DNA of 64,000 nucleotides from Thermodesulfobacteriota bacterium (GCA_963675595.2 CAXXLZ010000002.1:4640001-4704000); one strand, 5' to 3'. Positions 1 through 64,000 are shown, numbered from the stretch's first letter. Notes: a model not told the origin generated them from the letters alone. Numbers and translations: made by a program.

Positions 1-423
1 CCCACGGAATATCGGGTCGACGTGCGCGCCGTGGCACCGGACGGCTATGAAGGTATCTGGTCGGAACAAACGAGCATGTTGGTCGTGCCGCCTCCCGCCC
101 CCCCGAAGGTTGAATTCCCCGACGAGTCGTCCGAAACGATCCGTCTGGGGGCTGAAGACTCGGACCATGGCATGCAATACCGTTTCCAGGTGGCGCAAGA
201 TCCGGATTTCAAAGGTCTTGTTTACGATGCCGTCTCGGACGACTCGGAGACGGCCATGAGCGGGCATCTGGAGCCGGGAGAATATTATGTGCGGGTCGCC
301 CTGGTTTCCGGAGATTTTCAGAGCGGTTTTTCGGGTCCGACCTCTTTTGTGACCGGAAACCGCTGGAAGCTTTTTTCAACCATACTGCTGACGATGATCA
401 CTCTGGCGGCCACCGTACCTTAA
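1..423 (+). CDS. C-terminal part of a membrane-anchored fibronectin-III-like (FecR-associated type) protein, 5' truncated by window
   Basis: Frame open from base 1; beta-rich FN3-like motifs (YRFQVAQDPDF, PGEYYVRVA) and a C-terminal hydrophobic helix; lies directly upstream of a CHASE2 kinase, a common pairing. Confidence 0.55.
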   Translation, partial: PTEYRVDVRAVAPDGYEGIWSEQTSMLVVPPPAPPKVEFPDESSETIRLGAEDSDHGMQYRFQVAQDPDFKGLVYDAVSDDSETAMSGHLEPGEYYVRVALVSGDFQSGFSGPTSFVTGNRWKLFSTILLTMITLAATVP

Positions 424-445
424 CCATCGGCGGGTTTCCATAACC

Positions 446-3094
446 ATGAAGACTCCATCCGCCCGGAACACCATCCCGAGAGCCCTCCGGGCGCGCTATG
501 CTTTTATCTTTGCCGTCGGGATCTGTTTGTTGGCCGTCGCCGACCAATTCACCTTGCTCTCTCCGTTGGACCGAGTCCTGCAAGATGTGGAATACAGAAT
601 CAGAGGAGTCAAGACTCCTCCCTCCCGCGTCCTCATTGTGGCCGTGGATGAACGAAGCCTCCACTCTTTGGGGCGATGGCCCATTTCCAGGAACCACTAC
701 GCGGAGCTTCTTGACCGATTGAAGGAGGCCGGCGCGGTGGGCTTCGACGTGGTTATGTCGGAACCGTCTCCGCAGGATGAGGTTTTGAGGGAAGCGATTG
801 AGCGTCACGGCAGGGTGGTTCTCCCCATGTATGTCTCTCGGGATTTGAAGCAGGTTCTGCCGACGGACGTTCTTACCGCTTCAGGAAGCCCCGTTGGGCA
901 CATCCACATGGAAATGGGACCGGACGGCATCGTTCGTCAAGTCCGGCACACAGTTCACGAAGGAGGTCGAAGGCGGCCTTCCATGGCCCTTGTTCTGGCG
1001 GTCCCGGCGCGGGGAGGCAACGGCAAATCGGACTCGTTTCGTCCTCCGGAGGGCAAGACGTTATTCGGCTTCGGCGAAAGAAAAAGCGTCGGCATCAACT
1101 ACTACGGGCCCCCCGGTACCTTCTTTCGGGTCTCTCTGGCGGATGTCCTTGACGGCAAGTTTTCCGAGTCATTTTTCAAAGACAAAATCATCCTTGTCGG
1201 AGTGACCGCCGAGGGCATTAAAGACGGATTAGGTACTCCCTTCAGTCGGAACCGCAACCAAATGGCGGGCGTTGAGCTTCAGGCCACCGTGTTGGCTAAC
1301 CTGCTGGACGGTTCTTGGCTGAAACCGATCAACGGCGCACTGAGGCTTGCCGCGGCGGTGGCGCTCTTCGTGGTCTTCTTTTTCTGGAGTATTCGGCCGG
1401 CCGGCCTGGGGAGTCTGGGAAGCCTGAGTATCATTCTCGCGACTCCGGCTCTTGTTCAGTTTGGACTATTCGCAAAGGCGTCGACGTGGATTTCGCCTTC
1501 GATCTTCCTCCTTGCCTTGGTGTGCGCCGGCGTGATCGGCCATGTATTCAAGCTGGAGCGCGTCGGTCTGCTGCTTTCCGAGGCCAACCGGGACTGGAAG
1601 GATTCATTCGACAGCATCGCCGACGGAATCGTTATTTTGGACTCGGCCTGTCATTGGGTCAAGACGAACCACGCAGCTGAAACAATGCTGGACGCCAAGC
1701 TGACTCAGCTAGTCACGGAAAGATGCCGGACCCTGTCGAAAAAAGCGGGTTACGACAAAGAGACCGGCAAGGGAGATGCGGGGCGGTATCATCCTGTGAT
1801 GGAGGAAGTGTCCGAAGCGCACTTGTCAAAACATTACGAAGTTACCTCCTTAGCCAGGATGGGTTCTGACAGGGAGTTCGCCGGCAGCGTGCATGTGCTG
1901 AGAGATGTCACCGATGAGAAGATTTCCCAATACGAAAGAAGAATTCTTCAGGAGCAGCTCCAGAAGGTACAGAAAACCGAAGCCATAGCGGTGCTGGCGG
2001 AAGGCATCGCGCACGATTTCAACAACATCCTTGCGGTGATGATGGGATATGCCGAGGCTTCCCTACTGGACACGCCCGACCAGTCGCACGTTCATGGGAA
2101 GATCGAGAAGATTGTGGCGGCCGGAGAGAGGGGCAAAGAACTTGTGGGGCAAATCCTCAGAATGGGCCGCAGCACGAAAAATGAGCGTAAGCCCGTACAG
2201 GTGAATTCCGCTGCGGGTGAGATTTTGAAACTGCTCAAGGCCGCCGTCCCCGCCACCATTCGGATTGAAGAGGATTTCAGGAGTGACTCATCGGTGATGG
2301 CGGACCCTTCGGAGCTTTACCAGGTCCTGATGAATCTCTGCGTCAACTCGGCTCAGGCAATGCAGGATCGGGGAGGCATCCTGAGAGTGGCGACACGAGA
2401 GGTGGACATAGATGAAATTATAGTGGGAGCGCGTCCCATCCTTCACCCGGGTCACTATCTTCGACTGAGTGTCGAAGACACGGGTCATGGGATCCCTCCC
2501 GAAATCATGGACAATATCTTCCAGCCGCACTTCACCACCAAAGCCGGAGGCAAAGGCACGGGACTCGGATTGGCCACGGCATCCAATATCGTGGAAAACC
2601 ATGGGGGGGCCATGGCGGTGGAGAGCAGGGTCGGGGAAGGCACGGTATTTCACGTGTTCCTGCCTCTAACGGATCGCCCCGTGCTTGAGGAAGAACGAAA
2701 AGAGACCGACGTTCCGGTCATGGGTCGGGAGCGGATTCTGTTCGTGGACGACGAGGAGAGCCTTCTGGAAATCGGCAGAGATGTGCTCGGGCGGCTGGGT
2801 TACCAGGTAACGACCTTTTTGGACCCCAGAGAGGCTTTGGCCCGGTTCTCGGAAGAGCCCGATGCTTTCGATCTCGTTGTAACGGACATGACCATGCCTT
2901 ATTTGACTGGGGATTCGCTCACACGGCAACTAAAGGAAGTCCGTCCGGATATCCCGGTGATTCTCTGCAGCGGCTTCAGCCACCGAATCGAAGAAGGGAC
3001 TGTCGAAAAAACGGACTTTCAGGCCGTGATGACCAAACCTTACACGATCGGCGGCCTTTCGAGAACTCTCAGAAAAGTACTCGATCAGGCTTAG
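446..3094 (+). CDS. CHASE2-PAS hybrid sensor histidine kinase with C-terminal receiver domain
   Basis: CHASE2 motifs (IVAVDERSL..LGRWP, GVELQA), 3 TM helices, H-box IAHDFNNIL, N-box LMNLCVNS, G-boxes DTGHGI/GTGLGL, REC domain (FVDDE, DMTMP, KP). Confidence 0.93.
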   Translation: MKTPSARNTIPRALRARYAFIFAVGICLLAVADQFTLLSPLDRVLQDVEYRIRGVKTPPSRVLIVAVDERSLHSLGRWPISRNHYAELLDRLKEAGAVGFDVVMSEPSPQDEVLREAIERHGRVVLPMYVSRDLKQVLPTDVLTASGSPVGHIHMEMGPDGIVRQVRHTVHEGGRRRPSMALVLAVPARGGNGKSDSFRPPEGKTLFGFGERKSVGINYYGPPGTFFRVSLADVLDGKFSESFFKDKIILVGVTAEGIKDGLGTPFSRNRNQMAGVELQATVLANLLDGSWLKPINGALRLAAAVALFVVFFFWSIRPAGLGSLGSLSIILATPALVQFGLFAKASTWISPSIFLLALVCAGVIGHVFKLERVGLLLSEANRDWKDSFDSIADGIVILDSACHWVKTNHAAETMLDAKLTQLVTERCRTLSKKAGYDKETGKGDAGRYHPVMEEVSEAHLSKHYEVTSLARMGSDREFAGSVHVLRDVTDEKISQYERRILQEQLQKVQKTEAIAVLAEGIAHDFNNILAVMMGYAEASLLDTPDQSHVHGKIEKIVAAGERGKELVGQILRMGRSTKNERKPVQVNSAAGEILKLLKAAVPATIRIEEDFRSDSSVMADPSELYQVLMNLCVNSAQAMQDRGGILRVATREVDIDEIIVGARPILHPGHYLRLSVEDTGHGIPPEIMDNIFQPHFTTKAGGKGTGLGLATASNIVENHGGAMAVESRVGEGTVFHVFLPLTDRPVLEEERKETDVPVMGRERILFVDDEESLLEIGRDVLGRLGYQVTTFLDPREALARFSEEPDAFDLVVTDMTMPYLTGDSLTRQLKEVRPDIPVILCSGFSHRIEEGTVEKTDFQAVMTKPYTIGGLSRTLRKVLDQA

Positions 3095-3158
3095 GGAGAT
3101 CGCGCAATACACCGATCATCGTCTTCTGCGTCGCGAATCTTCTTCGAGGAAATGCCCC

Positions 3159-4208
3159 ATGAGTTTTGTCAAAGGCGCGGATGCGTCGAAATCCTATGAG
3201 AATCGTGCCCTTTTGACTTGTCTCGAAGTGGGCAAATTGCTGATCTCCAACCTGGATCTGAAGGAGATTCTCCGACTGATCATGACCAAAGTAACGGAAG
3301 TGATCGAGGCGGAGAACTGGTCTCTCTTGCTTGAAGATGAAACTACGGGCGGACTCCGCTTCGAGATCGCAGTGGGAATCGACCGCGAGAAAATCAACGG
3401 GTTCAAATTGAAGCCCGGGGAAGGGGCGGCCGGCCATGCGGCCGAAACCGGTACCCTGCTGATCGTACCGGACGTTCACGGCGATCCCAGATTCAGCCCT
3501 CGTGTGGACCAACTGACCGGGTTCACCACTCATTCCCTGGTGTGCGTTCCTCTTCGGTTTCAAGATGAGGTCTTAGGGGTTATTGAGATCGTAAACATCA
3601 AAGATTTCGTGGAATTTGAATCCAAAGTTTTACCGGTTCTGACGATTCTAGCCGATTATGCCGCTATTGCCATTGAGCATTCCCGGTTGTTCGATCGAAT
3701 TCGGAGGATGAGCATCACGGATGAGTACACCGGACTGTATAACGCCCGATACCTCCATCAGATACTGGGAGGGCTTGTGAATGAAGCGCGCAGCGGGTCC
3801 CGGAGCCTGGCCGTTGTGTTCGTGGACGTGGATCATTTCAAGCGGATCGTGGATACTCGGGGACATCCCGCCGGCAGCTTGGTTCTGAAAGAGATCGGGC
3901 AAACCATACAATCCTGTCTCTCAGAAGATGACTTACTGATCAAATACGGGGGCGATGAGTATGTGCTGTTGCTTCCCGGCCGCAACCGTGATTCGGCTTG
4001 GGGACTCGTTCGTCGTGTACAGGAAGCGATTCGGGCGTCCAAGTACCTCCTGTCCGATCCGGAACCGGTTTCCGTCACCGCCAGCTTCGGAATCGCCTTA
4101 TGCCCTGATGATGCTCGGAACGAAAAGGACCTTCTGATCCTGGCGGACCAGATGATGTATTCCATCAAGCGGACTACCAAAGACGGGATCGGCATTCACC
4201 CGCGGTAA
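3159..4208 (+). CDS. GAF-domain diguanylate cyclase (GGDEF family)
   Basis: N-terminal GAF; TDEYTGLYN, DVDHFK, KYGGDEY, SFGIA motifs. Confidence 0.9.
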   Translation: MSFVKGADASKSYENRALLTCLEVGKLLISNLDLKEILRLIMTKVTEVIEAENWSLLLEDETTGGLRFEIAVGIDREKINGFKLKPGEGAAGHAAETGTLLIVPDVHGDPRFSPRVDQLTGFTTHSLVCVPLRFQDEVLGVIEIVNIKDFVEFESKVLPVLTILADYAAIAIEHSRLFDRIRRMSITDEYTGLYNARYLHQILGGLVNEARSGSRSLAVVFVDVDHFKRIVDTRGHPAGSLVLKEIGQTIQSCLSEDDLLIKYGGDEYVLLLPGRNRDSAWGLVRRVQEAIRASKYLLSDPEPVSVTASFGIALCPDDARNEKDLLILADQMMYSIKRTTKDGIGIHPR

Positions 4209-4459
4209 TGCATGATATCCTTTCCGCCCGCGTTTTCACAGGTTGCTTTCCACCCTCCGGGACGTACGCCGGTGTAGGTCGTTCCATTCCAGGCCGACTC
4301 AGGGGTAGGGTAGGGAATCTCCGCCTGACTCGTCGGCTCCTCTGCTCTCTTTGTTTGCGGCCCCGGGCGGTGGTCGTGGTCAGGGCATGAAAATTGCTTC
4401 CAGTGTGCGGATAGACGAGAAACCAACGGTCCTACAGAGGAAACGGAGGAATAGAACCT

Positions 4460-6784
4460 TTGGAGCACATGAAGCTTTTGTGCGATTTCAGTGAGATAAA
4501 CTGGGTCTTCGCGGACAGCGCCAGTATAGAGACCTTTCTGCAGAAGATCGTGACCATGGTCGCCAAACATATGCAGGCCCACGTCAGTTCCATATATCTT
4601 TATGATGAAGCCGAGCATGAATTGACACTTCGTGCCACCCAAGGCCTTAACCCCGATGCGGTCAATCGGGTGAAACTCCGGTTGGGAGAGGGGATCACCG
4701 GACTGGCCCTGAAGGAACTGCGGCCGGTCACACAAAGAGGAGGCGAAGTCCATCCCAATTACAAGGCGATCCCCGGGATATTCGAAGAGAATTTCGAGTC
4801 CTTCCTCGCGGTTCCCATCGTCCGAGGCGTATCCCGGGTGGGCGTTCTCACCGCGCAAAGGGTGAGGGAGCGAAACTTCACCGACGAAGATGTCATGGCC
4901 ATGCGGGCCATTGCCTCCCAGTTGGCCAACATACTTGAAAACGCCAAACTGCTTATGGGGCTGGAGGGGAAGCTCCTCTCTCCGACGAGGGAAGAGTCTC
5001 TCTCGGACCTGAAGTTCCTCAAAGGGAAGAAGGCCGCTCCGGGATTCGCGTATGCTCCCACCAGGGTGGTAGACCGCGGGCGGGGGCTTTCCTTTTTGTA
5101 TCGACGCGAGATTCAAGGCGAATATGGAATCGAAGATTTCCGCCGTGCGCTGTCCGCAACGGAACAACAGCTTTCCACGCTCCAGACCGAAATCGGTGAG
5201 AGGCTGTCGGACGCCGCCTCTTTGATCTTTACCTCCCACTTGCTGATCTTGAAGGACCGGAGATTTGTTGGAGCCATTGAGGAGATGATCGAGGAGGGGA
5301 TCAACCCACCTGAAGCGGTCCGGTCGGTGGCGGAAAAATATGTAGAGGCCTTTTCCAAGAGCTCCGATCCCTACATCAAAGAAAAAGCTTCGGACCTTCT
5401 GGACCTGGCTCTGCGGCTATTTTCCAACATTATAGAGGACACGGGGGAGGTCTATACTTTCAGGGGCCGGGTCGTGGTTGCCCGTGATCTGTTTCCTTCG
5501 GACTTCCTTAGGATGTCTTCCGAAGGGGTTGCGGGTATCGTCATGGCCACCGGCGGTGTGACTTCCCACCTTTCCATACTGGCCCGCTCCCTTCGGATTC
5601 CCATGGTCATCGTGGACGAGCCGCGTCTGCTTGGATTGCCCGAGTCGAGTCTGTTGCTGCTGGATGCGGAATTGGGGAACATTTATGTGAATCCGTCCGA
5701 GGAAGTGGTTTCCGCGTTCAATAAACGCAACGAAGCCAGATCGAAGGCGGATGCGGACAAACTTCGTATGGAGCCGGTTTCGCATACGCGGGACGGTGTG
5801 CGCGTCCGACTCCTGGCGAATATCAATCTTCTCACCGACCTCGATCTGGCCCGCGAGATGAAGTGTGAGGGCATCGGCCTTTATCGAACGGAATTTCCTT
5901 TCATCATTCGTTCCGATTTTCCCTGTGAGGAAGAGCAGTATGTAGTCTATCGGAAGCTCATCGAGGCCTGTCCCGGCAAGCCGATCACGCTTCGTACCCT
6001 GGACATCGGGGGCGACAAGGTGCTTTCTTATTTTCCGAGAATTCGGGAGCAGAATCCGTTTCTGGGCTTACGATCGATTCGCTTCACTCTTAAGCACAAG
6101 GACATCCTGGTCGCTCAGGTTCGCGCCATGCTGCGGGCGGGCAAGGGCGCCGATTTGCGCATCATGTTTCCCATGATTTCCTCCATTGAGGAATTTCGCC
6201 GGGCCAAAGACGTGGTGAGAGAGTGTATCGCGGACCTGACCAAGGAAAAAGTGGAACACAACTCAAAGCCCGGGATCGGAATGATGGTCGAGGTGCCGTC
6301 GGTGGTGGATCTTGCCGACGATTTTGCCCGACAGGCCGACTTCTTTTCACTGGGAACCAACGATTTCATTCAGTATCTGCTGGCCGTGGATCGGACGAAC
6401 GAAAAGGTCGGTGATTTGTATATTCCGCATCATCCTGCAGTGCTGCGGAGCCTCAAGAGAGTGGCCGATGCGGCTTTGAGAGCGGATATCGAGCTGTCCG
6501 TGTGCGGCGACATGGCCCACGACGTGAGACTCTTGCCGTTTCTTCTGGGTATCGGAGTTCGTCACCTGAGTATGGCCCCGGTTTACCTTCCGAAGGTGCA
6601 ACGGGCGGTGCTGGACCTCTCTTATCAAGATGCCGGAGAACTGACGGGTGCTCTCATTCGGGCGAACGAGGTACGGGAGGTGGAACGGTTGTTGGACAAG
6701 ACCGTTCCGCGTGGTGTACCGACCTCACGAGTGGTCGAGGCAGGGGTGGTCCACGACGGCTTGTCCAACGCCGTCTCGGGCTAG
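4460..6784 (+). CDS. ptsP: Phosphoenolpyruvate-protein phosphotransferase with N-terminal GAF (EI-Ntr type)
   Basis: GAF domain, GGVTSHLSILARS phospho-His motif, GIGLYRTEF, EQNPFLGLRSIR, SLGTNDF, SVCGDMA; TTG start after GGAGGA RBS. Confidence 0.93.
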   Translation: MEHMKLLCDFSEINWVFADSASIETFLQKIVTMVAKHMQAHVSSIYLYDEAEHELTLRATQGLNPDAVNRVKLRLGEGITGLALKELRPVTQRGGEVHPNYKAIPGIFEENFESFLAVPIVRGVSRVGVLTAQRVRERNFTDEDVMAMRAIASQLANILENAKLLMGLEGKLLSPTREESLSDLKFLKGKKAAPGFAYAPTRVVDRGRGLSFLYRREIQGEYGIEDFRRALSATEQQLSTLQTEIGERLSDAASLIFTSHLLILKDRRFVGAIEEMIEEGINPPEAVRSVAEKYVEAFSKSSDPYIKEKASDLLDLALRLFSNIIEDTGEVYTFRGRVVVARDLFPSDFLRMSSEGVAGIVMATGGVTSHLSILARSLRIPMVIVDEPRLLGLPESSLLLLDAELGNIYVNPSEEVVSAFNKRNEARSKADADKLRMEPVSHTRDGVRVRLLANINLLTDLDLAREMKCEGIGLYRTEFPFIIRSDFPCEEEQYVVYRKLIEACPGKPITLRTLDIGGDKVLSYFPRIREQNPFLGLRSIRFTLKHKDILVAQVRAMLRAGKGADLRIMFPMISSIEEFRRAKDVVRECIADLTKEKVEHNSKPGIGMMVEVPSVVDLADDFARQADFFSLGTNDFIQYLLAVDRTNEKVGDLYIPHHPAVLRSLKRVADAALRADIELSVCGDMAHDVRLLPFLLGIGVRHLSMAPVYLPKVQRAVLDLSYQDAGELTGALIRANEVREVERLLDKTVPRGVPTSRVVEAGVVHDGLSNAVSG

Positions 6785-6979
6785 TGCATCGTGAGGACGT
6801 CCTCTGAATGTGACTTCAACCGCGAGTGTCGCGTCGTTTCGTCGGACGCCGCGTTCGGAACCGTCAAGCCTGCCTGACACGCACCGATCAAACGCCCACG
6901 TATCCGAACGGTGCCATGCGCGGCTATGGCGCCGACCGCCTTGCGCCACGATTGCCTTCGGCAACGATCGTTTGCCGGG

Positions 6980-8557
6980 TTATATCTTTGCGGACCCGGA
7001 CTTTCCAAACTTCTTTGCCAGAGGACGGTAGAGGAGTTCGATCTCCGGACAACGCAGAAGTACCGCCAACAACAGAAAAGTGATCCCTCCCACAAGCATC
7101 TGCAACAGCAGGTGCAATGCCGCCCCTCCGGGCAAAGGCAGCTTTGCCGTCAGCAGCGCCGTTGCCGCCAAACCAACGGAAGCCGCCGTGGTTTTCGCAA
7201 GAGACCTAAGTATGTTCCTTCCGTCCATACGGTGAATCTTTTTTCTGAGCAATATGACCAAGAGTCCGAAATTGATTGCGGAAGAAAGAGAATTCGCCAA
7301 GGCCAGCCCCCGAAATTCCAGGGGACCCATGAGCGCCACGCTGAGGCCGATATTGGCGAGAAGAGCCAGGATGGCTATGCCGGCCGGAGTTTTGGAATCC
7401 TGCAGAGCGAAGAAACCCGACAGGAGAATCCTGACTCCCGAAAAAGCCCACAAGCCCAAGGCGTAATAGAGCAGTGCGGAGGCCGTGTGCTCAGCCGCGA
7501 TATGATCGAAGGCACCTCGCTGGAAAAGAACGATGATCATGGGGTCCCTGAGTGCGATAAGACCGGCCATGCAGGGGAAGGTGATGAAAAACAGCAACCT
7601 GAGAGAGTAGGAGAACGTCTGGACGAAACCGTGCATATCCCCATCCGCGACGTGGCGGGACATACTGGGAAGGCTGGCGGTGCCCAAGGCGATGGCGAAG
7701 ATGCCCAGCGGAAATTGCACGAGGCGGTCCGCATAGTAGAGATAGGACACGCTGCCCGCGGCCAGAAGAGACGCCAAAAGGGTGCCCACCAGGACGTTGA
7801 CCTGATATACGGCGGCTCCTAAAACCGTAGGCGCCATGAGTTTCAGTATCTTCATGAGAGCGGGATGTCGGAAGTGGAAAGACGGCCTGAAAGAGAATCC
7901 CTGTCGCGACATGAAAGGGACTTGAAGAAGCAGCTGCACCAAACCTCCGGCAACAACCCCCCAGGCCAATGCGAAAGCGGGGTCCTCCATGAGACGTCCC
8001 AGGGAAAAAACCGCCGCGATCATGGAGAGGTTCAGAAGCGCGGGCGCTGCGGCGGGCGCCGCGAAGTGCCCCAACGAGTTGAGAACTCCCATGCATCCGG
8101 CCACGAGGCCGATGAAAAAGATGTAAGGAAAGGTGATTCGCGTCAGTTCAACGGTAATTTCCAGTTTGCCGGGATCGTCGGTAAAACCGGGAGCGATGAG
8201 ATGCACAAGGGCGGGCGCGAAAGCCAGTCCCAGGGCCGTCACTCCCATCAGAAACAGAGCCTGCAAGGTGAGCACGGACCGGGCCGCCTCCATGGCGGCG
8301 GGCTTGCCCTGCCGGGTCAAGGTTTCCGTGAATACGGGAACAAAGGCCACCGTGAAGGAGCCTTCGGCAAAAAGTCGACGTAAGAGGTTAGGTAGGCGGA
8401 AGGCCACGAAGAAAGCGTCGGCCGAAGCGGCCGTGCCCAGAAAATAGGCGATGACCACATCACGGAGAAATCCCAGTATGCGACTGGTGAGGGTGGCGGC
8501 TCCCACCACACCCGCCGCGCGCGTAACGTTCTTCCGTTCATCGGACGGCATTTTCAT
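6980..8557 (-). CDS. murJ: Lipid II flippase MurJ (MviN)
   Basis: SRILGFLRD, AFRLPNLLRRLFAEG, LYYADRLVQFPLG motifs; multi-TM. Confidence 0.96.
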   Translation of the reverse strand: MKMPSDERKNVTRAAGVVGAATLTSRILGFLRDVVIAYFLGTAASADAFFVAFRLPNLLRRLFAEGSFTVAFVPVFTETLTRQGKPAAMEAARSVLTLQALFLMGVTALGLAFAPALVHLIAPGFTDDPGKLEITVELTRITFPYIFFIGLVAGCMGVLNSLGHFAAPAAAPALLNLSMIAAVFSLGRLMEDPAFALAWGVVAGGLVQLLLQVPFMSRQGFSFRPSFHFRHPALMKILKLMAPTVLGAAVYQVNVLVGTLLASLLAAGSVSYLYYADRLVQFPLGIFAIALGTASLPSMSRHVADGDMHGFVQTFSYSLRLLFFITFPCMAGLIALRDPMIIVLFQRGAFDHIAAEHTASALLYYALGLWAFSGVRILLSGFFALQDSKTPAGIAILALLANIGLSVALMGPLEFRGLALANSLSSAINFGLLVILLRKKIHRMDGRNILRSLAKTTAASVGLAATALLTAKLPLPGGAALHLLLQMLVGGITFLLLAVLLRCPEIELLYRPLAKKFGKSGSAKI

Positions 8558-8902
8558 CAAACGAGTTCCCAGGGAAAGGGGTTTTCAAAATTGATGAATC
8601 TAATGGGGTGCCGCCGCTTTTTCAAGGTGCAAGAGGAGCGGGCGAATGGGTTGAGCCTCGGCGGGGAAGGTTGGAAAACGTATAAAACGGCCAAGTTGCT
8701 AAACCGAGCCCAAAACGACTTGGTCTTTATGGTTAAGAAGTGTTTTTCAGAGTGGCCAAAGTTGTGTTTGGCGCTTGACGCGAAAGGGAAGGTTTGTGTA
8801 CCTTCTAAAATTCCGATAAAATCATAAAACGGAAGAGGCTTCCCAAACCCGGACACTGATGACGCCGGGAGACCCTGCCGATAGGGAGTGTTCATCGGAA
8901 CC

Positions 8903-9328
8903 ATGATTGCCTATGATCTTCAATGCGGCGAAGGACACAAATTCGAAGGCTGGTTCGATAACGCGGACGCATTTTCGGACCAACTTGCCAGGGGATTGAT
9001 CACATGTCCCATGTGCGGAAGTTCGCAAATCGAAAGACTATTCTCGTCCTTCACCATCAAGAATTCTCAGCGGGCCGCCATGCCGGGCGACGGTGAAGAG
9101 CAGGCCGCCATACCGGAAAAGATCGTCCAAGCCTTTTACCGGCATTTGGAGAGTGAGTTCGAGGACGTGGGCGCGAACTTCGCAAAGGAGGCCCTGAAGA
9201 TTCACTACGGGGTGTCCGAAAAGACGAAGATACGGGGAGTGACCACCGAACAAGAAGAAGAGACGCTCAAAAAAGAGGGCGTGACCTACCTCAAAGTGCC
9301 GGTACCTCGTTTGACGCCTGATTCTTGA
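8903..9328 (+). CDS. DUF1178 family protein (Zn-ribbon)
   Basis: MIAYDLQC..GHKFEGWF, CPMCGS, EDVG..FA.EALKIHYG, IRG motifs. Confidence 0.85.
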   Translation: MIAYDLQCGEGHKFEGWFDNADAFSDQLARGLITCPMCGSSQIERLFSSFTIKNSQRAAMPGDGEEQAAIPEKIVQAFYRHLESEFEDVGANFAKEALKIHYGVSEKTKIRGVTTEQEEETLKKEGVTYLKVPVPRLTPDS

Positions 9329-9425
9329 AGCTGAACCCTCTCAGCGAAACAACATCCGCCGCTCCATTCTTCTCGATCGATCCGTCGCAACTTCCCGTTA
9401 TCAGTGGCCTCGGAGGGGTTTCCCG

Positions 9426-11204
9426 TCAAGGGGACTGCTTCTTTCGTGAAGTCTCGATTCTGAGACCCAGCTCGGCCAATTGCATGGCTTCCACTTCAGC
9501 GGGTGCGTCGGTAACCGGGCAGGCGCCTTTCTGAGTCTTGGGGAAGGCGATGACGTCGCGGATGGTCTTGCCTCCGAGCATGAGCGTGATCAGGCGATCC
9601 AGGCCCAAAGCGATGCCGCCGTGAGGAGGGGCTCCGTATTGGAAGGCCTCGAGAAGAAACCCGAACTTTTTCCGGGCCTCTTTCTTGGATATGGACAGAG
9701 CCTCAAAAACCCGCTCCTGCATTTCCGAATCGTGAATTCGGATGCTTCCTCCTCCCACTTCCACTCCGTTCAGCACCAGATCGTAAGCGCGTGATCGCAC
9801 TTTTTCCGGACTGTCGGACAGGAGTTCCACATCCGCTTCCACGGGGGCGGTGAAGGGATGGTGCACGGAAACGTACCTTTTTTCCGTCGGATCGAACTTG
9901 AGCAGGGGGAATTCGGTCACCCACATGAACTGGAAGCGACGATGGTCCACCAGCTCCATGCGACGGCCCAGGGCCAACCGCACTTGTGCTAGAGAGTCGT
10001 TCACGATCTTGGGCTGATCCGCTCCGAAAAGCACCAAGTCTCCGTTTTCCATGCCCAAGGCTTCCGCGAGACCCGTTTTTTCCGAATCGCTCAGGAACTT
10101 GGTGATGGGCGACATCCATTCGTTCCCTTCCACCTTGATCCAGGCCATGCCTTTGGCCCCAAAGCGTCCGGCGAGGTCGGTGAGCTCATCCAACTCCTTG
10201 CGTGAGACCACGTGTCCGCCTTTTACGTTCATGGCCTTGACCACGCCCCCTCCGGTCGCCGCCTTTTGAAAGACTTTCAGGCTGGTTTGGTGGAAGAGGT
10301 GGGTTACGTCCACCATTTCGAATCCGAAGCGGGTGTCCGGGCAGTCGGTACCGTAACAAAGCATGGCTTCGTGGTAGGACATGCGCGGGAACGGGGTTGT
10401 GAGCGGATAGTCCAGGAGTTCCCGAAACAAGCGGGTGATGAGCCGTTCGATGATGTCAATGACGTCCGACTCATCGACGAAGGACAGTTCCATGTCCAGT
10501 TGGGTGAATTCCGGTTGCCGATCCGCACGGAGGTCTTCATCGCGGAAACACCGAACGACTTGGTAGTACCGATCGAGACCGGACACCATGAGTAGTTGCT
10601 TGAACAACTGAGGAGACTGGGGGAGCGCATAGAACTGTCCGATGTTCAGACGGCTCGGCACCAGAAAATCTCTAGCCCCCTCAGGCGTGCTCCGTGTGAG
10701 CACCGGGGTTTCCACCTCGATAAAGTTTTCATTTCCAAGGAAGTTTCGAATGGTGTCGTTCACTCGGTGCCGGAACATCAGATTTCGGGTCATGAAGGGG
10801 CGACGGATGTCCAAATACCGGTATTTGAGACGTATGGAGTCCCCCAAATCTTCTTCATCAAGGTCGAAAGGGGGGGTCTTGGACTTGTTCAGGATTTCCA
10901 GCTCAACGGCCGGCACTTCAACGGTGCCGGTGGGCAGAGAGGGATTGACGGTTTCTTCGTCTCTCAGACGCACGACGCCTCGAACCGCGACCACGAATTC
11001 GGTTCGCAGGTCGTTGGCCAGGGAGTGTGCTTCGCGGGATTGCTCAGGGTTGAAGACCACTTGCACCACACCGCTGCGGTCTCTCACATCCACAAAGACC
11101 ACGCCGCCATGGTCTCTAATGGTGTGAACCCAACCGTTGAGACAGACCTCACGATCCAGCATCGATTCCTGGATCTGTCCGCAATAATGCGTCCGTTTAA
11201 GCAT
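9426..11204 (-). CDS. aspS: Aspartate--tRNA ligase (possibly non-discriminating type)
   Basis: MLKRTHYCG start, RDHGG, STPEGARDF, LPQSPQLFKQ, FRDEDLRADRQPEFTQ, PPHGGIALGLDR, IAFPKT. Confidence 0.97.
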   Translation of the reverse strand: MLKRTHYCGQIQESMLDREVCLNGWVHTIRDHGGVVFVDVRDRSGVVQVVFNPEQSREAHSLANDLRTEFVVAVRGVVRLRDEETVNPSLPTGTVEVPAVELEILNKSKTPPFDLDEEDLGDSIRLKYRYLDIRRPFMTRNLMFRHRVNDTIRNFLGNENFIEVETPVLTRSTPEGARDFLVPSRLNIGQFYALPQSPQLFKQLLMVSGLDRYYQVVRCFRDEDLRADRQPEFTQLDMELSFVDESDVIDIIERLITRLFRELLDYPLTTPFPRMSYHEAMLCYGTDCPDTRFGFEMVDVTHLFHQTSLKVFQKAATGGGVVKAMNVKGGHVVSRKELDELTDLAGRFGAKGMAWIKVEGNEWMSPITKFLSDSEKTGLAEALGMENGDLVLFGADQPKIVNDSLAQVRLALGRRMELVDHRRFQFMWVTEFPLLKFDPTEKRYVSVHHPFTAPVEADVELLSDSPEKVRSRAYDLVLNGVEVGGGSIRIHDSEMQERVFEALSISKKEARKKFGFLLEAFQYGAPPHGGIALGLDRLITLMLGGKTIRDVIAFPKTQKGACPVTDAPAEVEAMQLAELGLRIETSRKKQSP

Positions 11205-11385
11205 GCCCGATTTCCATTGATACCACGAGGTTGATCGATATTCGCCCAAGCTTTGGAAAAGGGCTACTATAGGAGCGAGTCCCGGATTTGTAAAGCAAAA
11301 CTTCCGGAAGGATATCCGGTGAGCGCGGGTGGACGGACCCGGGAAGAACGTCCCCGCACCTGTTTTCATTCGTCTGTGCTTCCCC

Positions 11386-11410
11386 CGTTCCCAAGTTGAA
11401 CTTGGGAACG
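11386..11410. repeat. REP-like palindrome
   Basis: CGTTCCCAAG-TTGAA-CTTGGGAACG inverted repeat in the spacer between divergent aspS and the molybdoenzyme operon. Confidence 0.5.
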
Positions 11411-11691
11411 AGACCTCTAGGTAATCTTCATCCGCGCAACGCACCACATCCGGGGAATTCGGTGACGCCGGGCATACCGGGTGAACTCTCCCGACGCGTG
11501 TCCAAAGTCTCAACGGGTCCTGAGAACCCCCCGACCTCGTTATGGAAAACGTATGAGGTCGGTCACTCGGGTCGAGCGCGTGAAAACGCGCCTGTGTGAG
11601 GTTGTGCTTGACGGAATAGCTACATATTAGCTACAAAGAAGGTATTGGCCTCTCTCCACGCCCCGACCTTAAGTTTAAGGACAGCAAGCCC

Positions 11692-12174
11692 ATGAAACAC
11701 ATTGTCCGCATCAACGTCAACGGCGACCCCTATGAGTTGGCCGTGGATTCCCGGAGCACCTTGCTGGATGTTCTCCGAGAAGACCTTCGCCTCACCGGAA
11801 CCAAAAGGGGATGTGGCGATGGGGACTGCGGAGCCTGCACTGTGCTCTTGGATGGTCGGCCGGTGAACTCCTGCCTTACCCTGGCCGTGGAGGCCGATGG
11901 AAGAGAGGTGACGACCATCGAAGGGTTGGCTCCCTCGGGGTCCGGGCTCCATCCGCTTCAAGAGGCCTTCATCGAGAAAGGCGCGGTGCAGTGCGGCTAC
12001 TGTACTCCCGGAATGATCCTTTCCGCCCTGGCTCTATTGCGCAGGAATCCGAACCCTACCGAGGAGCAGGTACGGGAAGGTCTGAGCGGAAATCTATGCC
12101 GTTGCACGGGCTATAACAAGATTGTCGAAGCCGTCATGGCTGCGGCCGCATCCCGAAAGGAGGAGTCGTCATGA
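11692..12174 (+). CDS. Xanthine dehydrogenase family 2x[2Fe-2S] small subunit (CoxS-like)
   Basis: GCGDGDCGACTV..SC and QCGYCTPG..NLCRCTGY. Confidence 0.95.
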   Translation: MKHIVRINVNGDPYELAVDSRSTLLDVLREDLRLTGTKRGCGDGDCGACTVLLDGRPVNSCLTLAVEADGREVTTIEGLAPSGSGLHPLQEAFIEKGAVQCGYCTPGMILSALALLRRNPNPTEEQVREGLSGNLCRCTGYNKIVEAVMAAAASRKEESS

Positions 12175-13064
12175 TACCCAGAATGACCCTCCCTCGATTC
12201 GAGTTCTTTGCGCCGGAAAGCCTGGACGAGGCATTGGAGCTGCTTTCGGAGTATGGAGACCGGGCTCGAGTGAAAGCCGGCGGCACGGACCTGCTCATCA
12301 GAATGCGCAAGCGCTTGGTTACTCCTGATGTACTTATCGGACTGTCCCGACTAAAGCACCTCGAGGCCATCGTATTCGACGAAGAAAAAGGACTGAGTAT
12401 CGGGGCCATGGCCAGGCTGGCCCAAGTGGCCGACAACGAGCATATACGGAATCGGTACCCCGCCGTGGCGTACGCGGCGTCCATCACGGCCACCAATCAG
12501 ATTCGCAATCTCGGAACCGTGGTGGGGAACCTCTGCAACGCATCTCCCTCGGCGGACAACGCCCCGTCCCTCATTGCCATGAAAGGCGAGGCGGTGCTGG
12601 CCTCCGTGAGGGGCAAGCGAATCGTACCATTGGATGCTTTCTTTCTGGGACCGGGAGTCACGGTTCGCGAACACGACGAACTGGTAACGGAAGTGCGCGT
12701 GCTCAGACCAGGGGTCGGAACGGGGTGTGCCTATCAATTCATTTCCATGCGCTCCAAAGTCGATATCGCCGCCGTCAGTGTGGGCGTTATGGTTGTCATG
12801 GATGGAGAGACGATTCGGGAAGCCCGAGTGGTGCTCGGTGCGGTGGCCTCGACTCCTCTTCGCTCTTTGAAGGCGTCCGAAGTGCTGACCGGGGCCAAGG
12901 TCAACGATGCCCTCCTGCAGGAAGCCTCCCGCGCAGCCATGGAGGAAGCCTGTCCTATTTCGGACTGCCGGGCCTGCGACGAATACCGGAAACGCATGGT
13001 GGGTGTGCTGACTCGAAGGGCCTTGCACCAAGCCATATCGGACGTTCGGAACGACCCGAGATAG
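12171..13064 (+). CDS. Xanthine dehydrogenase family FAD-binding medium subunit (CoxM-like)
   Basis: AGGTDL, QIRNLGTVVGNLCNASPSAD; 4-nt overlap with upstream gene. Confidence 0.93.
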   Translation: MIPRMTLPRFEFFAPESLDEALELLSEYGDRARVKAGGTDLLIRMRKRLVTPDVLIGLSRLKHLEAIVFDEEKGLSIGAMARLAQVADNEHIRNRYPAVAYAASITATNQIRNLGTVVGNLCNASPSADNAPSLIAMKGEAVLASVRGKRIVPLDAFFLGPGVTVREHDELVTEVRVLRPGVGTGCAYQFISMRSKVDIAAVSVGVMVVMDGETIREARVVLGAVASTPLRSLKASEVLTGAKVNDALLQEASRAAMEEACPISDCRACDEYRKRMVGVLTRRALHQAISDVRNDPR

Positions 13065-13112
13065 ACCGGAGTTCCGCCGAGTTGCAAACTACTTACGTCA
13101 GGTGGGTGAAGC

Positions 13113-15395
13113 ATGATCGAACGTTCAGTTGTCGGAAAGGATACACCCAGGATCGACGCGCGTCTAAAGGTGACCGGCGCGGCAATCTATACCGACGACA
13201 TGTCTCTGCCCGGCATGCTGCATGGTGCGATTCTCCGTTCTCCTCTGCCGCACGCGCTGATTCGCAACATCGACGTATCGGCGGCGGAGCGGATTCCGGG
13301 CGTCAAAGCCGTGATCACGGGAAAGGACGTTCCATCAATTCGTTACGGCAATTGGAGACTGGTTCCCGAGAGCCAGGATGAGACTCCTTTGGCTCATGAG
13401 AAGGTCCGATTCATCGGGGATGAAGTGGCCGCCGTGGCCGCTGTGGACCGGGAAACCGCCGAAGAGGCGCTGGAACGGATTCGGGTCGAATACGAAGAAC
13501 TTCCCGGATTGTTCGGCGTGGAAGATGCCGTCCGCGAGGGAGCGCCCACAATCCACGAGGCTTCACCCGGCAACATCAGTCTCGACCGGAAGATCGGTTA
13601 CGGCGATTTGGAAAGCGGATTCGCGCAAGCCGACCTGATCCTGGAAGACACCTTCCGCGTGCATCCGGTGAGTCATGCATACATGGAGCCTTGTTCGAGC
13701 CTGGCCGTGGCCGATGGACAGGGCAGAATCACCTTATGGAGCTCAACACAGACTCCTTACATCGTCCAATGCTTGTTGGCGTCCACCCTGGGGTTGCGGG
13801 AGAACGAGGTTCAGGTGATCAAGCCCTACGTGGGCGGCGGCTTTGGGGGCAAAATGGAAATGCGGGTCTGGGACTTCTGTGCTGCGTACCTGGCTCGCAC
13901 GACCGGTCGCCCGGTGAAGTTCACGCTGACTCGTGAGGAGGAGATTCGTACCGGAAGGCGTCGGCATCCTATGGTGATCCGTTCCAAAGTCGGCTTCAAG
14001 AAAGACGGAAGTCTGACGGCCAAGCATTTCCACGTGTTATTGGAGGGCGGCGCCTATAACAGCATGGGGCCGACGGCCACTTTCCTGTGCGGGAATTTCG
14101 GTGCCATGCTTTATCGTTATCCCAATTATCGGTACGAAGGGTACCACGTCTACACCAATAAACCCCCGGCTGGAGCCATGAGAGGTTTCGGCGCTCCTCA
14201 GGCCCTGTTCGCTTCCGAGACCCAGATGAATATTGCGGCGGAAAAACTCGGGATCGATCCCATCGACATCCGCTTGAAGAACGCCATGGTGCCGGGGGAC
14301 GAAATTCCGGACGTGGCCGTGATCAGTTCCTGCGGTTTCGTGGAAAGTCTCAAGGAAGTACGCAAAATGAGCGACTGGGATCGGAAACGAAAGAGGCTCG
14401 GCAAAGGTTTCGGTATCGGTATCGGGTGTTACAGCTTCATCTCCGGCGGTGTATTCAACTGGTTCAATACCCAATACCCGTTTTCTTCCGCCGAGGTTCG
14501 GGCTTACGACGATGGAACGGTCCACCTTTTTACCATGGCGTCGGATATCGGCCAGGGGTCGGATACGGTCCTGGTTCAGATTCTTGCCGAGGAACTGGGC
14601 CTTTCCATGGACCGAGTCCGGATCACTTCGGGCGACACGGCCATGACGCCGAAGGCGGACTTGGGCACTTGGGGCAGTCGAGTGACTCTGATGGCCGGTA
14701 ACGCCGTGATCAAAGCGGCACGCCGGGTGAAGGAAGAGCTGGCCCGTGTGGTGTCGCTCAAATTTAATCTGAACGTGATCCATGAAGTGGATTTCAAAGA
14801 CGGACGGGTCTTCACCAAATCTAGGCCGGATAGGGGCGTGACTTTCGGCGAAGCGGTGGCTTTGGCGATGAAGTACAACCGCGGCGAACAGGTGATCGGG
14901 CGAGGCTCTTACACTCCCAGGGATAAGGGACTGGTTTCACCGGCATTCAGCTTTGGAGCCCAGGTGGCGGAAGTGAAGGTGGATGAAGAAACGGGCAAGG
15001 TCGAGGTGGAGAAGATGTACACCGCTCACGACTGCGGCACCGTGATCAATCCCATCTCCGTTGAGGGCCAACTGGAAGGCTCCATCCATATGGGGTTGGG
15101 CTACGCGCTATGTGAAGAGTTGGTCATGGAAGACGGCCGCACCCTGCCTGAAGGGTTCCTGGATTATAAACTGCCGTCCGCGGTGGACATGCCGCCGGGG
15201 GAATCCGTGTGCATTGAAACCTACGAACCCGAGGGCCCGTTAGGGGCCAAAGAAGCCGGGGAAGGACTGGTCTCCCCGACGGCTCCCGCCATTGCCGAGG
15301 CCGTGTTCCATGCCGTCGGCTACCGCTGCATGGATCTGCCCATCACACCGGACAAAATCTTGGGAATCAGGAAAAGTACCGCGAAAGCCTGCTGA
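13113..15395 (+). CDS. Xanthine dehydrogenase family molybdopterin-binding large subunit (HcrA/CoxL-like, substrate unknown)
   Basis: KVTGAAIY, GGGFGGK, AMRGFGAPQ, DIGQGS, GQLEG, GAKEAGE motifs. Confidence 0.93.
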   Translation: MIERSVVGKDTPRIDARLKVTGAAIYTDDMSLPGMLHGAILRSPLPHALIRNIDVSAAERIPGVKAVITGKDVPSIRYGNWRLVPESQDETPLAHEKVRFIGDEVAAVAAVDRETAEEALERIRVEYEELPGLFGVEDAVREGAPTIHEASPGNISLDRKIGYGDLESGFAQADLILEDTFRVHPVSHAYMEPCSSLAVADGQGRITLWSSTQTPYIVQCLLASTLGLRENEVQVIKPYVGGGFGGKMEMRVWDFCAAYLARTTGRPVKFTLTREEEIRTGRRRHPMVIRSKVGFKKDGSLTAKHFHVLLEGGAYNSMGPTATFLCGNFGAMLYRYPNYRYEGYHVYTNKPPAGAMRGFGAPQALFASETQMNIAAEKLGIDPIDIRLKNAMVPGDEIPDVAVISSCGFVESLKEVRKMSDWDRKRKRLGKGFGIGIGCYSFISGGVFNWFNTQYPFSSAEVRAYDDGTVHLFTMASDIGQGSDTVLVQILAEELGLSMDRVRITSGDTAMTPKADLGTWGSRVTLMAGNAVIKAARRVKEELARVVSLKFNLNVIHEVDFKDGRVFTKSRPDRGVTFGEAVALAMKYNRGEQVIGRGSYTPRDKGLVSPAFSFGAQVAEVKVDEETGKVEVEKMYTAHDCGTVINPISVEGQLEGSIHMGLGYALCEELVMEDGRTLPEGFLDYKLPSAVDMPPGESVCIETYEPEGPLGAKEAGEGLVSPTAPAIAEAVFHAVGYRCMDLPITPDKILGIRKSTAKAC

Positions 15396-15414
15396 GCGGT
15401 CATTGGGTCAAATA

Positions 15415-15451
15415 AAAGGCGGGAACGCTCTTCATGAGCGTTCCCGCCTTT
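15415..15451. terminator. Bidirectional rho-independent terminator
   Basis: AAAGGCGGGAACGCTC-TTCAT-GAGCGTTCCCGCCTTT perfect 16-bp stem between convergent genes. Confidence 0.85.
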
Positions 15452-15488
15452 GCTAAAGATTTAGGAGAGAGAAGAAGAGATATATATG

Positions 15489-16937
15489 TCAACCTAGTTT
15501 GACGGTGACGAAGAAAGTAGCGCCTCGTCGCCAAACCAGGAGTAGAAGCGTCTTAGCCTCATTTTTGCCTGTGGCCGCCTTGAATTCCTCCACCGAGTTG
15601 ATCGGTTTGTGTTCCACTTCCAGGATGACATCTCCCCGGAGCAAGCCGCTTTCCGCAGCAGGGCTTCCCGGCTCCACCGAGGTTACGGCCACGCCTTGAG
15701 ATTTTTCGAGCCCGAGACCTTTGGCCAGTTCCGGCGTAACGGTCTGGATGGATATCCCGATACGTTTTCCTTGGGTGGTTTCGGAAGCCACGGTGAGCTC
15801 GTCTTTCAGAGTCCCCAATTCCACCTTCAAGGTCTTCTTCTTTCCGTCACGGAGAATCTGCACTTCCACCTGGGTGTCCGGGGGAACGTTGGCGACCATT
15901 TGGGGCAGTACCTGGGAGTTTTCCACGGGCTGATTATTGAAGGCGACAATGACGTCACCCCGTTTGATGCCCGCCTTGGCCGCAGGACCGCCTTCGGTGA
16001 CGTCCGCCACCAGAGCTCCGTTGCGGTCGGAAAGCTTAAACGAGTCGGCCAGCTCTTCGGTGATATTCTGGATGGTCACTCCCAGCCATCCTCTGGTGAC
16101 CTTGCCTTTTTCCTTCAAATGAGTCAGCACGCTCTTCGCCATGTTGATGGGCACGGCGAAACCGATTCCCTGCCCTGTGGCCACAATGGCGGTATTGATG
16201 CCGACGACGTCGCCGTAATAGTTGAATAGGGGGCCGCCGCTGTTGCCCGGATTGATGGAGGCGTCCGTTTGAATGAAATCATCATAGGGGCCGGCGCCGA
16301 TGACTCTTCCCGTGGCGCTGATGATGCCCGTTGTCACGGTTTCCGACAAACCGAAGGGGTTGCCGATGGCCAACACGGGTTCACCCTGGCGAAGGGTGTC
16401 GGAGTCGCCGAGGGTGACGAAACTCAGGTCCTCTTTCGGCTCGATCTTGATCAAGGCGATGTCCGTCTTGGGATCGGTACCGACGACCTTGGCCGGATAC
16501 TCTGTTTTGTCATAAAGCACGATCTGAATTTCGTCGGCTTCCTGCACGACATGGTTGTTGGTTACGATGTAGCCGTCCTTACTGACGATAAATCCGGATC
16601 CCAGTCCCTTTTGGCGATATTCGCGGGGCATCCGATTACCGAAAAAACGTTCCCAGAAATCCTTAAACGGATCATTTTCGCCGAAAGGCGACGTGCCGTG
16701 CCCTTGGAAAGGCATGGCGCTCATTTTTTCGACCTTGACTACGCTGATATTCACGACACAAGGCTTAAGCCGCTCCACCAAGTTGGGAACGGTCTCGTTG
16801 GTGACTTCGAACTTCCGGTGCGGAATGGACGATTCCGTCCAGAATGGTGCGGCCGCCGCGATACCCGACAAAAAAATACTCAACACAACGACGCGTATTC
16901 CAACCGCTATCCAACTTCTGCTTCGCTTGTGGTTCAT
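15489..16937 (-). CDS. Do/DegQ family HtrA serine endoprotease with two PDZ domains
   Basis: Signal peptide, GSGFI, TNNHV, DIAL, INPGNSGGPL, two PDZ domains. Confidence 0.95.
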   Translation of the reverse strand: MNHKRSRSWIAVGIRVVVLSIFLSGIAAAAPFWTESSIPHRKFEVTNETVPNLVERLKPCVVNISVVKVEKMSAMPFQGHGTSPFGENDPFKDFWERFFGNRMPREYRQKGLGSGFIVSKDGYIVTNNHVVQEADEIQIVLYDKTEYPAKVVGTDPKTDIALIKIEPKEDLSFVTLGDSDTLRQGEPVLAIGNPFGLSETVTTGIISATGRVIGAGPYDDFIQTDASINPGNSGGPLFNYYGDVVGINTAIVATGQGIGFAVPINMAKSVLTHLKEKGKVTRGWLGVTIQNITEELADSFKLSDRNGALVADVTEGGPAAKAGIKRGDVIVAFNNQPVENSQVLPQMVANVPPDTQVEVQILRDGKKKTLKVELGTLKDELTVASETTQGKRIGISIQTVTPELAKGLGLEKSQGVAVTSVEPGSPAAESGLLRGDVILEVEHKPINSVEEFKAATGKNEAKTLLLLVWRRGATFFVTVKLG

Positions 16938-17334
16938 CTAAGATTTCCTCCTTGTGACGATTCTTTCTTGTGCCGTTGTTCGTCTTCTGCGAGACGATTT
17001 GTCAAAATAGATTGCCGCGAGCCGAATGCGTTTAATGTTTTCTCCAGACCCAATTCTACGGGTTGATGGCCGATTTGGCAACATACTGATTTCTTTAAGG
17101 TTTCAGTTTATTTGCGAAGTCTCCCCGGCTGATCCGGCGTCCGGAGGCGCGGAATCGCCATACCTCGCCGCGGGAACGGGTGGATCAGTGCGTTGATGTT
17201 TTCTTTCCAAAGCCCGAGATTTGCGTTATCCGGATTCTTCGGCGAGGCTTCGATAAACCTTGAGGGCGGGGTCTCGGTTCATATACTTCTTGAGGCGTTG
17301 AATTCCGGAAAGTGATGGATATGATACAACCATC

Positions 17335-18723
17335 ATGAAGAAGCCGAAACGTTTGACCCCGGACGAGGCGGAGACCATTTTGGATTCCGTGGCGGACGGG
17401 GTTTTCACCGTAGACAAGGACTACCGGGTTACTTGGTTCAACCGGGCGGCCACTCGGATTACAGGCGTTCCGAGGGAGGAGGCCGTGGGTCGGCACTGCT
17501 GCGAGGTGTTCCGGGCGGAGATCTGTGAGGCCGACTGCGCGCTGAAACAAACCGTGCGAACCGGCAAGCCCCTGGTGAATCGAGCGGTCTATATTGTGAG
17601 ACCCGACGGGCGGCGGGTGCCCATCAGCGTGAGCACCGCTCTTCTGTTGGACCGGAAGGGGGAGGTCATCGGGGGCGTGGAAACCTTCCGGGACCTCAGC
17701 TTAGTGGAAGAACTTCGCAAAGAGGTGGAGCGTCGCTACACCTTCGAAGACATCATATCCCGCAATCACGCCATGCGGGACATTTTTTCCATTTTGCCCG
17801 AGGTGGCCCGGAGCGACGCCACGGTGCTGATCGAAGGAGAAAGCGGAACCGGCAAGGAATTACTGGCGCGCGCCATTCACAATCTTTCGTCCAGGAATGA
17901 CAAAGCCGCGGTGACGGTGAACTGCGGCGCCCTTCCGGACACGCTTCTCGAATCCGAGTTGTTCGGCTACAAAGCCGGAGCCTTTACCGACGCCAAAAAG
18001 GACAAGCCGGGACGGTTCGCCCAGGCCGAAGGAGGTACCCTGTTTCTGGACGAAATCGGGGACCTGTCTCCCGCTTTGCAGGTGAGGCTGCTCAGGTTCC
18101 TTCAAGAAAGAACCTACGAGCCTTTGGGATCGAACCACACGTTGCATGCCGACGTCAGGATTTTGGCCGCGACCAACCGTGAGCTCCAGGGTGAAATGCA
18201 GAACGGGCGTTTCCGCCAGGATCTTTATTACCGAATCAACGTCATGCGGCTTCGGCTACCGCCTTTGAGGGAAAGGAAAGAAGATATTCCACTGCTTGTG
18301 GAGCACTTTGTCTCCCATATGAACCGCGTGAAGGGAAAGAATATCGAAGGTCTTTCCAACGACGCCCTGTCCGCCTTTATGGAGCATGATTGGCCGGGCA
18401 ACATACGGGAGTTGGAAAACGCCATCGAGCACGCCTTCATTCTTTGCCCGGGCGGACTCATCGAACGCCGACATCTCCCGGAACAGTTTCGTTCGTCGTT
18501 TTCGGTTCCCGACGGCATGGTGGGGAGCGGAACCACTTTGGCGGAAGTCGAAGCGAGAATCATCTATGAGACGCTGATCCGGCATCAAGGGAACCGCCAA
18601 GCCACGGCCAACGAACTGGGCATCGACAAGACCACCCTGTGGCGGAAGATCAAGAAGCTCGGACTCGACGTCCCGCGAGGCGGAAACCGCTCGGAGTCCC
18701 CCGAAAACGAAGAAACTCAATGA
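17335..18723 (+). CDS. PAS-domain sigma54-dependent transcriptional activator (Fis HTH)
   Basis: [48 protein letters not shown]. Confidence 0.95.
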
Positions 18724-18900
18724 CGCCGCCGTCGGCACCCTGATCCCCCCAACGGTTGCCCGGGCATTCCAAAAATCGTCGCGGTCCCACCGGTGATGAT
18801 CCGCCTCGTATGAGCGCCGCCCGTATTTTCGCCGCTTTGAAGCGGCCGGCTGATTTGTAGGGCCGGCCTCGGAAGTCCCGATGGCCGGCGCTGATCGGCG

Positions 18901-19404
18901 CTATCCGATGAGCACCATGCTGTACCAGGCCGGCATCATCTTTCCGTCTTTGTCAAATTCCACTTTGAATCCCAACGGGGTCAGCGTCTTGCCGAAGTCG
19001 ACTCCGTAAGCGTCCATGGAAGGGCGCGCGAGATGGGGAAAGCGGCAGGGTTCGGGAAAGGCGCATTCCTCGCACTGGACACAGAGCGCAAGCGCCATGG
19101 AATACCCGAAGCCGAGCATCATGGATTCCTTCTCCACCCCGAGGGCGACGTCCTGGCCGAGCTTGGCGTCCGTGGTCTTGATGACGACGGCCTTATCGTA
19201 TTCTTTGAAAGCCTCGTCGAACTGCTCTTGGGAGAAATGGAGATTGGGAGGACACGTCCAGTACTTGCCCCATCGTTTGCACCCGAACCGGCATTTCAAA
19301 TGCGACCTCGGGTCGAACGCCACCTGCGAGGTGTCGATCAGTTTGGCTTCGACGGCACCCAATTCCAGCGCCTTTTCCACCAGGACTTCAGGGTTCGCTT
19401 CCAT
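18901..19404 (-). CDS. DUF2284 family Cys-rich metal-binding protein
   Basis: KCRFGC..WG..WTCPP, CVQCEEC..PCRFP..ARPSMDAYGVD. Confidence 0.85.
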   Translation of the reverse strand: MEANPEVLVEKALELGAVEAKLIDTSQVAFDPRSHLKCRFGCKRWGKYWTCPPNLHFSQEQFDEAFKEYDKAVVIKTTDAKLGQDVALGVEKESMMLGFGYSMALALCVQCEECAFPEPCRFPHLARPSMDAYGVDFGKTLTPLGFKVEFDKDGKMMPAWYSMVLIG

Positions 19405-19723
19405 TCCTTCTCCTCTTAATCGGGCCGTTATAAAAGGCCGGTTGCCACAGGCAGGCAAAGAAACGACGACATGCAACGCGCGCAAATCCCAAGCAATGAG
19501 ACGGACCCAAGAAGTATGCCGCTGTGACGAGGGGTCCAGCGCGACGCGGCGGATCGGGTTCTAAACCGACCTGATGGGCCTCACCGAGCGGAAGGCAGGC
19601 TACCGACATATGGGGGCGGAAGTCAATCGGGATTTCGTATGGACCGCAAAGATGATAAACAAAAAGAGGGTGCCGCGTATGGTGCGGCATTTCAGGAGAG
19701 TCCGCCGCATAGAGGCGGACTCC

Positions 19724-20602
19724 TTATTTCGGGGGTTCCTCTTCTCCCTGCGTCGGAGTTTTGGTGAGCATGCCCAGAATTTGCTGCAACGCTTTACGCT
19801 TGGATTCCGTGGAGCCGGCTTCGACCCAGCCGTAGCCCGCGTCGTGAAGCTGCAGGGCCAAGTCCAGGAACGGAGTGGGTTCAACCCCCGCCTGTTGAAG
19901 GAATTCCCGATCGGCCAGTATGTCTTCCGTGGGGCCCTGGCGCAGGACCCGTCCTTCGGAAAACACCGCGATTTCGTCCGCCCAAAGACAGGCGAGGTCC
20001 AGGTCGTGGGTGGCGAAAACCAGGGTGGTTCCATTCCGGAAAAGTTTCTCTAGCAGGTCCAGCAGATTCTTGACGCCGCGGGTGTCCAATCCGGCGGTGG
20101 GTTCATCCAGAATCAGCACTTCAGGCTTCATGGCGGCGATGCCGGCGATGGCCACCCGCTTCTTCTGCCCAAAGCTGAGCATGTGTGTGGGGCGTTCGGC
20201 CAGGGATTCAATGTCGAGGGCTTTGAGGGTGTCGCGCACCCGTTCCCTGGTTTCCTCTTCGGAGAGGCCCAGGTTCAGCGGACCGAAAGTCACATCCTGG
20301 TACACGTTGGCTGAAAAAAGCTGGTCGTCGGCATCCTGAAGCACCAATCCCACCCGTCGACGCCAGCTTTTCTTCGCATCGCGGTTGTATCGGGCGGGGA
20401 GGCCGTCCAGGAGGATTCGGCCCTTCTGAGGTTTCAGGGTACCGTTGAGATGCAGCAGAAGGGTGGTTTTCCCCGCGCCGTTGGGTCCGAGCACGGCCAG
20501 ACGACGACTTTTTCGGATTTGCAGGTTCAGCTTGTTCAGGGCTTTGACGTGCCCCGGGTAGGTAAATTCGATCTCATTAGCTTCCAGGATAACCGAGTTC
20601 AT
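19724..20602 (-). CDS. cbiO: Cobalt ECF transporter ATPase
   Basis: GPNGAGKTT, LSFGQKKRVAIAG, LDEPTAGLD, THD; operon with cbiMNQ. Confidence 0.92.
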   Translation of the reverse strand: MNSVILEANEIEFTYPGHVKALNKLNLQIRKSRRLAVLGPNGAGKTTLLLHLNGTLKPQKGRILLDGLPARYNRDAKKSWRRRVGLVLQDADDQLFSANVYQDVTFGPLNLGLSEEETRERVRDTLKALDIESLAERPTHMLSFGQKKRVAIAGIAAMKPEVLILDEPTAGLDTRGVKNLLDLLEKLFRNGTTLVFATHDLDLACLWADEIAVFSEGRVLRQGPTEDILADREFLQQAGVEPTPFLDLALQLHDAGYGWVEAGSTESKRKALQQILGMLTKTPTQGEEEPPK

Positions 20603-21350
20603 GCAGGAATCCGTTGCAGGCCAGACTGGTCGCGACGACCACCAGAAGAAGGCAGGCAATAAGGGTGAGGGTTTTCGAGGAAACGGGCTTCTCCTCCGTC
20701 AGGAACTTGAATTCTCCTTCGAATCCTCTGGCCGAGAGACCGGTTTCCATTTGGCGAACCCGGCCCATGGTCCGGTCGAACAAGGCGGCCACCAGAAGAC
20801 TCAAAGAGCGACAACTGGTCATGAATCCTTGATATCCCAAACGCGCGGACTGGGATCGATGGGCCGCGGCTACCGTGTCCGAAGCGACGAAAATCAGGCG
20901 ATACGTGAGGAGCATCAGCTCAATGACGGCGGCGGGCACTCGGACCCGGGACAGAAGGGGCACCAAGTCGGTCATGGGGGTGGTCAGAGCGAGAAACGAC
21001 AAGCACGATACGGCCGCCAGGGACCTAAGCACCACCTTCAGGGCCGTGTTGACGCCTTCGGGAGAGAGAGCGAAGTGCAATCCATGAGACCAATGTACGG
21101 ACACAAACAGCATGGGGGTGCTCAACAGCAAAAAGCCCACGGGCAGGGCCAGTATCTTCAGATAAAACCCTCCCGGAATCTTTGCGCCCCAAATGGATGC
21201 CAGGGAAACGAGCACGATGATGATCAAGGCGGCCGGCATTGGAGGCAACAGAAGACTGAGGAAAAGCATGCCTCCGGCGAAGAGGAGTTTCTCCACCGGA
21301 TGGCGCCGACTCCATTGATTCGTGTAAGCTATGGTATCAATGTGAAACAT
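20577..21350 (-). CDS. cbiQ: Cobalt ECF transporter T component
   Basis: HPVEK, ALTTP, YRLIF, AxSARLG and ARG motifs; multi-TM. Confidence 0.9.
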   Translation of the reverse strand: MFHIDTIAYTNQWSRRHPVEKLLFAGGMLFLSLLLPPMPAALIIIVLVSLASIWGAKIPGGFYLKILALPVGFLLLSTPMLFVSVHWSHGLHFALSPEGVNTALKVVLRSLAAVSCLSFLALTTPMTDLVPLLSRVRVPAAVIELMLLTYRLIFVASDTVAAAHRSQSARLGYQGFMTSCRSLSLLVAALFDRTMGRVRQMETGLSARGFEGEFKFLTEEKPVSSKTLTLIACLLLVVVATSLACNGFLHELGYPGS

Positions 21351-21654
21351 GTTCCGGGCTTTTCTCCTGAAACTTGGCGCGAGCGCGACGATACCCTAAA
21401 TAATATGCCAGAACGCCGGCTCCCAATGCGGCTTGAAGGGCGAAGAGCATACTTTCGATTTCCCCGCTCGGAGGCTCCCAGAAGGGTTCGAACCAAGGTT
21501 TGTATCCGGGATGGCTTTGGACGATGACTCCCTCCGCCTGCCCGTCGGCTCCTGCGAAGGGTTCCTCGCGATCCGAAAGTCCGGGAATCATCAGGGGAAT
21601 CACCGCCAAGGCCACAACCAGGGCGATCAAAATTCCGTTTCGTTTGAAAATCAT
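21337..21654 (-). CDS. cbiN: Cobalt transport protein CbiN
   Basis: [38 protein letters not shown]. Confidence 0.95.
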
Positions 21655-22322
21655 TGTACACCTCCGGCGAGGATTGCGGTTTCCTCCAACTCGTCGCGGC
21701 TGTACTTCAGCACCAGATTCACCACCAGTACGGTAAGCAGCCCTTCGGAAACCGCAAGTGGGATTTGGGTCACCGCGAACACCGAAAGGAATTTAATCGC
21801 CGCACCCTGGAAACCGCTCACCGGGTCGGGAAAGGCCACGGCCAGTTGTAGGGCGGTGACCACATAGGTGGTGAGGTCCCCGAGGGTCGCGGCAAGGAAG
21901 GTCGAGAATCCCAAGGAACGACCCGTTCCACGGAGAAGACGAAAAAGCGCGTAGGCCACCCAGGGGCCGGCCACGGCCATGGAAAATACATTGGCGCCGA
22001 GGGTGGTCAATCCGCCGTGGGCGAGAAGAAGCGCCTGGAACAGAAGCACGATGGCCCCGAGGAGGGGCATGACCGCAGCTCCAAAAAGTATGGCCCCTAA
22101 ACCCGTGCCTGTGGGATGAGAGCAACTGCCTGTGACGGAGGGGAGTTTCAGGGCGGAAAGGACGAATACGAAGGCTCCACATGCCGCGAGCAGCAGTTTG
22201 GCCTTGGGCTTCTCTCGAAATATTTTAACCACCTTCCGCGCGCTCACGACGACGAAGGGCAGCGACACCGCAGTCCAAGCGGCCGCATGAGCGGGCGGCA
22301 AATAACCTTCCATGATATGCAT
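21651..22322 (-). CDS. cbiM: Cobalt ECF transporter S component
   Basis: [10 protein letters not shown]-terminus, [25 protein letters not shown]. Confidence 0.95.
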
Positions 22323-23072
22323 ACGCGTGATTCCTCCTTGCGGTTTGGATTTCACCTCGGAGTCCGGCCGGACCCTTTTCGCTATTGGACGATCATTGCA
22401 GCCTTCCTCTCGGGAACCTATAACGGAGGCATGTCTTCATGTGATGCGCAGTAACTTTCTGGAACTTAATTTTGAATAGACGATATTGTTGCCGAAAAAT
22501 ACCCGCGCCGTTCACACGCTTCTCAGAATCGTCGCCGAAGCCGGTATCGTTAATCTTATTGACGGCCCAAGTCACTTCTTTTGCTTTTGAATAGGATCGA
22601 AAAATGTTACTCTATTATCCGATCCAAAAAAGGGACATCCAATATAGTCCCTTTTCAAATATCGGTATGCAATATAGCGATCGATGATCAACACTTTGGC
22701 GCTGAAGCGCTCTCTCCAATCCCTTGCCGCGAGGAAGATATCTATTATTCGGTATCTTGCGGAATAGACGCCGCCCGCGACCTCCCTTGAGAGGGCCGGT
22801 AAATCAGAGAGCAAACCTGATGCTAAGAGATAATGCCCTAGTTGAAAATTAATTCACAACGGATAGTCGTCGATTCCGACTTTGTTGGTTTTTATGGCTG
22901 TGCCCTAATCTTCGTGAGCGAAGTTTAACACAAAATCCGGAATCCTCCAAAATTTCTTGAACCGTTCACAAGAAAAAAGTACCATATAAATGGTAATCAT
23001 GTCAATTTAAGAAGCTTGTGGATATGCTTCGGCCTATAGTTCGTGAGTTTACTATGGGTTTGTTTCTATACA

Positions 23073-23091
23073 TATACATACCATAAGTATA
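23073..23091. promoter_or_regulatory. Putative CsoR/RcnR-family operator (TATAC-N9-GTATA)
   Basis: TATACATACCATAAGTATA in the AT-rich spacer upstream of the CsoR-like gene; TAC-N9-GTA spacing as in CsoR operators. Confidence 0.4.
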
Positions 23092-23242
23092 AGCCGGGAG
23101 TTTCCTCCCGGCGTTGCCCGGGAAACTATCATTTTCGGTCACGTGGCAGGTTGGTTTTCGGGTTCGAGTAATGGTCGTTTCCCAAGAAACTCAAACCCGG
23201 CTTCAATATGGACGGGTTCAGGTTTAACACAAGGAGAATCGC

Positions 23243-23518
23243 ATGGCGCTCTGCGGTGAAGACCATCAGAAGCTGCTGACCCGCATTAATCGCATCGAGG
23301 GTCAGGTGCGGGGGCTTAGGAAGATGGTGCAGGAGGACCGGGATTGTATGGAGGTGCTGAAGCAAATCGCAGCCGCCGGCGGGGCCCTTAGATCCCTGGC
23401 CATGGTCCTTCTTGAAGACCATTTGAAGGGTTGCGTGGCTTCGGCCATTCGAACGGATCAATCGGAGAATGAACTGATTCACCAAGTTATTGAAGTGTTT
23501 AATAAATTCAGTAAGTAA
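23243..23518 (+). CDS. CsoR/RcnR family metal-sensing transcriptional repressor
   Basis: RINRIEGQVRG, DC.EVLKQIAA, HLKGCV (Cys-His-Cys ligand set). Confidence 0.92.
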   Translation: MALCGEDHQKLLTRINRIEGQVRGLRKMVQEDRDCMEVLKQIAAAGGALRSLAMVLLEDHLKGCVASAIRTDQSENELIHQVIEVFNKFSK

Positions 23519-23595
23519 GCTCCGGTTTGAGCCGAGTGCGCCCAAAACGGGTTTTGATCTGAGTGTCTTTTTAACCCCCGGCACGGGAGGCCGCA

Positions 23596-24648
23596 ATGGA
23601 GAAGATGACGCCCAAAGAAAGAGTGCTCGGACTGTTTCGCCGAGACCCCATCGACACCATGCCCATTTTCAGCGGACTTTCCATGGCGGCGCTCCCGGCA
23701 TTGCGGGAGGCGGGCCTGGTTTTCTCTCAGGTCCACACCCGTCCGGACCTCATGGCGCGAGCCGCAGTAGTCTCATCCCGCAGAATGAATTTCGACTGCA
23801 TCGTGGTCCCCTTCGACATCACGATTCTTTCCGAAGCTCTGGGCAATCGCCCCAACTTTTATGAGGACGCCTCCGAAGTGGTCTTTCCGACGGTTCCCGA
23901 AAAGATCTGGAAGGACCTGGAAGAGATCAGCATTCCCGACGACATACTTGAGCGGGGCCGAATTCCCATGATTTGTGAAGCGGTTTCCATCATCAAGCGA
24001 GAGGCTCCCGAATACCCCGTGGGGGTATGGCAAAGGGGGCCTTTCACGCAGATGGGGCAACTTTTCGAGCTGGAAGAGGTTTTGAAGGCTTCCTTCAAAG
24101 CCAAAGCCAAAGTGGAAGCGGCCCTGGAAAAGCTGGCGGAACTGGTTTCGGCCGCTGGACGCCTGTGGTTGGACGCCGGAGCGGACTATATCACTTTGAG
24201 CGAACCCAGCGGATCCGGAGACGTGTTGCCTCCCCGCCTTTTCAAGAGTCTTATCCAACCGAAGCTCGCCCAAATTCTGGAAGAGTGGCCGTCTCCCAAG
24301 GTCTTGCATGTCGCGGGGAAGACCGACGGAATCATCGAAATGATGAAGGACTGTGGAGCCGACGGCATTGCCGTGGACAAGAAAAGCAACATAAAGGACA
24401 TTCGAACGAAGATCGGGGACGAACTGCTTCTTTTCGGAAATTTCGATGTCTATGACTTACCCTGCAAACCCGAGACGACCGTGGAACATACCGAGGCCGT
24501 GATCAAAGGGATCATCGACGACGGAGTGGATGGGGTATGGCCGGGGTCGGACCTCTGGCCCGACATGAAAGAGGAGAACATGCGGGCCGTTGTTCGCACC
24601 GTGCACGAATACGGGGCAAAGCCCAGTCCTGCGGTGGGGAGAACCTGA
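23596..24648 (+). CDS. MtaA/CmuA (URO-D fold) methyltransferase family protein, Zn ligands degenerate
   Basis: MTPKERVL, PFD...SEALG, GPFT, LHVAG, GNFD, PGSD; context of corrinoid genes. Confidence 0.82.
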   Translation: MEKMTPKERVLGLFRRDPIDTMPIFSGLSMAALPALREAGLVFSQVHTRPDLMARAAVVSSRRMNFDCIVVPFDITILSEALGNRPNFYEDASEVVFPTVPEKIWKDLEEISIPDDILERGRIPMICEAVSIIKREAPEYPVGVWQRGPFTQMGQLFELEEVLKASFKAKAKVEAALEKLAELVSAAGRLWLDAGADYITLSEPSGSGDVLPPRLFKSLIQPKLAQILEEWPSPKVLHVAGKTDGIIEMMKDCGADGIAVDKKSNIKDIRTKIGDELLLFGNFDVYDLPCKPETTVEHTEAVIKGIIDDGVDGVWPGSDLWPDMKEENMRAVVRTVHEYGAKPSPAVGRT

Positions 24649-24674
24649 GAAGGAGAGGGCGGGCCGAACGCCGG

Positions 24675-25499
24675 TTACGGAGTCTCGTGAGGGCGGTCCC
24701 TGACCAACAGGTGGGACTTCAGCAATTTGAACATGGCGATGACTTTGTCGGCGAAGGTGGTGCCGGAGTTGTCCGCGACCAAGTCGGTGAGATCGTTGAG
24801 AAAGAGACGGTCCTCTTCAAGAAGATAGTCCTGCTCCTTCCACCAGGAGTTCTTCAACTCCCTCGCGAAGGCGACGTTTCTGGCGGCCAGAGTGTTCAGC
24901 GGGGAGTATTCCCGAAATTTTCGGCAGAGAAAAGTGGCTCTCACCCAACGGTGAGAAAGCAGCATTCGGTAGTTTTCCGACTCCTGACGTTCACAGTTGA
25001 TTCGGAAAAAACAGAGATGCGCCTGGGGTTCGCCGTGACCCAGTTCAATGGCCAGTTCGGTGCAGGCGTGCTCCTTCGCAGCTTCGCGAAGGTGCTCCAC
25101 CACGTGTCGAAAGAAATTGACACCGGATCCTGAAACCGGAAAAAGCGGCATGATTTGCTCACTGAAACTGGGTCCCACGAACTGTCGGCGTATTTCCAGG
25201 ACGCATTTGGCCGTTTCCCGGTCCAACCACCCTTGAAAGGGCAGGGCGGGCAACCCTTGAACAAGCTCTTCGCAAACATGGACCAGGAATTCTCTATCGG
25301 CGACTTCTCCGGAGACCGGCTGCGCCGGTATGGATCCCTGCGCGGAGCCATAGGACCGCCGGTCGGCATGCACCACTAGTTTCACGTGCGGCCGACTCTT
25401 CGGATCGATGTTCTCCAGGAAGTCTTGAATGAAGTGCTCCGCCTCGGCCTTGATGTCCCTCGTTTGATCGGTTCCGGTCTTCGTCGGCGGTGAGCTCAT
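24675..25499 (-). CDS. Hypothetical protein
   Basis: 274-aa ORF with GGAG RBS filling the gap between two methyltransferases; no motif recognised. Confidence 0.55.
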   Translation of the reverse strand: MSSPPTKTGTDQTRDIKAEAEHFIQDFLENIDPKSRPHVKLVVHADRRSYGSAQGSIPAQPVSGEVADREFLVHVCEELVQGLPALPFQGWLDRETAKCVLEIRRQFVGPSFSEQIMPLFPVSGSGVNFFRHVVEHLREAAKEHACTELAIELGHGEPQAHLCFFRINCERQESENYRMLLSHRWVRATFLCRKFREYSPLNTLAARNVAFARELKNSWWKEQDYLLEEDRLFLNDLTDLVADNSGTTFADKVIAMFKLLKSHLLVRDRPHETP

Positions 25500-26092
25500 T
25501 TCGCGTCTCCCTTCCGCTCCTTCCTAATCGTGGTTTTGCAGCCCGGTTCGTACTCGAAAAGCCGGGCCCCGGTCGTTCGGTGACATCCTTGCGTCTCGAT
25601 CGGTGCGGTTCTCGTTGACTCCCACGATGGGAGCCCTTACCGACAGACTATAGCATGACGGTCCATGAAATCACAGTAGCCGAGTTGGGAAATCTGCGGC
25701 TTGTCCGACCGCATGGAATTTCCCTTTCTTGGCATCCTGCCGTTCGTTTTTGAGGTGTTGAGGAGAACTCGCTTGACCGGTGGGAGAGACCCGAACGGAG
25801 CTTGGGCCAGAAAAGGACGGCGGTGGAGACCGGGCGTACCTGAATGAGTGGTGGAGCCGCGGCGGGAGGCGAGTAGGGATCCCGGCGGCATAAAACCTTC
25901 TCCCTCCGGATGCCTGGGGGGGATGGAGGGCGAGGTACACAGGCGAAACAGCTTCCCCCGGGATCCCAAGGGACAACAATGAAAGGGCGGCGATCGACGC
26001 CGAAGATTTCTTGGGAGGGCGCGGAAGCCCCTTTTAGACGAGAGGCTCCCTGCCCGGTCGCTACAGTTCAGCGTGATCGCAGCCGATGAGGT

Positions 26093-27136
26093 TTAGTATT
26101 TGCCGTAAATTTCCGCCGCTTCCATGATCGCTTGAGCATTCAGGAAACTGGCGTTGGGCGGGAATTCGCATCCGGGGGACAAGATGAATTTTCCACCGGC
26201 CTTGAGTTCCTCGATTTCTTTCTTGCATTCTTCCTTGACCATGTCCGGAGTTCCCAGGAAGCAGTAGCGGGCCGGCTCCATGTATCCGCAAATGGTGGTC
26301 TTGTCGCCCCATTTCTCCTTCGTTTCGGTCCAGGTCGCGCAATCATCGGGCGTGTAGGCGCAGGAAATGAGCACGGGTTCCATGGCTTCGATCTGGGCGT
26401 CGAAGTAGATGTTCTGGCCGCAGTTGTGCACCATGACCATGCAGCCGCATTCGCGAATGGTGTCGGCCAGGCGTTTCGCAAAGGGCGCTTCGATCTTCTG
26501 CCACAGGCTCTTCTTCATGATGGTGCCGGAAGCATAGAGAGTGTCCAGCATGATGGCGGGTACGCCGGTTTTGGCCAATGCCTTGATGTAGTCCACCAAC
26601 ACCTCAGTGATCACTTCCTGGGCCTTGATCACGGCTTCGGGGTGTTTCATGCAATCCAGGAACATCCTCTCCGCTCCGCGCATCATGCTGAGAATTCCCA
26701 GGGGACCGAACACGAAGGCAACCACGGGAACCTCGGCGCCCTTTTCATTCTGGAGAATCTCATGCATTTTGATGAAGCCGCTCATGCGAGGCGTTTTGGT
26801 GGGGTCGATCCGTTCCACCTTGGTCAGATAGTCGTCGGGGGTCACGATTACGGGCTTGTCGTAGTTGGGGTGAGCGGTGTCCTCCACGGGAAAGACCACT
26901 TCCTGGCCGAAATCGGCGCATTCGACGGACAGGTCGACTAAGGTGACGAAGCAATCAAAACCGAACATCTCCTGCGCCTGGATCCAGGATTTGGCCGCAA
27001 GCTCATAGTCTTGAGACCACTCCCCATAGGTGATTCCGTAGACCCGGCGGGATGCCCCACAAATCAGGGGAGTTGCGGGAACACGGTCTGCTTCTTTGCC
27101 CTGCAGGCAGGCTACCACTCTTTCCATCGAAGTCAT
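26093..27136 (-). CDS. MtaA/CmuA (URO-D fold) corrinoid methyltransferase
   Basis: MTSMERV, DLSVECADFG, GPLG, VHNCG, SPGCEFP (His-Cys-Cys Zn ligands intact); AAGGAGG RBS. Confidence 0.9.
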   Translation of the reverse strand: MTSMERVVACLQGKEADRVPATPLICGASRRVYGITYGEWSQDYELAAKSWIQAQEMFGFDCFVTLVDLSVECADFGQEVVFPVEDTAHPNYDKPVIVTPDDYLTKVERIDPTKTPRMSGFIKMHEILQNEKGAEVPVVAFVFGPLGILSMMRGAERMFLDCMKHPEAVIKAQEVITEVLVDYIKALAKTGVPAIMLDTLYASGTIMKKSLWQKIEAPFAKRLADTIRECGCMVMVHNCGQNIYFDAQIEAMEPVLISCAYTPDDCATWTETKEKWGDKTTICGYMEPARYCFLGTPDMVKEECKKEIEELKAGGKFILSPGCEFPPNASFLNAQAIMEAAEIYGKY

Positions 27137-27693
27137 GACTTCCTCCTTCTCGGTTGACGTTGGTTCACCAGGATCATAAGTTCGAACTCCCGTGAGGGAG
27201 TCGGATCGATCGTGTCGTCGCCGAAGCGGATCTCCTTTCTCTGCCCGGGACGTACACAACAATCCTTGCTATGCGTGCCTCCAATACCGTCAGGCGACTG
27301 CGGCTCGGTCGCACCATTCCGGTTGCATCGGATGGCCGAGCCGTTGAGCCGCGTTTGGAACCGATGTAAGTGGTCTGGTTGGGAAGTGGTGAAGTCGAAC
27401 TCGTCGAAGCAGGTGTGGATTCGCTTCTGCTTCGTTAAAGCGCCGTCCCTCGGCGGCTCGGCGGGCAAGCGGCGAGATCGCTTTGTGAACGATGTGTCTT
27501 TTCAAGGGGTGCTCAACACGATCAATACGGAAAGGCTCGGAGGCGAGGCGGTAGTCCGCAGTGCGAGGCATGACGGCTTCGCTTCCTTCTTCCCCGATGG
27601 ATGCTTTCCGGTTCGGCTGAACGGCGATTGGGTATCCGAAGGCCTCGTGCTCCATGCTGCAACCGTGTTCGCAATCCGGTCCGGCCAAAGAAA

Positions 27694-28308
27694 TTACTCC
27701 TCCCAGTTGAGGACGATGTCTCGGAGTTGTTCGATTCCCACTCCGGAAAAGGTGGAAAGACGAACGATTTCCGCAGTTTCATTGAATTGTCTTAACTTCT
27801 TCTCGCTTTCTTCAATGGTTGTGGAGTCCACGGCATCCACCTTGCTCATGGCCAGAATGTCGGCGTCCTGGACCTGAGCGACCACGAGTCTGCCGAGCAT
27901 ATCCATGTCGAGAAGCTCGGCCGGTCGTGTGGTGTCGAAGAGGACAATGGCCGGTCCCAAAGAAATTCGAGCGTCCCTACCCCCCATTCGGGCCGCCATT
28001 TTAACCTGATGGGGAATGGCGACCCCGGTAGGTTCCACCAGAACATGCTCGGGTTTAAACTCCCGATAGAGTGTGGCCAGCGTCTTGGCGAAGCTGGAAG
28101 CCACTTCGCAGCAGATGCATCCTCCACCGATGTCCTTCACTCGCATGCCGCTTTCTTGGATCACTTTGCCGTCCACCGGAATTTCACCGATTTCATTCAC
28201 CACGAGGGCCACCTTCCGGTTTCCCGAGTCGGCGATTTCCGCGGAGAGTCTGAGAATGAAGGTGGTCTTTCCACATCCCAGAAAGCCTGCAATTTGAGTG
28301 ATTTTCAT
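27694..28308 (-). CDS. CobW/HypB/UreG family GTPase (short, G-domain only)
   Basis: GFLGCGKTT, VNEIGE, GGGCICC, EPTG, SKVD. Confidence 0.9.
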   Translation of the reverse strand: MKITQIAGFLGCGKTTFILRLSAEIADSGNRKVALVVNEIGEIPVDGKVIQESGMRVKDIGGGCICCEVASSFAKTLATLYREFKPEHVLVEPTGVAIPHQVKMAARMGGRDARISLGPAIVLFDTTRPAELLDMDMLGRLVVAQVQDADILAMSKVDAVDSTTIEESEKKLRQFNETAEIVRLSTFSGVGIEQLRDIVLNWEE

Positions 28309-28563
28309 GAAATCTCCGTGCCGGCGTTGTGTCGTTGTGCGGAAGCGAATGAGGTCATCGGGATGACCGTGCCTTCACGGTCCGGTGCGATGATCGAAGA
28401 GGAGCCATGCCGCGGCGACGAGGTCGGAATCTTCCGAAGATCAATCTCCCGAGGTCAACGGAAATTCCTTTCACACGGTGCGGGCGCGGCACCGGGATCA
28501 AGCTCGCTTTTCGGGGTTCGGCGTCGCCGACGCAATCGTCCCGAGGCACGGTTCCTCTTCAGG

Positions 28564-29232
28564 CTATGCTTTGGACTGAACCTCGCGCAGGCGACCGATC
28601 ATCTTGATGCCCTCGGTCACGGCGTTGCCCGCGCTCTCTGCGTAACCGTCGGCGCCGAACAGGGTGGAAACGTCCCGGGTCACGGGAGCGCCGCCGAGCA
28701 TGATCATCACATTGGGATTCTTCTCTTTGATCATCTTGATGACCTTCTTCATGCCCAGCATCGTGGTGGTCATCATGGCGCTCATGGCCACGATTTCCGA
28801 ATCCGTACGCATCTGTTCCTTGACGAAATTCTCCAGAGGCACGTCGCGGCCCAGGTCGTAAACTTCAAATCCGGCCACGTCGAACATCATCTTGACCAGG
28901 TTTTTGCCGATGTCGTGAACGTCGCCCTGGATGGAGCCGATGACGACCTGGCCCTTCATCTTTCCACTTTGCTCCTGGGGCACGTGGGGGCGGAGGATGT
29001 CCAGACCGGCATAAAGGGCGTCGGCGCACATGAGCACTTCAGGCACGAAGTATTCGTTGCGCTCATAGAGATCTCCCACGATCTGCATGCCGGCCGCGAG
29101 ACCGTCCATGATCGCTTCCAGTGGGTCCACCTTTTCGTCGAGAGCCTGTTGCGCGAAGCTTTTCACTCCCTCTTCGTTGTACTCCACGACCGAGTCGCTT
29201 AAACCTTTGAGGATGTCTTCCTTGCCTGCCAT
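28564..29232 (-). CDS. Methyltransferase cognate corrinoid protein (MtaC/MttC-like)
   Basis: Cap domain (YFVPEVL), B12 motif GDVHDIGKNLV, SAMMTTTM, GGAP, GADGY. Confidence 0.95.
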   Translation of the reverse strand: MAGKEDILKGLSDSVVEYNEEGVKSFAQQALDEKVDPLEAIMDGLAAGMQIVGDLYERNEYFVPEVLMCADALYAGLDILRPHVPQEQSGKMKGQVVIGSIQGDVHDIGKNLVKMMFDVAGFEVYDLGRDVPLENFVKEQMRTDSEIVAMSAMMTTTMLGMKKVIKMIKEKNPNVMIMLGGAPVTRDVSTLFGADGYAESAGNAVTEGIKMIGRLREVQSKA

Positions 29233-29334
29233 ACTGATTCCCCTTCCTTTGCTGAAGCATTCTTGAACGGACGGGCCCCTGGGATTGCGGAAGCCGCCTC
29301 CTCGACTTCCGCACATGTTCGCTTGCGATAATAA

Positions 29335-29351
29335 TATACACTATAGGGGTA
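29335..29351. promoter_or_regulatory. Putative CsoR-family operator upstream of corrinoid protein gene
   Basis: TATACACTATAGGGGTA: TAC-N9-GTA with G-tract, ~100 bp upstream of the 29232 start. Confidence 0.5.
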
Positions 29352-29894
29352 CTGAATAGTCCGAGGGATGAATTCCGGCTAGACGCCGGATGATTTATTG
29401 GTGAACCTGCATTATGGAAAGAATTTTGGGATAGACGAAGTTAGTTATAAACGTAAGAAAGCCTTAAAGAAATAAATAACTTGGATATTCTATTGCTAAT
29501 GACAATGATTGGTGTGGCATTCAATCGGAATTACATATGATATGTTTAACATATAAGGAATAATGCCTATACAAAAGTTGGGATGGGGCGAAACTTGACG
29601 TTCCATGAAGGGCGGTCTCGATGGGAATCTCTTCTTCCGGAAGCCCGTCACGCGGGCGCGATCTCCCGGTTCCGATGAGGGGCACTGGCCTCGCCGGCGA
29701 ATATCTGCTACAGAGGGAGTCCCCGCACGAGTTGAGCGGGCGGCGCTTCTCCCCGCGCCCGGATGTTTCAAAAGAAGTCCAAGTCGGCGACGGCAGGCCG
29801 TCGAATCGTTCGGTGGGTTCTGAATTCGCCGGGGGGAATCCGGGCGCGTACCGCGTCACAAATCGGGAATATCCGTCAAACGAGGTGGAAGGCC

Positions 29895-30305
29895 ATGAAA
29901 GGTTGGTTTTGGCCCGGCATGATGGCCATGCTGTTGTGGGGCTTGTGGGGCTTCTTTCCCAAGCTCACCGTCCGTCATATTAATCCGGGCAGTGCCCTGG
30001 TGTTTGAAACCTTGGGCGGCATGATCGTGGCTTTGGTGGTGCTTGTCGTCCTTGGGTTCAGAATCCAGACGGATCCGGCCGGGGTGGGGTATGCGCTGTT
30101 TACCGGTGTTTGCGGTTTTCTCGGGATCCTTTTCTACCTCAAGGCGGTAACCGTAGGCAGGGTTTCCCTGGTGGCGACCATGACCGCTCTGTATCCCGTG
30201 GTGAGCGTCCTTCTCGCTCACTTTGTCCTGGGCGAGCCGCTGACCCTGAAGGAGGGCGCGGGCATCCTCCTGGCATGCCTCGCCATTCTTCTCATGGTGC
30301 TGTGA
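29895..30305 (+). CDS. EamA/DMT family transporter (single domain)
   Basis: 5 TM helices, WGLWGFFPK, TALYPVVS...LGEPLT. Confidence 0.88.
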   Translation: MKGWFWPGMMAMLLWGLWGFFPKLTVRHINPGSALVFETLGGMIVALVVLVVLGFRIQTDPAGVGYALFTGVCGFLGILFYLKAVTVGRVSLVATMTALYPVVSVLLAHFVLGEPLTLKEGAGILLACLAILLMVL

Positions 30306-30359
30306 ACGGGAGAGAGCCCTCTCTTCACCCTCGAAGAAGAAGGCGTTTCAGGCGTTCGG

Positions 30360-32000
30360 TCATGATTCCTTGGGTGAGAACTTTTTCACCACCGCCGCGA
30401 TTTCTTCTTCCGTAAACGGCTTGTGCAGAATTTCATTGACCCCGGCCGCAAAGGCGGCGTCGAAGTCCTGGGCCTCGTTTTGCGTGGTGACCATCACGAT
30501 GGGGAGCGCGTCTTTGTCGTACCACCGGCGAACAAGGCCCGTCAGTTGGATACCCGTGATTTCCGGCATATTCAGATCGGTCAAAATCAGATCGGGTTTT
30601 TCGGCGCGCACCCGGTCCACCGCCTCGGCGGGAAACTGGAAAAGCCGCGGTTCGCATCCCAAGTCGTAAAGCATACCCCGATAGATATTCAGTATCATCT
30701 TGGAATCGTCCACGGCGAAGATCACCGGTTTGGCTTCCGCTTCGGCCGTCGGGGCTCCCTCGATGAGCGAAGCCAGATCGTCCCGTCCGTTCTTCGTTAG
30801 AAGTTCGCAATAGTGGCCCTTCAAATCAGGATGAGCGCGCTCGGAAAGATACGGGACCGCCTTCTTAACGAAAAACTCCTCTTCCAGGAGGTCGAGGAAC
30901 ATGCGGTCGCATTGGGAGTTGATGATGGTGACCACGATGTTCAAGGCTTCCATGTCTTCGGTGCGAATCATGTTCTTGACGCCGGCGGCCAGAATCTCAT
31001 CATAATTACGTTCGATGGCGCCGGCCGCCGCAGCTCTCACGTTGGCCACGGGATCCTGCAATCCGGCGCCCAAGGCGAAAGCCCCTTTATGCAACGGCAG
31101 GAGGCCAAGCGCCTCATACGCGGCGAATCGCACGTTGGGATCGGCCGGGTGGGTGTGGATCAGTTTGCGCACGGCGGGAATGCTTGTGGGGTCTTTGATG
31201 TCCCCAAGAACGTTCAAGGAATGGATGACCAGGTCCGGGTCGTCCTGAGTCAGGTTTTCCAGAAGCAGGGGAACCGCCTTGGCTCCCACCTGCACCAGCA
31301 TCTGTTTGCCCGTGCTGCGAATGTGCGCATGGGCCGATCCCAACGTTTCGTTGAGTTTTTCCAGCGACTCCACCGACTGGACCCGGGCGAAAACCTCCAG
31401 GATCAAGAAGTCGATTTCGGCGTCGATTCCGAGTTTCTCCGACAGTTTTTTCATGGCCGGAGGCGTGCCCAGGCGGCCGAGGGTTTCCACCGCCGCGGCC
31501 ACGAGCCTCGCATTGCCGCTGTAAAGGAACTCCGCCACCAGGGAAACCGACCATGAGTCACCGAGGTTTCCCAGAGCCGGCATGGCGGCTGCAAGCACCA
31601 TATCATTGGCTCTTGAAGCAAGGAACTCCCTTAGAACCGGGACGGCCTCTTCAAGACGGATTTCACCGACCACCTCGGCCAGCAGGGCTTTCCCCGCGTC
31701 GTCATCCCCGGTCTTGAGGAGTGCCAGTGGGACCGAAGGCTTGTCGAGGGACATGGAGAAGAGGAGTTCCCGAGCCAAAGAATCCACGTCGCCAAGGTCG
31801 GACGACTTGGAAACCAGGCGAACCAGCAAGGGAATCGCGAATCCTTCATCGGCTCTGCTGAGTTCGAGCAGGGCCTGCCTTTGGGTCTTGGCGTCCATCT
31901 CACCCAAATGGGCCAACACGATGCTCGCCTTGAGGAGGTCCTGTCTGGCGATATCGTATCGCAGCTCGTCCAGGAATGCCTGGGGAGAAATATCCATCAT
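30360..32000 (-). CDS. HEAT-repeat protein with C-terminal response-regulator receiver domain
   Basis: Repeated (A)LG.I/LG HEAT helices; AVDDS, TDLNMP, VTT, KPF receiver motifs. Confidence 0.88.
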   Translation of the reverse strand: MMDISPQAFLDELRYDIARQDLLKASIVLAHLGEMDAKTQRQALLELSRADEGFAIPLLVRLVSKSSDLGDVDSLARELLFSMSLDKPSVPLALLKTGDDDAGKALLAEVVGEIRLEEAVPVLREFLASRANDMVLAAAMPALGNLGDSWSVSLVAEFLYSGNARLVAAAVETLGRLGTPPAMKKLSEKLGIDAEIDFLILEVFARVQSVESLEKLNETLGSAHAHIRSTGKQMLVQVGAKAVPLLLENLTQDDPDLVIHSLNVLGDIKDPTSIPAVRKLIHTHPADPNVRFAAYEALGLLPLHKGAFALGAGLQDPVANVRAAAAGAIERNYDEILAAGVKNMIRTEDMEALNIVVTIINSQCDRMFLDLLEEEFFVKKAVPYLSERAHPDLKGHYCELLTKNGRDDLASLIEGAPTAEAEAKPVIFAVDDSKMILNIYRGMLYDLGCEPRLFQFPAEAVDRVRAEKPDLILTDLNMPEITGIQLTGLVRRWYDKDALPIVMVTTQNEAQDFDAAFAAGVNEILHKPFTEEEIAAVVKKFSPKES

Positions 32001-32252
32001 ATCACGTTCCATCCGGCCTTTAGCCCGGTTTTCCGAAGGGATGTCGGAATATCGGGCAGACTTGAGGGGATTCACTTCCAAAAGAGGCGGAGAATATCCG
32101 CCGGAAGACCACCATTTATCACAAAAAGATCATACTCAAGGGGACGGAACGGGGTCAACGGAATTGTCTCCGTGCGGGAGAGACCGCTCGACGGTCTGAA
32201 ATCATGGGGCTTTGTCAACGAGCCGTGAAGAAGGAGGGAGCACGGAAGGACT

Positions 32253-32753
32253 TTAGTTCCTTTTGGGTCTGGGACGAGCTTCGGACATGGACTTCCTGAG
32301 CTCTCTGAGGCGATTCTGCAGGTCTCGGTAGGCGGAGGTGTTCAGGTCCTGATTACTCTTTCGGTAATCACGCATCTGGTCGAGGACCTGCCTGTAATCG
32401 GTTTGCAGTCCCTGCATTTCCGCGGACTTGCCGGGCGCCGGGGGAGGAGACGTCGTGGCGGGCGTGGGAGCCGCGGGAGGCTGCACTGTGACCGTACGGA
32501 TGGCTTTGTCCTGCGCCGAATCCTGAGGGGCGGGGCTCTTGATGGTGGTTTCGATGATGCGAAATTTCTTGTCGTCTTCCAGAATCTCGGGAGGAACGTT
32601 TTCTTCGTCGTTGGCGTAGTGTACTCGTCCCGATTCGTCTTTCCACACGTAAATCTTACCCACGGCGGGCGCGGAGAACATCAGGCAGACCACCGGGAGA
32701 AGAATCCGGAAAACACTTCGGCCCAGCGGGACCGTGCATAGGTTGAGATTCAT
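32253..32753 (-). CDS. DUF4124 domain secreted protein
   Basis: Signal peptide, IYVWKDESGRVHYAND..VPP motif, Pro-rich linker, coiled coil. Confidence 0.8.
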   Translation of the reverse strand: MNLNLCTVPLGRSVFRILLPVVCLMFSAPAVGKIYVWKDESGRVHYANDEENVPPEILEDDKKFRIIETTIKSPAPQDSAQDKAIRTVTVQPPAAPTPATTSPPPAPGKSAEMQGLQTDYRQVLDQMRDYRKSNQDLNTSAYRDLQNRLRELRKSMSEARPRPKRN

Positions 32754-32845
32754 GACCACGTATTATAAGTTAGGGAGCAAGCCAAGGGCAACGATTTCCG
32801 GTGAAGATGCGATTTTCTTTCGCTTCCGACTTCCATAATTTTCTA

Positions 32846-32874
32846 TTGACTATTTCATGACGGATTGGTAAAAG
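32846..32874 (+). promoter_or_regulatory. Putative sigma70 promoter of tRNA-Asn
   Basis: TTGACT-17 nt-TAAAAG with TG extended -10. Confidence 0.4.
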
Positions 32875-32901
32875 CCTCTTTCACCCAACGGAACACCTTA
32901 T

Positions 32902-32977
32902 TCCTCGGTAGCTCAATCGGCAGAGCGGGTGGCTGTTAACCACTAGGTTGCAGGTTCGAGTCCTGCCCGGGGAGCCA
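32902..32977 (+). tRNA. tRNA-Asn (anticodon GTT)
   Basis: 76 nt; acceptor TCCTCGG/CCGGGGA, D-arm GCTC/GAGC, anticodon loop CTGTTAA, T-loop GGTTCGAGTCC, encoded CCA. Confidence 0.97.
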
Positions 32978-34516
32978 GTTTTCAAAATGGCCTTTTTTCT
33001 TCGGAAATAAGGCCGTTTCTTTTTTGTGGGCCAAGTTGCTTTCAGCAAGAATATTAAATGGTTGCCTGTAGTTCGGGATGAGGTGTCCATCCTTCCAGAT
33101 CGAGTTCGAACACACAAAATTGATGATGCGGCGTTTTTCCTGCGCCGTTTGTTTTTCATAAAGAACTACGGCACGTTGTGCAAGTTCGAGCAATTTGGAC
33201 CCCTCATCCAAATATGAACGGTTGGCATTCTGGAGCTGTTCGATTCTTCGCAAGATTTCATCCTGCTCACTCTTCCAGACCGTACTTTTCCGGTCGTAAA
33301 AATCTTGATCGATTCTCCCATCGAGTTTGTCTTCGTACATGGCGTCCAGCCGGTGCTGCAATTTTTCATACTGGGTTTGAAGAGCCGTCATGCGGTCGGC
33401 GTGATACTTTCGGGTGTCTGCATGGCTCTCCTTGAGCGCAGCAATGACCCACGTCATAACGTCATGATCCATTTTGATGGCGCCGATTGCCTGCCCGAAT
33501 TGCCGAGCAATCTCTTCCTCCCGAACCCATTTCTCCGGGCACTTCCCCTTATTGCCGGTACAGTGGTAATAAACATACTGCTTCTTCTTTATCTCGGCGA
33601 CCAAGGCGCAGCCGCAGTGCCCGCACGACAACAAACCCTGGAAGGCCCAGCTGTGTTTTTGCCGGCCTGTTTTCCTGCGGCCTTTTTCGTCCATGACCGC
33701 CTGGACTCGCTCGAAAAGTTCCCTTGATACCAGGGGCTCGTGAATGCCCTTGTAAGTCTTGCCTGCCCAGCGAAACTCGCCGTAGTACAGGGAATTCTTC
33801 AGAATCTTGTGCACCACGCTCTTAGGGATCGCCCGGTTGCTTTTCCGAAAGGCAAACCCTTCATCCTGGGCTTTTCTGGTCAGTTCAAGTAAGGAATAGT
33901 TCCCGGTAGCGTACCATTCAAAAAGGCGTCGGACTTGGGGACCGACAACCGGGTCCGGTTGAATGATGCGTTTTCCATTACATTCAAGGTTGATGTATCC
34001 CAGAGGAGCGAAAGAGGGATAGATGCCTTGTTCCGCCTTTTCGACCATGCCTTTCTTGGTTTCTTCGGACAGGTTGTCGATGTAGTTCTTGGCCATCAAT
34101 ACCTTGATGCCGTGCATGAATTTTTCCGACGACCTGGATTCCTGGGAAAGAGTAACGTTTTCCTTCACGAAATGGATTTCAAGCTCAAGTTCGTCAAGCG
34201 TTACCCAGTCTTTGAGATTCCGGTACAGACGATCCGTTTTCTCTACGAGCAGGGTTCGGCAGGGAGAAGGGTGCTTGGATTTGGCCTCTTCCCGAAGAAA
34301 CTTGATCATTTCGGAAAATCCCGACCTTCCCGCCTTCTTCGCAGTCTCCACATCAACGTATTCCTGAACAACCTGGAGCCTGTTGTCGGCGGCGTAGTGG
34401 TTGAGCAATTTGAGCTGGGCCGGAATGGAGAAGCCTTCCTTTTCCTGCTCTTTGGAAGACACTCTGGCGTAAACTACGGCTCTTGGAACAGGGGGTGATT
34501 GCTGGTCGTTCTTCAT
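32936..34516 (-). CDS. Large serine recombinase (integrase)
   Basis: YARVSS catalytic Ser, DRLYRN, APLGY, Zn-ribbon LLSCGHCG..YYHC..KC, coiled coil; last codons overlap the tRNA. Confidence 0.95.
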   Translation of the reverse strand: MKNDQQSPPVPRAVVYARVSSKEQEKEGFSIPAQLKLLNHYAADNRLQVVQEYVDVETAKKAGRSGFSEMIKFLREEAKSKHPSPCRTLLVEKTDRLYRNLKDWVTLDELELEIHFVKENVTLSQESRSSEKFMHGIKVLMAKNYIDNLSEETKKGMVEKAEQGIYPSFAPLGYINLECNGKRIIQPDPVVGPQVRRLFEWYATGNYSLLELTRKAQDEGFAFRKSNRAIPKSVVHKILKNSLYYGEFRWAGKTYKGIHEPLVSRELFERVQAVMDEKGRRKTGRQKHSWAFQGLLSCGHCGCALVAEIKKKQYVYYHCTGNKGKCPEKWVREEEIARQFGQAIGAIKMDHDVMTWVIAALKESHADTRKYHADRMTALQTQYEKLQHRLDAMYEDKLDGRIDQDFYDRKSTVWKSEQDEILRRIEQLQNANRSYLDEGSKLLELAQRAVVLYEKQTAQEKRRIINFVCSNSIWKDGHLIPNYRQPFNILAESNLAHKKETALFPKKKGHFENWLPGQDSNLQPSG

Positions 34517-34537
34517 GGTGGTCGGGCCTCCAGGCCT

Positions 34538-34858
34538 TCAATCCGTTTTCATTGGCTTGGCTGCGGCCAGCTTGATTTCATCGAGAACGGCTTGTTCTTT
34601 CTTCTTCGCTCTATACAGATCCCAGCGGGTCTGCAGGTTCATCCAGAAATCTTCGGGCACCCCAAAGAACTTGGCCAGGCGCAGGGACGTGCTGGGCGTC
34701 ACTCCACGCTTGCCGTTAACAAGTTCGTTGACACGCTGGAACGGAACCAGGATGCCGTCGGCAAGCTGCTGCTGCGTGATCCCCAAGGGCTGAAGAAAGC
34801 CTTCACGGAGCGTCTCTCCCGGATGGGTTGGCTTTTTGTCACTTGGGGTTGTCGCCAT
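34538..34858 (-). CDS. higA: HigA family antitoxin / XRE regulator (no adjacent toxin)
   Basis: PTHPGETLRE.FL.PLGITQ..LA, RVNELVNGKRGVT..LRLAKFFG..FWMNLQ. Confidence 0.88.
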   Translation of the reverse strand: MATTPSDKKPTHPGETLREGFLQPLGITQQQLADGILVPFQRVNELVNGKRGVTPSTSLRLAKFFGVPEDFWMNLQTRWDLYRAKKKEQAVLDEIKLAAAKPMKTD

Positions 34859-34989
34859 TTTGTCCCCTCGGCAGGAATGAGTTGTTTCGTACTTCGATGC
34901 TATCACGCTATCACGGTGTCTGTGCTATTGCAAGGCCAAGAGTTATCACGTTTCGCCAGGCGAAACCGTTTTTTCAAAAACAAACCCAA

Positions 34990-35862
34990 TCATCCTTCCT
35001 TAGTGGGCAGGTCCAGGAAATCGTCGGCGCTTTCGCCGCTTCTTGCCCGGCTGTCCTGCAAGGCCTTCAAGGCGGCGAGGTTGCGGAAGATGGACCGTTC
35101 CAAAGAGTTCTCGTACTTGATGACGTTATTCAAATCGGGCGCTGCAGGCAGCGACTTGGCCTTCCGGATTCGGTCGAATTTCACCTGCCAAGTTCTGACT
35201 TCCTCCATCTCGGCGAGCACCCGCTCTTCCTCTTCCAACCTCTCCTTGCGCAGTTTGCCCTGCATCTGAGGGGACAAGGAGGCCACGTACTTTTGGGCGG
35301 CTTCGTAATCCTTTTCGGCAAACTCGGCTTCTTCCATGTTTATTCGGAACCAGAGGACATATTCCAAGGTTGCTTTGTCTTTTGACAGATCAAAGCCTGA
35401 ACTCCGCATCTCGGCCACTTTGCAGCACTGCGCCCGATACTCTGCATCTGTGATTTCGTCGTCGTAGCCATAATACTGCAATTCAGGCCGTTGCCGGGAA
35501 AAATAGGAGTTGCTGTAGTATGACCGGAGGGCGGTTTCCCGGAAATCATCCAGCCGCTCTCGGATCTCTCCGGTTTCATGTCGAAGCAACCGCCTCAACC
35601 GCCAGTAATTGACGGCAATCTTCTCCACAAGTATCGTCTCCATACGGCCAACCGGGGCGAGGTCCTTTTTTAGATCGGCAAATAGTTCGTAGTATTCCAA
35701 TTCATCTTCACGACCGTCGCCGACGTTGATTACCATATCCTTGGCGAAGATACCGTGCTTCACCGCGTTTCTGGAAACGATGGCTTTTCCTTCCGCCGAG
35801 GTGGGACCGGTCGACAATTGCGCATTCCGAGCATTCGCCGATTCCTGTTTTTCTGAAGCCAT
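34990..35862 (-). CDS. Hypothetical protein with N-terminal STGPxxxEGK...NAxKHG motif
   Basis: ANARNAQLSTGPTSAEGKAIVSRNAVKHG, WRLRR, YENSLER; AAGGAGG RBS. Confidence 0.75.
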   Translation of the reverse strand: MASEKQESANARNAQLSTGPTSAEGKAIVSRNAVKHGIFAKDMVINVGDGREDELEYYELFADLKKDLAPVGRMETILVEKIAVNYWRLRRLLRHETGEIRERLDDFRETALRSYYSNSYFSRQRPELQYYGYDDEITDAEYRAQCCKVAEMRSSGFDLSKDKATLEYVLWFRINMEEAEFAEKDYEAAQKYVASLSPQMQGKLRKERLEEEERVLAEMEEVRTWQVKFDRIRKAKSLPAAPDLNNVIKYENSLERSIFRNLAALKALQDSRARSGESADDFLDLPTKEG

Positions 35863-36136
35863 TGCGGTTCCTCCTTGAACATGTCTGTAAATGATCTTTA
35901 GTGTTCGACTCGACTAAAGCCTCCGCCATACACGCGTTCCCTCCCAAATTTCTTCAGAATCGTTCGATGAACGTATCATATAACCATTTGGAAACACTAT
36001 ATAAACCCCGATATTGCATCGTGTTGCGCACGTCCTTGCGTTGCGCAGAATAGGCCTGTTTTTGTTGCGAATGTTCGGACCGAAACGGGGTTTCTTCACA
36101 ATATCCTCGGTAATTTTTAATGCATTTCCGAGCACA

Positions 36137-38251
36137 TCACGCCTCCTGGTTGCGGGTTTCATGGCCATTCATGAGTTCGTCCAAACCAGCAATCCACCGT
36201 TCCAGCTCTTCACCGTCTCCATCCTTGTTCCAACAGTCGGGTCTGGCGATATTGACCTCCACCTGGGGTCTGAGCACGGGGAAGTATTCCTGCAGGGTGT
36301 CGCACATGACTCTTGAGGTAAGGGCGGCGACGTTTTCCAGAGCGCTGAACGGCGCTTCAAAAATGAAAGCGTCGTGCAGGGGAATGATGATCCGGGCATC
36401 GTACTGCCTGTAAAGTCTGTCTAGCCGATTGCCTGCAGCCTTGAACACCACGGCGGCGCTTCCCTGTACGGGGTGGTTGGTCAGCCAGTTCTTCTCCCAT
36501 CGAGTGGCCTCGCCGGTCTTTGCCCGATATCGTTTCAAGCCGCTGATGGTGTAGGCATACCCTCTGATCGCCCCACAATGCGACGCCAGGGCCAGGGCTT
36601 CCTGCAACTTGGGAAACATGGCCATGAACCGATTCTGCAAAGCCGCCGCCTTGCCCTTGGAGGTCCCCAGGGTCTGGGCGAGGCCGACCGGAGTTATGCC
36701 GTAAATGATCCCCAGAGTGCATGATTTCATCTGATTCCGAAGAGCCTTGTGCTTTGCCTTGAACTCCTTGCCGGAAATGTTGATATCTTCTTCCGGCAGC
36801 TCATCTCGGAAAAAATGCTGGGCCATGGAGGAATAGACATCGCCGGAATTGAACATCCCGACCAGCGCGTCATCGCCATACATGGCGGCAGCTACCCCAA
36901 CCTCAACTTGGCTCCAGTCCACTTCACCGATGCCGTAGCCTTCCGCCGGAACAACAAGGGGCCGGAGCACCCGGTCCAGTCCAAGGAAATTCGGCCAACG
37001 GCTTGTCTGCCTGCCGGTGTCCGTGCCAAGCTGCCGATGCTCCGCCCGGACGCGGCCGTCCGCACCGACAAAATCAGGCGACAGAAGTTTGTCCCCCAGC
37101 AGGTCGGCGGCCCTTCTTGCCGCTCTCAGCAGGGTGATAGCCGGGTGCAGGTCCGCATTCTTCTTCAGCGCCTTCTTGTCAAATCTCACTTTTCCACCCA
37201 GCAAAAACCTGTGCAGAAGGCCGCACCCCTGGAAGAATTCGGCCAGCTGTTTGTGGCTCTGTGTATTCCGGATGCCGTATTCAGCGGCCAGGTGCCTTTC
37301 GAGCTTCTCCAGATGCATACCGATTCTGGGGATGGCCTCATCCCGCTTTCGCTCATCCACCCGTACCCCGTTCCACTCAATACGGGCGTTGGTGACCACC
37401 CAATCCATCTCCACGGTTTCGCAATGACGTACCAAGCCGTGCTGCAAAGCCTTTTGGAGCTGAAAAGGATAGAGCAAACCCGCAGCGACGGCGTCTTCGG
37501 CGGCATATTCGATCTGCTCCTCAGAAAACCGGGCTTCCGCAGGATGGTTCAAGAAGGATAGTTGGAGCCTTTCCTTTTCCGCTGCCATGCGATAAGCTAC
37601 TCCGTAGCGTTGGCAGGTCGCCACGAGGGAGAACCCATGCACTTTGTCTTCGTCGCTTTCCTCCTTGGCCGGAATCCGCTCAAGTTCGTCCGCTTTTCCT
37701 TGTATTTTGTATCTGTGATGGTGCAGGCCTAAATGCAGGAGTTTCTCGAAGATGAACGTATCCCAGAGTATATGCGGCTCTTGAAGGCCGAGCCGCCACA
37801 GGCAGAAAAGTTCAACCTTGACGAAATGACCGACAAAGGGAAGAGGTAGTCGAAACAGCTCGCTCAGGACCGGCGATAATTCAGGTTTTCGCAGATCAAC
37901 GACAAAATTGTAGAGATAACCTTCTCCATCATCGGACGGCTCCGCCATGGCCAGAGACAGGAGAAGCGGCCGTATGCTGCGCGGGTCGTAGACGGTGTTT
38001 CTTCTGTCGATCTTGACCCCCGGTCGGTCATACCCAAACTCGGTATCAAAACCGATATGAGAAAGCGGCCGCTGCAGGGCAAAATCGACCATGGCCCGGG
38101 CATCAGCAATTGCTTCGATGAAATGGGTCTTCTTTGCATAATACCGAGGCGATTTCCTTAGGCCATAGGATATCCGGCCGGCTGCCGGTTTCTGCTCCGC
38201 GTCCTGAACTCGCTCTTTCCAGATTGGTAGAAGTTCCATCGGGCTCACCAT
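36137..38251 (-). CDS. Family A DNA polymerase (3'-5' exonuclease + polymerase, no 5'-3' exonuclease)
   Basis: ExoI FDTEF, ExoIII YAAEDA, TGR.TSR.PN, motif A DWSQVE, motif B RNQMKSCTLGIIYG, NHPVQGSAA, motif C LHDA. Confidence 0.93.
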   Translation of the reverse strand: MVSPMELLPIWKERVQDAEQKPAAGRISYGLRKSPRYYAKKTHFIEAIADARAMVDFALQRPLSHIGFDTEFGYDRPGVKIDRRNTVYDPRSIRPLLLSLAMAEPSDDGEGYLYNFVVDLRKPELSPVLSELFRLPLPFVGHFVKVELFCLWRLGLQEPHILWDTFIFEKLLHLGLHHHRYKIQGKADELERIPAKEESDEDKVHGFSLVATCQRYGVAYRMAAEKERLQLSFLNHPAEARFSEEQIEYAAEDAVAAGLLYPFQLQKALQHGLVRHCETVEMDWVVTNARIEWNGVRVDERKRDEAIPRIGMHLEKLERHLAAEYGIRNTQSHKQLAEFFQGCGLLHRFLLGGKVRFDKKALKKNADLHPAITLLRAARRAADLLGDKLLSPDFVGADGRVRAEHRQLGTDTGRQTSRWPNFLGLDRVLRPLVVPAEGYGIGEVDWSQVEVGVAAAMYGDDALVGMFNSGDVYSSMAQHFFRDELPEEDINISGKEFKAKHKALRNQMKSCTLGIIYGITPVGLAQTLGTSKGKAAALQNRFMAMFPKLQEALALASHCGAIRGYAYTISGLKRYRAKTGEATRWEKNWLTNHPVQGSAAVVFKAAGNRLDRLYRQYDARIIIPLHDAFIFEAPFSALENVAALTSRVMCDTLQEYFPVLRPQVEVNIARPDCWNKDGDGEELERWIAGLDELMNGHETRNQEA

Positions 38252-38254
38252 AAA

Positions 38255-38308
38255 AAAGGTGCCGGCTTCCCTTATAAAGAATTACCTATAAGGGGTGGTG
38301 GCACCTTT
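38255..38308. repeat. 54-bp symmetric inverted repeat with AT-rich centre (candidate origin)
   Basis: AAAGGTGCC-N5-CCCTTATA-N10-TATAAGGG-N5-GGCACCTTT spanning the helicase stop and the polymerase start region. Confidence 0.75.
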
Positions 38309-40110
38309 GGATTCCAGTATCGTTTGATCGTCCTTGTGCTTACCCCCAACAGGGCGGCGGCTTCACGCTGCTTCAACCCTTCGCTTCTGGCCTCCATAAT
38401 CTGGGTGTGCAGTTCCGCCGTCCGTGCGGACCTTCTGCCGAGGATGCCGAAATAGTCTCGTGCCTCGCCGATACTGTTGAACTCCCGCGTATAGGCGAGG
38501 TCCGGATGATCGGCGCACTGAAAGGTAATGACCTCCCTCGGCTTGGTGTAAGGCCGCACCCTACCCACCGCCTGGAGCACGGTATCCATTTCCTGGTGGT
38601 TCAGGGCATGTTGCGCCAGAGTGTGCAGATCATAGATGCGGTCCCCCTTGTTCCGGACCCCGGCCCGTCGCCTGCACGGCCTGCCTTCAATGGAGATTTT
38701 CAGCGGCAGGTTCATATCGGAACCAAGGATATCCTGAAGAATACCGTTAATGGCTTCTTCAGTGACGTAATAGCCGGTGAGGCAATACGCGCAGTCGAAA
38801 TCCTCGAAGAGGTTGGTGCCGATCATGCCGTAGTGGATGAGTGGCAACACTTTGGCGTCCCGCAACAGCTCGGTCTGCCGGCCGTTGATGACCACTCGCA
38901 CTTCGACGCCCAGCGCCCGGAGCCGCTCTTCCATCTGGCGGGCGCAGAACGCGCAGAAACATTTCTTGGCCAGCAGCAAGGGGCGCTTTCCCTCGCGGAG
39001 CCTCTTGGCGACCAGACCAGCAAAGAAGTCCAGAATCTGGCCGGAGTTCTTCTTGAAATACTTTCGCGCCCCCAGCCGGCATGCGATGTTGAACCACCGG
39101 GTCTCAGCGTGGCTGAAAGAATAGTCCTCAAAGGGGCTGGCGAATTCCGTACCCAGCCGGTAGGTCGTGAATTCCTGGTGAGCCGTGCCGCTGTAAATGA
39201 TGAAATCCGTGGAGACGCCGGGCACGGCGGCAAAAAGGATATCGCCGTTGGCCGATCGCTCCCTGGATTCCAGCGGGGAGCGGCCGAAATGGATCAAATC
39301 AAAGCCAAGGAAAGAAAAGGCTTCGCCGTACAGACTGAATCCGCGAGTCTGCACGGCGAGCGACCAATCATGATGGATTTGAGGAAAGCACCAGTCGTGA
39401 ATGCGCAAATCGCTGGTTCCGGCGACAAGAAGCAAGTCACAGAGATACAGCCAACGCGCATGGAGTTTCCGCCGGCTTCGCGGGTTCATCTTGCTCAGGA
39501 CATCAACAAAAGCCCGCAGCCGCACGCGGTCGATTGTGCGCCGAAAGGGTTTCATGATGCAATTGGCCTCGTCGAGAATGACCAGAACTCGCTCCGCTCC
39601 AGCCCACTGGGCAAGTTGATCCAGGAAATAGGGGGACCTTTCCAGGTGGGCCTGGGTGCCGAAGACTGCTTTGGCGCCTTTGATCGACCGGCCGAATTGC
39701 CGGGGCCATGCACACTCTGGCCGCAGAAGGCACTGGCCGCACAACTCGGTGCGGCCGAGAGCTCCCAAGCCGTTTCGCTCAAACACCTGCCAGTGGCGGT
39801 TCATGTCGGCACCGCATCGATTCCCGGGTCGTGGTTTCAAATTGACCAGTTTGATTCCCGTCGGCGGGCGCTGCACCCATTTCCGCTCTTCGATGACTTG
39901 CCGGGTGGGGAAAAGGGCGATAACGAGGTCGTAGAGTTCGGAGGCAACCGCTTCCTCGATGGTCAGGTCGATGTTGTGGCTTTTCCCTACTCCCACGGCC
40001 CAATCAACCCGTAACCGCCCGTTATGCTCCGCCAGAAGTTCCAGCATCCGCTTTCCGTCCCAGTGCCGCCGAAAGGCGGCCAGCTCATCAGGACCGCTGA
40101 TCACCGGCAT
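38272..40110 (-). CDS. SF2-helicase-like protein with Cys cluster and C-terminal HTH
   Basis: Walker A AVGVGKS, Walker B ILDEA, motif VI QAVGRVR, C..CxxC..C cluster, HTH LKQREAAALLGVSTRTIKRYW. Confidence 0.75.
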   Translation of the reverse strand: MPVISGPDELAAFRRHWDGKRMLELLAEHNGRLRVDWAVGVGKSHNIDLTIEEAVASELYDLVIALFPTRQVIEERKWVQRPPTGIKLVNLKPRPGNRCGADMNRHWQVFERNGLGALGRTELCGQCLLRPECAWPRQFGRSIKGAKAVFGTQAHLERSPYFLDQLAQWAGAERVLVILDEANCIMKPFRRTIDRVRLRAFVDVLSKMNPRSRRKLHARWLYLCDLLLVAGTSDLRIHDWCFPQIHHDWSLAVQTRGFSLYGEAFSFLGFDLIHFGRSPLESRERSANGDILFAAVPGVSTDFIIYSGTAHQEFTTYRLGTEFASPFEDYSFSHAETRWFNIACRLGARKYFKKNSGQILDFFAGLVAKRLREGKRPLLLAKKCFCAFCARQMEERLRALGVEVRVVINGRQTELLRDAKVLPLIHYGMIGTNLFEDFDCAYCLTGYYVTEEAINGILQDILGSDMNLPLKISIEGRPCRRRAGVRNKGDRIYDLHTLAQHALNHQEMDTVLQAVGRVRPYTKPREVITFQCADHPDLAYTREFNSIGEARDYFGILGRRSARTAELHTQIMEARSEGLKQREAAALLGVSTRTIKRYWNPKVPPPLIGNSL

Positions 40111-40771
40111 GGACTCTGACCCCCTTGAGAGCCATCATTTTGCCGATCTCTTCGACGCCGGCCAGCTGCTCGTTGCCGATACGCGGGTACACGGCGGCAA
40201 GAACGTGAAGCCCGGCCTCGTAGTCGTCCAGAAAGCGCCGAATTGCCGCTTCACCGCCGTCCACATCCTCCCGAAGTTCCGCTGTGGAGACGGTGTATTT
40301 TGCCCCTTCCCTGGTCACGAACAGGACCGTGGGCTTTCCGGCCTTCAGGACATTGGATATCTGGGGCAGCAGGGCGAACGGCCTCAACGACCGGCTCACC
40401 GGCAGGAGGCCGACACAACCGGCCGCCGGCAGATAGACTGGGAGCAGCAGCCGCTGGTCCCGCTTGCGGCCAATGCGGCACAGCACGCAGTCCGGGCCGT
40501 TGCAGACGACATAGCCGTTGATCTCGGTTTCAGAGCAGTAGTGAAGGTCAATGGCCTCGCTGTCGGCCGTGAAGGGGATGATGGCGGTTTCGTCGGAGCC
40601 CAGGCGGACTAGTTCGAGCAGTGGCTCCGCCGATTCGGCCGCCGCCACATCAAGAAGGTTGACTCTGTTGGATTGGTTTTCAGACATGGCAGTCTCCTCC
40701 GGCTCTCTTGTTGATTCATCAAATAGGTTGGCCTGTTTCGATTTCCCGTCTCCGCTCATGTTGGACTCCAT
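40088..40771 (-). CDS. Hypothetical Zn-binding protein, putative gp32-like ssDNA-binding protein
   Basis: H..C..CVLC motif (LHYC...VVCNGPDCVLC), acidic beta-rich sequence, overlaps the helicase start. Confidence 0.5.
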   Translation of the reverse strand: MESNMSGDGKSKQANLFDESTREPEETAMSENQSNRVNLLDVAAAESAEPLLELVRLGSDETAIIPFTADSEAIDLHYCSETEINGYVVCNGPDCVLCRIGRKRDQRLLLPVYLPAAGCVGLLPVSRSLRPFALLPQISNVLKAGKPTVLFVTREGAKYTVSTAELREDVDGGEAAIRRFLDDYEAGLHVLAAVYPRIGNEQLAGVEEIGKMMALKGVRVHAGDQRS

Positions 40772-40861
40772 AAAATGTGTTTGATCTGATTGGTTCCGTC
40801 TGCTCTATCTCCTCTGGTGGAGCCCGGCCCAAGGGTGACGGGGAGGGTACTGGTAGAGGAT

Positions 40862-41071
40862 TCATTGCACCGCCCTTACATCCATTGGACCTTCTGGCGA
40901 CTCTGCACTCTCTTCTTTGTCCTCAGCCTCGGCCCATTCCTGCAACACCCGGAAAAAACCCCCGACATTCTCAACCGCCTGCCGGGCATCCTCTTCGGAG
41001 ATCGCCCTGCCGGTCCGGCGCTCGAACAGCGACATGGTCTGTTTAAGAATTTCCGGGCTGTACTGCGCCAT
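40862..41071 (-). CDS. Small hypothetical protein of integrative elements
   Basis: 69 aa, GGAGG RBS; ISEEDARQAVENVGGFFRVLQEW resembles small proteins I recall near tRNA-targeting serine recombinases. Confidence 0.6.
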   Translation of the reverse strand: MAQYSPEILKQTMSLFERRTGRAISEEDARQAVENVGGFFRVLQEWAEAEDKEESAESPEGPMDVRAVQ

Positions 41072-41186
41072 TGCCGCCCTCCAAACAAAAGAGACCCTGA
41101 GGAGCCCAGCCCGACTTGGACTTTGCAGGGTCAGCATCGCCTCGCGGCGATTCTCACTGTCCAGCAAATCGGGCTTTACCCCGATT

Positions 41187-41299
41187 GGTGAAAAGTCACC
41201 GGATCAGTGTGCTTTTTTTGTTTGGATGTGCTAACTAATTGGAATAACTGGAATAACAAGATGAAAAATAATTTCGGCCGGCCGGTGAAATTTCACCGG
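41187..41299. promoter_or_regulatory. Paired GGTGA-N4-TCACC palindromes (putative operators)
   Basis: Perfect CCGGTGAAATTTCACCGG at 41282-41299 and GGTGAAAAGTCACC at 41187-41200, with TGGAATAAC tandem repeat between. Confidence 0.6.
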
Positions 41300-41301
41300 A
41301 A

Positions 41302-42369
41302 CTACAAACAGGAGGGATTGACGTTAAGGGTAAAACGGGTCTTGTACCCATGGACCTTATTGTAGGGGTGGAAGGGATCCCCTTGAAGGGTCGGAAACAC
41401 CTCTCTCAGTTTCTTTCGGATCTGGGACACCCATTTCTTGACTTTCTCGGGACTTGAGAACGCCCCTGTTGAATCCTGGAACACAATTTCTCCGTGGTGC
41501 TCGGCAAATGCACGGAGTATCCTCCAAAGCTTTGAAGGCTGGTATTCCGGGGAGTCTGCTCTTCTCAAATCGCTGAAGCCCATCTCATCAAATGATCGGT
41601 GTTCGGTGTTTCCGGGATACCTGATCTGTACGGTGTGTTCATTCACAAAGGAAATAACGATTTGGTTCCAGCCCGTACCTTCCGGCACGGCAATCGGTAT
41701 GATATCCTGCCTCACCCTGCTTTTTGCGGACAGCAGTTCCGCCAACTCACGAGTATCCAACCCCAACCCATCCTCCGAGGGCATTAGTATATGCAACAGG
41801 GGAATGGCGACGCCCTGCTTCATTTCCTGAGGTCCCGGCTGTCCGGCTGCGACGAGAAAGAAAGGATGGGGATATTGTTCAACCAGGCCGGACTCAAGGG
41901 CCAGATCCATGGACTCGTTGTTGATAATAAAGAAGGCGGACTGTCTTTTTCGGTTGATGACCAGCGAGCCAAGATAATAGGCCCGTTTCTGAATGATTTC
42001 ATCAGGGGGTTGGCCGGTACCAAGAGCCGATGCCAATAGGGTTGCAAAGCGGGGAATATCGATCTGCCATTGCGCAAGGATTGCCGGATCGATCGATACA
42101 CGGCCCGTGTCCTCCCGCTTGTCGCAGACAATGAATAAACGGGGTGGGCGGCCGTCCTCGGTGGGAAAAACGTGAACCGGCATCAGACAGGCGTCTTCGC
42201 AACCGGGACACTCAACAATTCTTGCCGGGGACGCTCTCTTGAGTAGCCCGAGTCGCGTATAGGCCGCAATTTCTTCCTTGGGCCAGGCAGCCGGATGATC
42301 GGCGGAGAGAATTTCTGCCCCTTCTCTCCGGCCGACAGCTGCGAAATGTTTCAGGATTAGTTCGAACAT
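41302..42369 (-). CDS. Hypothetical protein, N-terminal Cys motif and putative C-terminal winged helix
   Basis: CPGCEDAC..IVCD; C-terminal LWRILRAFA..GEI..KKWVSQIRKKL..GYKTRF. Confidence 0.7.
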   Translation of the reverse strand: MFELILKHFAAVGRREGAEILSADHPAAWPKEEIAAYTRLGLLKRASPARIVECPGCEDACLMPVHVFPTEDGRPPRLFIVCDKREDTGRVSIDPAILAQWQIDIPRFATLLASALGTGQPPDEIIQKRAYYLGSLVINRKRQSAFFIINNESMDLALESGLVEQYPHPFFLVAAGQPGPQEMKQGVAIPLLHILMPSEDGLGLDTRELAELLSAKSRVRQDIIPIAVPEGTGWNQIVISFVNEHTVQIRYPGNTEHRSFDEMGFSDLRRADSPEYQPSKLWRILRAFAEHHGEIVFQDSTGAFSSPEKVKKWVSQIRKKLREVFPTLQGDPFHPYNKVHGYKTRFTLNVNPSCL

Positions 42370-43622
42370 TCAGCAACGGTATGGGTACATGGTTCCGCCG
42401 GGTACGGGTACCCTTCTTGTCCCGCTTCCGCGAGCCGGCCTTCCTCCCAGGTTTCTTCCCCGGGCTCAAGGCCGGAGGCCGCCAGCATCTCCCTGATGAT
42501 CAGATCCCGGCCGTCCTGTCTCAGGTTGCAGGAGTTTGGATAGCTGATGTCAAGGCTCCGGGTCTTTCCTTTCAACGATCCGGGAGCGGGACTGAAGAAA
42601 ACTCTCAAGCCCACCTGCGTGACATTATACTCAGACAGGGGCATCGACTCGTTATGGATTTTGTCCAGCAGGTCATACACCGCATCGGGATTATAGGTCG
42701 GGTCCGCCTCCAGGATGATTCGCTCGTTCTTTTTCAGCATATTCGACAGTCGTAGCTTACGAACCCGCACGTCCTCGATGCCGCTTGCGGGATCGAAAAC
42801 AAACTGAAAATTACGATGCTTCAGCGGATTGAGATGATAGACTTTTTCGTCTTTCTCATCCGGTCCGAGCCCGGTCTTCAGAATCGTTTCCGCGAACAAC
42901 CGTTGCAGGTCGGCGATCGCTTTTTTGACCCCGCGCATAAAAATATCCAGAGTGCCGTTGGACTGTGAATAGACGAAAATAACTTCAAAGGCGGGTGTCC
43001 GGGGTGGCCGGGCAAATTCGTTGTCAATCCATTCAATGCTTGCCTGAGTGTAGTCCTCGGGATAGGCGAAAAAATAGTCAAGTTCATTCCGACGATAGGG
43101 CTCTACCTTGCAGTTTTTGCCTTTACCCTCCTCATGGTAAAAATACCTGCTGATCGCCTGCTCCAATCGCGCAATATCCCTCGCTTCAACCAAGGCCGGC
43201 TTTTTCGGGAGATTCTTCCGCTTTCGCCAATAGGATGCCGGAATGCTGTCGGCATGGTGAAACTGGAAAGCACCCCGCCAGTAATCCGGCCGGTTCATGA
43301 ACACCCAGAAGGCTCGATCATGGTGATTCTTCAACGCAGAAAGAATCGGCCCCAGTTCTTCCTCATGCCAGGCGGCCTCGTCGAGAAATGCTTTGACGGC
43401 CCCCTCGGTTGCCATGAAATCTATCGCCCGGAAATCCTTTTCCATCTCGTTGCGCTCTTTTTCCGGCAGCGCAAGCCAGGCTTCATAGACTGATTCGATT
43501 CTTGTTTCCGTAAGTTCCTGGAAGTTGATTTCCTCAAGCACGCCTTTTTCTTTGAAATACCGGGCGAGCAGATTGTTGGGGGCCTGCCGAAAAAAACGTT
43601 GCGGGTTGTACTGTCGGGCCAT
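42357..43622 (-). CDS. Hypothetical protein coupled to the downstream winged-helix gene
   Basis: 421-aa ORF starting MARQYNPQRFFRQ after GAGGGG RBS; 13-nt overlap with next gene. Confidence 0.75.
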   Translation of the reverse strand: MARQYNPQRFFRQAPNNLLARYFKEKGVLEEINFQELTETRIESVYEAWLALPEKERNEMEKDFRAIDFMATEGAVKAFLDEAAWHEEELGPILSALKNHHDRAFWVFMNRPDYWRGAFQFHHADSIPASYWRKRKNLPKKPALVEARDIARLEQAISRYFYHEEGKGKNCKVEPYRRNELDYFFAYPEDYTQASIEWIDNEFARPPRTPAFEVIFVYSQSNGTLDIFMRGVKKAIADLQRLFAETILKTGLGPDEKDEKVYHLNPLKHRNFQFVFDPASGIEDVRVRKLRLSNMLKKNERIILEADPTYNPDAVYDLLDKIHNESMPLSEYNVTQVGLRVFFSPAPGSLKGKTRSLDISYPNSCNLRQDGRDLIIREMLAASGLEPGEETWEEGRLAEAGQEGYPYPAEPCTHTVAECSN

Positions 43623-43662
43623 GGGTACCCCTCGTCTAAGTTGAATGAGATATTGTCGGCGA

Positions 43663-45000
43663 CTAACCGGAAAACTCAAACAGGGACTTTTGATTATTTT
43701 GTTCGTAGCCGTCCTGGTAGTCGCGTACTTCGATGTCAAACCTCTCAAGGGTCTCGACAAAATCATCTTTTACCAGCAGTTCGTCAGAGATGTCGTAGTA
43801 ATCAAATTCAACATGGATCAGGTCGATCATTTGCTGGGCCTTCGGGAAATTGAGCCGATGATCCACATAGGTCTCAACAGCCTGTTTAACGGCTTCGTCT
43901 TCCGAGATTTTTCCGCTCTGCATTTGTCGATACAGTGTCTTGTCGTTCGCAAAGAGTTGGCCCCAGCATCCATTTTCTTCCATGGCCTGAGGACATAGAT
44001 GGTCAATGAGGGCTGTCCGGCTTTCCTTCAGCAGATACACAAGGCTCTTCCGGAGCGGATTCTTGTCTTGACTCTCATCGCCTTTTCCCTCACTCACCAA
44101 ACCATCCATGAGTTCATACATCAGGAAAGCGATACAGTTTTCAAGTGGTCGAATGCTCTTCAGTTCAATCAGGGTTCCATAGCGCCTCGCATCAAAAGTA
44201 TGTTTGGCGGTGACATCACCGGCTTGCATGAGAAAATGATTGATCGCCACCAAGTTCTCCACATCTTCGCGGGTCAGAACATTCCAGCTGCTTTTCAGCC
44301 GAAGATTGGTCTTTGGAAACATATTGTTGAAAGGACGCAGGGAGATGGACTTGTTCTTGATCCTGACGCCGTGCAAGGCCATTTTAAGCAGCTTGTACTT
44401 ATTCCGGTAAAATGTGGTCTTCCGCAGCTCTGCCGGGTCAACAGGCGGGTTCTCTTCGAGCACGGAGAGGGTTGTCTCAATCTCCTGTTCAATCTCTTCC
44501 GAGGCTTTCTGAATTACCGGACAGGTCTGAATGGCGATATTCATCCCTTCGATGTTGATTTCAATCGGTTCCCCCTCAATCTGCCTCAACAGACTCTTGG
44601 CCATGCCACTCCCGCCAATAAAGCCGTTTGGGAAATCGATGTGTTCCGAAACCTCTTCCCAGGATAAGGCCGCCGGTGAATACACCATGACTGCATCATC
44701 AACAATGATAATAGCCAACCTGATATAATTGGCGCTCTGGACATTGAGCCGATCGAGACTCTTGTTTATCAGCTCAAGGGCGGCCTGTTCACCGAATCCA
44801 TAACGGACGGTGTTCTCGGAGGTATCCACATAAAGATCACAGTGCACACCTTTCTTTACCAACTCCAAAAGCTTTTCGATCTCATCAACAAAGTAGCCGG
44901 CCTTGGCGATAACGATCCGGTTCCGGGCTTCTCCAAGAAAAGAAAGAACACTTTCCTTTGTCACTTTGACGAACTGAACAGCAGCGGCTTCTCCCTTCAC
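43663..45000 (-). CDS. Hypothetical protein with degenerate PLD-like N-terminal domain
   Basis: FLGEARNRIVIA..GVHCDLYVD..IRLAIIIVDD..VYS follows PLD topology but lacks HxK. Confidence 0.65.
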   Translation of the reverse strand: MKGEAAAVQFVKVTKESVLSFLGEARNRIVIAKAGYFVDEIEKLLELVKKGVHCDLYVDTSENTVRYGFGEQAALELINKSLDRLNVQSANYIRLAIIIVDDAVMVYSPAALSWEEVSEHIDFPNGFIGGSGMAKSLLRQIEGEPIEINIEGMNIAIQTCPVIQKASEEIEQEIETTLSVLEENPPVDPAELRKTTFYRNKYKLLKMALHGVRIKNKSISLRPFNNMFPKTNLRLKSSWNVLTREDVENLVAINHFLMQAGDVTAKHTFDARRYGTLIELKSIRPLENCIAFLMYELMDGLVSEGKGDESQDKNPLRKSLVYLLKESRTALIDHLCPQAMEENGCWGQLFANDKTLYRQMQSGKISEDEAVKQAVETYVDHRLNFPKAQQMIDLIHVEFDYYDISDELLVKDDFVETLERFDIEVRDYQDGYEQNNQKSLFEFSG

Positions 45001-45013
45001 CTGCGCCCCCGTA

Positions 45014-46822
45014 TCAATTTGATCCCGGCATGTCCCACGTTTTCCTTGCGATATTTGTCAGCATCTTCTGCCTCTGTTCAATACTGCTTGAATCCCACAC
45101 ACCAAACTGGACGAGATCCTGAACCGCTCTGTTGAGCTGTGTGTCCGACCCGACATGTGGCTTCTCCACCAGCGATTTTGTTAGAAGGAACGACGACTGG
45201 AGATAGCCGGGTCGTTTCTCGGCGTAGCCCCGGTTCGAGATGCTCGTGTTGATCGTCTTTTCCAACAGTGTCAGGTTTCCCAGTTTGAGTTTGTAGTCGT
45301 GATACTCCGCCGGTTTGTCGAAACCGTTCAGGACGTCCTCTTCAGGCTGTTGCGGAAGGATATGCTCGACATGCACGGATGAATTCATATAGCCGTCCAG
45401 CTCTGTGAATTTCGGATTACCCCACGCATTCTCCTCGATGAACTGCGTAAGCTTGGCAAGAATATACCGCATCCGATACTGCTGAATGCTTGCTTGGTTG
45501 AGCTCGCTGAAGGCAAAGTCAAAGGGACTGCTTCTTTTGGTCATTTCGGGGATCATATTTTCCTTCAGAAACGCGTCCAGGCCTTTCTCATCTTGAATGC
45601 CTTTGAGCCCCAGCGCCCAACGTGCGAAATTTCTCTCAAGGGTCTTTGACTGCTCGCGAGTGATGATATAGCAGAACAGAAGATTTTCAATGGCGCGGCA
45701 AAGCTTGTCAAATAGAGGCTTCGCCAGATTCCGGCCTGCGAGTAGCAGGATATAATGCTGCCTCAGAGCACCGCCCAGAAGGGATAGATTGCGGAGATAC
45801 CGATTTGCGACGCCCTTCGGATTCTTGGATTCCGAGAAGTAGGCATATGCCTCGGCGCATCCTATGAGCACATCTGCAAACCCTGTAGGATCTGTGTCAA
45901 TCCCGCAGGCGGTCGAATTATTCACAAACCATTGATAGATTTCGTCTTCCCTGATACCCCGATGATGATCAATCTGGTGGTGAGCCATGATGTAATACCG
46001 CAGAAACCGCAATGGCTTCTCTTGGCAACGATCAAGAGTGTCGATCAGCCTTTTCCAACGCTCTTTGAGTTTCGGGTAGTCCTTGTTGTCGGTCTTCATG
46101 AACAGCAGATTCTTCAACAGGTCCATGGCGTTCAATCCGACGCCGCGGTCGTTGATGGTCTCAAAGACCTTCAAGGCATTAGCGATGTTCGGGGTCAAGA
46201 TACGAATCAACTTGATTCGGTTCGTGAAAGCGACGAGGAACCTTTTGATCCTGCTTGGATCATTCTGGAGGTTGATGCGATAAAAGTCGCGGATGTCCCT
46301 GAGGGCCGCCAGAATTCTTTTCACTGATCGTGTTGTCTCCGGGAGGGAGTCGATGGACTGTCCGCTCGTGACAATCTTTTCAAGAATCCCGTCGCTGTCC
46401 TGGTATTGCAGGGTGAGCCGCTGCCGCTCCACGTCCTCGCCCGTTCTTGAATCCGAATAGACGTCCGAAATCTGACCGAGGAGCACCCGAGTGGGTTCAT
46501 CGCCCGCTTGCTTCAAGGCATCCCTTGCGGCACACAAGATAAGATATATCGTGGTCAAGCGTTGCTGCCCGTCAATGAGCTGGAAGATGTTGTCCGACCT
46601 GTCCTTGCAGGCAACGATACTGCCGAGGAAATACTCCGGGCCTTCGATGATTTCGCCTTTCTCGTTATAAAACTCGTCGAGAATATCCTGAAGCAGCTTC
46701 TCCACCTGATCCCTCTCCCAGACGTATTCCCGCTGAAAATCGGGTACGGTATAGAAATCCTTGAGTATTTGAGAGATGGTCAGGTCGTCGGATTCAATTC
46801 TAAACACATTGGATTCGGGCAT
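45014..46822 (-). CDS. DUF262-DUF1524 (GmrSD/SspE-like) nuclease
   Basis: VPDFQREYVW, IDGQQRLTT, FETINDRG, VEHILPQ, LGNLTLL..N. Confidence 0.92.
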   Translation of the reverse strand: MPESNVFRIESDDLTISQILKDFYTVPDFQREYVWERDQVEKLLQDILDEFYNEKGEIIEGPEYFLGSIVACKDRSDNIFQLIDGQQRLTTIYLILCAARDALKQAGDEPTRVLLGQISDVYSDSRTGEDVERQRLTLQYQDSDGILEKIVTSGQSIDSLPETTRSVKRILAALRDIRDFYRINLQNDPSRIKRFLVAFTNRIKLIRILTPNIANALKVFETINDRGVGLNAMDLLKNLLFMKTDNKDYPKLKERWKRLIDTLDRCQEKPLRFLRYYIMAHHQIDHHRGIREDEIYQWFVNNSTACGIDTDPTGFADVLIGCAEAYAYFSESKNPKGVANRYLRNLSLLGGALRQHYILLLAGRNLAKPLFDKLCRAIENLLFCYIITREQSKTLERNFARWALGLKGIQDEKGLDAFLKENMIPEMTKRSSPFDFAFSELNQASIQQYRMRYILAKLTQFIEENAWGNPKFTELDGYMNSSVHVEHILPQQPEEDVLNGFDKPAEYHDYKLKLGNLTLLEKTINTSISNRGYAEKRPGYLQSSFLLTKSLVEKPHVGSDTQLNRAVQDLVQFGVWDSSSIEQRQKMLTNIARKTWDMPGSN

Positions 46823-46825
46823 TCT

Positions 46826-47737
46826 TCATCCTCCGAGGGTGCCGGTTATGATGAGCGGATACGCCGCCAAGTCGAAGGCCGGGCTTGCAGGGTCGTATTG
46901 CCCGCAGCGAAGATGGTACTGGTCGATGTCCAGGCGGGCGAGGTCGTCGGTCTCACCGTCCGCGCCGGCATCGAGGCCGTGATGGAAGGAAACCCCTCCG
47001 AGATCGGTCAGGATATAGCGGTTATGCAGCCTCTGACCGCCCGGCCTTTGGCACCACTGGTATAGAGTGACTTGAAGTCCGTTAGGAATGAGTTTCTGAA
47101 AGGAACTCCGTAAGAAATTCGTCGTGCCGGCATGCAGGCCGGTATGAATCTCGATGAATTCCAGCGGACCGACGGGTCTTTCGTCTCCCAGGATGTCGAA
47201 AAAGGCGCGCAACGACCGCTGATAATTTGGCCTGCCTGGTGATATATGCGGGTCGACGAACTTCACCCACCGGCAGCAGGCAAGCATGTGCCGCACGGCC
47301 GCCGCCATCTCCTGAGCCTCGCGGTTGACCGTGATGCCGTGCGGGTTATCCCACCCCGGACAGGGAGGGTCGCCAAGCCCGTCCTCGCAGAGTATTTCCG
47401 GCCGGGCAGCCGGGTTATTACGGGCCAATATGGCGCGGAAAGGATGGCGGGCATGTTCCTGGGCGGCGTTGTCCAACCAAGTTCTGTTCTCGTCCCAAAC
47501 ACACTCTTTCCGCTTGATCATGGTCTGCTGAAGGCGTGCCAGCAGTTCCTCCAGCCGTTTCCTTTCCATCTCGCTGCCGCCTGCAAAGGAGTCCCAGACT
47601 TTCTTGGCCCATTTCTTCGGGTAACGGGAGACAAGCCGCCCCTGACCGGTGCCGAACTCCCGGATGAAATAGCGGTGGTTTAGCCGGTCGCCCCAGGTGG
47701 CGACCATTTCCGGCTCAAGAGCATACTCGGCGATCAT
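46826..47737 (-). CDS. Hypothetical protein with C-terminal HNR (PLD/MIT_C-like) putative nuclease motif
   Basis: VKFVDPH..LHNRYILTD.GGVSF..GLD; 4-nt overlap with upstream ATPase. Confidence 0.65.
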   Translation of the reverse strand: MIAEYALEPEMVATWGDRLNHRYFIREFGTGQGRLVSRYPKKWAKKVWDSFAGGSEMERKRLEELLARLQQTMIKRKECVWDENRTWLDNAAQEHARHPFRAILARNNPAARPEILCEDGLGDPPCPGWDNPHGITVNREAQEMAAAVRHMLACCRWVKFVDPHISPGRPNYQRSLRAFFDILGDERPVGPLEFIEIHTGLHAGTTNFLRSSFQKLIPNGLQVTLYQWCQRPGGQRLHNRYILTDLGGVSFHHGLDAGADGETDDLARLDIDQYHLRCGQYDPASPAFDLAAYPLIITGTLGG

Positions 47738-49377
47738 GAGAAAAGCTCCTTGGCCCGCTCGGCAAAGAAGCCCTTCGGCCAGCGGTCGACAAAATCACCG
47801 TCTTCGTCCACCCGGATGGGAGTGCAGGTGATGCCGTTCTCACCCTGCTCAACGAAATAGATGGAGAGTTCGGCCGGGCTCAGCGACAGATTCCCCGGGG
47901 CCTCCTGTTCGCCGGTCTCTCGAATCCGGCGCAGGAAACGAAGCATCAGGTGCTCGGAGTGGGTTTCCAGGATAAAGGTGAGGTCCGGGCGCAGCCGTGT
48001 CTGCTCGATGAAAAGGTCCCCCAGGGCCACCTGAATGGCGGGGTGGGTGTGCAGCTCGGGTTGCTCGACGACCAACATTCCGGTCTTCTGGTGCAGGGAG
48101 GCCACCACCACCGGCAGGACCTGGGAGATGCCGACGCCGATGTCCTGGGGGACAAGCTCGATGTTGCGGGCCTCGTCATGAATCAGCAGGCGGCGCAGAA
48201 TCGGCATTGCCAGCAGCTGTTCTCGAATATCCATGTCTTCGTCGAGAATGCGGCCCTGAAGCAGGGCCGGCATTAGCGGATGTTCTTCGTCCAATTCCCG
48301 GTATTTCTTCACCTTGACGCGATAGCCGGAATCAAGCCGTTCCTCGCCGGCCAGCCAGTCGTTTACCCGGTCGATAAAGGTCTCATCACTGAAAAACAGG
48401 GTGTCATAGGCAGCCAAGCCATTGGCCCAGCGGGAGGCATCGGGCGATGTGATGGGTCTGTGCCCGCGCTTGGGAACTTCTCGCAGGGGGCCGAGGTAGC
48501 AGAGCCTGCTCAAACCGTCCCTGACCAATTCGCCGGGACCGGTGATGAGCGAACTCAAGAGCTGAATGAAACTTCTTTCGTCCTCAAAGGTCACGTCCTT
48601 GTTCCACATGCTGTGATCCAACTTGAGCGGAACTCCCCATGCCGGCATGGCTGAGTCTTGCCCGGCCAATGCGATGTTCTTGGTGATTCCCGGCATCCCT
48701 CCTTCCGTATTCAGGAGCTCAAAGAGTCGAAGAAAAATCTCGCCAAAGGCTTCAATGGCTTCACCGTCGAGGCCTTCTCCTTGAAACAACTTTTTCAGGC
48801 GTCCTTTGGCCCCTTCAGGTGACGACTTACCAAGGAAAACCGGGTTAAAGGGCTCAATACGGGTCAGGTTGATCTGTTTGCCGTCCTCGGTCGTTTCGAT
48901 GATCGCCAGCGTTTCACCGTTGACTCCGACCTCATAGGCGGTGAGGAGAGGTCGCTCAATCAGGCCGCTCCAGCGCATCGTGATTTTAACCCAGGCGCTA
49001 TGAACTTCGGAAGGGATGGACCAGAGGTCTGGTTCCTGCCATTGCAGGAAACCGTAATCTTCATAACCTTCCAAGTAACGAGGCAGATCCTCTCCCGAAA
49101 GGTCGAGATCAAGGCGCAGGGTGACGGGAAGGGCCAAGTCATGGCCGTGGACCAGGGTCTCGAAGCCGCCCAGATCGATGGAGTCGCCGCCGAGCAGGGT
49201 CCTGTCCGGATTTAGGTTCCGGCGCTCGAAGATTTCTCGGGCATAGTGCAGGGCATGGATGATGGTGGACTTGCCTGCTGAGTTGGGACCGAAGAGCAAG
49301 GTGATGGGCTTCAACTCCACCCGCACCGGCTCTCGGATGCCCTTGAAATTCTCGATGGTGAGGGCGGTGATGGGCAT
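47734..49377 (-). CDS. ABC/AAA_21-type ATPase with C-terminal DUF3696
   Basis: IENFKGI, GPNSAGKS, YLGPLR, GVGISQVLP, EQPELHTHP, ETHSEH, DRWPKGFF. Confidence 0.9.
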   Translation of the reverse strand: MPITALTIENFKGIREPVRVELKPITLLFGPNSAGKSTIIHALHYAREIFERRNLNPDRTLLGGDSIDLGGFETLVHGHDLALPVTLRLDLDLSGEDLPRYLEGYEDYGFLQWQEPDLWSIPSEVHSAWVKITMRWSGLIERPLLTAYEVGVNGETLAIIETTEDGKQINLTRIEPFNPVFLGKSSPEGAKGRLKKLFQGEGLDGEAIEAFGEIFLRLFELLNTEGGMPGITKNIALAGQDSAMPAWGVPLKLDHSMWNKDVTFEDERSFIQLLSSLITGPGELVRDGLSRLCYLGPLREVPKRGHRPITSPDASRWANGLAAYDTLFFSDETFIDRVNDWLAGEERLDSGYRVKVKKYRELDEEHPLMPALLQGRILDEDMDIREQLLAMPILRRLLIHDEARNIELVPQDIGVGISQVLPVVVASLHQKTGMLVVEQPELHTHPAIQVALGDLFIEQTRLRPDLTFILETHSEHLMLRFLRRIRETGEQEAPGNLSLSPAELSIYFVEQGENGITCTPIRVDEDGDFVDRWPKGFFAERAKELFS

Positions 49378-50564
49378 TACAGTTCTCCTCGAAAGGCACG
49401 CTGGGTGAGGGAATTGAAAAGCCGACTTTTTTCATCCCCGATCCAAAATTGTTTCGATAGCAATTCCTTAATCTTGTTTCGTAAATTAACATATCGTTTC
49501 TGCTCATTCTTGCTAGGCAATGGAATGGGATATTCAGCGAGTTCAGTAATTTGAAGATGCTGTAAAGCATTTCCTTTTCCCATACTTTTAATTTTGTACT
49601 GAACTGGCGGAGTTGAAAGAAAACCTTCAAGGTAACTACTTTCTATTTTTGAAGAATCTGGTTTTATTAAAGCAACCGATTGGTTAATGCAAACTTCGTG
49701 GTCAAGATAAAAGACTGAACAACGACCTATTGTACCGTCCTTGGTTATCAAAATATCGCCTTTTTGTGGTTTTGATTTGTCTGTAAGTGCCTCGAATTGA
49801 TTCTTGTCAGCGAAGTTTACATTGTGTAAATCTATGGATCCCATATGGACATTTTTTGCAGTAATTATTGGAATACCTTTTTTGAGATGTTTCATAGGAC
49901 AAGTAAAACCGTAAGTTATTCTTGATGTAATATTCCTTAGTTGCACAGTCTGATATTTACTTCTATTACTTACCGGGTCCCCAAACATATCAAGGAAGGT
50001 GGCGCGGAGGAAATCGTCGGCGAGTTTGATGGCGGCTTGCCGTTTGCGGCGGATGGCGTCGGCCTTGTCCAGAATGGCCGCGATGCGTTTTTGCTCTTCC
50101 AGTGGTGGGAGGGGGATTTCTACTCTGCTAATGACTTCTTTTGAGACCTCTTTAAAGGTCGCACCGTTGCCGAGTTCCGCAATCCTGGGAGCCATCCACT
50201 TCATGCAGTGATACAAATACTCAGAATGAACTGTATCCCCAGGAACCAGACTTTTAAAACCCTGGTTAGTGCACATTTCACGACCGGTTAGCGCAACCAA
50301 GCCTATTGGTGCTCGTGAGCTGAAGAGAACAGACCCTTTCGGCAAAAGCGTAGCCGAACAACTCTTATGACCCGCTCTAGAAATATATTCAGGAGTGTCC
50401 TCTAAAATGGGACCGTCAAGGGCACTTATATCTTTGGGAGTTACCCAAGGAATATGGTTGTCCCAATACTCGGGAACATTCCGCCGAGGCGTTGCGCCTG
50501 AGACAATCTTGCAACACTCTCCAAGGGACACAATACGCCAATTTTTCGGCAAACTATGGGTCAT
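49377..50564 (-). CDS. hsdS: Type I restriction-modification specificity subunit
   Basis: Two TRDs, [39 protein letters not shown]. Confidence 0.95.
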
Positions 50565-52120
50565 CCCAGCATCCCCCGCAGCTCTTCCATATCCGCCATA
50601 ATCTCCTTCTCCAAGTCCATCATCCTGTCGAGTATCTCCCGGGGCGGATCATACGCCTCTTCCTGGTAGACCGTTTCCTTGTAGCGGTTGATGGAGAGGT
50701 CGTACTTGTTTTCCCTGATGTCGGCGGTCGGCACAAAGAAATGCTTCCTGGTCCGGTCGGTGTCTTTCTTGGGGTCGCGCCGCCTCCAGCGCTCCAGCAT
50801 GTCCGGCAGGTCGTTGGTTTCCACCTCCGCACGTTTGTCGTCCAGGGAAAAGCCGTCCGCCTGTACGTCATAGAAAAACACGTCTTCGGTCCGACCGCCC
50901 TTGGTGAAGACAATGACGGCGGTGGACACCCCGGCATAGGGCTTGAACACCCCGGAGGGCAGTGAGATCACGGCCTCCAGCTGGTTGTCGTCCACCAGCA
51001 TTTTTCGGAGGGCCTGGTGGGCCTTGGAAGAGCCGAAAAGCACGCCGTCCGGTACAATGGTGGCGGATCTTCCGCCGGTCTTAAGCATCTTCAAGATCAG
51101 GGTCACGAAAAGCAGCTCGGTCTTCTTGGTCTTGACCTTTCTCAGGAGCGAGGGGTGGACGTCATCATAATCCAGGCTGCCCTTGAAGGGCGGATTGGCC
51201 ATTACCACGTCGAAATAGCTCTCGGCCTGTTTCGGGAAACGCTCCGGGAAGCTGTTGGAGAGCGTATCGGTGTAATGGATGTTCGGCGAGTCGACGTTAT
51301 GGAGCAACAGGTTCATAGCCGCGATGCGCAGCATGGTGGCGTCGAAGTCGAAACCGTGCAAAAGCCGGGACTCGATATGGTCACGGAAGGGCTCCAATTG
51401 GTCGCCGGGGTAGATGAGATTACCGTCCTCGTCCGGGTATTCCATGCCGGGGGTGGTGTACTCTTTCTGCAGGTAATGCATGGTCTGCACCAGGAAGCCG
51501 GCGGTGCCGCAGGCCGGGTCGCCGATCACCTCATCGGGCTTGGGATCGAGCATCTCCACCATCTTGGCGATGATGTGGCGAGGGGTGCGAAACTGTCCGG
51601 CAATGCCGGCGGTGGTCAGCTTGCTCAGCATGTACTCGTAAAGATCGCCCTTGGTGTCGCCTTTGGCGAGCGGCAGCTTGTCGATGGTGTTGACCGCAAT
51701 GACCAGCAGGCTCGGCTTCTGAATGAGAAGTTGGGCGTCTTTCATGTATTCGCCGAACTTGGCCCCGTCCATGGCCACGGTCTTGAAGTGGGGAAAGACG
51801 CCGTCGCGAACCACGCGGAGCATGTCTTCACCGCTCAAATGCTTGAGATTGGACCATCGCAAATCCTGCTCGGTTTTGACCAATCCCTCCAGGGCCTTGC
51901 GGCGGGCCTCGTCTTGAAGAGGCTTTTCACTGAAGATGCGGCGGAAGGGCTTGCCGGTGCGGGCCGCTTTCTTCTCCTCCCGAGACTCCCGGATGTCGAG
52001 CAGGCGGGCAAACATCAGAAAGGATATCTGCTCGATGACCGAAAGGGGGTTGGCGATGCCGCCGGACCAGAAATCATCCCAGAGTTTGTCTATATTGCTT
52101 CTCAGCCGGCCGTTGATCAT
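50561..52120 (-). CDS. hsdM: Type I restriction-modification N6-adenine methyltransferase
   Basis: [39 protein letters not shown]. Confidence 0.96.
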
Positions 52121-55100
52121 ATTGAAGCTCCCGCCTGCGGTTGAAAGGTCTGAATGATGTTGATCAGCTCGTCGATTTGGGCATCGTCATGAAAAACGCC
52201 GTCCGGGCCGTCGCTGGCTATGGTAATGAAAGGTTCCTCGTAGAGTCTGTCCACGGTGATGACTCCGTATTTCTGGATATGGTTCTTGAGAAGGCGCAAA
52301 AAATGGGTCTGACGTGAGTTTTCAGCGAACCTGCGTGCAAAGTCGGCGAATCGTTCTTCCACAGCCTCAGGCTCCATGCCGATAATGGTGCGGATGATGA
52401 AATCAAGGGGCGGGGCCGATTCGGGGAAAAACTCGCGAAGCAGCTCCAGGTTCACATCCGGATTTTGAGTGAGGGTAAGCGAAATGAGCGATTCCAGGTC
52501 TTTCTTGGAAACCGGATCGCCTCGTCTGATCTTCCTGAGGGCCGGACTGGTGTCGAAGAGTTTTACCAAAGTCTCCTCCACCATCTGGCGATAAAGCTGC
52601 ATGTCGATGGAGCGGACGTTGCTGGTGCGTCGGTCGAGCCTCACGTCACCGTCGGTTACGTCGATGGTCTTGGGCGGCAAAAGGCCGGCGCCGGTCGGCT
52701 TCTGCCGGTGGTGCATGATGCCCCGCAGTCCTTGACGCGCCTCTTCAAGCGCCGCAACGTCGACATGTTCCCAGAACTGCGAGGAGAGAACTTTCTTGAT
52801 CAATTCCGCCCGAGCCTGCACCGGGTTGAGGTGCATGAGAAGACCGCTCACTCGGTCTTGGGTCTGGTCGCGGAAGTCGGCCAGGCGGCCGGAGTCGCGT
52901 AGAAGCTCGATCTGGGCGTTGGTCGTCAACAGGTCGAAGCCGTAGGCGTCGTTATGATCGCGGGTAAAGACCCACTGCATGAGCGGCGCGATGTCGTTTT
53001 TGAGAGCGGCCGCCGTAGCCGGGGCGAACTGGTCCAGCACTCCTTTCGCGAGGATGGCGGTCTTCGCCTTCCACCTCTCCCGTACGGCGATGGTGTCGTC
53101 GGGTAGGGTGTTGATGTCCTTTCTGATCAATTCCACCGTGGCTTTCACGGTGTCGAGATCAGCCTTGGCCAGGGCGGTTTCCGCGAGATGAATGCGGGCC
53201 TCGAAAACAAGCTGCATCACGCTCTTGGAAGGGGCCGGATCAGCCTCCGGCCGCTCGACCTCGAACCGCTCGAAATTGCCCCAGTGATCGAAGATGCGGA
53301 AGTTTTTCTTATCCTTGCCGGGTCCGAAGAGATTGGGGCGGAGGCGGGTGCCCCGGCCGATCATCTGCCAGAACTTCACCCAGGAGAAGACCGGTTTGGC
53401 AAAGACCAGGTTGACCACTTCGGGCACGTCGATGCCGGTGTCGAGCATGTCCACGGACACCGCGATGGTGAGCAGGTTGTCCGGCTCTTTGAAGTCGTCG
53501 ATGAGTTGCTCGGCGCGAGGGTCGTAGTTGTCGATCACCTGGCAGAACTTGCCGCCGTACTGGGGATAGAGTTCGTCGAAGACCTGGGCCAGCATCACGG
53601 CGTGGTGGTGGTTGCGGGCGAACACGATGGTCTTGCCGGGGCGTTGGCCGGCACCGTCTCGGATGCCGTGTTCCATCAGGTTGCGGATGATCTCCCGATT
53701 GGTGTCCCGGTTGAATATCTTCTTGTCGATGTCTTTGGAGTCGTAGTTGAAGGCTTCCGGGTTTTCGCCGGCGTCCTCCAGCTCTTCCCGCTGTTCCTCG
53801 GTCAGTTGGGCGAACCTGATGCCTTCGCGCAAGAACCCGGTGGTGTGAGTATAAACCTCATAGGGCACCAGGTATTTCTCTTCGACCGCCTGCTCTATCG
53901 AGTAATAGGCGGTGGGGTTCTTATCCTGGCAGTCGAAAAGCTTGAAGGTGTTGCGGTTGATCTTGTCCACCGGCGTGGCGGTCAGGCCCACCTGCAGGCA
54001 GTCGAACCACTTGAACAGGTCGCGGTACCGATTGTAGATGGAACGGTGCGATTCGTCGGCAATGATCAGGTCGAAAAAACCGGTGTCAAAGGTCTGGAAT
54101 ATCTTCATCATGGCCGGGTAGGTGGCCAGATAAATGCGCTTGTTGCGGTCCTGCGCAGTCTTGGCGGTAACATAGGTGAGTGGCGCGGACATGAACTCAC
54201 CGAAAACCTTCTTCGCCTGCTTGCGGAGTTCCAGACGGTCGCAGAGAAAGAGGATACGCTGGCCCCAGTTGGTCCGCGAAAGCATGTCCGCGAGGGCCAC
54301 GGCCACCCTGGTCTTGCCGGTGCCGGTGGCCTGTACGATGAGGGCTTTGCGGTGCTTGGCGGTAAACTGTTCACAGACCTTCTGGATAGCCTCGATTTGG
54401 TAAATACGGGCGCCGATGATCTCCTCTTTGGGCTCCGCCTTGGTCAGGGGCTGTTTGATCTCGCGCTGACGCACCAGATATTCAAGGCTGTCCTTGGAAT
54501 AAAAGCCGAAGAGACTGCGGGGCGGGTACTCCTGGGCGTCGTCCCAGATGGAGATGTCGAATCCGTTGGTGTAGAAGATCACCGGCCGCAGGCCGTGCTC
54601 CTTTTCCAGACCATCGGCATAGAGTCTCGCCTGAGTTCGGCCCTTTTCGGCACTCACGGCGGTCTTTTTGGCTTCGATGACCGCAAGGGGTTTCCCGGCA
54701 TCGCTCCAGAGAACGTAATCGGCATAGCCGATTCCTGTTTCGGTAGGCTGGTGGGGCACGTTAACCTCCTGCCAAACCTCGGCGGTGTTGCCGTTGTTCG
54801 GATCGACGTTCCATCCGGCCGCAACCAGCTGCTTGTTGATCAGGCGTTTCCTGGTCGTGGCCTCGTCGAACTTGAGGGCGTCGGCGGCCTGCCTGCCCGC
54901 CTGCTTGAAGGCCAGAAGCTCGGCCTCGGTTCTCTCGGCCTTTTCGGCTTTGGCGCGGAGCGCCTCCATCTGCTGGAGAAGCTCTTGCAGCTGAGCTTCC
55001 TGGGAAGCGAGTTTTTCCAGCGCCGCCTTCTTCTCTTTCTTCAGCCTGGCTTTGGTGTCCTCGGGCGGGGGCGCTTGATAGGCTGGCTGGTCTTCGGGAC

Positions 55101-55488
55101 GGCCGCCGCCATACGCGGCAAAGTACCACCAGCCCAGTTCCCAGGCTTCGCGGAGGCTGCCAAGGGCTGTCTCACTGTCAATCCGATCACCGTGTGCCGC
55201 CTTGTTGCCGTCGAGACGGATCTGGTGCAGCTTGTCCAGCACCACCTTGGGCACGGTGTCCTTGAAGGACTCTTCACCGAGCAGATCGAAGAGGTTGCGT
55301 TGATAGGGCAGGGCGAGGTTATGGATCCGGTAGATCCCTTCCACCAAGTGTTCGGTGAAGGTTCGGAGCTTGATGAGTGCACTTGAGGGGTCGGCGTGGG
55401 CGTACCGTTCGGCGAAACCACCCAGGATAGCCAACTCCGGCCACTGCTCCCGAAGCATCTCAAAATTTATCGAATCCATGATTTCCAT
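52117..55488 (-). CDS. hsdR: Type I restriction endonuclease subunit R (N-terminal DUF4145-like domain)
   Basis: ADYVL..IEAK nuclease, [35 protein letters not shown]. Confidence 0.96.
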
Positions 55489-55499
55489 GCCCCCTATAC

Positions 55500-55516
55500 A
55501 GCAACCGCCGTGCCAA
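55500..55516 (-). promoter_or_regulatory. Sigma54 (-24/-12) promoter upstream of hsdR
   Basis: TTGGCACGGCGGTTGCT matches TGGCAC-N5-TTGC exactly, in the 30-bp gap between activator stop and hsdR start. Confidence 0.85.
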
Positions 55517-55518
55517 AC

Positions 55519-57033
55519 CTATTCGAGGCCGTATTTCTTGAGCCAGTTGGTCAGCGTCTGATAGCTCGACAGCCCCAGTGTTTTCGCAGTCTTTGTCTTG
55601 TTGCCGTTGTTCAATTCAAGCGCCCGTTCGAGATAATGGACCGCCACCCTCTCCATGATCTCCGGCAAGTCGATTCCCTGAGTAAGAGGTTGGTGGAGAA
55701 TGCCGTCCTTTCCTTTGTCTGTAGCCTGCGGAACCGGGAGCAGCGCGTCACGGATATCCTCCTCGCCGATCTCCTCGTCCAGCGACCAGACCGCCGCCCT
55801 GGTCAAAGTATTCTGCAGCTCCCGTACATTGCCCGGCCAGGCGTGGCGAATCAGAAGGTTTCTTGCGGAAACAGAAAGTTTCTTTTTCTTGAAGCCCGGT
55901 TCGCTGTGGCTCTCCCGGTTGATCCGGTCCAGAAATTGATCGATGAGCAGGCCGACATCCCCTTCGCGCTCGCGAAGAGGCGGCAGCTTGATCACCGCCA
56001 CGGCCAGCCGGTAAAAAAGATCCTCCCGGAAGCACCCGGCCCCCACCTCGTCGATAAGATTTCTGTTGGTGGCCGCAATAATCCTTACGTCAACTTTCCG
56101 GGGCTTGATCGCGCCGATCCGCTTGACCTCCCCTTCCTGCAGGGTGCGCAGCAGCTTGACCTGCATATCTTTCGGCAGTTCGCCGATCTCGTCAAGAAAA
56201 ACGGTGCCGGTGTGGGCCGCCTCAAACTGGCCGACTCTGCCTGTAGCAGCCCCGGTGAAGGCCCCTTTCTCATGACCGAACAGCTCGGACTCGACCAGTT
56301 CAGCCGGAATCGCCCCGCAGTTGATGGCCGTAAAAGGCTTGTCCCTGCGAGGGCCGGCGTCATGAATGGCGCGGGCGAACAGTTCCTTGCCGGTGCCGGA
56401 TTCGCCTTCGATCAGCACCGGGATGGAGCGTGGCGCAATCCGCCGCGCCTTGAGCACAACCCGCTGCATCACCTCGCTGCGGTGGACGATGTCATCAAAC
56501 TCCGGGGCCTCGGCGGGCAGGCCGGCGGCCAACCGCTCCAGGGTCTGGTCCGGCCTCCTGAGCAGATTGGGTACAAAATCAGCGGAAATGTCGAAAGGCA
56601 CCGAAGCGGTGTAGACACCGTGCTCTTTGGTGGATTCAATTAATACCGCCGGAAAACGGGCTTTGGCGAGCAGTATCCAGACCGCCGCCATGGCCGGGGT
56701 GCCTGGGCTCAAATGAAAAAACAGATCGGCCTCGGGACCGTACTCCCTGATCTTTTCGGTGATAATCGCCGACGCGGCCTGATAGATTTCCCCGAAATTG
56801 GTGGGACTGGAAAGCTGTACCTGCAGGAGAAGGATTTTCGCCGGCGTCATTGGTGTCAGCCAGGAGATATAGCTTTCCGCCAAAGACCTCTCCCAGTTGT
56901 TGAGCAACACCACTTCAGTGTATGTCTGTGCCCGGACGGCCTGCGCTATAGGCCCCAATCCGATATCGGGCACACCGGACGCCGCCTTGAAGTCCGTGGC
57001 TCCCACCCAGCAAAATAGAATCCGAGCCTCCAT
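55519..57033 (-). CDS. Sigma54-dependent activator with N-terminal RtcR/CARF-like domain
   Basis: ILFCWVGATD, FHLSPGTPAMAAVW (CARF/RtcR-like), [23 protein letters not shown]-terminal HTH. Confidence 0.9.
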   Translation of the reverse strand: MEARILFCWVGATDFKAASGVPDIGLGPIAQAVRAQTYTEVVLLNNWERSLAESYISWLTPMTPAKILLLQVQLSSPTNFGEIYQAASAIITEKIREYGPEADLFFHLSPGTPAMAAVWILLAKARFPAVLIESTKEHGVYTASVPFDISADFVPNLLRRPDQTLERLAAGLPAEAPEFDDIVHRSEVMQRVVLKARRIAPRSIPVLIEGESGTGKELFARAIHDAGPRRDKPFTAINCGAIPAELVESELFGHEKGAFTGAATGRVGQFEAAHTGTVFLDEIGELPKDMQVKLLRTLQEGEVKRIGAIKPRKVDVRIIAATNRNLIDEVGAGCFREDLFYRLAVAVIKLPPLREREGDVGLLIDQFLDRINRESHSEPGFKKKKLSVSARNLLIRHAWPGNVRELQNTLTRAAVWSLDEEIGEEDIRDALLPVPQATDKGKDGILHQPLTQGIDLPEIMERVAVHYLERALELNNGNKTKTAKTLGLSSYQTLTNWLKKYGLE

Positions 57034-57505
57034 AGCCAAACGGAAATACAAGATCTCTTGCGAAGACGTAAAGTATTTTGTTGTCAACGAGATGAAAACA
57101 GGCGACCCTTGGCAGTCCAGGCCCCTGTTTGTCTTTCCGCCGGCGGGGAAGGTGGCCGGAAGCGCGATGCAAATCCCGGCGAAATGATTGCGGGGCCTGT
57201 CACAGTGGCCCCTCCATATGTTGGTGGTGAGGACTCTGAGACTCTGTGAGGGTAGGGGGCTTAGCCGTGGGTATGACCCATCCGACCGAAACGGAGCGAT
57301 GGAACGGTGAGAGGCGTACACGGCTGCTTGACCGGCGGAATGGAAAGCCCACGGCGCCCGGTCTGTGCCCCTTGACTGACGATTTCATGACAACGGGCGT
57401 GAACAAAAAAATAGGAGCAAAACGAAATCGACAATCAAATCCGAATGTTAGTGTCACGTAGTGAAAGGATTGGGCGCTCTCCATAATAGTATTGAAATAC
57501 CGCAA

Positions 57506-58954
57506 TCAAATTAAATCGCTTCCTTTAAGGACTCTATTTATTTCGTTAACAAAAATGCTCTCGTTCTTCTTCATTTGGGTTTGAAAGTCATTAAAAGTTT
57601 CGTTACAAATCAATTTACCTTTTTCAGGTATTACAAGAAAGAAAATATAAAAACCAATCCCAAGTTCCGGAAACTCCTGAAAAATAGATCGTGCTTTTGG
57701 ATCGTCTGATGGAAATACAAAACCAAACCCAGTTAACTTTTCAAATTGTTTCTTATATGCAGCTGCATAACTGATGAGTTGAAATGAATCTTCCCTGGAA
57801 ACTCCTTTATCATTATGCCATCGCTTATATTTAACATCCAAAATAAGCGTCTTTGATTTGCCTTCTATTATTATATCAGGCAAAAGGGATCTTCGTGTTT
57901 TGCCATTATTTCCTCCAGTGGGATATCTTACCGTTTCAGGAGAGTCTGGAGTCAACTTTTTTATTGTTAAATCATGAGATTCCCGTATAAGAACTTTGCG
58001 AATATGGGATTCAAAAAGAAGTGATATATCAAACAAAAATCCCGAAAAGTCTTTATGATCAATCCCTAAATCAATATTCTCATTTAAAAGAATCTTTTTA
58101 CTTAATGAGACGACTTCCTCGTAGCCAAGAAAATATGGATTGGTAATAAAAAAATGATTATGATCCCTTTGGGTTATCCTATTTCCATTGCAGGCTTCTG
58201 CGAAAGTATTTTTAACCTTATGCAAATCTGAAACTATTTCATGAAGTTCATCGTTTCTATATAGTATTTGAAATACGGTATAGATCAACCTGGTGACGGG
58301 GTTATTGTAGTTATGTTCTCTATACTGACATGGGTATGTACCTGTGCTGACCGGTGCTCTTAAATGCTCTTTAATATCAAAGTTTCCTCTAATTAGAGGA
58401 ATTTTATCTTTTATCCCAACATATAGTTTTGGAACTCCTAAAATATAAGATTGTAATAGACGTCTCTTCCATAAGAAAACCAACAGCCACTTGATAAAAG
58501 CACGCTCGGAGTAACTGCCTAAATCTTTGATTTCCATAAAGCCTTCACTTGACGTAATCATATGGAAAAGAAAAGATACGCCAAACCTTGAAGAAACTTT
58601 TACAGAAAAATCATATCCGTCTATTTTTCCTTTTAATTCTCCAACCAGATTGCCTGTTTCAAGTTTTACAAAAGTACTGAAGCAATCACCATGCACTTTA
58701 AGAAATATTTGATCTTTTGATAAATCAAACTCTTGTCCCCACTTAACAATATATTTATCACCATTTGCAAGGGAGTTTTCAATTTGTTCAACCACTTTTC
58801 GAACAAATTGAGTTGCCCTGGATAGGTTATTTGCACCATTTCCACAACAAATCGATTGATTATATTTATCATTGTTGTTCGAAATATTTTTGCCTACAGA
58901 ATATATACTATTGTCTTCCAAGCTAGTTAATAACTCTGATATAATCACGGTCAT
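57506..58954 (-). CDS. mcrC: McrC family restriction nuclease subunit
   Basis: DISLLFE, PDIII..ILDVKYK, REDSFQLISY; AT-rich; 1-nt overlap with McrB-like gene. Confidence 0.85.
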   Translation of the reverse strand: MTVIISELLTSLEDNSIYSVGKNISNNNDKYNQSICCGNGANNLSRATQFVRKVVEQIENSLANGDKYIVKWGQEFDLSKDQIFLKVHGDCFSTFVKLETGNLVGELKGKIDGYDFSVKVSSRFGVSFLFHMITSSEGFMEIKDLGSYSERAFIKWLLVFLWKRRLLQSYILGVPKLYVGIKDKIPLIRGNFDIKEHLRAPVSTGTYPCQYREHNYNNPVTRLIYTVFQILYRNDELHEIVSDLHKVKNTFAEACNGNRITQRDHNHFFITNPYFLGYEEVVSLSKKILLNENIDLGIDHKDFSGFLFDISLLFESHIRKVLIRESHDLTIKKLTPDSPETVRYPTGGNNGKTRRSLLPDIIIEGKSKTLILDVKYKRWHNDKGVSREDSFQLISYAAAYKKQFEKLTGFGFVFPSDDPKARSIFQEFPELGIGFYIFFLVIPEKGKLICNETFNDFQTQMKKNESIFVNEINRVLKGSDLI

Positions 58955-60825
58955 TAAACCTTTATAAATTCGTTTTTCAAAGCTTCAAGCTTCCTTCCTA
59001 TGACTCCGCTATTTCCAATACCTCTAAAATACTCCGTGAGAAGTGGTTCAAGGCGGCAAGTCCAAAAAGAGTTGATGTACGATTTAATTCCGCCAGGACC
59101 AGAATATTCGCCTACTGCTTTCATATAAGCGTGACCAATCATATAATGAGGACCAAGCAAAGGTTCCTCGGAAATTCTTTCATTTAATCGCTTTAAACTC
59201 TCACAGAATTTCGTTATGAAATCTTCAGGAATATGATTCTCGGTCATAATTTGTCTGGCGGCAAAAAGATCAGGTTTTACTTCAATCCATCGAAACCTGC
59301 GCCGAAGTGCGAAATCGAAACTTTCGACGCTCCGATCTATTGTATTCATCGTGCCATATAGATATAAATTGTATGGAATAAAAAAGTATTCTTTGTCGTC
59401 TATAATGAGAAATGAAGATTTGTCAAAATTTCCGCCGTCATGCATAGCTGAATATTGTGTCTCGATTTTATGTGATGCCCCCCTATATTCTAATGAATAC
59501 ATTAACTCACCGAATACTCTGGAAAGTTCTGCTCGGTTGATTTCATCTATAATAAAAAAATAGGGTGGAAGAAGATTTATTAGTTTTTCGTCATTTTTAA
59601 TATCATCATTTTCAGTAATGAATCTCCATATCTCTGAGGTAATCTTTTTGTCTTTAATGTTGTCCTTAATATCTGAAACTGTTGTCTTCTCTTCAAGGGG
59701 TTGTCTTGTGGCATTATAATAATCGATTTCCCAGGTAGCAGCTTTTTTACAGAACTTCTTGAATACTCCTTCTACTAAACCCAACTTTATGTTACCATTT
59801 TGAGAGCTTGTAGGTCTTATTCCCTCAACAAAATCTTCATATCCGAATGATGGATGAAACTGAATTAAAGAGCTAAATTCGGCAAACAGTTTATCATTTG
59901 TGTCAAGCTTAGGTTTGAAAGTTTTGTTATTGTTGTGCCATGATATTATTTTGGATTTGCTTATCTCCTTCGCTTTCCAGGTTTTTCCTGTACCAGGGCT
60001 GCCGTGAAAGACAATTTGTTTATCGTCTTGAGCTAATCCTAAAGTATCATACAGCCACCAGAAAAAAGTTGAACGGTAGTATATGTTATCGTTTTCGATG
60101 TGCAAATTGTGATGTTTAATTTGAGAGTCTAGTAATTCCAGTATATATAGGTTTGATTCAAGCCAATCCTTATTTAGTTTATCAATACCCGACCAATTAA
60201 TTTGAGAAATGAAGGTGTTGTAGTGAGCTTGCGGAACTATTGTCGTACATTTACCTGGGATACATCCTGCAATAAACCTATTAACAACTGCCGGAAAGCG
60301 ATTTATATGGTTGGTTTCAGCGTAACTTTCCATCCAGTCATGGGCGTCGTTCCAAACCTGTTTTATAACAGAGTTTTTGCTGTCCTCTTTTGCTAATTTA
60401 ATAGCTTTGCAAACAACTTCCCAAAATTCATCTTCTTGCATTAGCTTTTTATAATTTTCCTTAGAAACGCCTCCTAACCCGACAGAAGCCACTCCGTTTG
60501 CGCGCTCATACCAACATTGGCTGATAAACGAATCAAAATCTTCTCCTCCCGCTTTTTCAAAGGCCGTTTGTAAGTCCTTCTTTGTTTTACCTTCGAGGTA
60601 TTTTGCTGTTTGTTTGATTTTGTCGCAAAATGCGTCAAAAGCACTTACCCAGTCTTCATTAGGTCTCTCTATACAATAGTGTTGGTAAAGTTGCCCCAAA
60701 TAATTCTTTAAGTTCGTTTCTTTGTCTGTTTCCACTGGATTCTCCATCAAATGCTTAGTGCTTGTTGGGGTAGTGGTATTTTCGCAAAACATCAAGTTTT
60801 GGTGGAACCCATCTTGTGCATTCAA
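58954..60825 (-). CDS. mcrB: McrB family AAA+ GTPase (start uncertain, possibly 60747)
   Basis: GSPGTGKT, QFHPSFGYEDFVEG, IIDEINRA, TMNTIDRS, FALRRRF, IGHAY. Confidence 0.92.
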   Translation of the reverse strand: MNAQDGFHQNLMFCENTTTPTSTKHLMENPVETDKETNLKNYLGQLYQHYCIERPNEDWVSAFDAFCDKIKQTAKYLEGKTKKDLQTAFEKAGGEDFDSFISQCWYERANGVASVGLGGVSKENYKKLMQEDEFWEVVCKAIKLAKEDSKNSVIKQVWNDAHDWMESYAETNHINRFPAVVNRFIAGCIPGKCTTIVPQAHYNTFISQINWSGIDKLNKDWLESNLYILELLDSQIKHHNLHIENDNIYYRSTFFWWLYDTLGLAQDDKQIVFHGSPGTGKTWKAKEISKSKIISWHNNNKTFKPKLDTNDKLFAEFSSLIQFHPSFGYEDFVEGIRPTSSQNGNIKLGLVEGVFKKFCKKAATWEIDYYNATRQPLEEKTTVSDIKDNIKDKKITSEIWRFITENDDIKNDEKLINLLPPYFFIIDEINRAELSRVFGELMYSLEYRGASHKIETQYSAMHDGGNFDKSSFLIIDDKEYFFIPYNLYLYGTMNTIDRSVESFDFALRRRFRWIEVKPDLFAARQIMTENHIPEDFITKFCESLKRLNERISEEPLLGPHYMIGHAYMKAVGEYSGPGGIKSYINSFWTCRLEPLLTEYFRGIGNSGVIGRKLEALKNEFIKV

Positions 60826-60844
60826 TGTCTGTAGAAAGGTTCCA

Positions 60845-62560
60845 TCATTCTTTTGCTAAGAGATCAAGCACACTGTTATCAACAATAATCTCCAAACAAG
60901 CCCTCCGGTCCTGCGTGATCCGATCCATGGACTCATCCATTTGGACGAGCAGCTCTTCCACGATATCGGCCATGGCGTCTTGAAGGTCTTCGAAGGATTC
61001 AATGCCTTGCCGGAATCGATCGACAATGCGCTCTACGGCAAGCGGGAGCAGGCCGAAGTTGTTGGAATCCGACATATGTTCGATATCCGCGATCCTGTCC
61101 AGAAACCATGCTGCCTGGGGAGCGAGGGGAGTTAGAATCGCCGTGTCGGCGCGATAGGTCATCTCAGGGTCGTTGGTGATGATGACCCCGAGGCTCGCCC
61201 ATTCGGGAGCCGGATAAGATTCCGAACTCCTCCTCCCCCAGACTTCCCCTTCAAGGGTATTCAAGGCTTTGATCATTCGGACGCCGGCTTGCTCATCACC
61301 GCTCAATTCCTTCTCTTCCCGCAAGGAGTGCTTTCCGACCTCGTCTTGAACGATTTTGACCATCGTCTCTTTCAATTGGGAGCGTATTAAATCCTTACTA
61401 CCTGCGGTGATCGCTTGGTCTAGGATCCTGGCCAGAATCTCCTCCCGTTTGGCCTTCAGGCAATCCACCAATTCATGAGCGTCGGCGGGTCCCGTTGTGA
61501 TGTCTCCTCCGAATAGTCCCTCCCTGACGTCGTTCAGCGCCTGATTGAAGAGCCTTCGATGGTCCGCCATACCGGAGCGCACGGATTCATTCGAAGGAAG
61601 ATCGCTCCGAACCCCATGGTCGGATAGGTCGGACCTTTGGGAACCCTTGAGCCAAGCGCAACAATCCTCTTTCACTCGGTTGAAGTCTTCCCAGGTCACC
61701 CATCCCAGTCTTTGAGGGATGGTACTCAGTCGTTGGGAATCCCCCATTCTGTGCGGAAGGTCTCTCATCAATGCATCCAAGCCGCTCTTGTACTCCTGGA
61801 ATTTGTACCAGTAGAGCCTTGTCCCGTGATGCTCGCGAAAGTAATCCGGAGTGATCAAAGCAAAGAGGCTGAGTTCCGGGTCCCTGGCTCTCAAGGCCGG
61901 GTGCAGTTCATTTTCATTATTATCCTCCAGCATGACGTCGATGTTCCGGGCCATCTGGTTCCGGTTGACGCAGTAGGTGATCATATAGGAGATGTCCGAT
62001 AAGACCTTGGCTTCAAAGAGCACCGCAAAACCGTTATCCTGGTTAACGAGCAGTGCGTCCACATTGGTAGCGCCCTCAAGGTTCGCCTTGTGGCAGGTCC
62101 GGCCGTCCCAACCGGCGGCATCCAGAATATACGGAATGAACTGATGATCGCCGAGTAGCTTTCCCATCCATTTTTTGTACGTTGCCGGAGATGGAAGATT
62201 GGCTTCAAAGAACAGATGCAGATCACCGTTCAAGCATTCTTCCCAACCCATACCGGAAGTGGGATGCCGGCATCCGAAAGCACCTTGGAGCAACTCCCCA
62301 AAAAGACGTTCCCGGTTCGGAGAGTGGTAAAGACCCATCAGTGCGGACACCGTCCAAAACTGCTCGTCCTTCTCCACCTGGCACGAGACTTTCAATTTGT
62401 CCAAGGCGAGACCTTTCCGGTCTTCCGATTCAACGGGTGCGAGGGCATATCGCTCCAAGCTTGCCTTGTAGCGGTTCACATGCTTGGACGCAGTCTGGAC
62501 ATCCACAAAATGCTGTTTCAGCTGATCCTCGGAAAACGGCAGGTAAACAGGGTGCAACAT
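60845..62560 (-). CDS. PD-(D/E)xK nuclease-like protein with C-terminal helical extension
   Basis: EGATNVDALL..VLFEAKVLSD..RNQMARNID, LGWVTWED; AAAGGAG RBS. Confidence 0.65.
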   Translation of the reverse strand: MLHPVYLPFSEDQLKQHFVDVQTASKHVNRYKASLERYALAPVESEDRKGLALDKLKVSCQVEKDEQFWTVSALMGLYHSPNRERLFGELLQGAFGCRHPTSGMGWEECLNGDLHLFFEANLPSPATYKKWMGKLLGDHQFIPYILDAAGWDGRTCHKANLEGATNVDALLVNQDNGFAVLFEAKVLSDISYMITYCVNRNQMARNIDVMLEDNNENELHPALRARDPELSLFALITPDYFREHHGTRLYWYKFQEYKSGLDALMRDLPHRMGDSQRLSTIPQRLGWVTWEDFNRVKEDCCAWLKGSQRSDLSDHGVRSDLPSNESVRSGMADHRRLFNQALNDVREGLFGGDITTGPADAHELVDCLKAKREEILARILDQAITAGSKDLIRSQLKETMVKIVQDEVGKHSLREEKELSGDEQAGVRMIKALNTLEGEVWGRRSSESYPAPEWASLGVIITNDPEMTYRADTAILTPLAPQAAWFLDRIADIEHMSDSNNFGLLPLAVERIVDRFRQGIESFEDLQDAMADIVEELLVQMDESMDRITQDRRACLEIIVDNSVLDLLAKE

Positions 62561-62586
62561 GATCTTCTCCTTTCCTGATGAAAAAG

Positions 62587-62860
62587 TCAGCCGACTCTTG
62601 GTCTCATTTCCCTGCATCGAACAAAAGCATGTTCATGCACTTTCGGGTGGTATCTCTTGAGCCATGCCGTCCGGTAGCCCATCAGGGTCTAGGCGATGTA
62701 GTGATTCTTCACCGCCAGGGTTCCGGCGTACTTAACAAGCAGGTCCCAGAGCCTTGCGCTTTCGTCTTCCTGAACGCGACTCTTTCGAGAAAGATCGAGA
62801 GAGAGATCAACCCGTGGCCTATCGATTTTAGTTCCCTTTCCGGCTCCGAAGTTTGAAGCC
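62587..62860 (-). pseudogene. Remnant of a DnaE (DNA polymerase III alpha)-like gene
   Basis: Manual translation LWDLLVKYAGTLAVKNHYIA*TLMGYRTAWLKRYHP resembles DnaE IFDL.EKFAGYGFNKSH.AAY.L..YQT.WLK.HYP; in-frame TAG at 62689-62691. Confidence 0.55.
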
Positions 62861-63146
62861 TACCATGCACATCAAATACGAGAACAACTTCAAGAGCCTC
62901 TGCGTCAAGGATAGATCGGTATAGTTCCAGATTCCGGAATGATTGATTCTGCCGTCAGTTTTTTTCTGGGAATGTTATTGGGCGCCCACTGTAAAAGGAA
63001 TGGGACAAAGCCATCGCCGGCCAGTGTCCGCTCAGATACCTTGAGGCGAAGGAGGATTTGTCGTGAACACAAAGAGCCCGCGGGTGATCAAGTGGGTTTC
63101 TTAATCCATTCAGCCGCGGACTCCGGATTGCGTCAGCATCATTAAT

Positions 63147-63683
63147 TCATTGCGAAGCCAACAAAAACTTGCCGGTCCCCCGGGTCTGCATCCAAGGGAT
63201 GTTGAGCACCCCCGGTTCGGCATAAGTTTTTAATCCGGGACCTCCGTCTTCACCGATCCACACGGACTCTCTCCTGGAGAGGACCAGGCACACTTTGAAC
63301 CGCTTTGTCCGCGCAAAGTCACGGGCATATTGGATGGCATCCTCTTCCGTGGTCACGGACTCGGGCAAAGACCGCTCCTGGTAGACTGCGGGCATAAGCC
63401 TGACGATCAACACCATGGGAACCGGCTCGTCGACCCAGGCCTCCCAACCGGCCCGGTCTTTTCGTTGCGCGCCCAGAACTTCATCGGTGTCGATCTCAAG
63501 CCCTTCGATCAGCTTGGCAACCAGTTCCTCGGACGCTACGCCTTCCCGCTCAAAACGAAAGATCCGAGTGGAGCCTTTGGATCGATTCTTATATCCGATC
63601 CTTTCCGCCAATTCGGCGGAACGAAGGCCGGCGGCTTCACGCTTTTCTCTCAACAGGCTGCGGAGATGTTTGTTGGTTCCCAT
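63147..63683 (-). CDS. XRE-family HTH protein with unknown C-terminal domain
   Basis: LREKREAAGL..ELAERIG..RIFRFEREG. Confidence 0.75.
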   Translation of the reverse strand: MGTNKHLRSLLREKREAAGLRSAELAERIGYKNRSKGSTRIFRFEREGVASEELVAKLIEGLEIDTDEVLGAQRKDRAGWEAWVDEPVPMVLIVRLMPAVYQERSLPESVTTEEDAIQYARDFARTKRFKVCLVLSRRESVWIGEDGGPGLKTYAEPGVLNIPWMQTRGTGKFLLASQ

Positions 63684-63865
63684 TTGACTTCCCGCGAATA
63701 TCGAAAAAGGAACGGTTAAGTTGCAAAATTCTGATTATTTTATTGAAGATACGGCAAAGACATCCTTATCCCAGGAGAATGACTATCCTGAATATGAAGG
63801 CCCGCAGGCGTTCAAGCCGTTTCTCAATGCCTTCCGGCCCACGGCTCGAAAGCCGTTCAAGATCA

Positions 63866-63975
63866 ATTCAATTCATTTCGAAGACCACATGAATTTGCCG
63901 GAACCCCATTTCAGCATAAGTTCTTAATCCGGGCCCCGTCTTCACCGTTCCAGATGGAGGCTCTCTTGAAAGCTA
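63866..63975 (-). pseudogene. Degenerate duplicate of the 3' end of the XRE gene
   Basis: Nucleotide similarity to 63143-63280 (KRASIWNGEDG vs RRESVWIGEDG) with frameshifts and an internal deletion. Confidence 0.6.
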
Positions 63976-64000
63976 TTCGGCGATTATACGCCTGCAGCTT

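Follow-up and report, generated by a model that had tools for sequence, protein, structure and literature searches.

Regulators of the CARF-AAA+-HTH type that resemble RtcR and are linked to genes of restriction-modification (R-M) were described by Makarova in 2014 (PMC4012209), with the prediction that they activate the downstream genes through sigma-54 when they detect either RNA with a cyclic phosphate or a phage nucleotide. Bell (2024, PMC11090510) described defence superoperons that contain CoCoNuTs and are headed by RtcR homologues, with a type I R-M system almost always next after the homologue, and proposed an order of restriction first and abortive infection later; its main text has a single mention of a promoter and one of an upstream activating sequence, and locates neither. 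Among the relatives compared here, only the RtcR of E. coli and Salmonella, which controls rtcBA RNA repair, is reported to have a shown ligand; its CARF domain binds tRNA halves carrying a cyclic phosphate and oligomerises (Hughes 2020, PMC7790460). Menshen systems (Li 2025, PMC12065111) often lie near type I R-M genes and have a DUF262 protein, NsnA (ParB-DUF262 without HNH), encoded directly before the ATPase NsnB; these loci were collected through DUF262, so pairs lacking NsnA would have escaped. Two-gene defence systems of an ABC ATPase and a PIN protein are also known (HEC-03; bioRxiv 2024.01.29.577857), and in Myxococcus xanthus parts of sigma-54 promoters and sites of the activators Nla28 and Nla6 are reported to sit in coding sequence (PMC9765219).

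The locus analysed here (positions are those of the window, the whole 64-kb stretch of DNA that was analysed) shares with the PMC4012209 regulators of RtcR_PspF2 type the domain order, the lack of linked rtcBA and a type I R-M system directly downstream, and with the PMC11090510 superoperons a 5'-terminal RtcR homologue followed by type I R-M, and a long train of co-directional genes. It differs in that we found no promoter or binding-site map and no Menshen-like cargo in the former, and in that the late effector here is a predicted ATPase and PIN-PLD pair, no CoCoNuT having been identified downstream (no McrB-family match was found among the nine downstream genes). Like the E. coli and Salmonella RtcR it has a CARF-AAA+-HTH activator, predicted to act on a sigma-54 promoter, but the activator is co-directional with its putative targets (P. 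aeruginosa rtcR is divergent) and these are restriction and nuclease genes instead of rtcBA. The effector pair resembles the inPIN + PB-PLD1 variant of Menshen (a DUF3696 ABC ATPase, then a PIN-like protein with a MIT_C-type PLD domain and HxR motif), but without NsnA. The reported Nla28/Nla6 sites serve the starvation response at many loci, whereas here one pair of sites occupies the same activator codons in several phyla. Makarova 2014 and Bell 2024 had already put forward the wiring itself as a prediction, and what is new here is a map of its candidate control sites; in the literature searched, supplements aside, we found neither an experimental test of RtcR-like activators switching on restriction, predicted since 2014, nor any mapping of their sites. 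We consider it likely that the locus is a portable sigma-54 switch, in which a CARF activator, a promoter box and two palindrome pairs turn on R-M and nuclease genes upon an alarm. Its features, with the evidence for each, are as follows.

57048..57081, minus strand: upstream palindrome pair (pair score across orthologues)
55519..57033, minus strand: CARF-AAA+-HTH sigma-54 activator of RtcR_PspF2 type, 504 aa (PADLOC, Pfam, fold search)
55853..55886, minus strand: intragenic palindrome pair (matrix match, synonymous-recoding test)
55500..55516, minus strand: sigma-54 -24/-12 promoter box (sequence, consensus match, conservation)
52117..55488, minus strand: hsdR, restriction subunit of a type I system, 1123 aa (PADLOC REase_I, E 8e-280)
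50561..52120, minus strand: hsdM, N6 methyltransferase, 519 aa (profile matches, motifs)
49377..50564, minus strand: hsdS, specificity subunit, 395 aa (profile matches)
47734..49377, minus strand: ABC ATPase resembling Menshen NsnB, DUF3696 at its C-terminus, 547 aa (Pfam, PADLOC)
46826..47737, minus strand: NsnC-like effector with PIN-like N-domain and MITD1-type PLD domain, 303 aa (model, fold comparison)
45014..46822, minus strand: GmrSD/HEC-06-like type IV nuclease, 602 aa (GmrSD_N and GmrSD_C; HEC-06, E 1e-83)
43663..45000, minus strand: conserved protein with no family match, 445 aa (homologue search)
42357..43622, minus strand: phage/mobile-element family protein, 421 aa (phrog_37634, E 5e-32)
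41302..42369, minus strand: protein paired with the 421-aa one and carrying a four-cysteine motif, 355 aa (no family match)

The activator and its promoter box

Residues 4-504 of the activator match the full-length CARF_AAA_HTH model of PADLOC (PDLC01995, E 1e-198, 659 bits), which together with hsdRMS downstream assigns it, on sequence, to the R-M-linked RtcR_PspF2 class. Pfam recognises Sigma54_activat and a C-terminal Fis-type HTH (HTH_8), and the AAA+ motifs (Walker A, Walker B, and GAFTGA at residue 257) are intact. The N-terminal domain is predicted to have a CARF fold (model pLDDT 88); its top Foldseek matches are all CARF proteins (best Csm6 6tug, E 3e-8, TM 0.68), although a sequence-profile search of the PDB with the CARF alignment returned no CARF protein. 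The pocket motifs WxGxxD and HLSPGT (HxSPGT), which follow modelled strands 1 and 4, are invariant in 27 orthologues. The activator is not RtcR proper: the N-domain scores 19.8 bits against Pfam RtcR (PF06956; cut-off 23.1), the protein scores 341.9 against the RtcR equivalog NF038308 (cut-off 650), rtcB and rtcA are not adjacent, and the only rtcB in the genome (C2:430011) is about 4.3 Mb away on the contig. Since the N-domain falls under the Pfam RtcR cut-off and has a Csm6-like fold, the ligand of RtcR need not carry over. The activator's neighbours are R-M genes and McrBC-like genes, the McrBC-like pair lying upstream. RtcB is present in 25 of 26 genomes with the activator, a count that is uninformative without a background rate.

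The minus strand reads TTGGCACGGCGGTTGCT at 55516-55500, upstream of the first gene, hsdR; this is the consensus -24/-12 form GG-N10-GC and matches the consensus at 12 of 12 positions including flanks. The box begins 2 nt after the activator's TAG, which ends at 55519, and lies in the 30-bp gap before the hsdR ATG at 55488; the predicted +1 is at about 55489-55488. Exact TGGCAC-N5-TTGC occurs once in the window and 16 times in the genome (0.15 per 64 kb), whereas one-mismatch versions are at chance level (3 in the window, mean 3.75), so the case for the box lies in its perfect match, position and conservation. It is found no more than 60 nt after the activator stop in 26 of 35 orthologues (at 0-3 nt in 21 of these) and within 300 nt of the stop in none of 43 non-CARF activators used as controls, although the orthologues are related and were all found through one query, so that such counts are not independent events. 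The nine orthologues that fail the strict rule comprise four with an altered -12 element, two broken activator genes and three without a box. Which gene comes first behind the conserved box varies: in some loci it is an hsdR, whose product belongs to one or other of two unrelated types, and in others the ATPase gene. The genome encodes an RpoN (TIGR02395, 448.6 bits, above cut-off) with no stops.

Two palindrome pairs

The upstream pair, ACAAAATACTTTAC (57081-57068) and GCAAGAGATCTTGT (57061-57048), has a 20-bp period and lies 14 nt before the activator ATG. A matrix trained on these very sites, in the DNA preceding activator starts, gives the pair a score of at least 12 in 25 of 31 orthologues, against a shuffled maximum of 10.9. 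In 21-23 of the 23 upstream pairs that were aligned, TTG and TA have a spacing of 17 nt, and a Shine-Dalgarno-like word precedes the activator in 3 of 31 orthologues. This pair is likely an autoregulatory operator overlapping a sigma-70-type promoter, which is probably leaderless.

The second pair, AAAAGAAACTTTCT (55886-55873) and GCAAGAAACCTTCT (55866-55853), has the same 20-bp period and lies inside the activator reading frame, at codons about 382-393; the -24 element follows about 340-370 bp further downstream. These sites were kept out of the matrix training. The pair scores better than synonymous recodings of the same codons, both here (p=0.001) and elsewhere (p<=0.01 in 30 of 31 orthologues; p<=0.007 in 5 of 5 held-out Proteobacterial plasmid homologues), and the codon for Ala390 is GCA in 30 of 31. 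It is present in 33 of 35 orthologues and in none of the 43 non-CARF controls, and in an unbiased genome sample 7 of 8 orthologues have it, the eighth also lacking the box. The whole 6.8-Mb genome contains only two such palindrome pairs, both in this cassette. The intragenic pair is likely an enhancer bound by the activator; synonymous changes to about 11 codons would leave the protein unaltered. Four boxless loci (L071, L075, L021 and L054) keep the pair, so pair and box covary imperfectly. A sister subfamily with a different recognition helix provides a natural control for this layout: none of its 7 members has the intragenic pair, and 6 of the 7 have a different palindrome past the stop, with a box 103-119 nt downstream. 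A search for the IHF consensus between enhancer and box found just three 2-mismatch sites with no clear codon bias, and no IHF site is claimed.

A first-pass annotation of this DNA had read the box at exactly this place in the gap before hsdR, 2 nt past a CARF/RtcR-like activator, and had proposed that enhancer sites lie within the activator's coding sequence; our measurements agree on the former and supply a candidate pair for the latter. It had also made its reading depend on a CARF fold at the activator's N-terminus and on conservation of the box in homologous loci, both of which were found. As a whole its interpretation, that a nucleotide or RNA damage signal switches on restriction and accessory nucleases, is partly supported: the conserved box, the predicted CARF fold, the intact activator, rpoN and the candidate enhancer sites speak for it, the signal and the inducibility are predictions, and the extension of one regulated defence unit over all 14 kb is weakened.

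The downstream genes and the extent of the operon

Nine genes follow the box, all on the minus strand, and as first annotated they are joined by overlaps or gaps of at most 40 nt: hsdR/hsdM and hsdM/hsdS overlap by 4 nt, hsdS/ATPase by 1 and the ATPase and 303-aa genes by 4, after which come gaps of 3, 13 and 40 nt and a 13-nt overlap (421-aa/355-aa). The earlier labels of hsdR, hsdM, hsdS, ATPase and GmrSD hold up in profile searches. The predicted type I system appears intact, with the nuclease, Walker A and DESH motifs of HsdR and the DPACGT and NPPF motifs of HsdM all present. The GC content of hsdS (0.43) is below that of the neighbouring genes.

The ATPase matches Pfam AAA_15 and DUF3696, and PADLOC NsnB (E 2e-40) and PDC-M55A (E 7e-42). 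The 303-aa protein, annotated earlier as an "HNR protein", does have an H-N/D-R motif, but its domain make-up is PIN-like plus PLD-like: its model (pLDDT 90) aligns with MITD1 (Z 11.1, rmsd 3.1, 125 aligned) and with PIN (Z 7.2, rmsd 4.3, 113 aligned). In its family the PLD part has invariant D162, H238 and R240, and the PIN-like domain has no invariant acidic residues. The protein is predicted to be a nuclease, and as modelled it fits the description of NsnC (an inactive PIN-like domain plus a nuclease domain); PADLOC NsnC matches 2 of the family's 16 members, and those weakly (best E 0.008). Of the 13 genomes that encode the PIN-PLD protein, 12 have a CARF activator, against a background of 25 in 400 overall, and in 8 of the 13 the PIN-PLD gene is on the activator's contig and strand, 3-13 kb downstream. 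The gene upstream of the ATPase here is hsdS and not a DUF262 NsnA, and in related loci none of the scanned ORFs upstream of the ATPase has DUF262. The locus encodes a single DUF262 protein, a complete GmrSD that also has DUF1524, and its gene lies downstream; the DGQQR and EHILP motifs of this protein agree with the DGQQR and (D/E)HxxP reported for GmrSD/HEC-06 (bioRxiv 2024.01.29.577857). No GmrSD homologue was found in the activator loci examined, and this gene appears to be accessory cargo.

The first-pass annotation treated the whole 14 kb down to 41302 as one activator-controlled defence operon. Every junction of at most 40 nt is in accord with this, as are promoter-like (11 against 9.0) and terminator-like (21 against 21.5) sites at chance level, but we find it doubtful that a single regulated unit extends so far. 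The 3' end of the 445-aa gene and the 421-aa, 355-aa and 227-aa (SSB-like) genes are syntenic in L091 without defence genes (the one syntenic relative found, a truncated remnant locus), so that the last three genes go together with genes of the element's replication side; the 421-aa family is phage-associated, and the last three genes were not found in the activator loci examined, although the 10-kb flanks often stop too short to reach them. They are probably the backbone of an integrated element, at most read through. This bears only on the extent of the operon and is compatible with the switch proposed above.

The 445-aa protein had been called PLD-like, a label that we could not confirm: it has no HxKxxxxD catalytic motif, no PDB sequence match and no profile match to the 303-aa family. 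None of its 91 homologues has a Pfam domain, 1 of 40 family members matches TrmB (E 0.004), and no real match was found in 400 genomes of the phylum or in plasmids. The Atlas look-alike clusters of the 421-aa protein are about 50% viral, and a relative sought on viral contigs was not found. C57, C61 and C82 of the 355-aa protein are invariant, and in L084 a similar ORF follows the 421-aa homologue; L085 was dropped as a relative, its match being a chance one to a glycosyltransferase region. A short BLAST search for a duplicate of the tRNA-Asn end, at the island's far end, found none.

The proposed switch and its alternatives

Activator dimers on the upstream pair would cover the activator's own sigma-70-type promoter and hold its level low, and those bound to the intragenic pair would reach the sigma-54 polymerase at the box by looping over about 350 bp. 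The behaviour of RtcR suggests that oligomerisation and promoter opening would be triggered by a ligand, RNA with a 2',3'-cyclic phosphate end being the most probable one. The transcript from about 55489 would then carry hsdR-M-S followed by the NsnB/NsnC-like pair and GmrSD, an order that implies DNA restriction first and toxic nuclease second, and the transcriptional switch may substitute for the missing Menshen sensor NsnA. The fuller reading, that the activator gene is its own enhancer, with fixed codons making up the binding sites, that the stop-fused promoter puts whatever defence gene arrives behind it under the alarm, that this arrangement replaced NsnA and that R-M including the methylase is inducible, is plausible but held tentatively. 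We did not adopt a positive feedback loop running through the PLD effector, since no PLD-family nuclease is known to generate cyclic phosphates. The locus family supplies the exact promoter, a candidate operator sequence and both operator positions, along with the sister-subfamily control layout and a tightly linked Menshen-like effector without NsnA; if the switch operates as proposed, signal-induced type I restriction would be shown and an assay for a new CARF ligand would be at hand.

A type I methylase must act ahead of restriction. In 10 of 10 loci the final 260 nt of hsdR showed no sigma-70 consensus that might serve hsdM, so under strict inducibility the host DNA would stay unmethylated before induction, an awkward state of affairs if the restriction system is to protect. 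These points favour an operon that depends on sigma-54 and the activator yet is expressed basally or constitutively, with the CARF domain tuning it through a protein partner or common metabolite in place of an infection alarm, and the E. coli RtcR CARF has been reported to bind the RtcA and RtcB proteins (PMC9650030). We think this unlikely, given the invariance of the CARF pocket motifs and the resemblance of the effector pair to toxic ATPase-nuclease systems (HEC-03/04 are reported to be toxic when induced; bioRxiv 2024.01.29.577857), whose toxicity favours tight control.

It is also improbable, in our estimate, that the cassette eavesdrops on another immune system, its ligand being a cyclic oligoadenylate or a comparable second messenger that type III CRISPR (Cas10) or a cyclase of CBASS produces. 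The closest folds are indeed cA6/cA4-binding CARF domains such as Csm6, and Cas10 is present in this genome and in 14 of 26 activator genomes against 56 of 201 sampled (Fisher p 0.012, uncorrected for kinship, genome size and overlap of the two sets). However, no RtcR CARF structure is among the fold matches, so their ranking does not compare Csm6 with RtcR; 12 of the 26 genomes have no strong Cas10 match, including the near-complete G333, G381, G209 and G001 with intact cassettes; and SMODS cyclases, a family that covers part of the cyclases, were found in 4 of the 26, with no match in this genome.

Finally, it is very unlikely that the intragenic pair is a roadblock or looping partner for autorepression, with activation coming from the upstream pair 1.55 kb off: the intragenic pair is kept in some loci without a box near the stop, and L004, L026, L055, L065 and L067 have (by eye) a divergent sigma-54-like box about 100-150 nt before the upstream pair, which may therefore act as an enhancer there, but the intragenic pair and the box are both missing from L065 and L159, and in L008-L011 and most plasmid loci they are both retained although no upstream pair scores there.

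The activator and its sigma-54 box

The features of the locus, in window positions, are the following:

57506-60825, minus (the activator's strand): McrB/McrC-like pair upstream of the activator and about 470 nt away, GC 0.33-0.37
57081-57048: upstream pair of candidate binding palindromes, passing the matrix threshold
55886-55853: intragenic pair of candidate binding palindromes, passing the matrix threshold
55516-55500, minus: sigma-54 box TTGGCACGGCGGTTGCT, 2 nt past the stop of the 504-aa activator ORF (57033-55519) and 12 nt ahead of the first hsdR ATG
32902-41167: tRNA-Asn, serine integrase, PolA-like, 612-aa and SSB-like genes of the integrated element

Along its full length the activator fits the PADLOC model RtcR_PspF2 CARF_AAA_HTH (E 1e-198), and it does not reach the RtcR cut-offs in profile searches. 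Its Walker A, GAFTGA and Walker B motifs are all intact, and rpoN is present in the genome. The first-pass annotation called the N-terminal domain CARF-like, and a model of it built with 27 orthologues (pLDDT 88) agrees, having CARF structures as its top fold matches (Csm6 at E 3e-8).

The consensus box described in that annotation is indeed read 2 nt past the activator stop, and the exact sequence TGGCAC-N5-TTGC occurs nowhere else in the window and 16 times in the genome. The proposed check of its conservation was run on the best 80 of 104 homologous loci, which comprise 37 orthologues (35 scored, as L007 and L036 have too little downstream DNA) and 43 non-CARF activators. Under a fixed textbook consensus (score at least 10/12, no more than 60 nt past the stop) the box is found in 26 of the 35 orthologues, 21 of these at 0-3 nt, as against none of the 43 controls, which were allowed 300 nt. 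The nine orthologues that fail include four with an altered -12 element in the same place, two with broken activator genes and three with nothing. The first cargo gene differs among 36 orthologue loci (17 begin with hsdR, which comes in two distant types, and 11 with a homologue of the ATPase), so it is the activator, and not hsdR, that the box accompanies. From the usual sigma-54 spacing we place +1 at 55489-55488, which would leave the first hsdR ATG without a leader unless translation starts at the ATG at 55479. An ATG 13-14 nt past the -12 C is also present in L018, L030, L053 and L055.

Paired palindromes before and within the activator gene

Reading of the DNA that precedes activator starts revealed a 14-bp palindrome (consensus RYAARWWWWYTTRY) that comes in pairs at a period of 20 bp. 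With these upstream regions as training set, a matrix reaches a score of 12 or more in 25 of the 31, against a shuffled maximum of 10.9, a comparison that is circular in being made on the training regions. Coding sequence was no part of the training, and there the matrix detects a further pair of equal period about 365/345 nt before the activator stop. When each gene is recoded synonymously from its own codons, this intragenic pair significantly outscores the recoded versions in 30 of 31 loci (p<=0.01). The codon for Ala390 is GCA in 30/31 loci (22% expected), Ile386 is ATT in 23/23 and Leu393 is CTT in 20/21. The one locus without a significant intragenic pair, L065, also has no box. Held-out Proteobacterial plasmid homologues carry the pair in five of five cases, as do seven of eight close orthologues (nine found, eight fetched) from 400 genomes sampled evenly across the phylum, the eighth again having no box. 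Only two pairs in the 6.8-Mb genome pass the threshold, and they are the two listed. The earlier suggestion that enhancer sites lie inside the activator's coding sequence is supported, as regards these candidate sites, by the recoding test, the plasmids and the sample; a counter-point is that four loci without a nearby box retain the intragenic pair. Intragenic sigma-54 elements have a precedent in M. xanthus (PMC9765219).

At the upstream pair, TTG and TA are spaced by 17 nt in 21-23 of 23 loci, and an SD-like word is present at only 3 of 31 activator starts, which suggests that this pair overlaps a leaderless sigma-70 promoter, with autorepression; the window's own hexamers are weak. By eye, a second, divergent sigma-54-like box lies about 100-150 nt upstream of the operator pair in L004, L026, L055, L065 and L067, and none was seen at that place in the window.

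A sister CARF-activator subfamily, 34-38% identical and examined in seven of its 16 genomes (L143, L146, L149, L150, L155, L160 and L161), has a different recognition helix. None of its seven loci has the intragenic pair; an AACC-NN-GGTT-type palindrome lies just past the stop (4/7 by pattern, the remainder by eye) and the box follows 103-119 nt downstream of the stop in 6/7. This is the ordinary layout and is usable as a control. Several sister loci have a conserved 92-116-aa ORF ahead of hsdR, with no Pfam match in those scanned.

The cargo genes and the NsnB/NsnC-like pair

Overlaps, or gaps no longer than 40 nt, join the nine ORFs downstream of the box, as the claim of a single 14-kb defence operon states; its last three genes probably lie outside the defence set. 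The 445-, 421- and 355-aa proteins match no family with a function in profile and family searches, and the "PLD-like" label of the first is not confirmed, an HKD motif being absent. Because L091 keeps these genes in synteny with the SSB-like gene of the element, with no defence genes alongside, and because about half of the look-alikes of the 421-aa protein are viral, we read all three as probable element backbone, from one syntenic locus and from activator-locus flanks that frequently end too early. Homologues of the 421-aa gene also follow an HTH and metallopeptidase-like pair (L083, 1240-3247) and a type III restriction-like gene (L084, 92-3713), labels read from sequence. The cassette region is of mixed GC and ends at the serine integrase beside tRNA-Asn.

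The hsdR, hsdM and hsdS genes are intact. The GmrSD protein is HEC-06-like, and no homologue was seen in the other activator loci examined. Elsewhere (L014, L067, L079, L156) a 1330-1420-aa methyltransferase-specificity fusion follows hsdS in place of the ATPase/PIN-PLD pair. On plasmids of Rhodoferax (L087) and Polaromonas (L089) an activator of this type is followed by a VWA - PP2C - kinase - AAA train in place of R-M genes, which resembles the CoCoNuT contexts of Bell 2024.

The ATPase carries DUF3696 and matches NsnB. The "HNR protein" of 303 aa keeps its invariant H238 and R240 (D162 is also invariant), and its model is more specifically a PIN-like domain plus a MITD1-type PLD domain, matching the inPIN + PB-PLD1 variant described for Menshen NsnC (PMC12065111). 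No DUF262 match, and hence no NsnA, was found in the upstream ORFs scanned (all but some small ones). In a census of the same 400 genomes (E<1e-25) there are 13 effector carriers, one cut by a contig end, and 12 of the 13 also carry a CARF activator from one or other subfamily, compared with 25/400 overall, a contrast whose Fisher value is inflated by kinship among the genomes. The activator lies 3-13 kb upstream on the same contig and strand in eight of the 13; four have the two on separate contigs, and G110 has the effector with no CARF activator. By these gene neighbourhoods, the NsnA-less Menshen-like effector is tightly linked to the activator. In L154 (G034:C33, 1385-3527) a PIN-PLD gene truncated at the contig end is immediately followed by patatin and CD-NTase (CBASS-like) genes.

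The family and its predicted signal

Makarova 2014 (PMC4012209) described the activator family beside R-M systems and predicted sigma-54 activation by a cyclic-phosphate or nucleotide signal, and Bell 2024 (PMC11090510) reported superoperons that begin with RtcR and continue with type I R-M; we located no promoter or binding-site positions in the main text of either. The literature searched (main texts, Makarova 2020 lying outside) yielded no experimental test of these R-M-linked activators. The feature is real, with good support in sequence, and the locus belongs to a family whose sigma-54 control is so far a prediction. What is contributed here is a mapped control anatomy and the tight linkage to an NsnA-less Menshen-like effector.

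If the activator is gated by a ligand, RNA with a 2',3'-cyclic phosphate would be our best guess, by analogy with RtcR (PMC7790460), with a chance slightly short of even. Cyclic oligoadenylate is a possible ligand, as Cas10 is present in 14/26 activator genomes compared with 56/201, but the other 12 have no strong Cas10 match and SMODS cyclases are found in 4/26.

No sigma-70 consensus was found near the end of hsdR in ten of ten loci, so methylase expression may depend on the same sigma-54 switch. In that case host DNA would stay methylated through basal expression, or else induction would be partly self-destructive. RtcB genes with one in-frame TGA inside the full match, possibly encoding selenocysteine-containing proteins, are present in 9/25 genomes (G348, G001, G212, G169, G101, G031, G199, G384 and G324).
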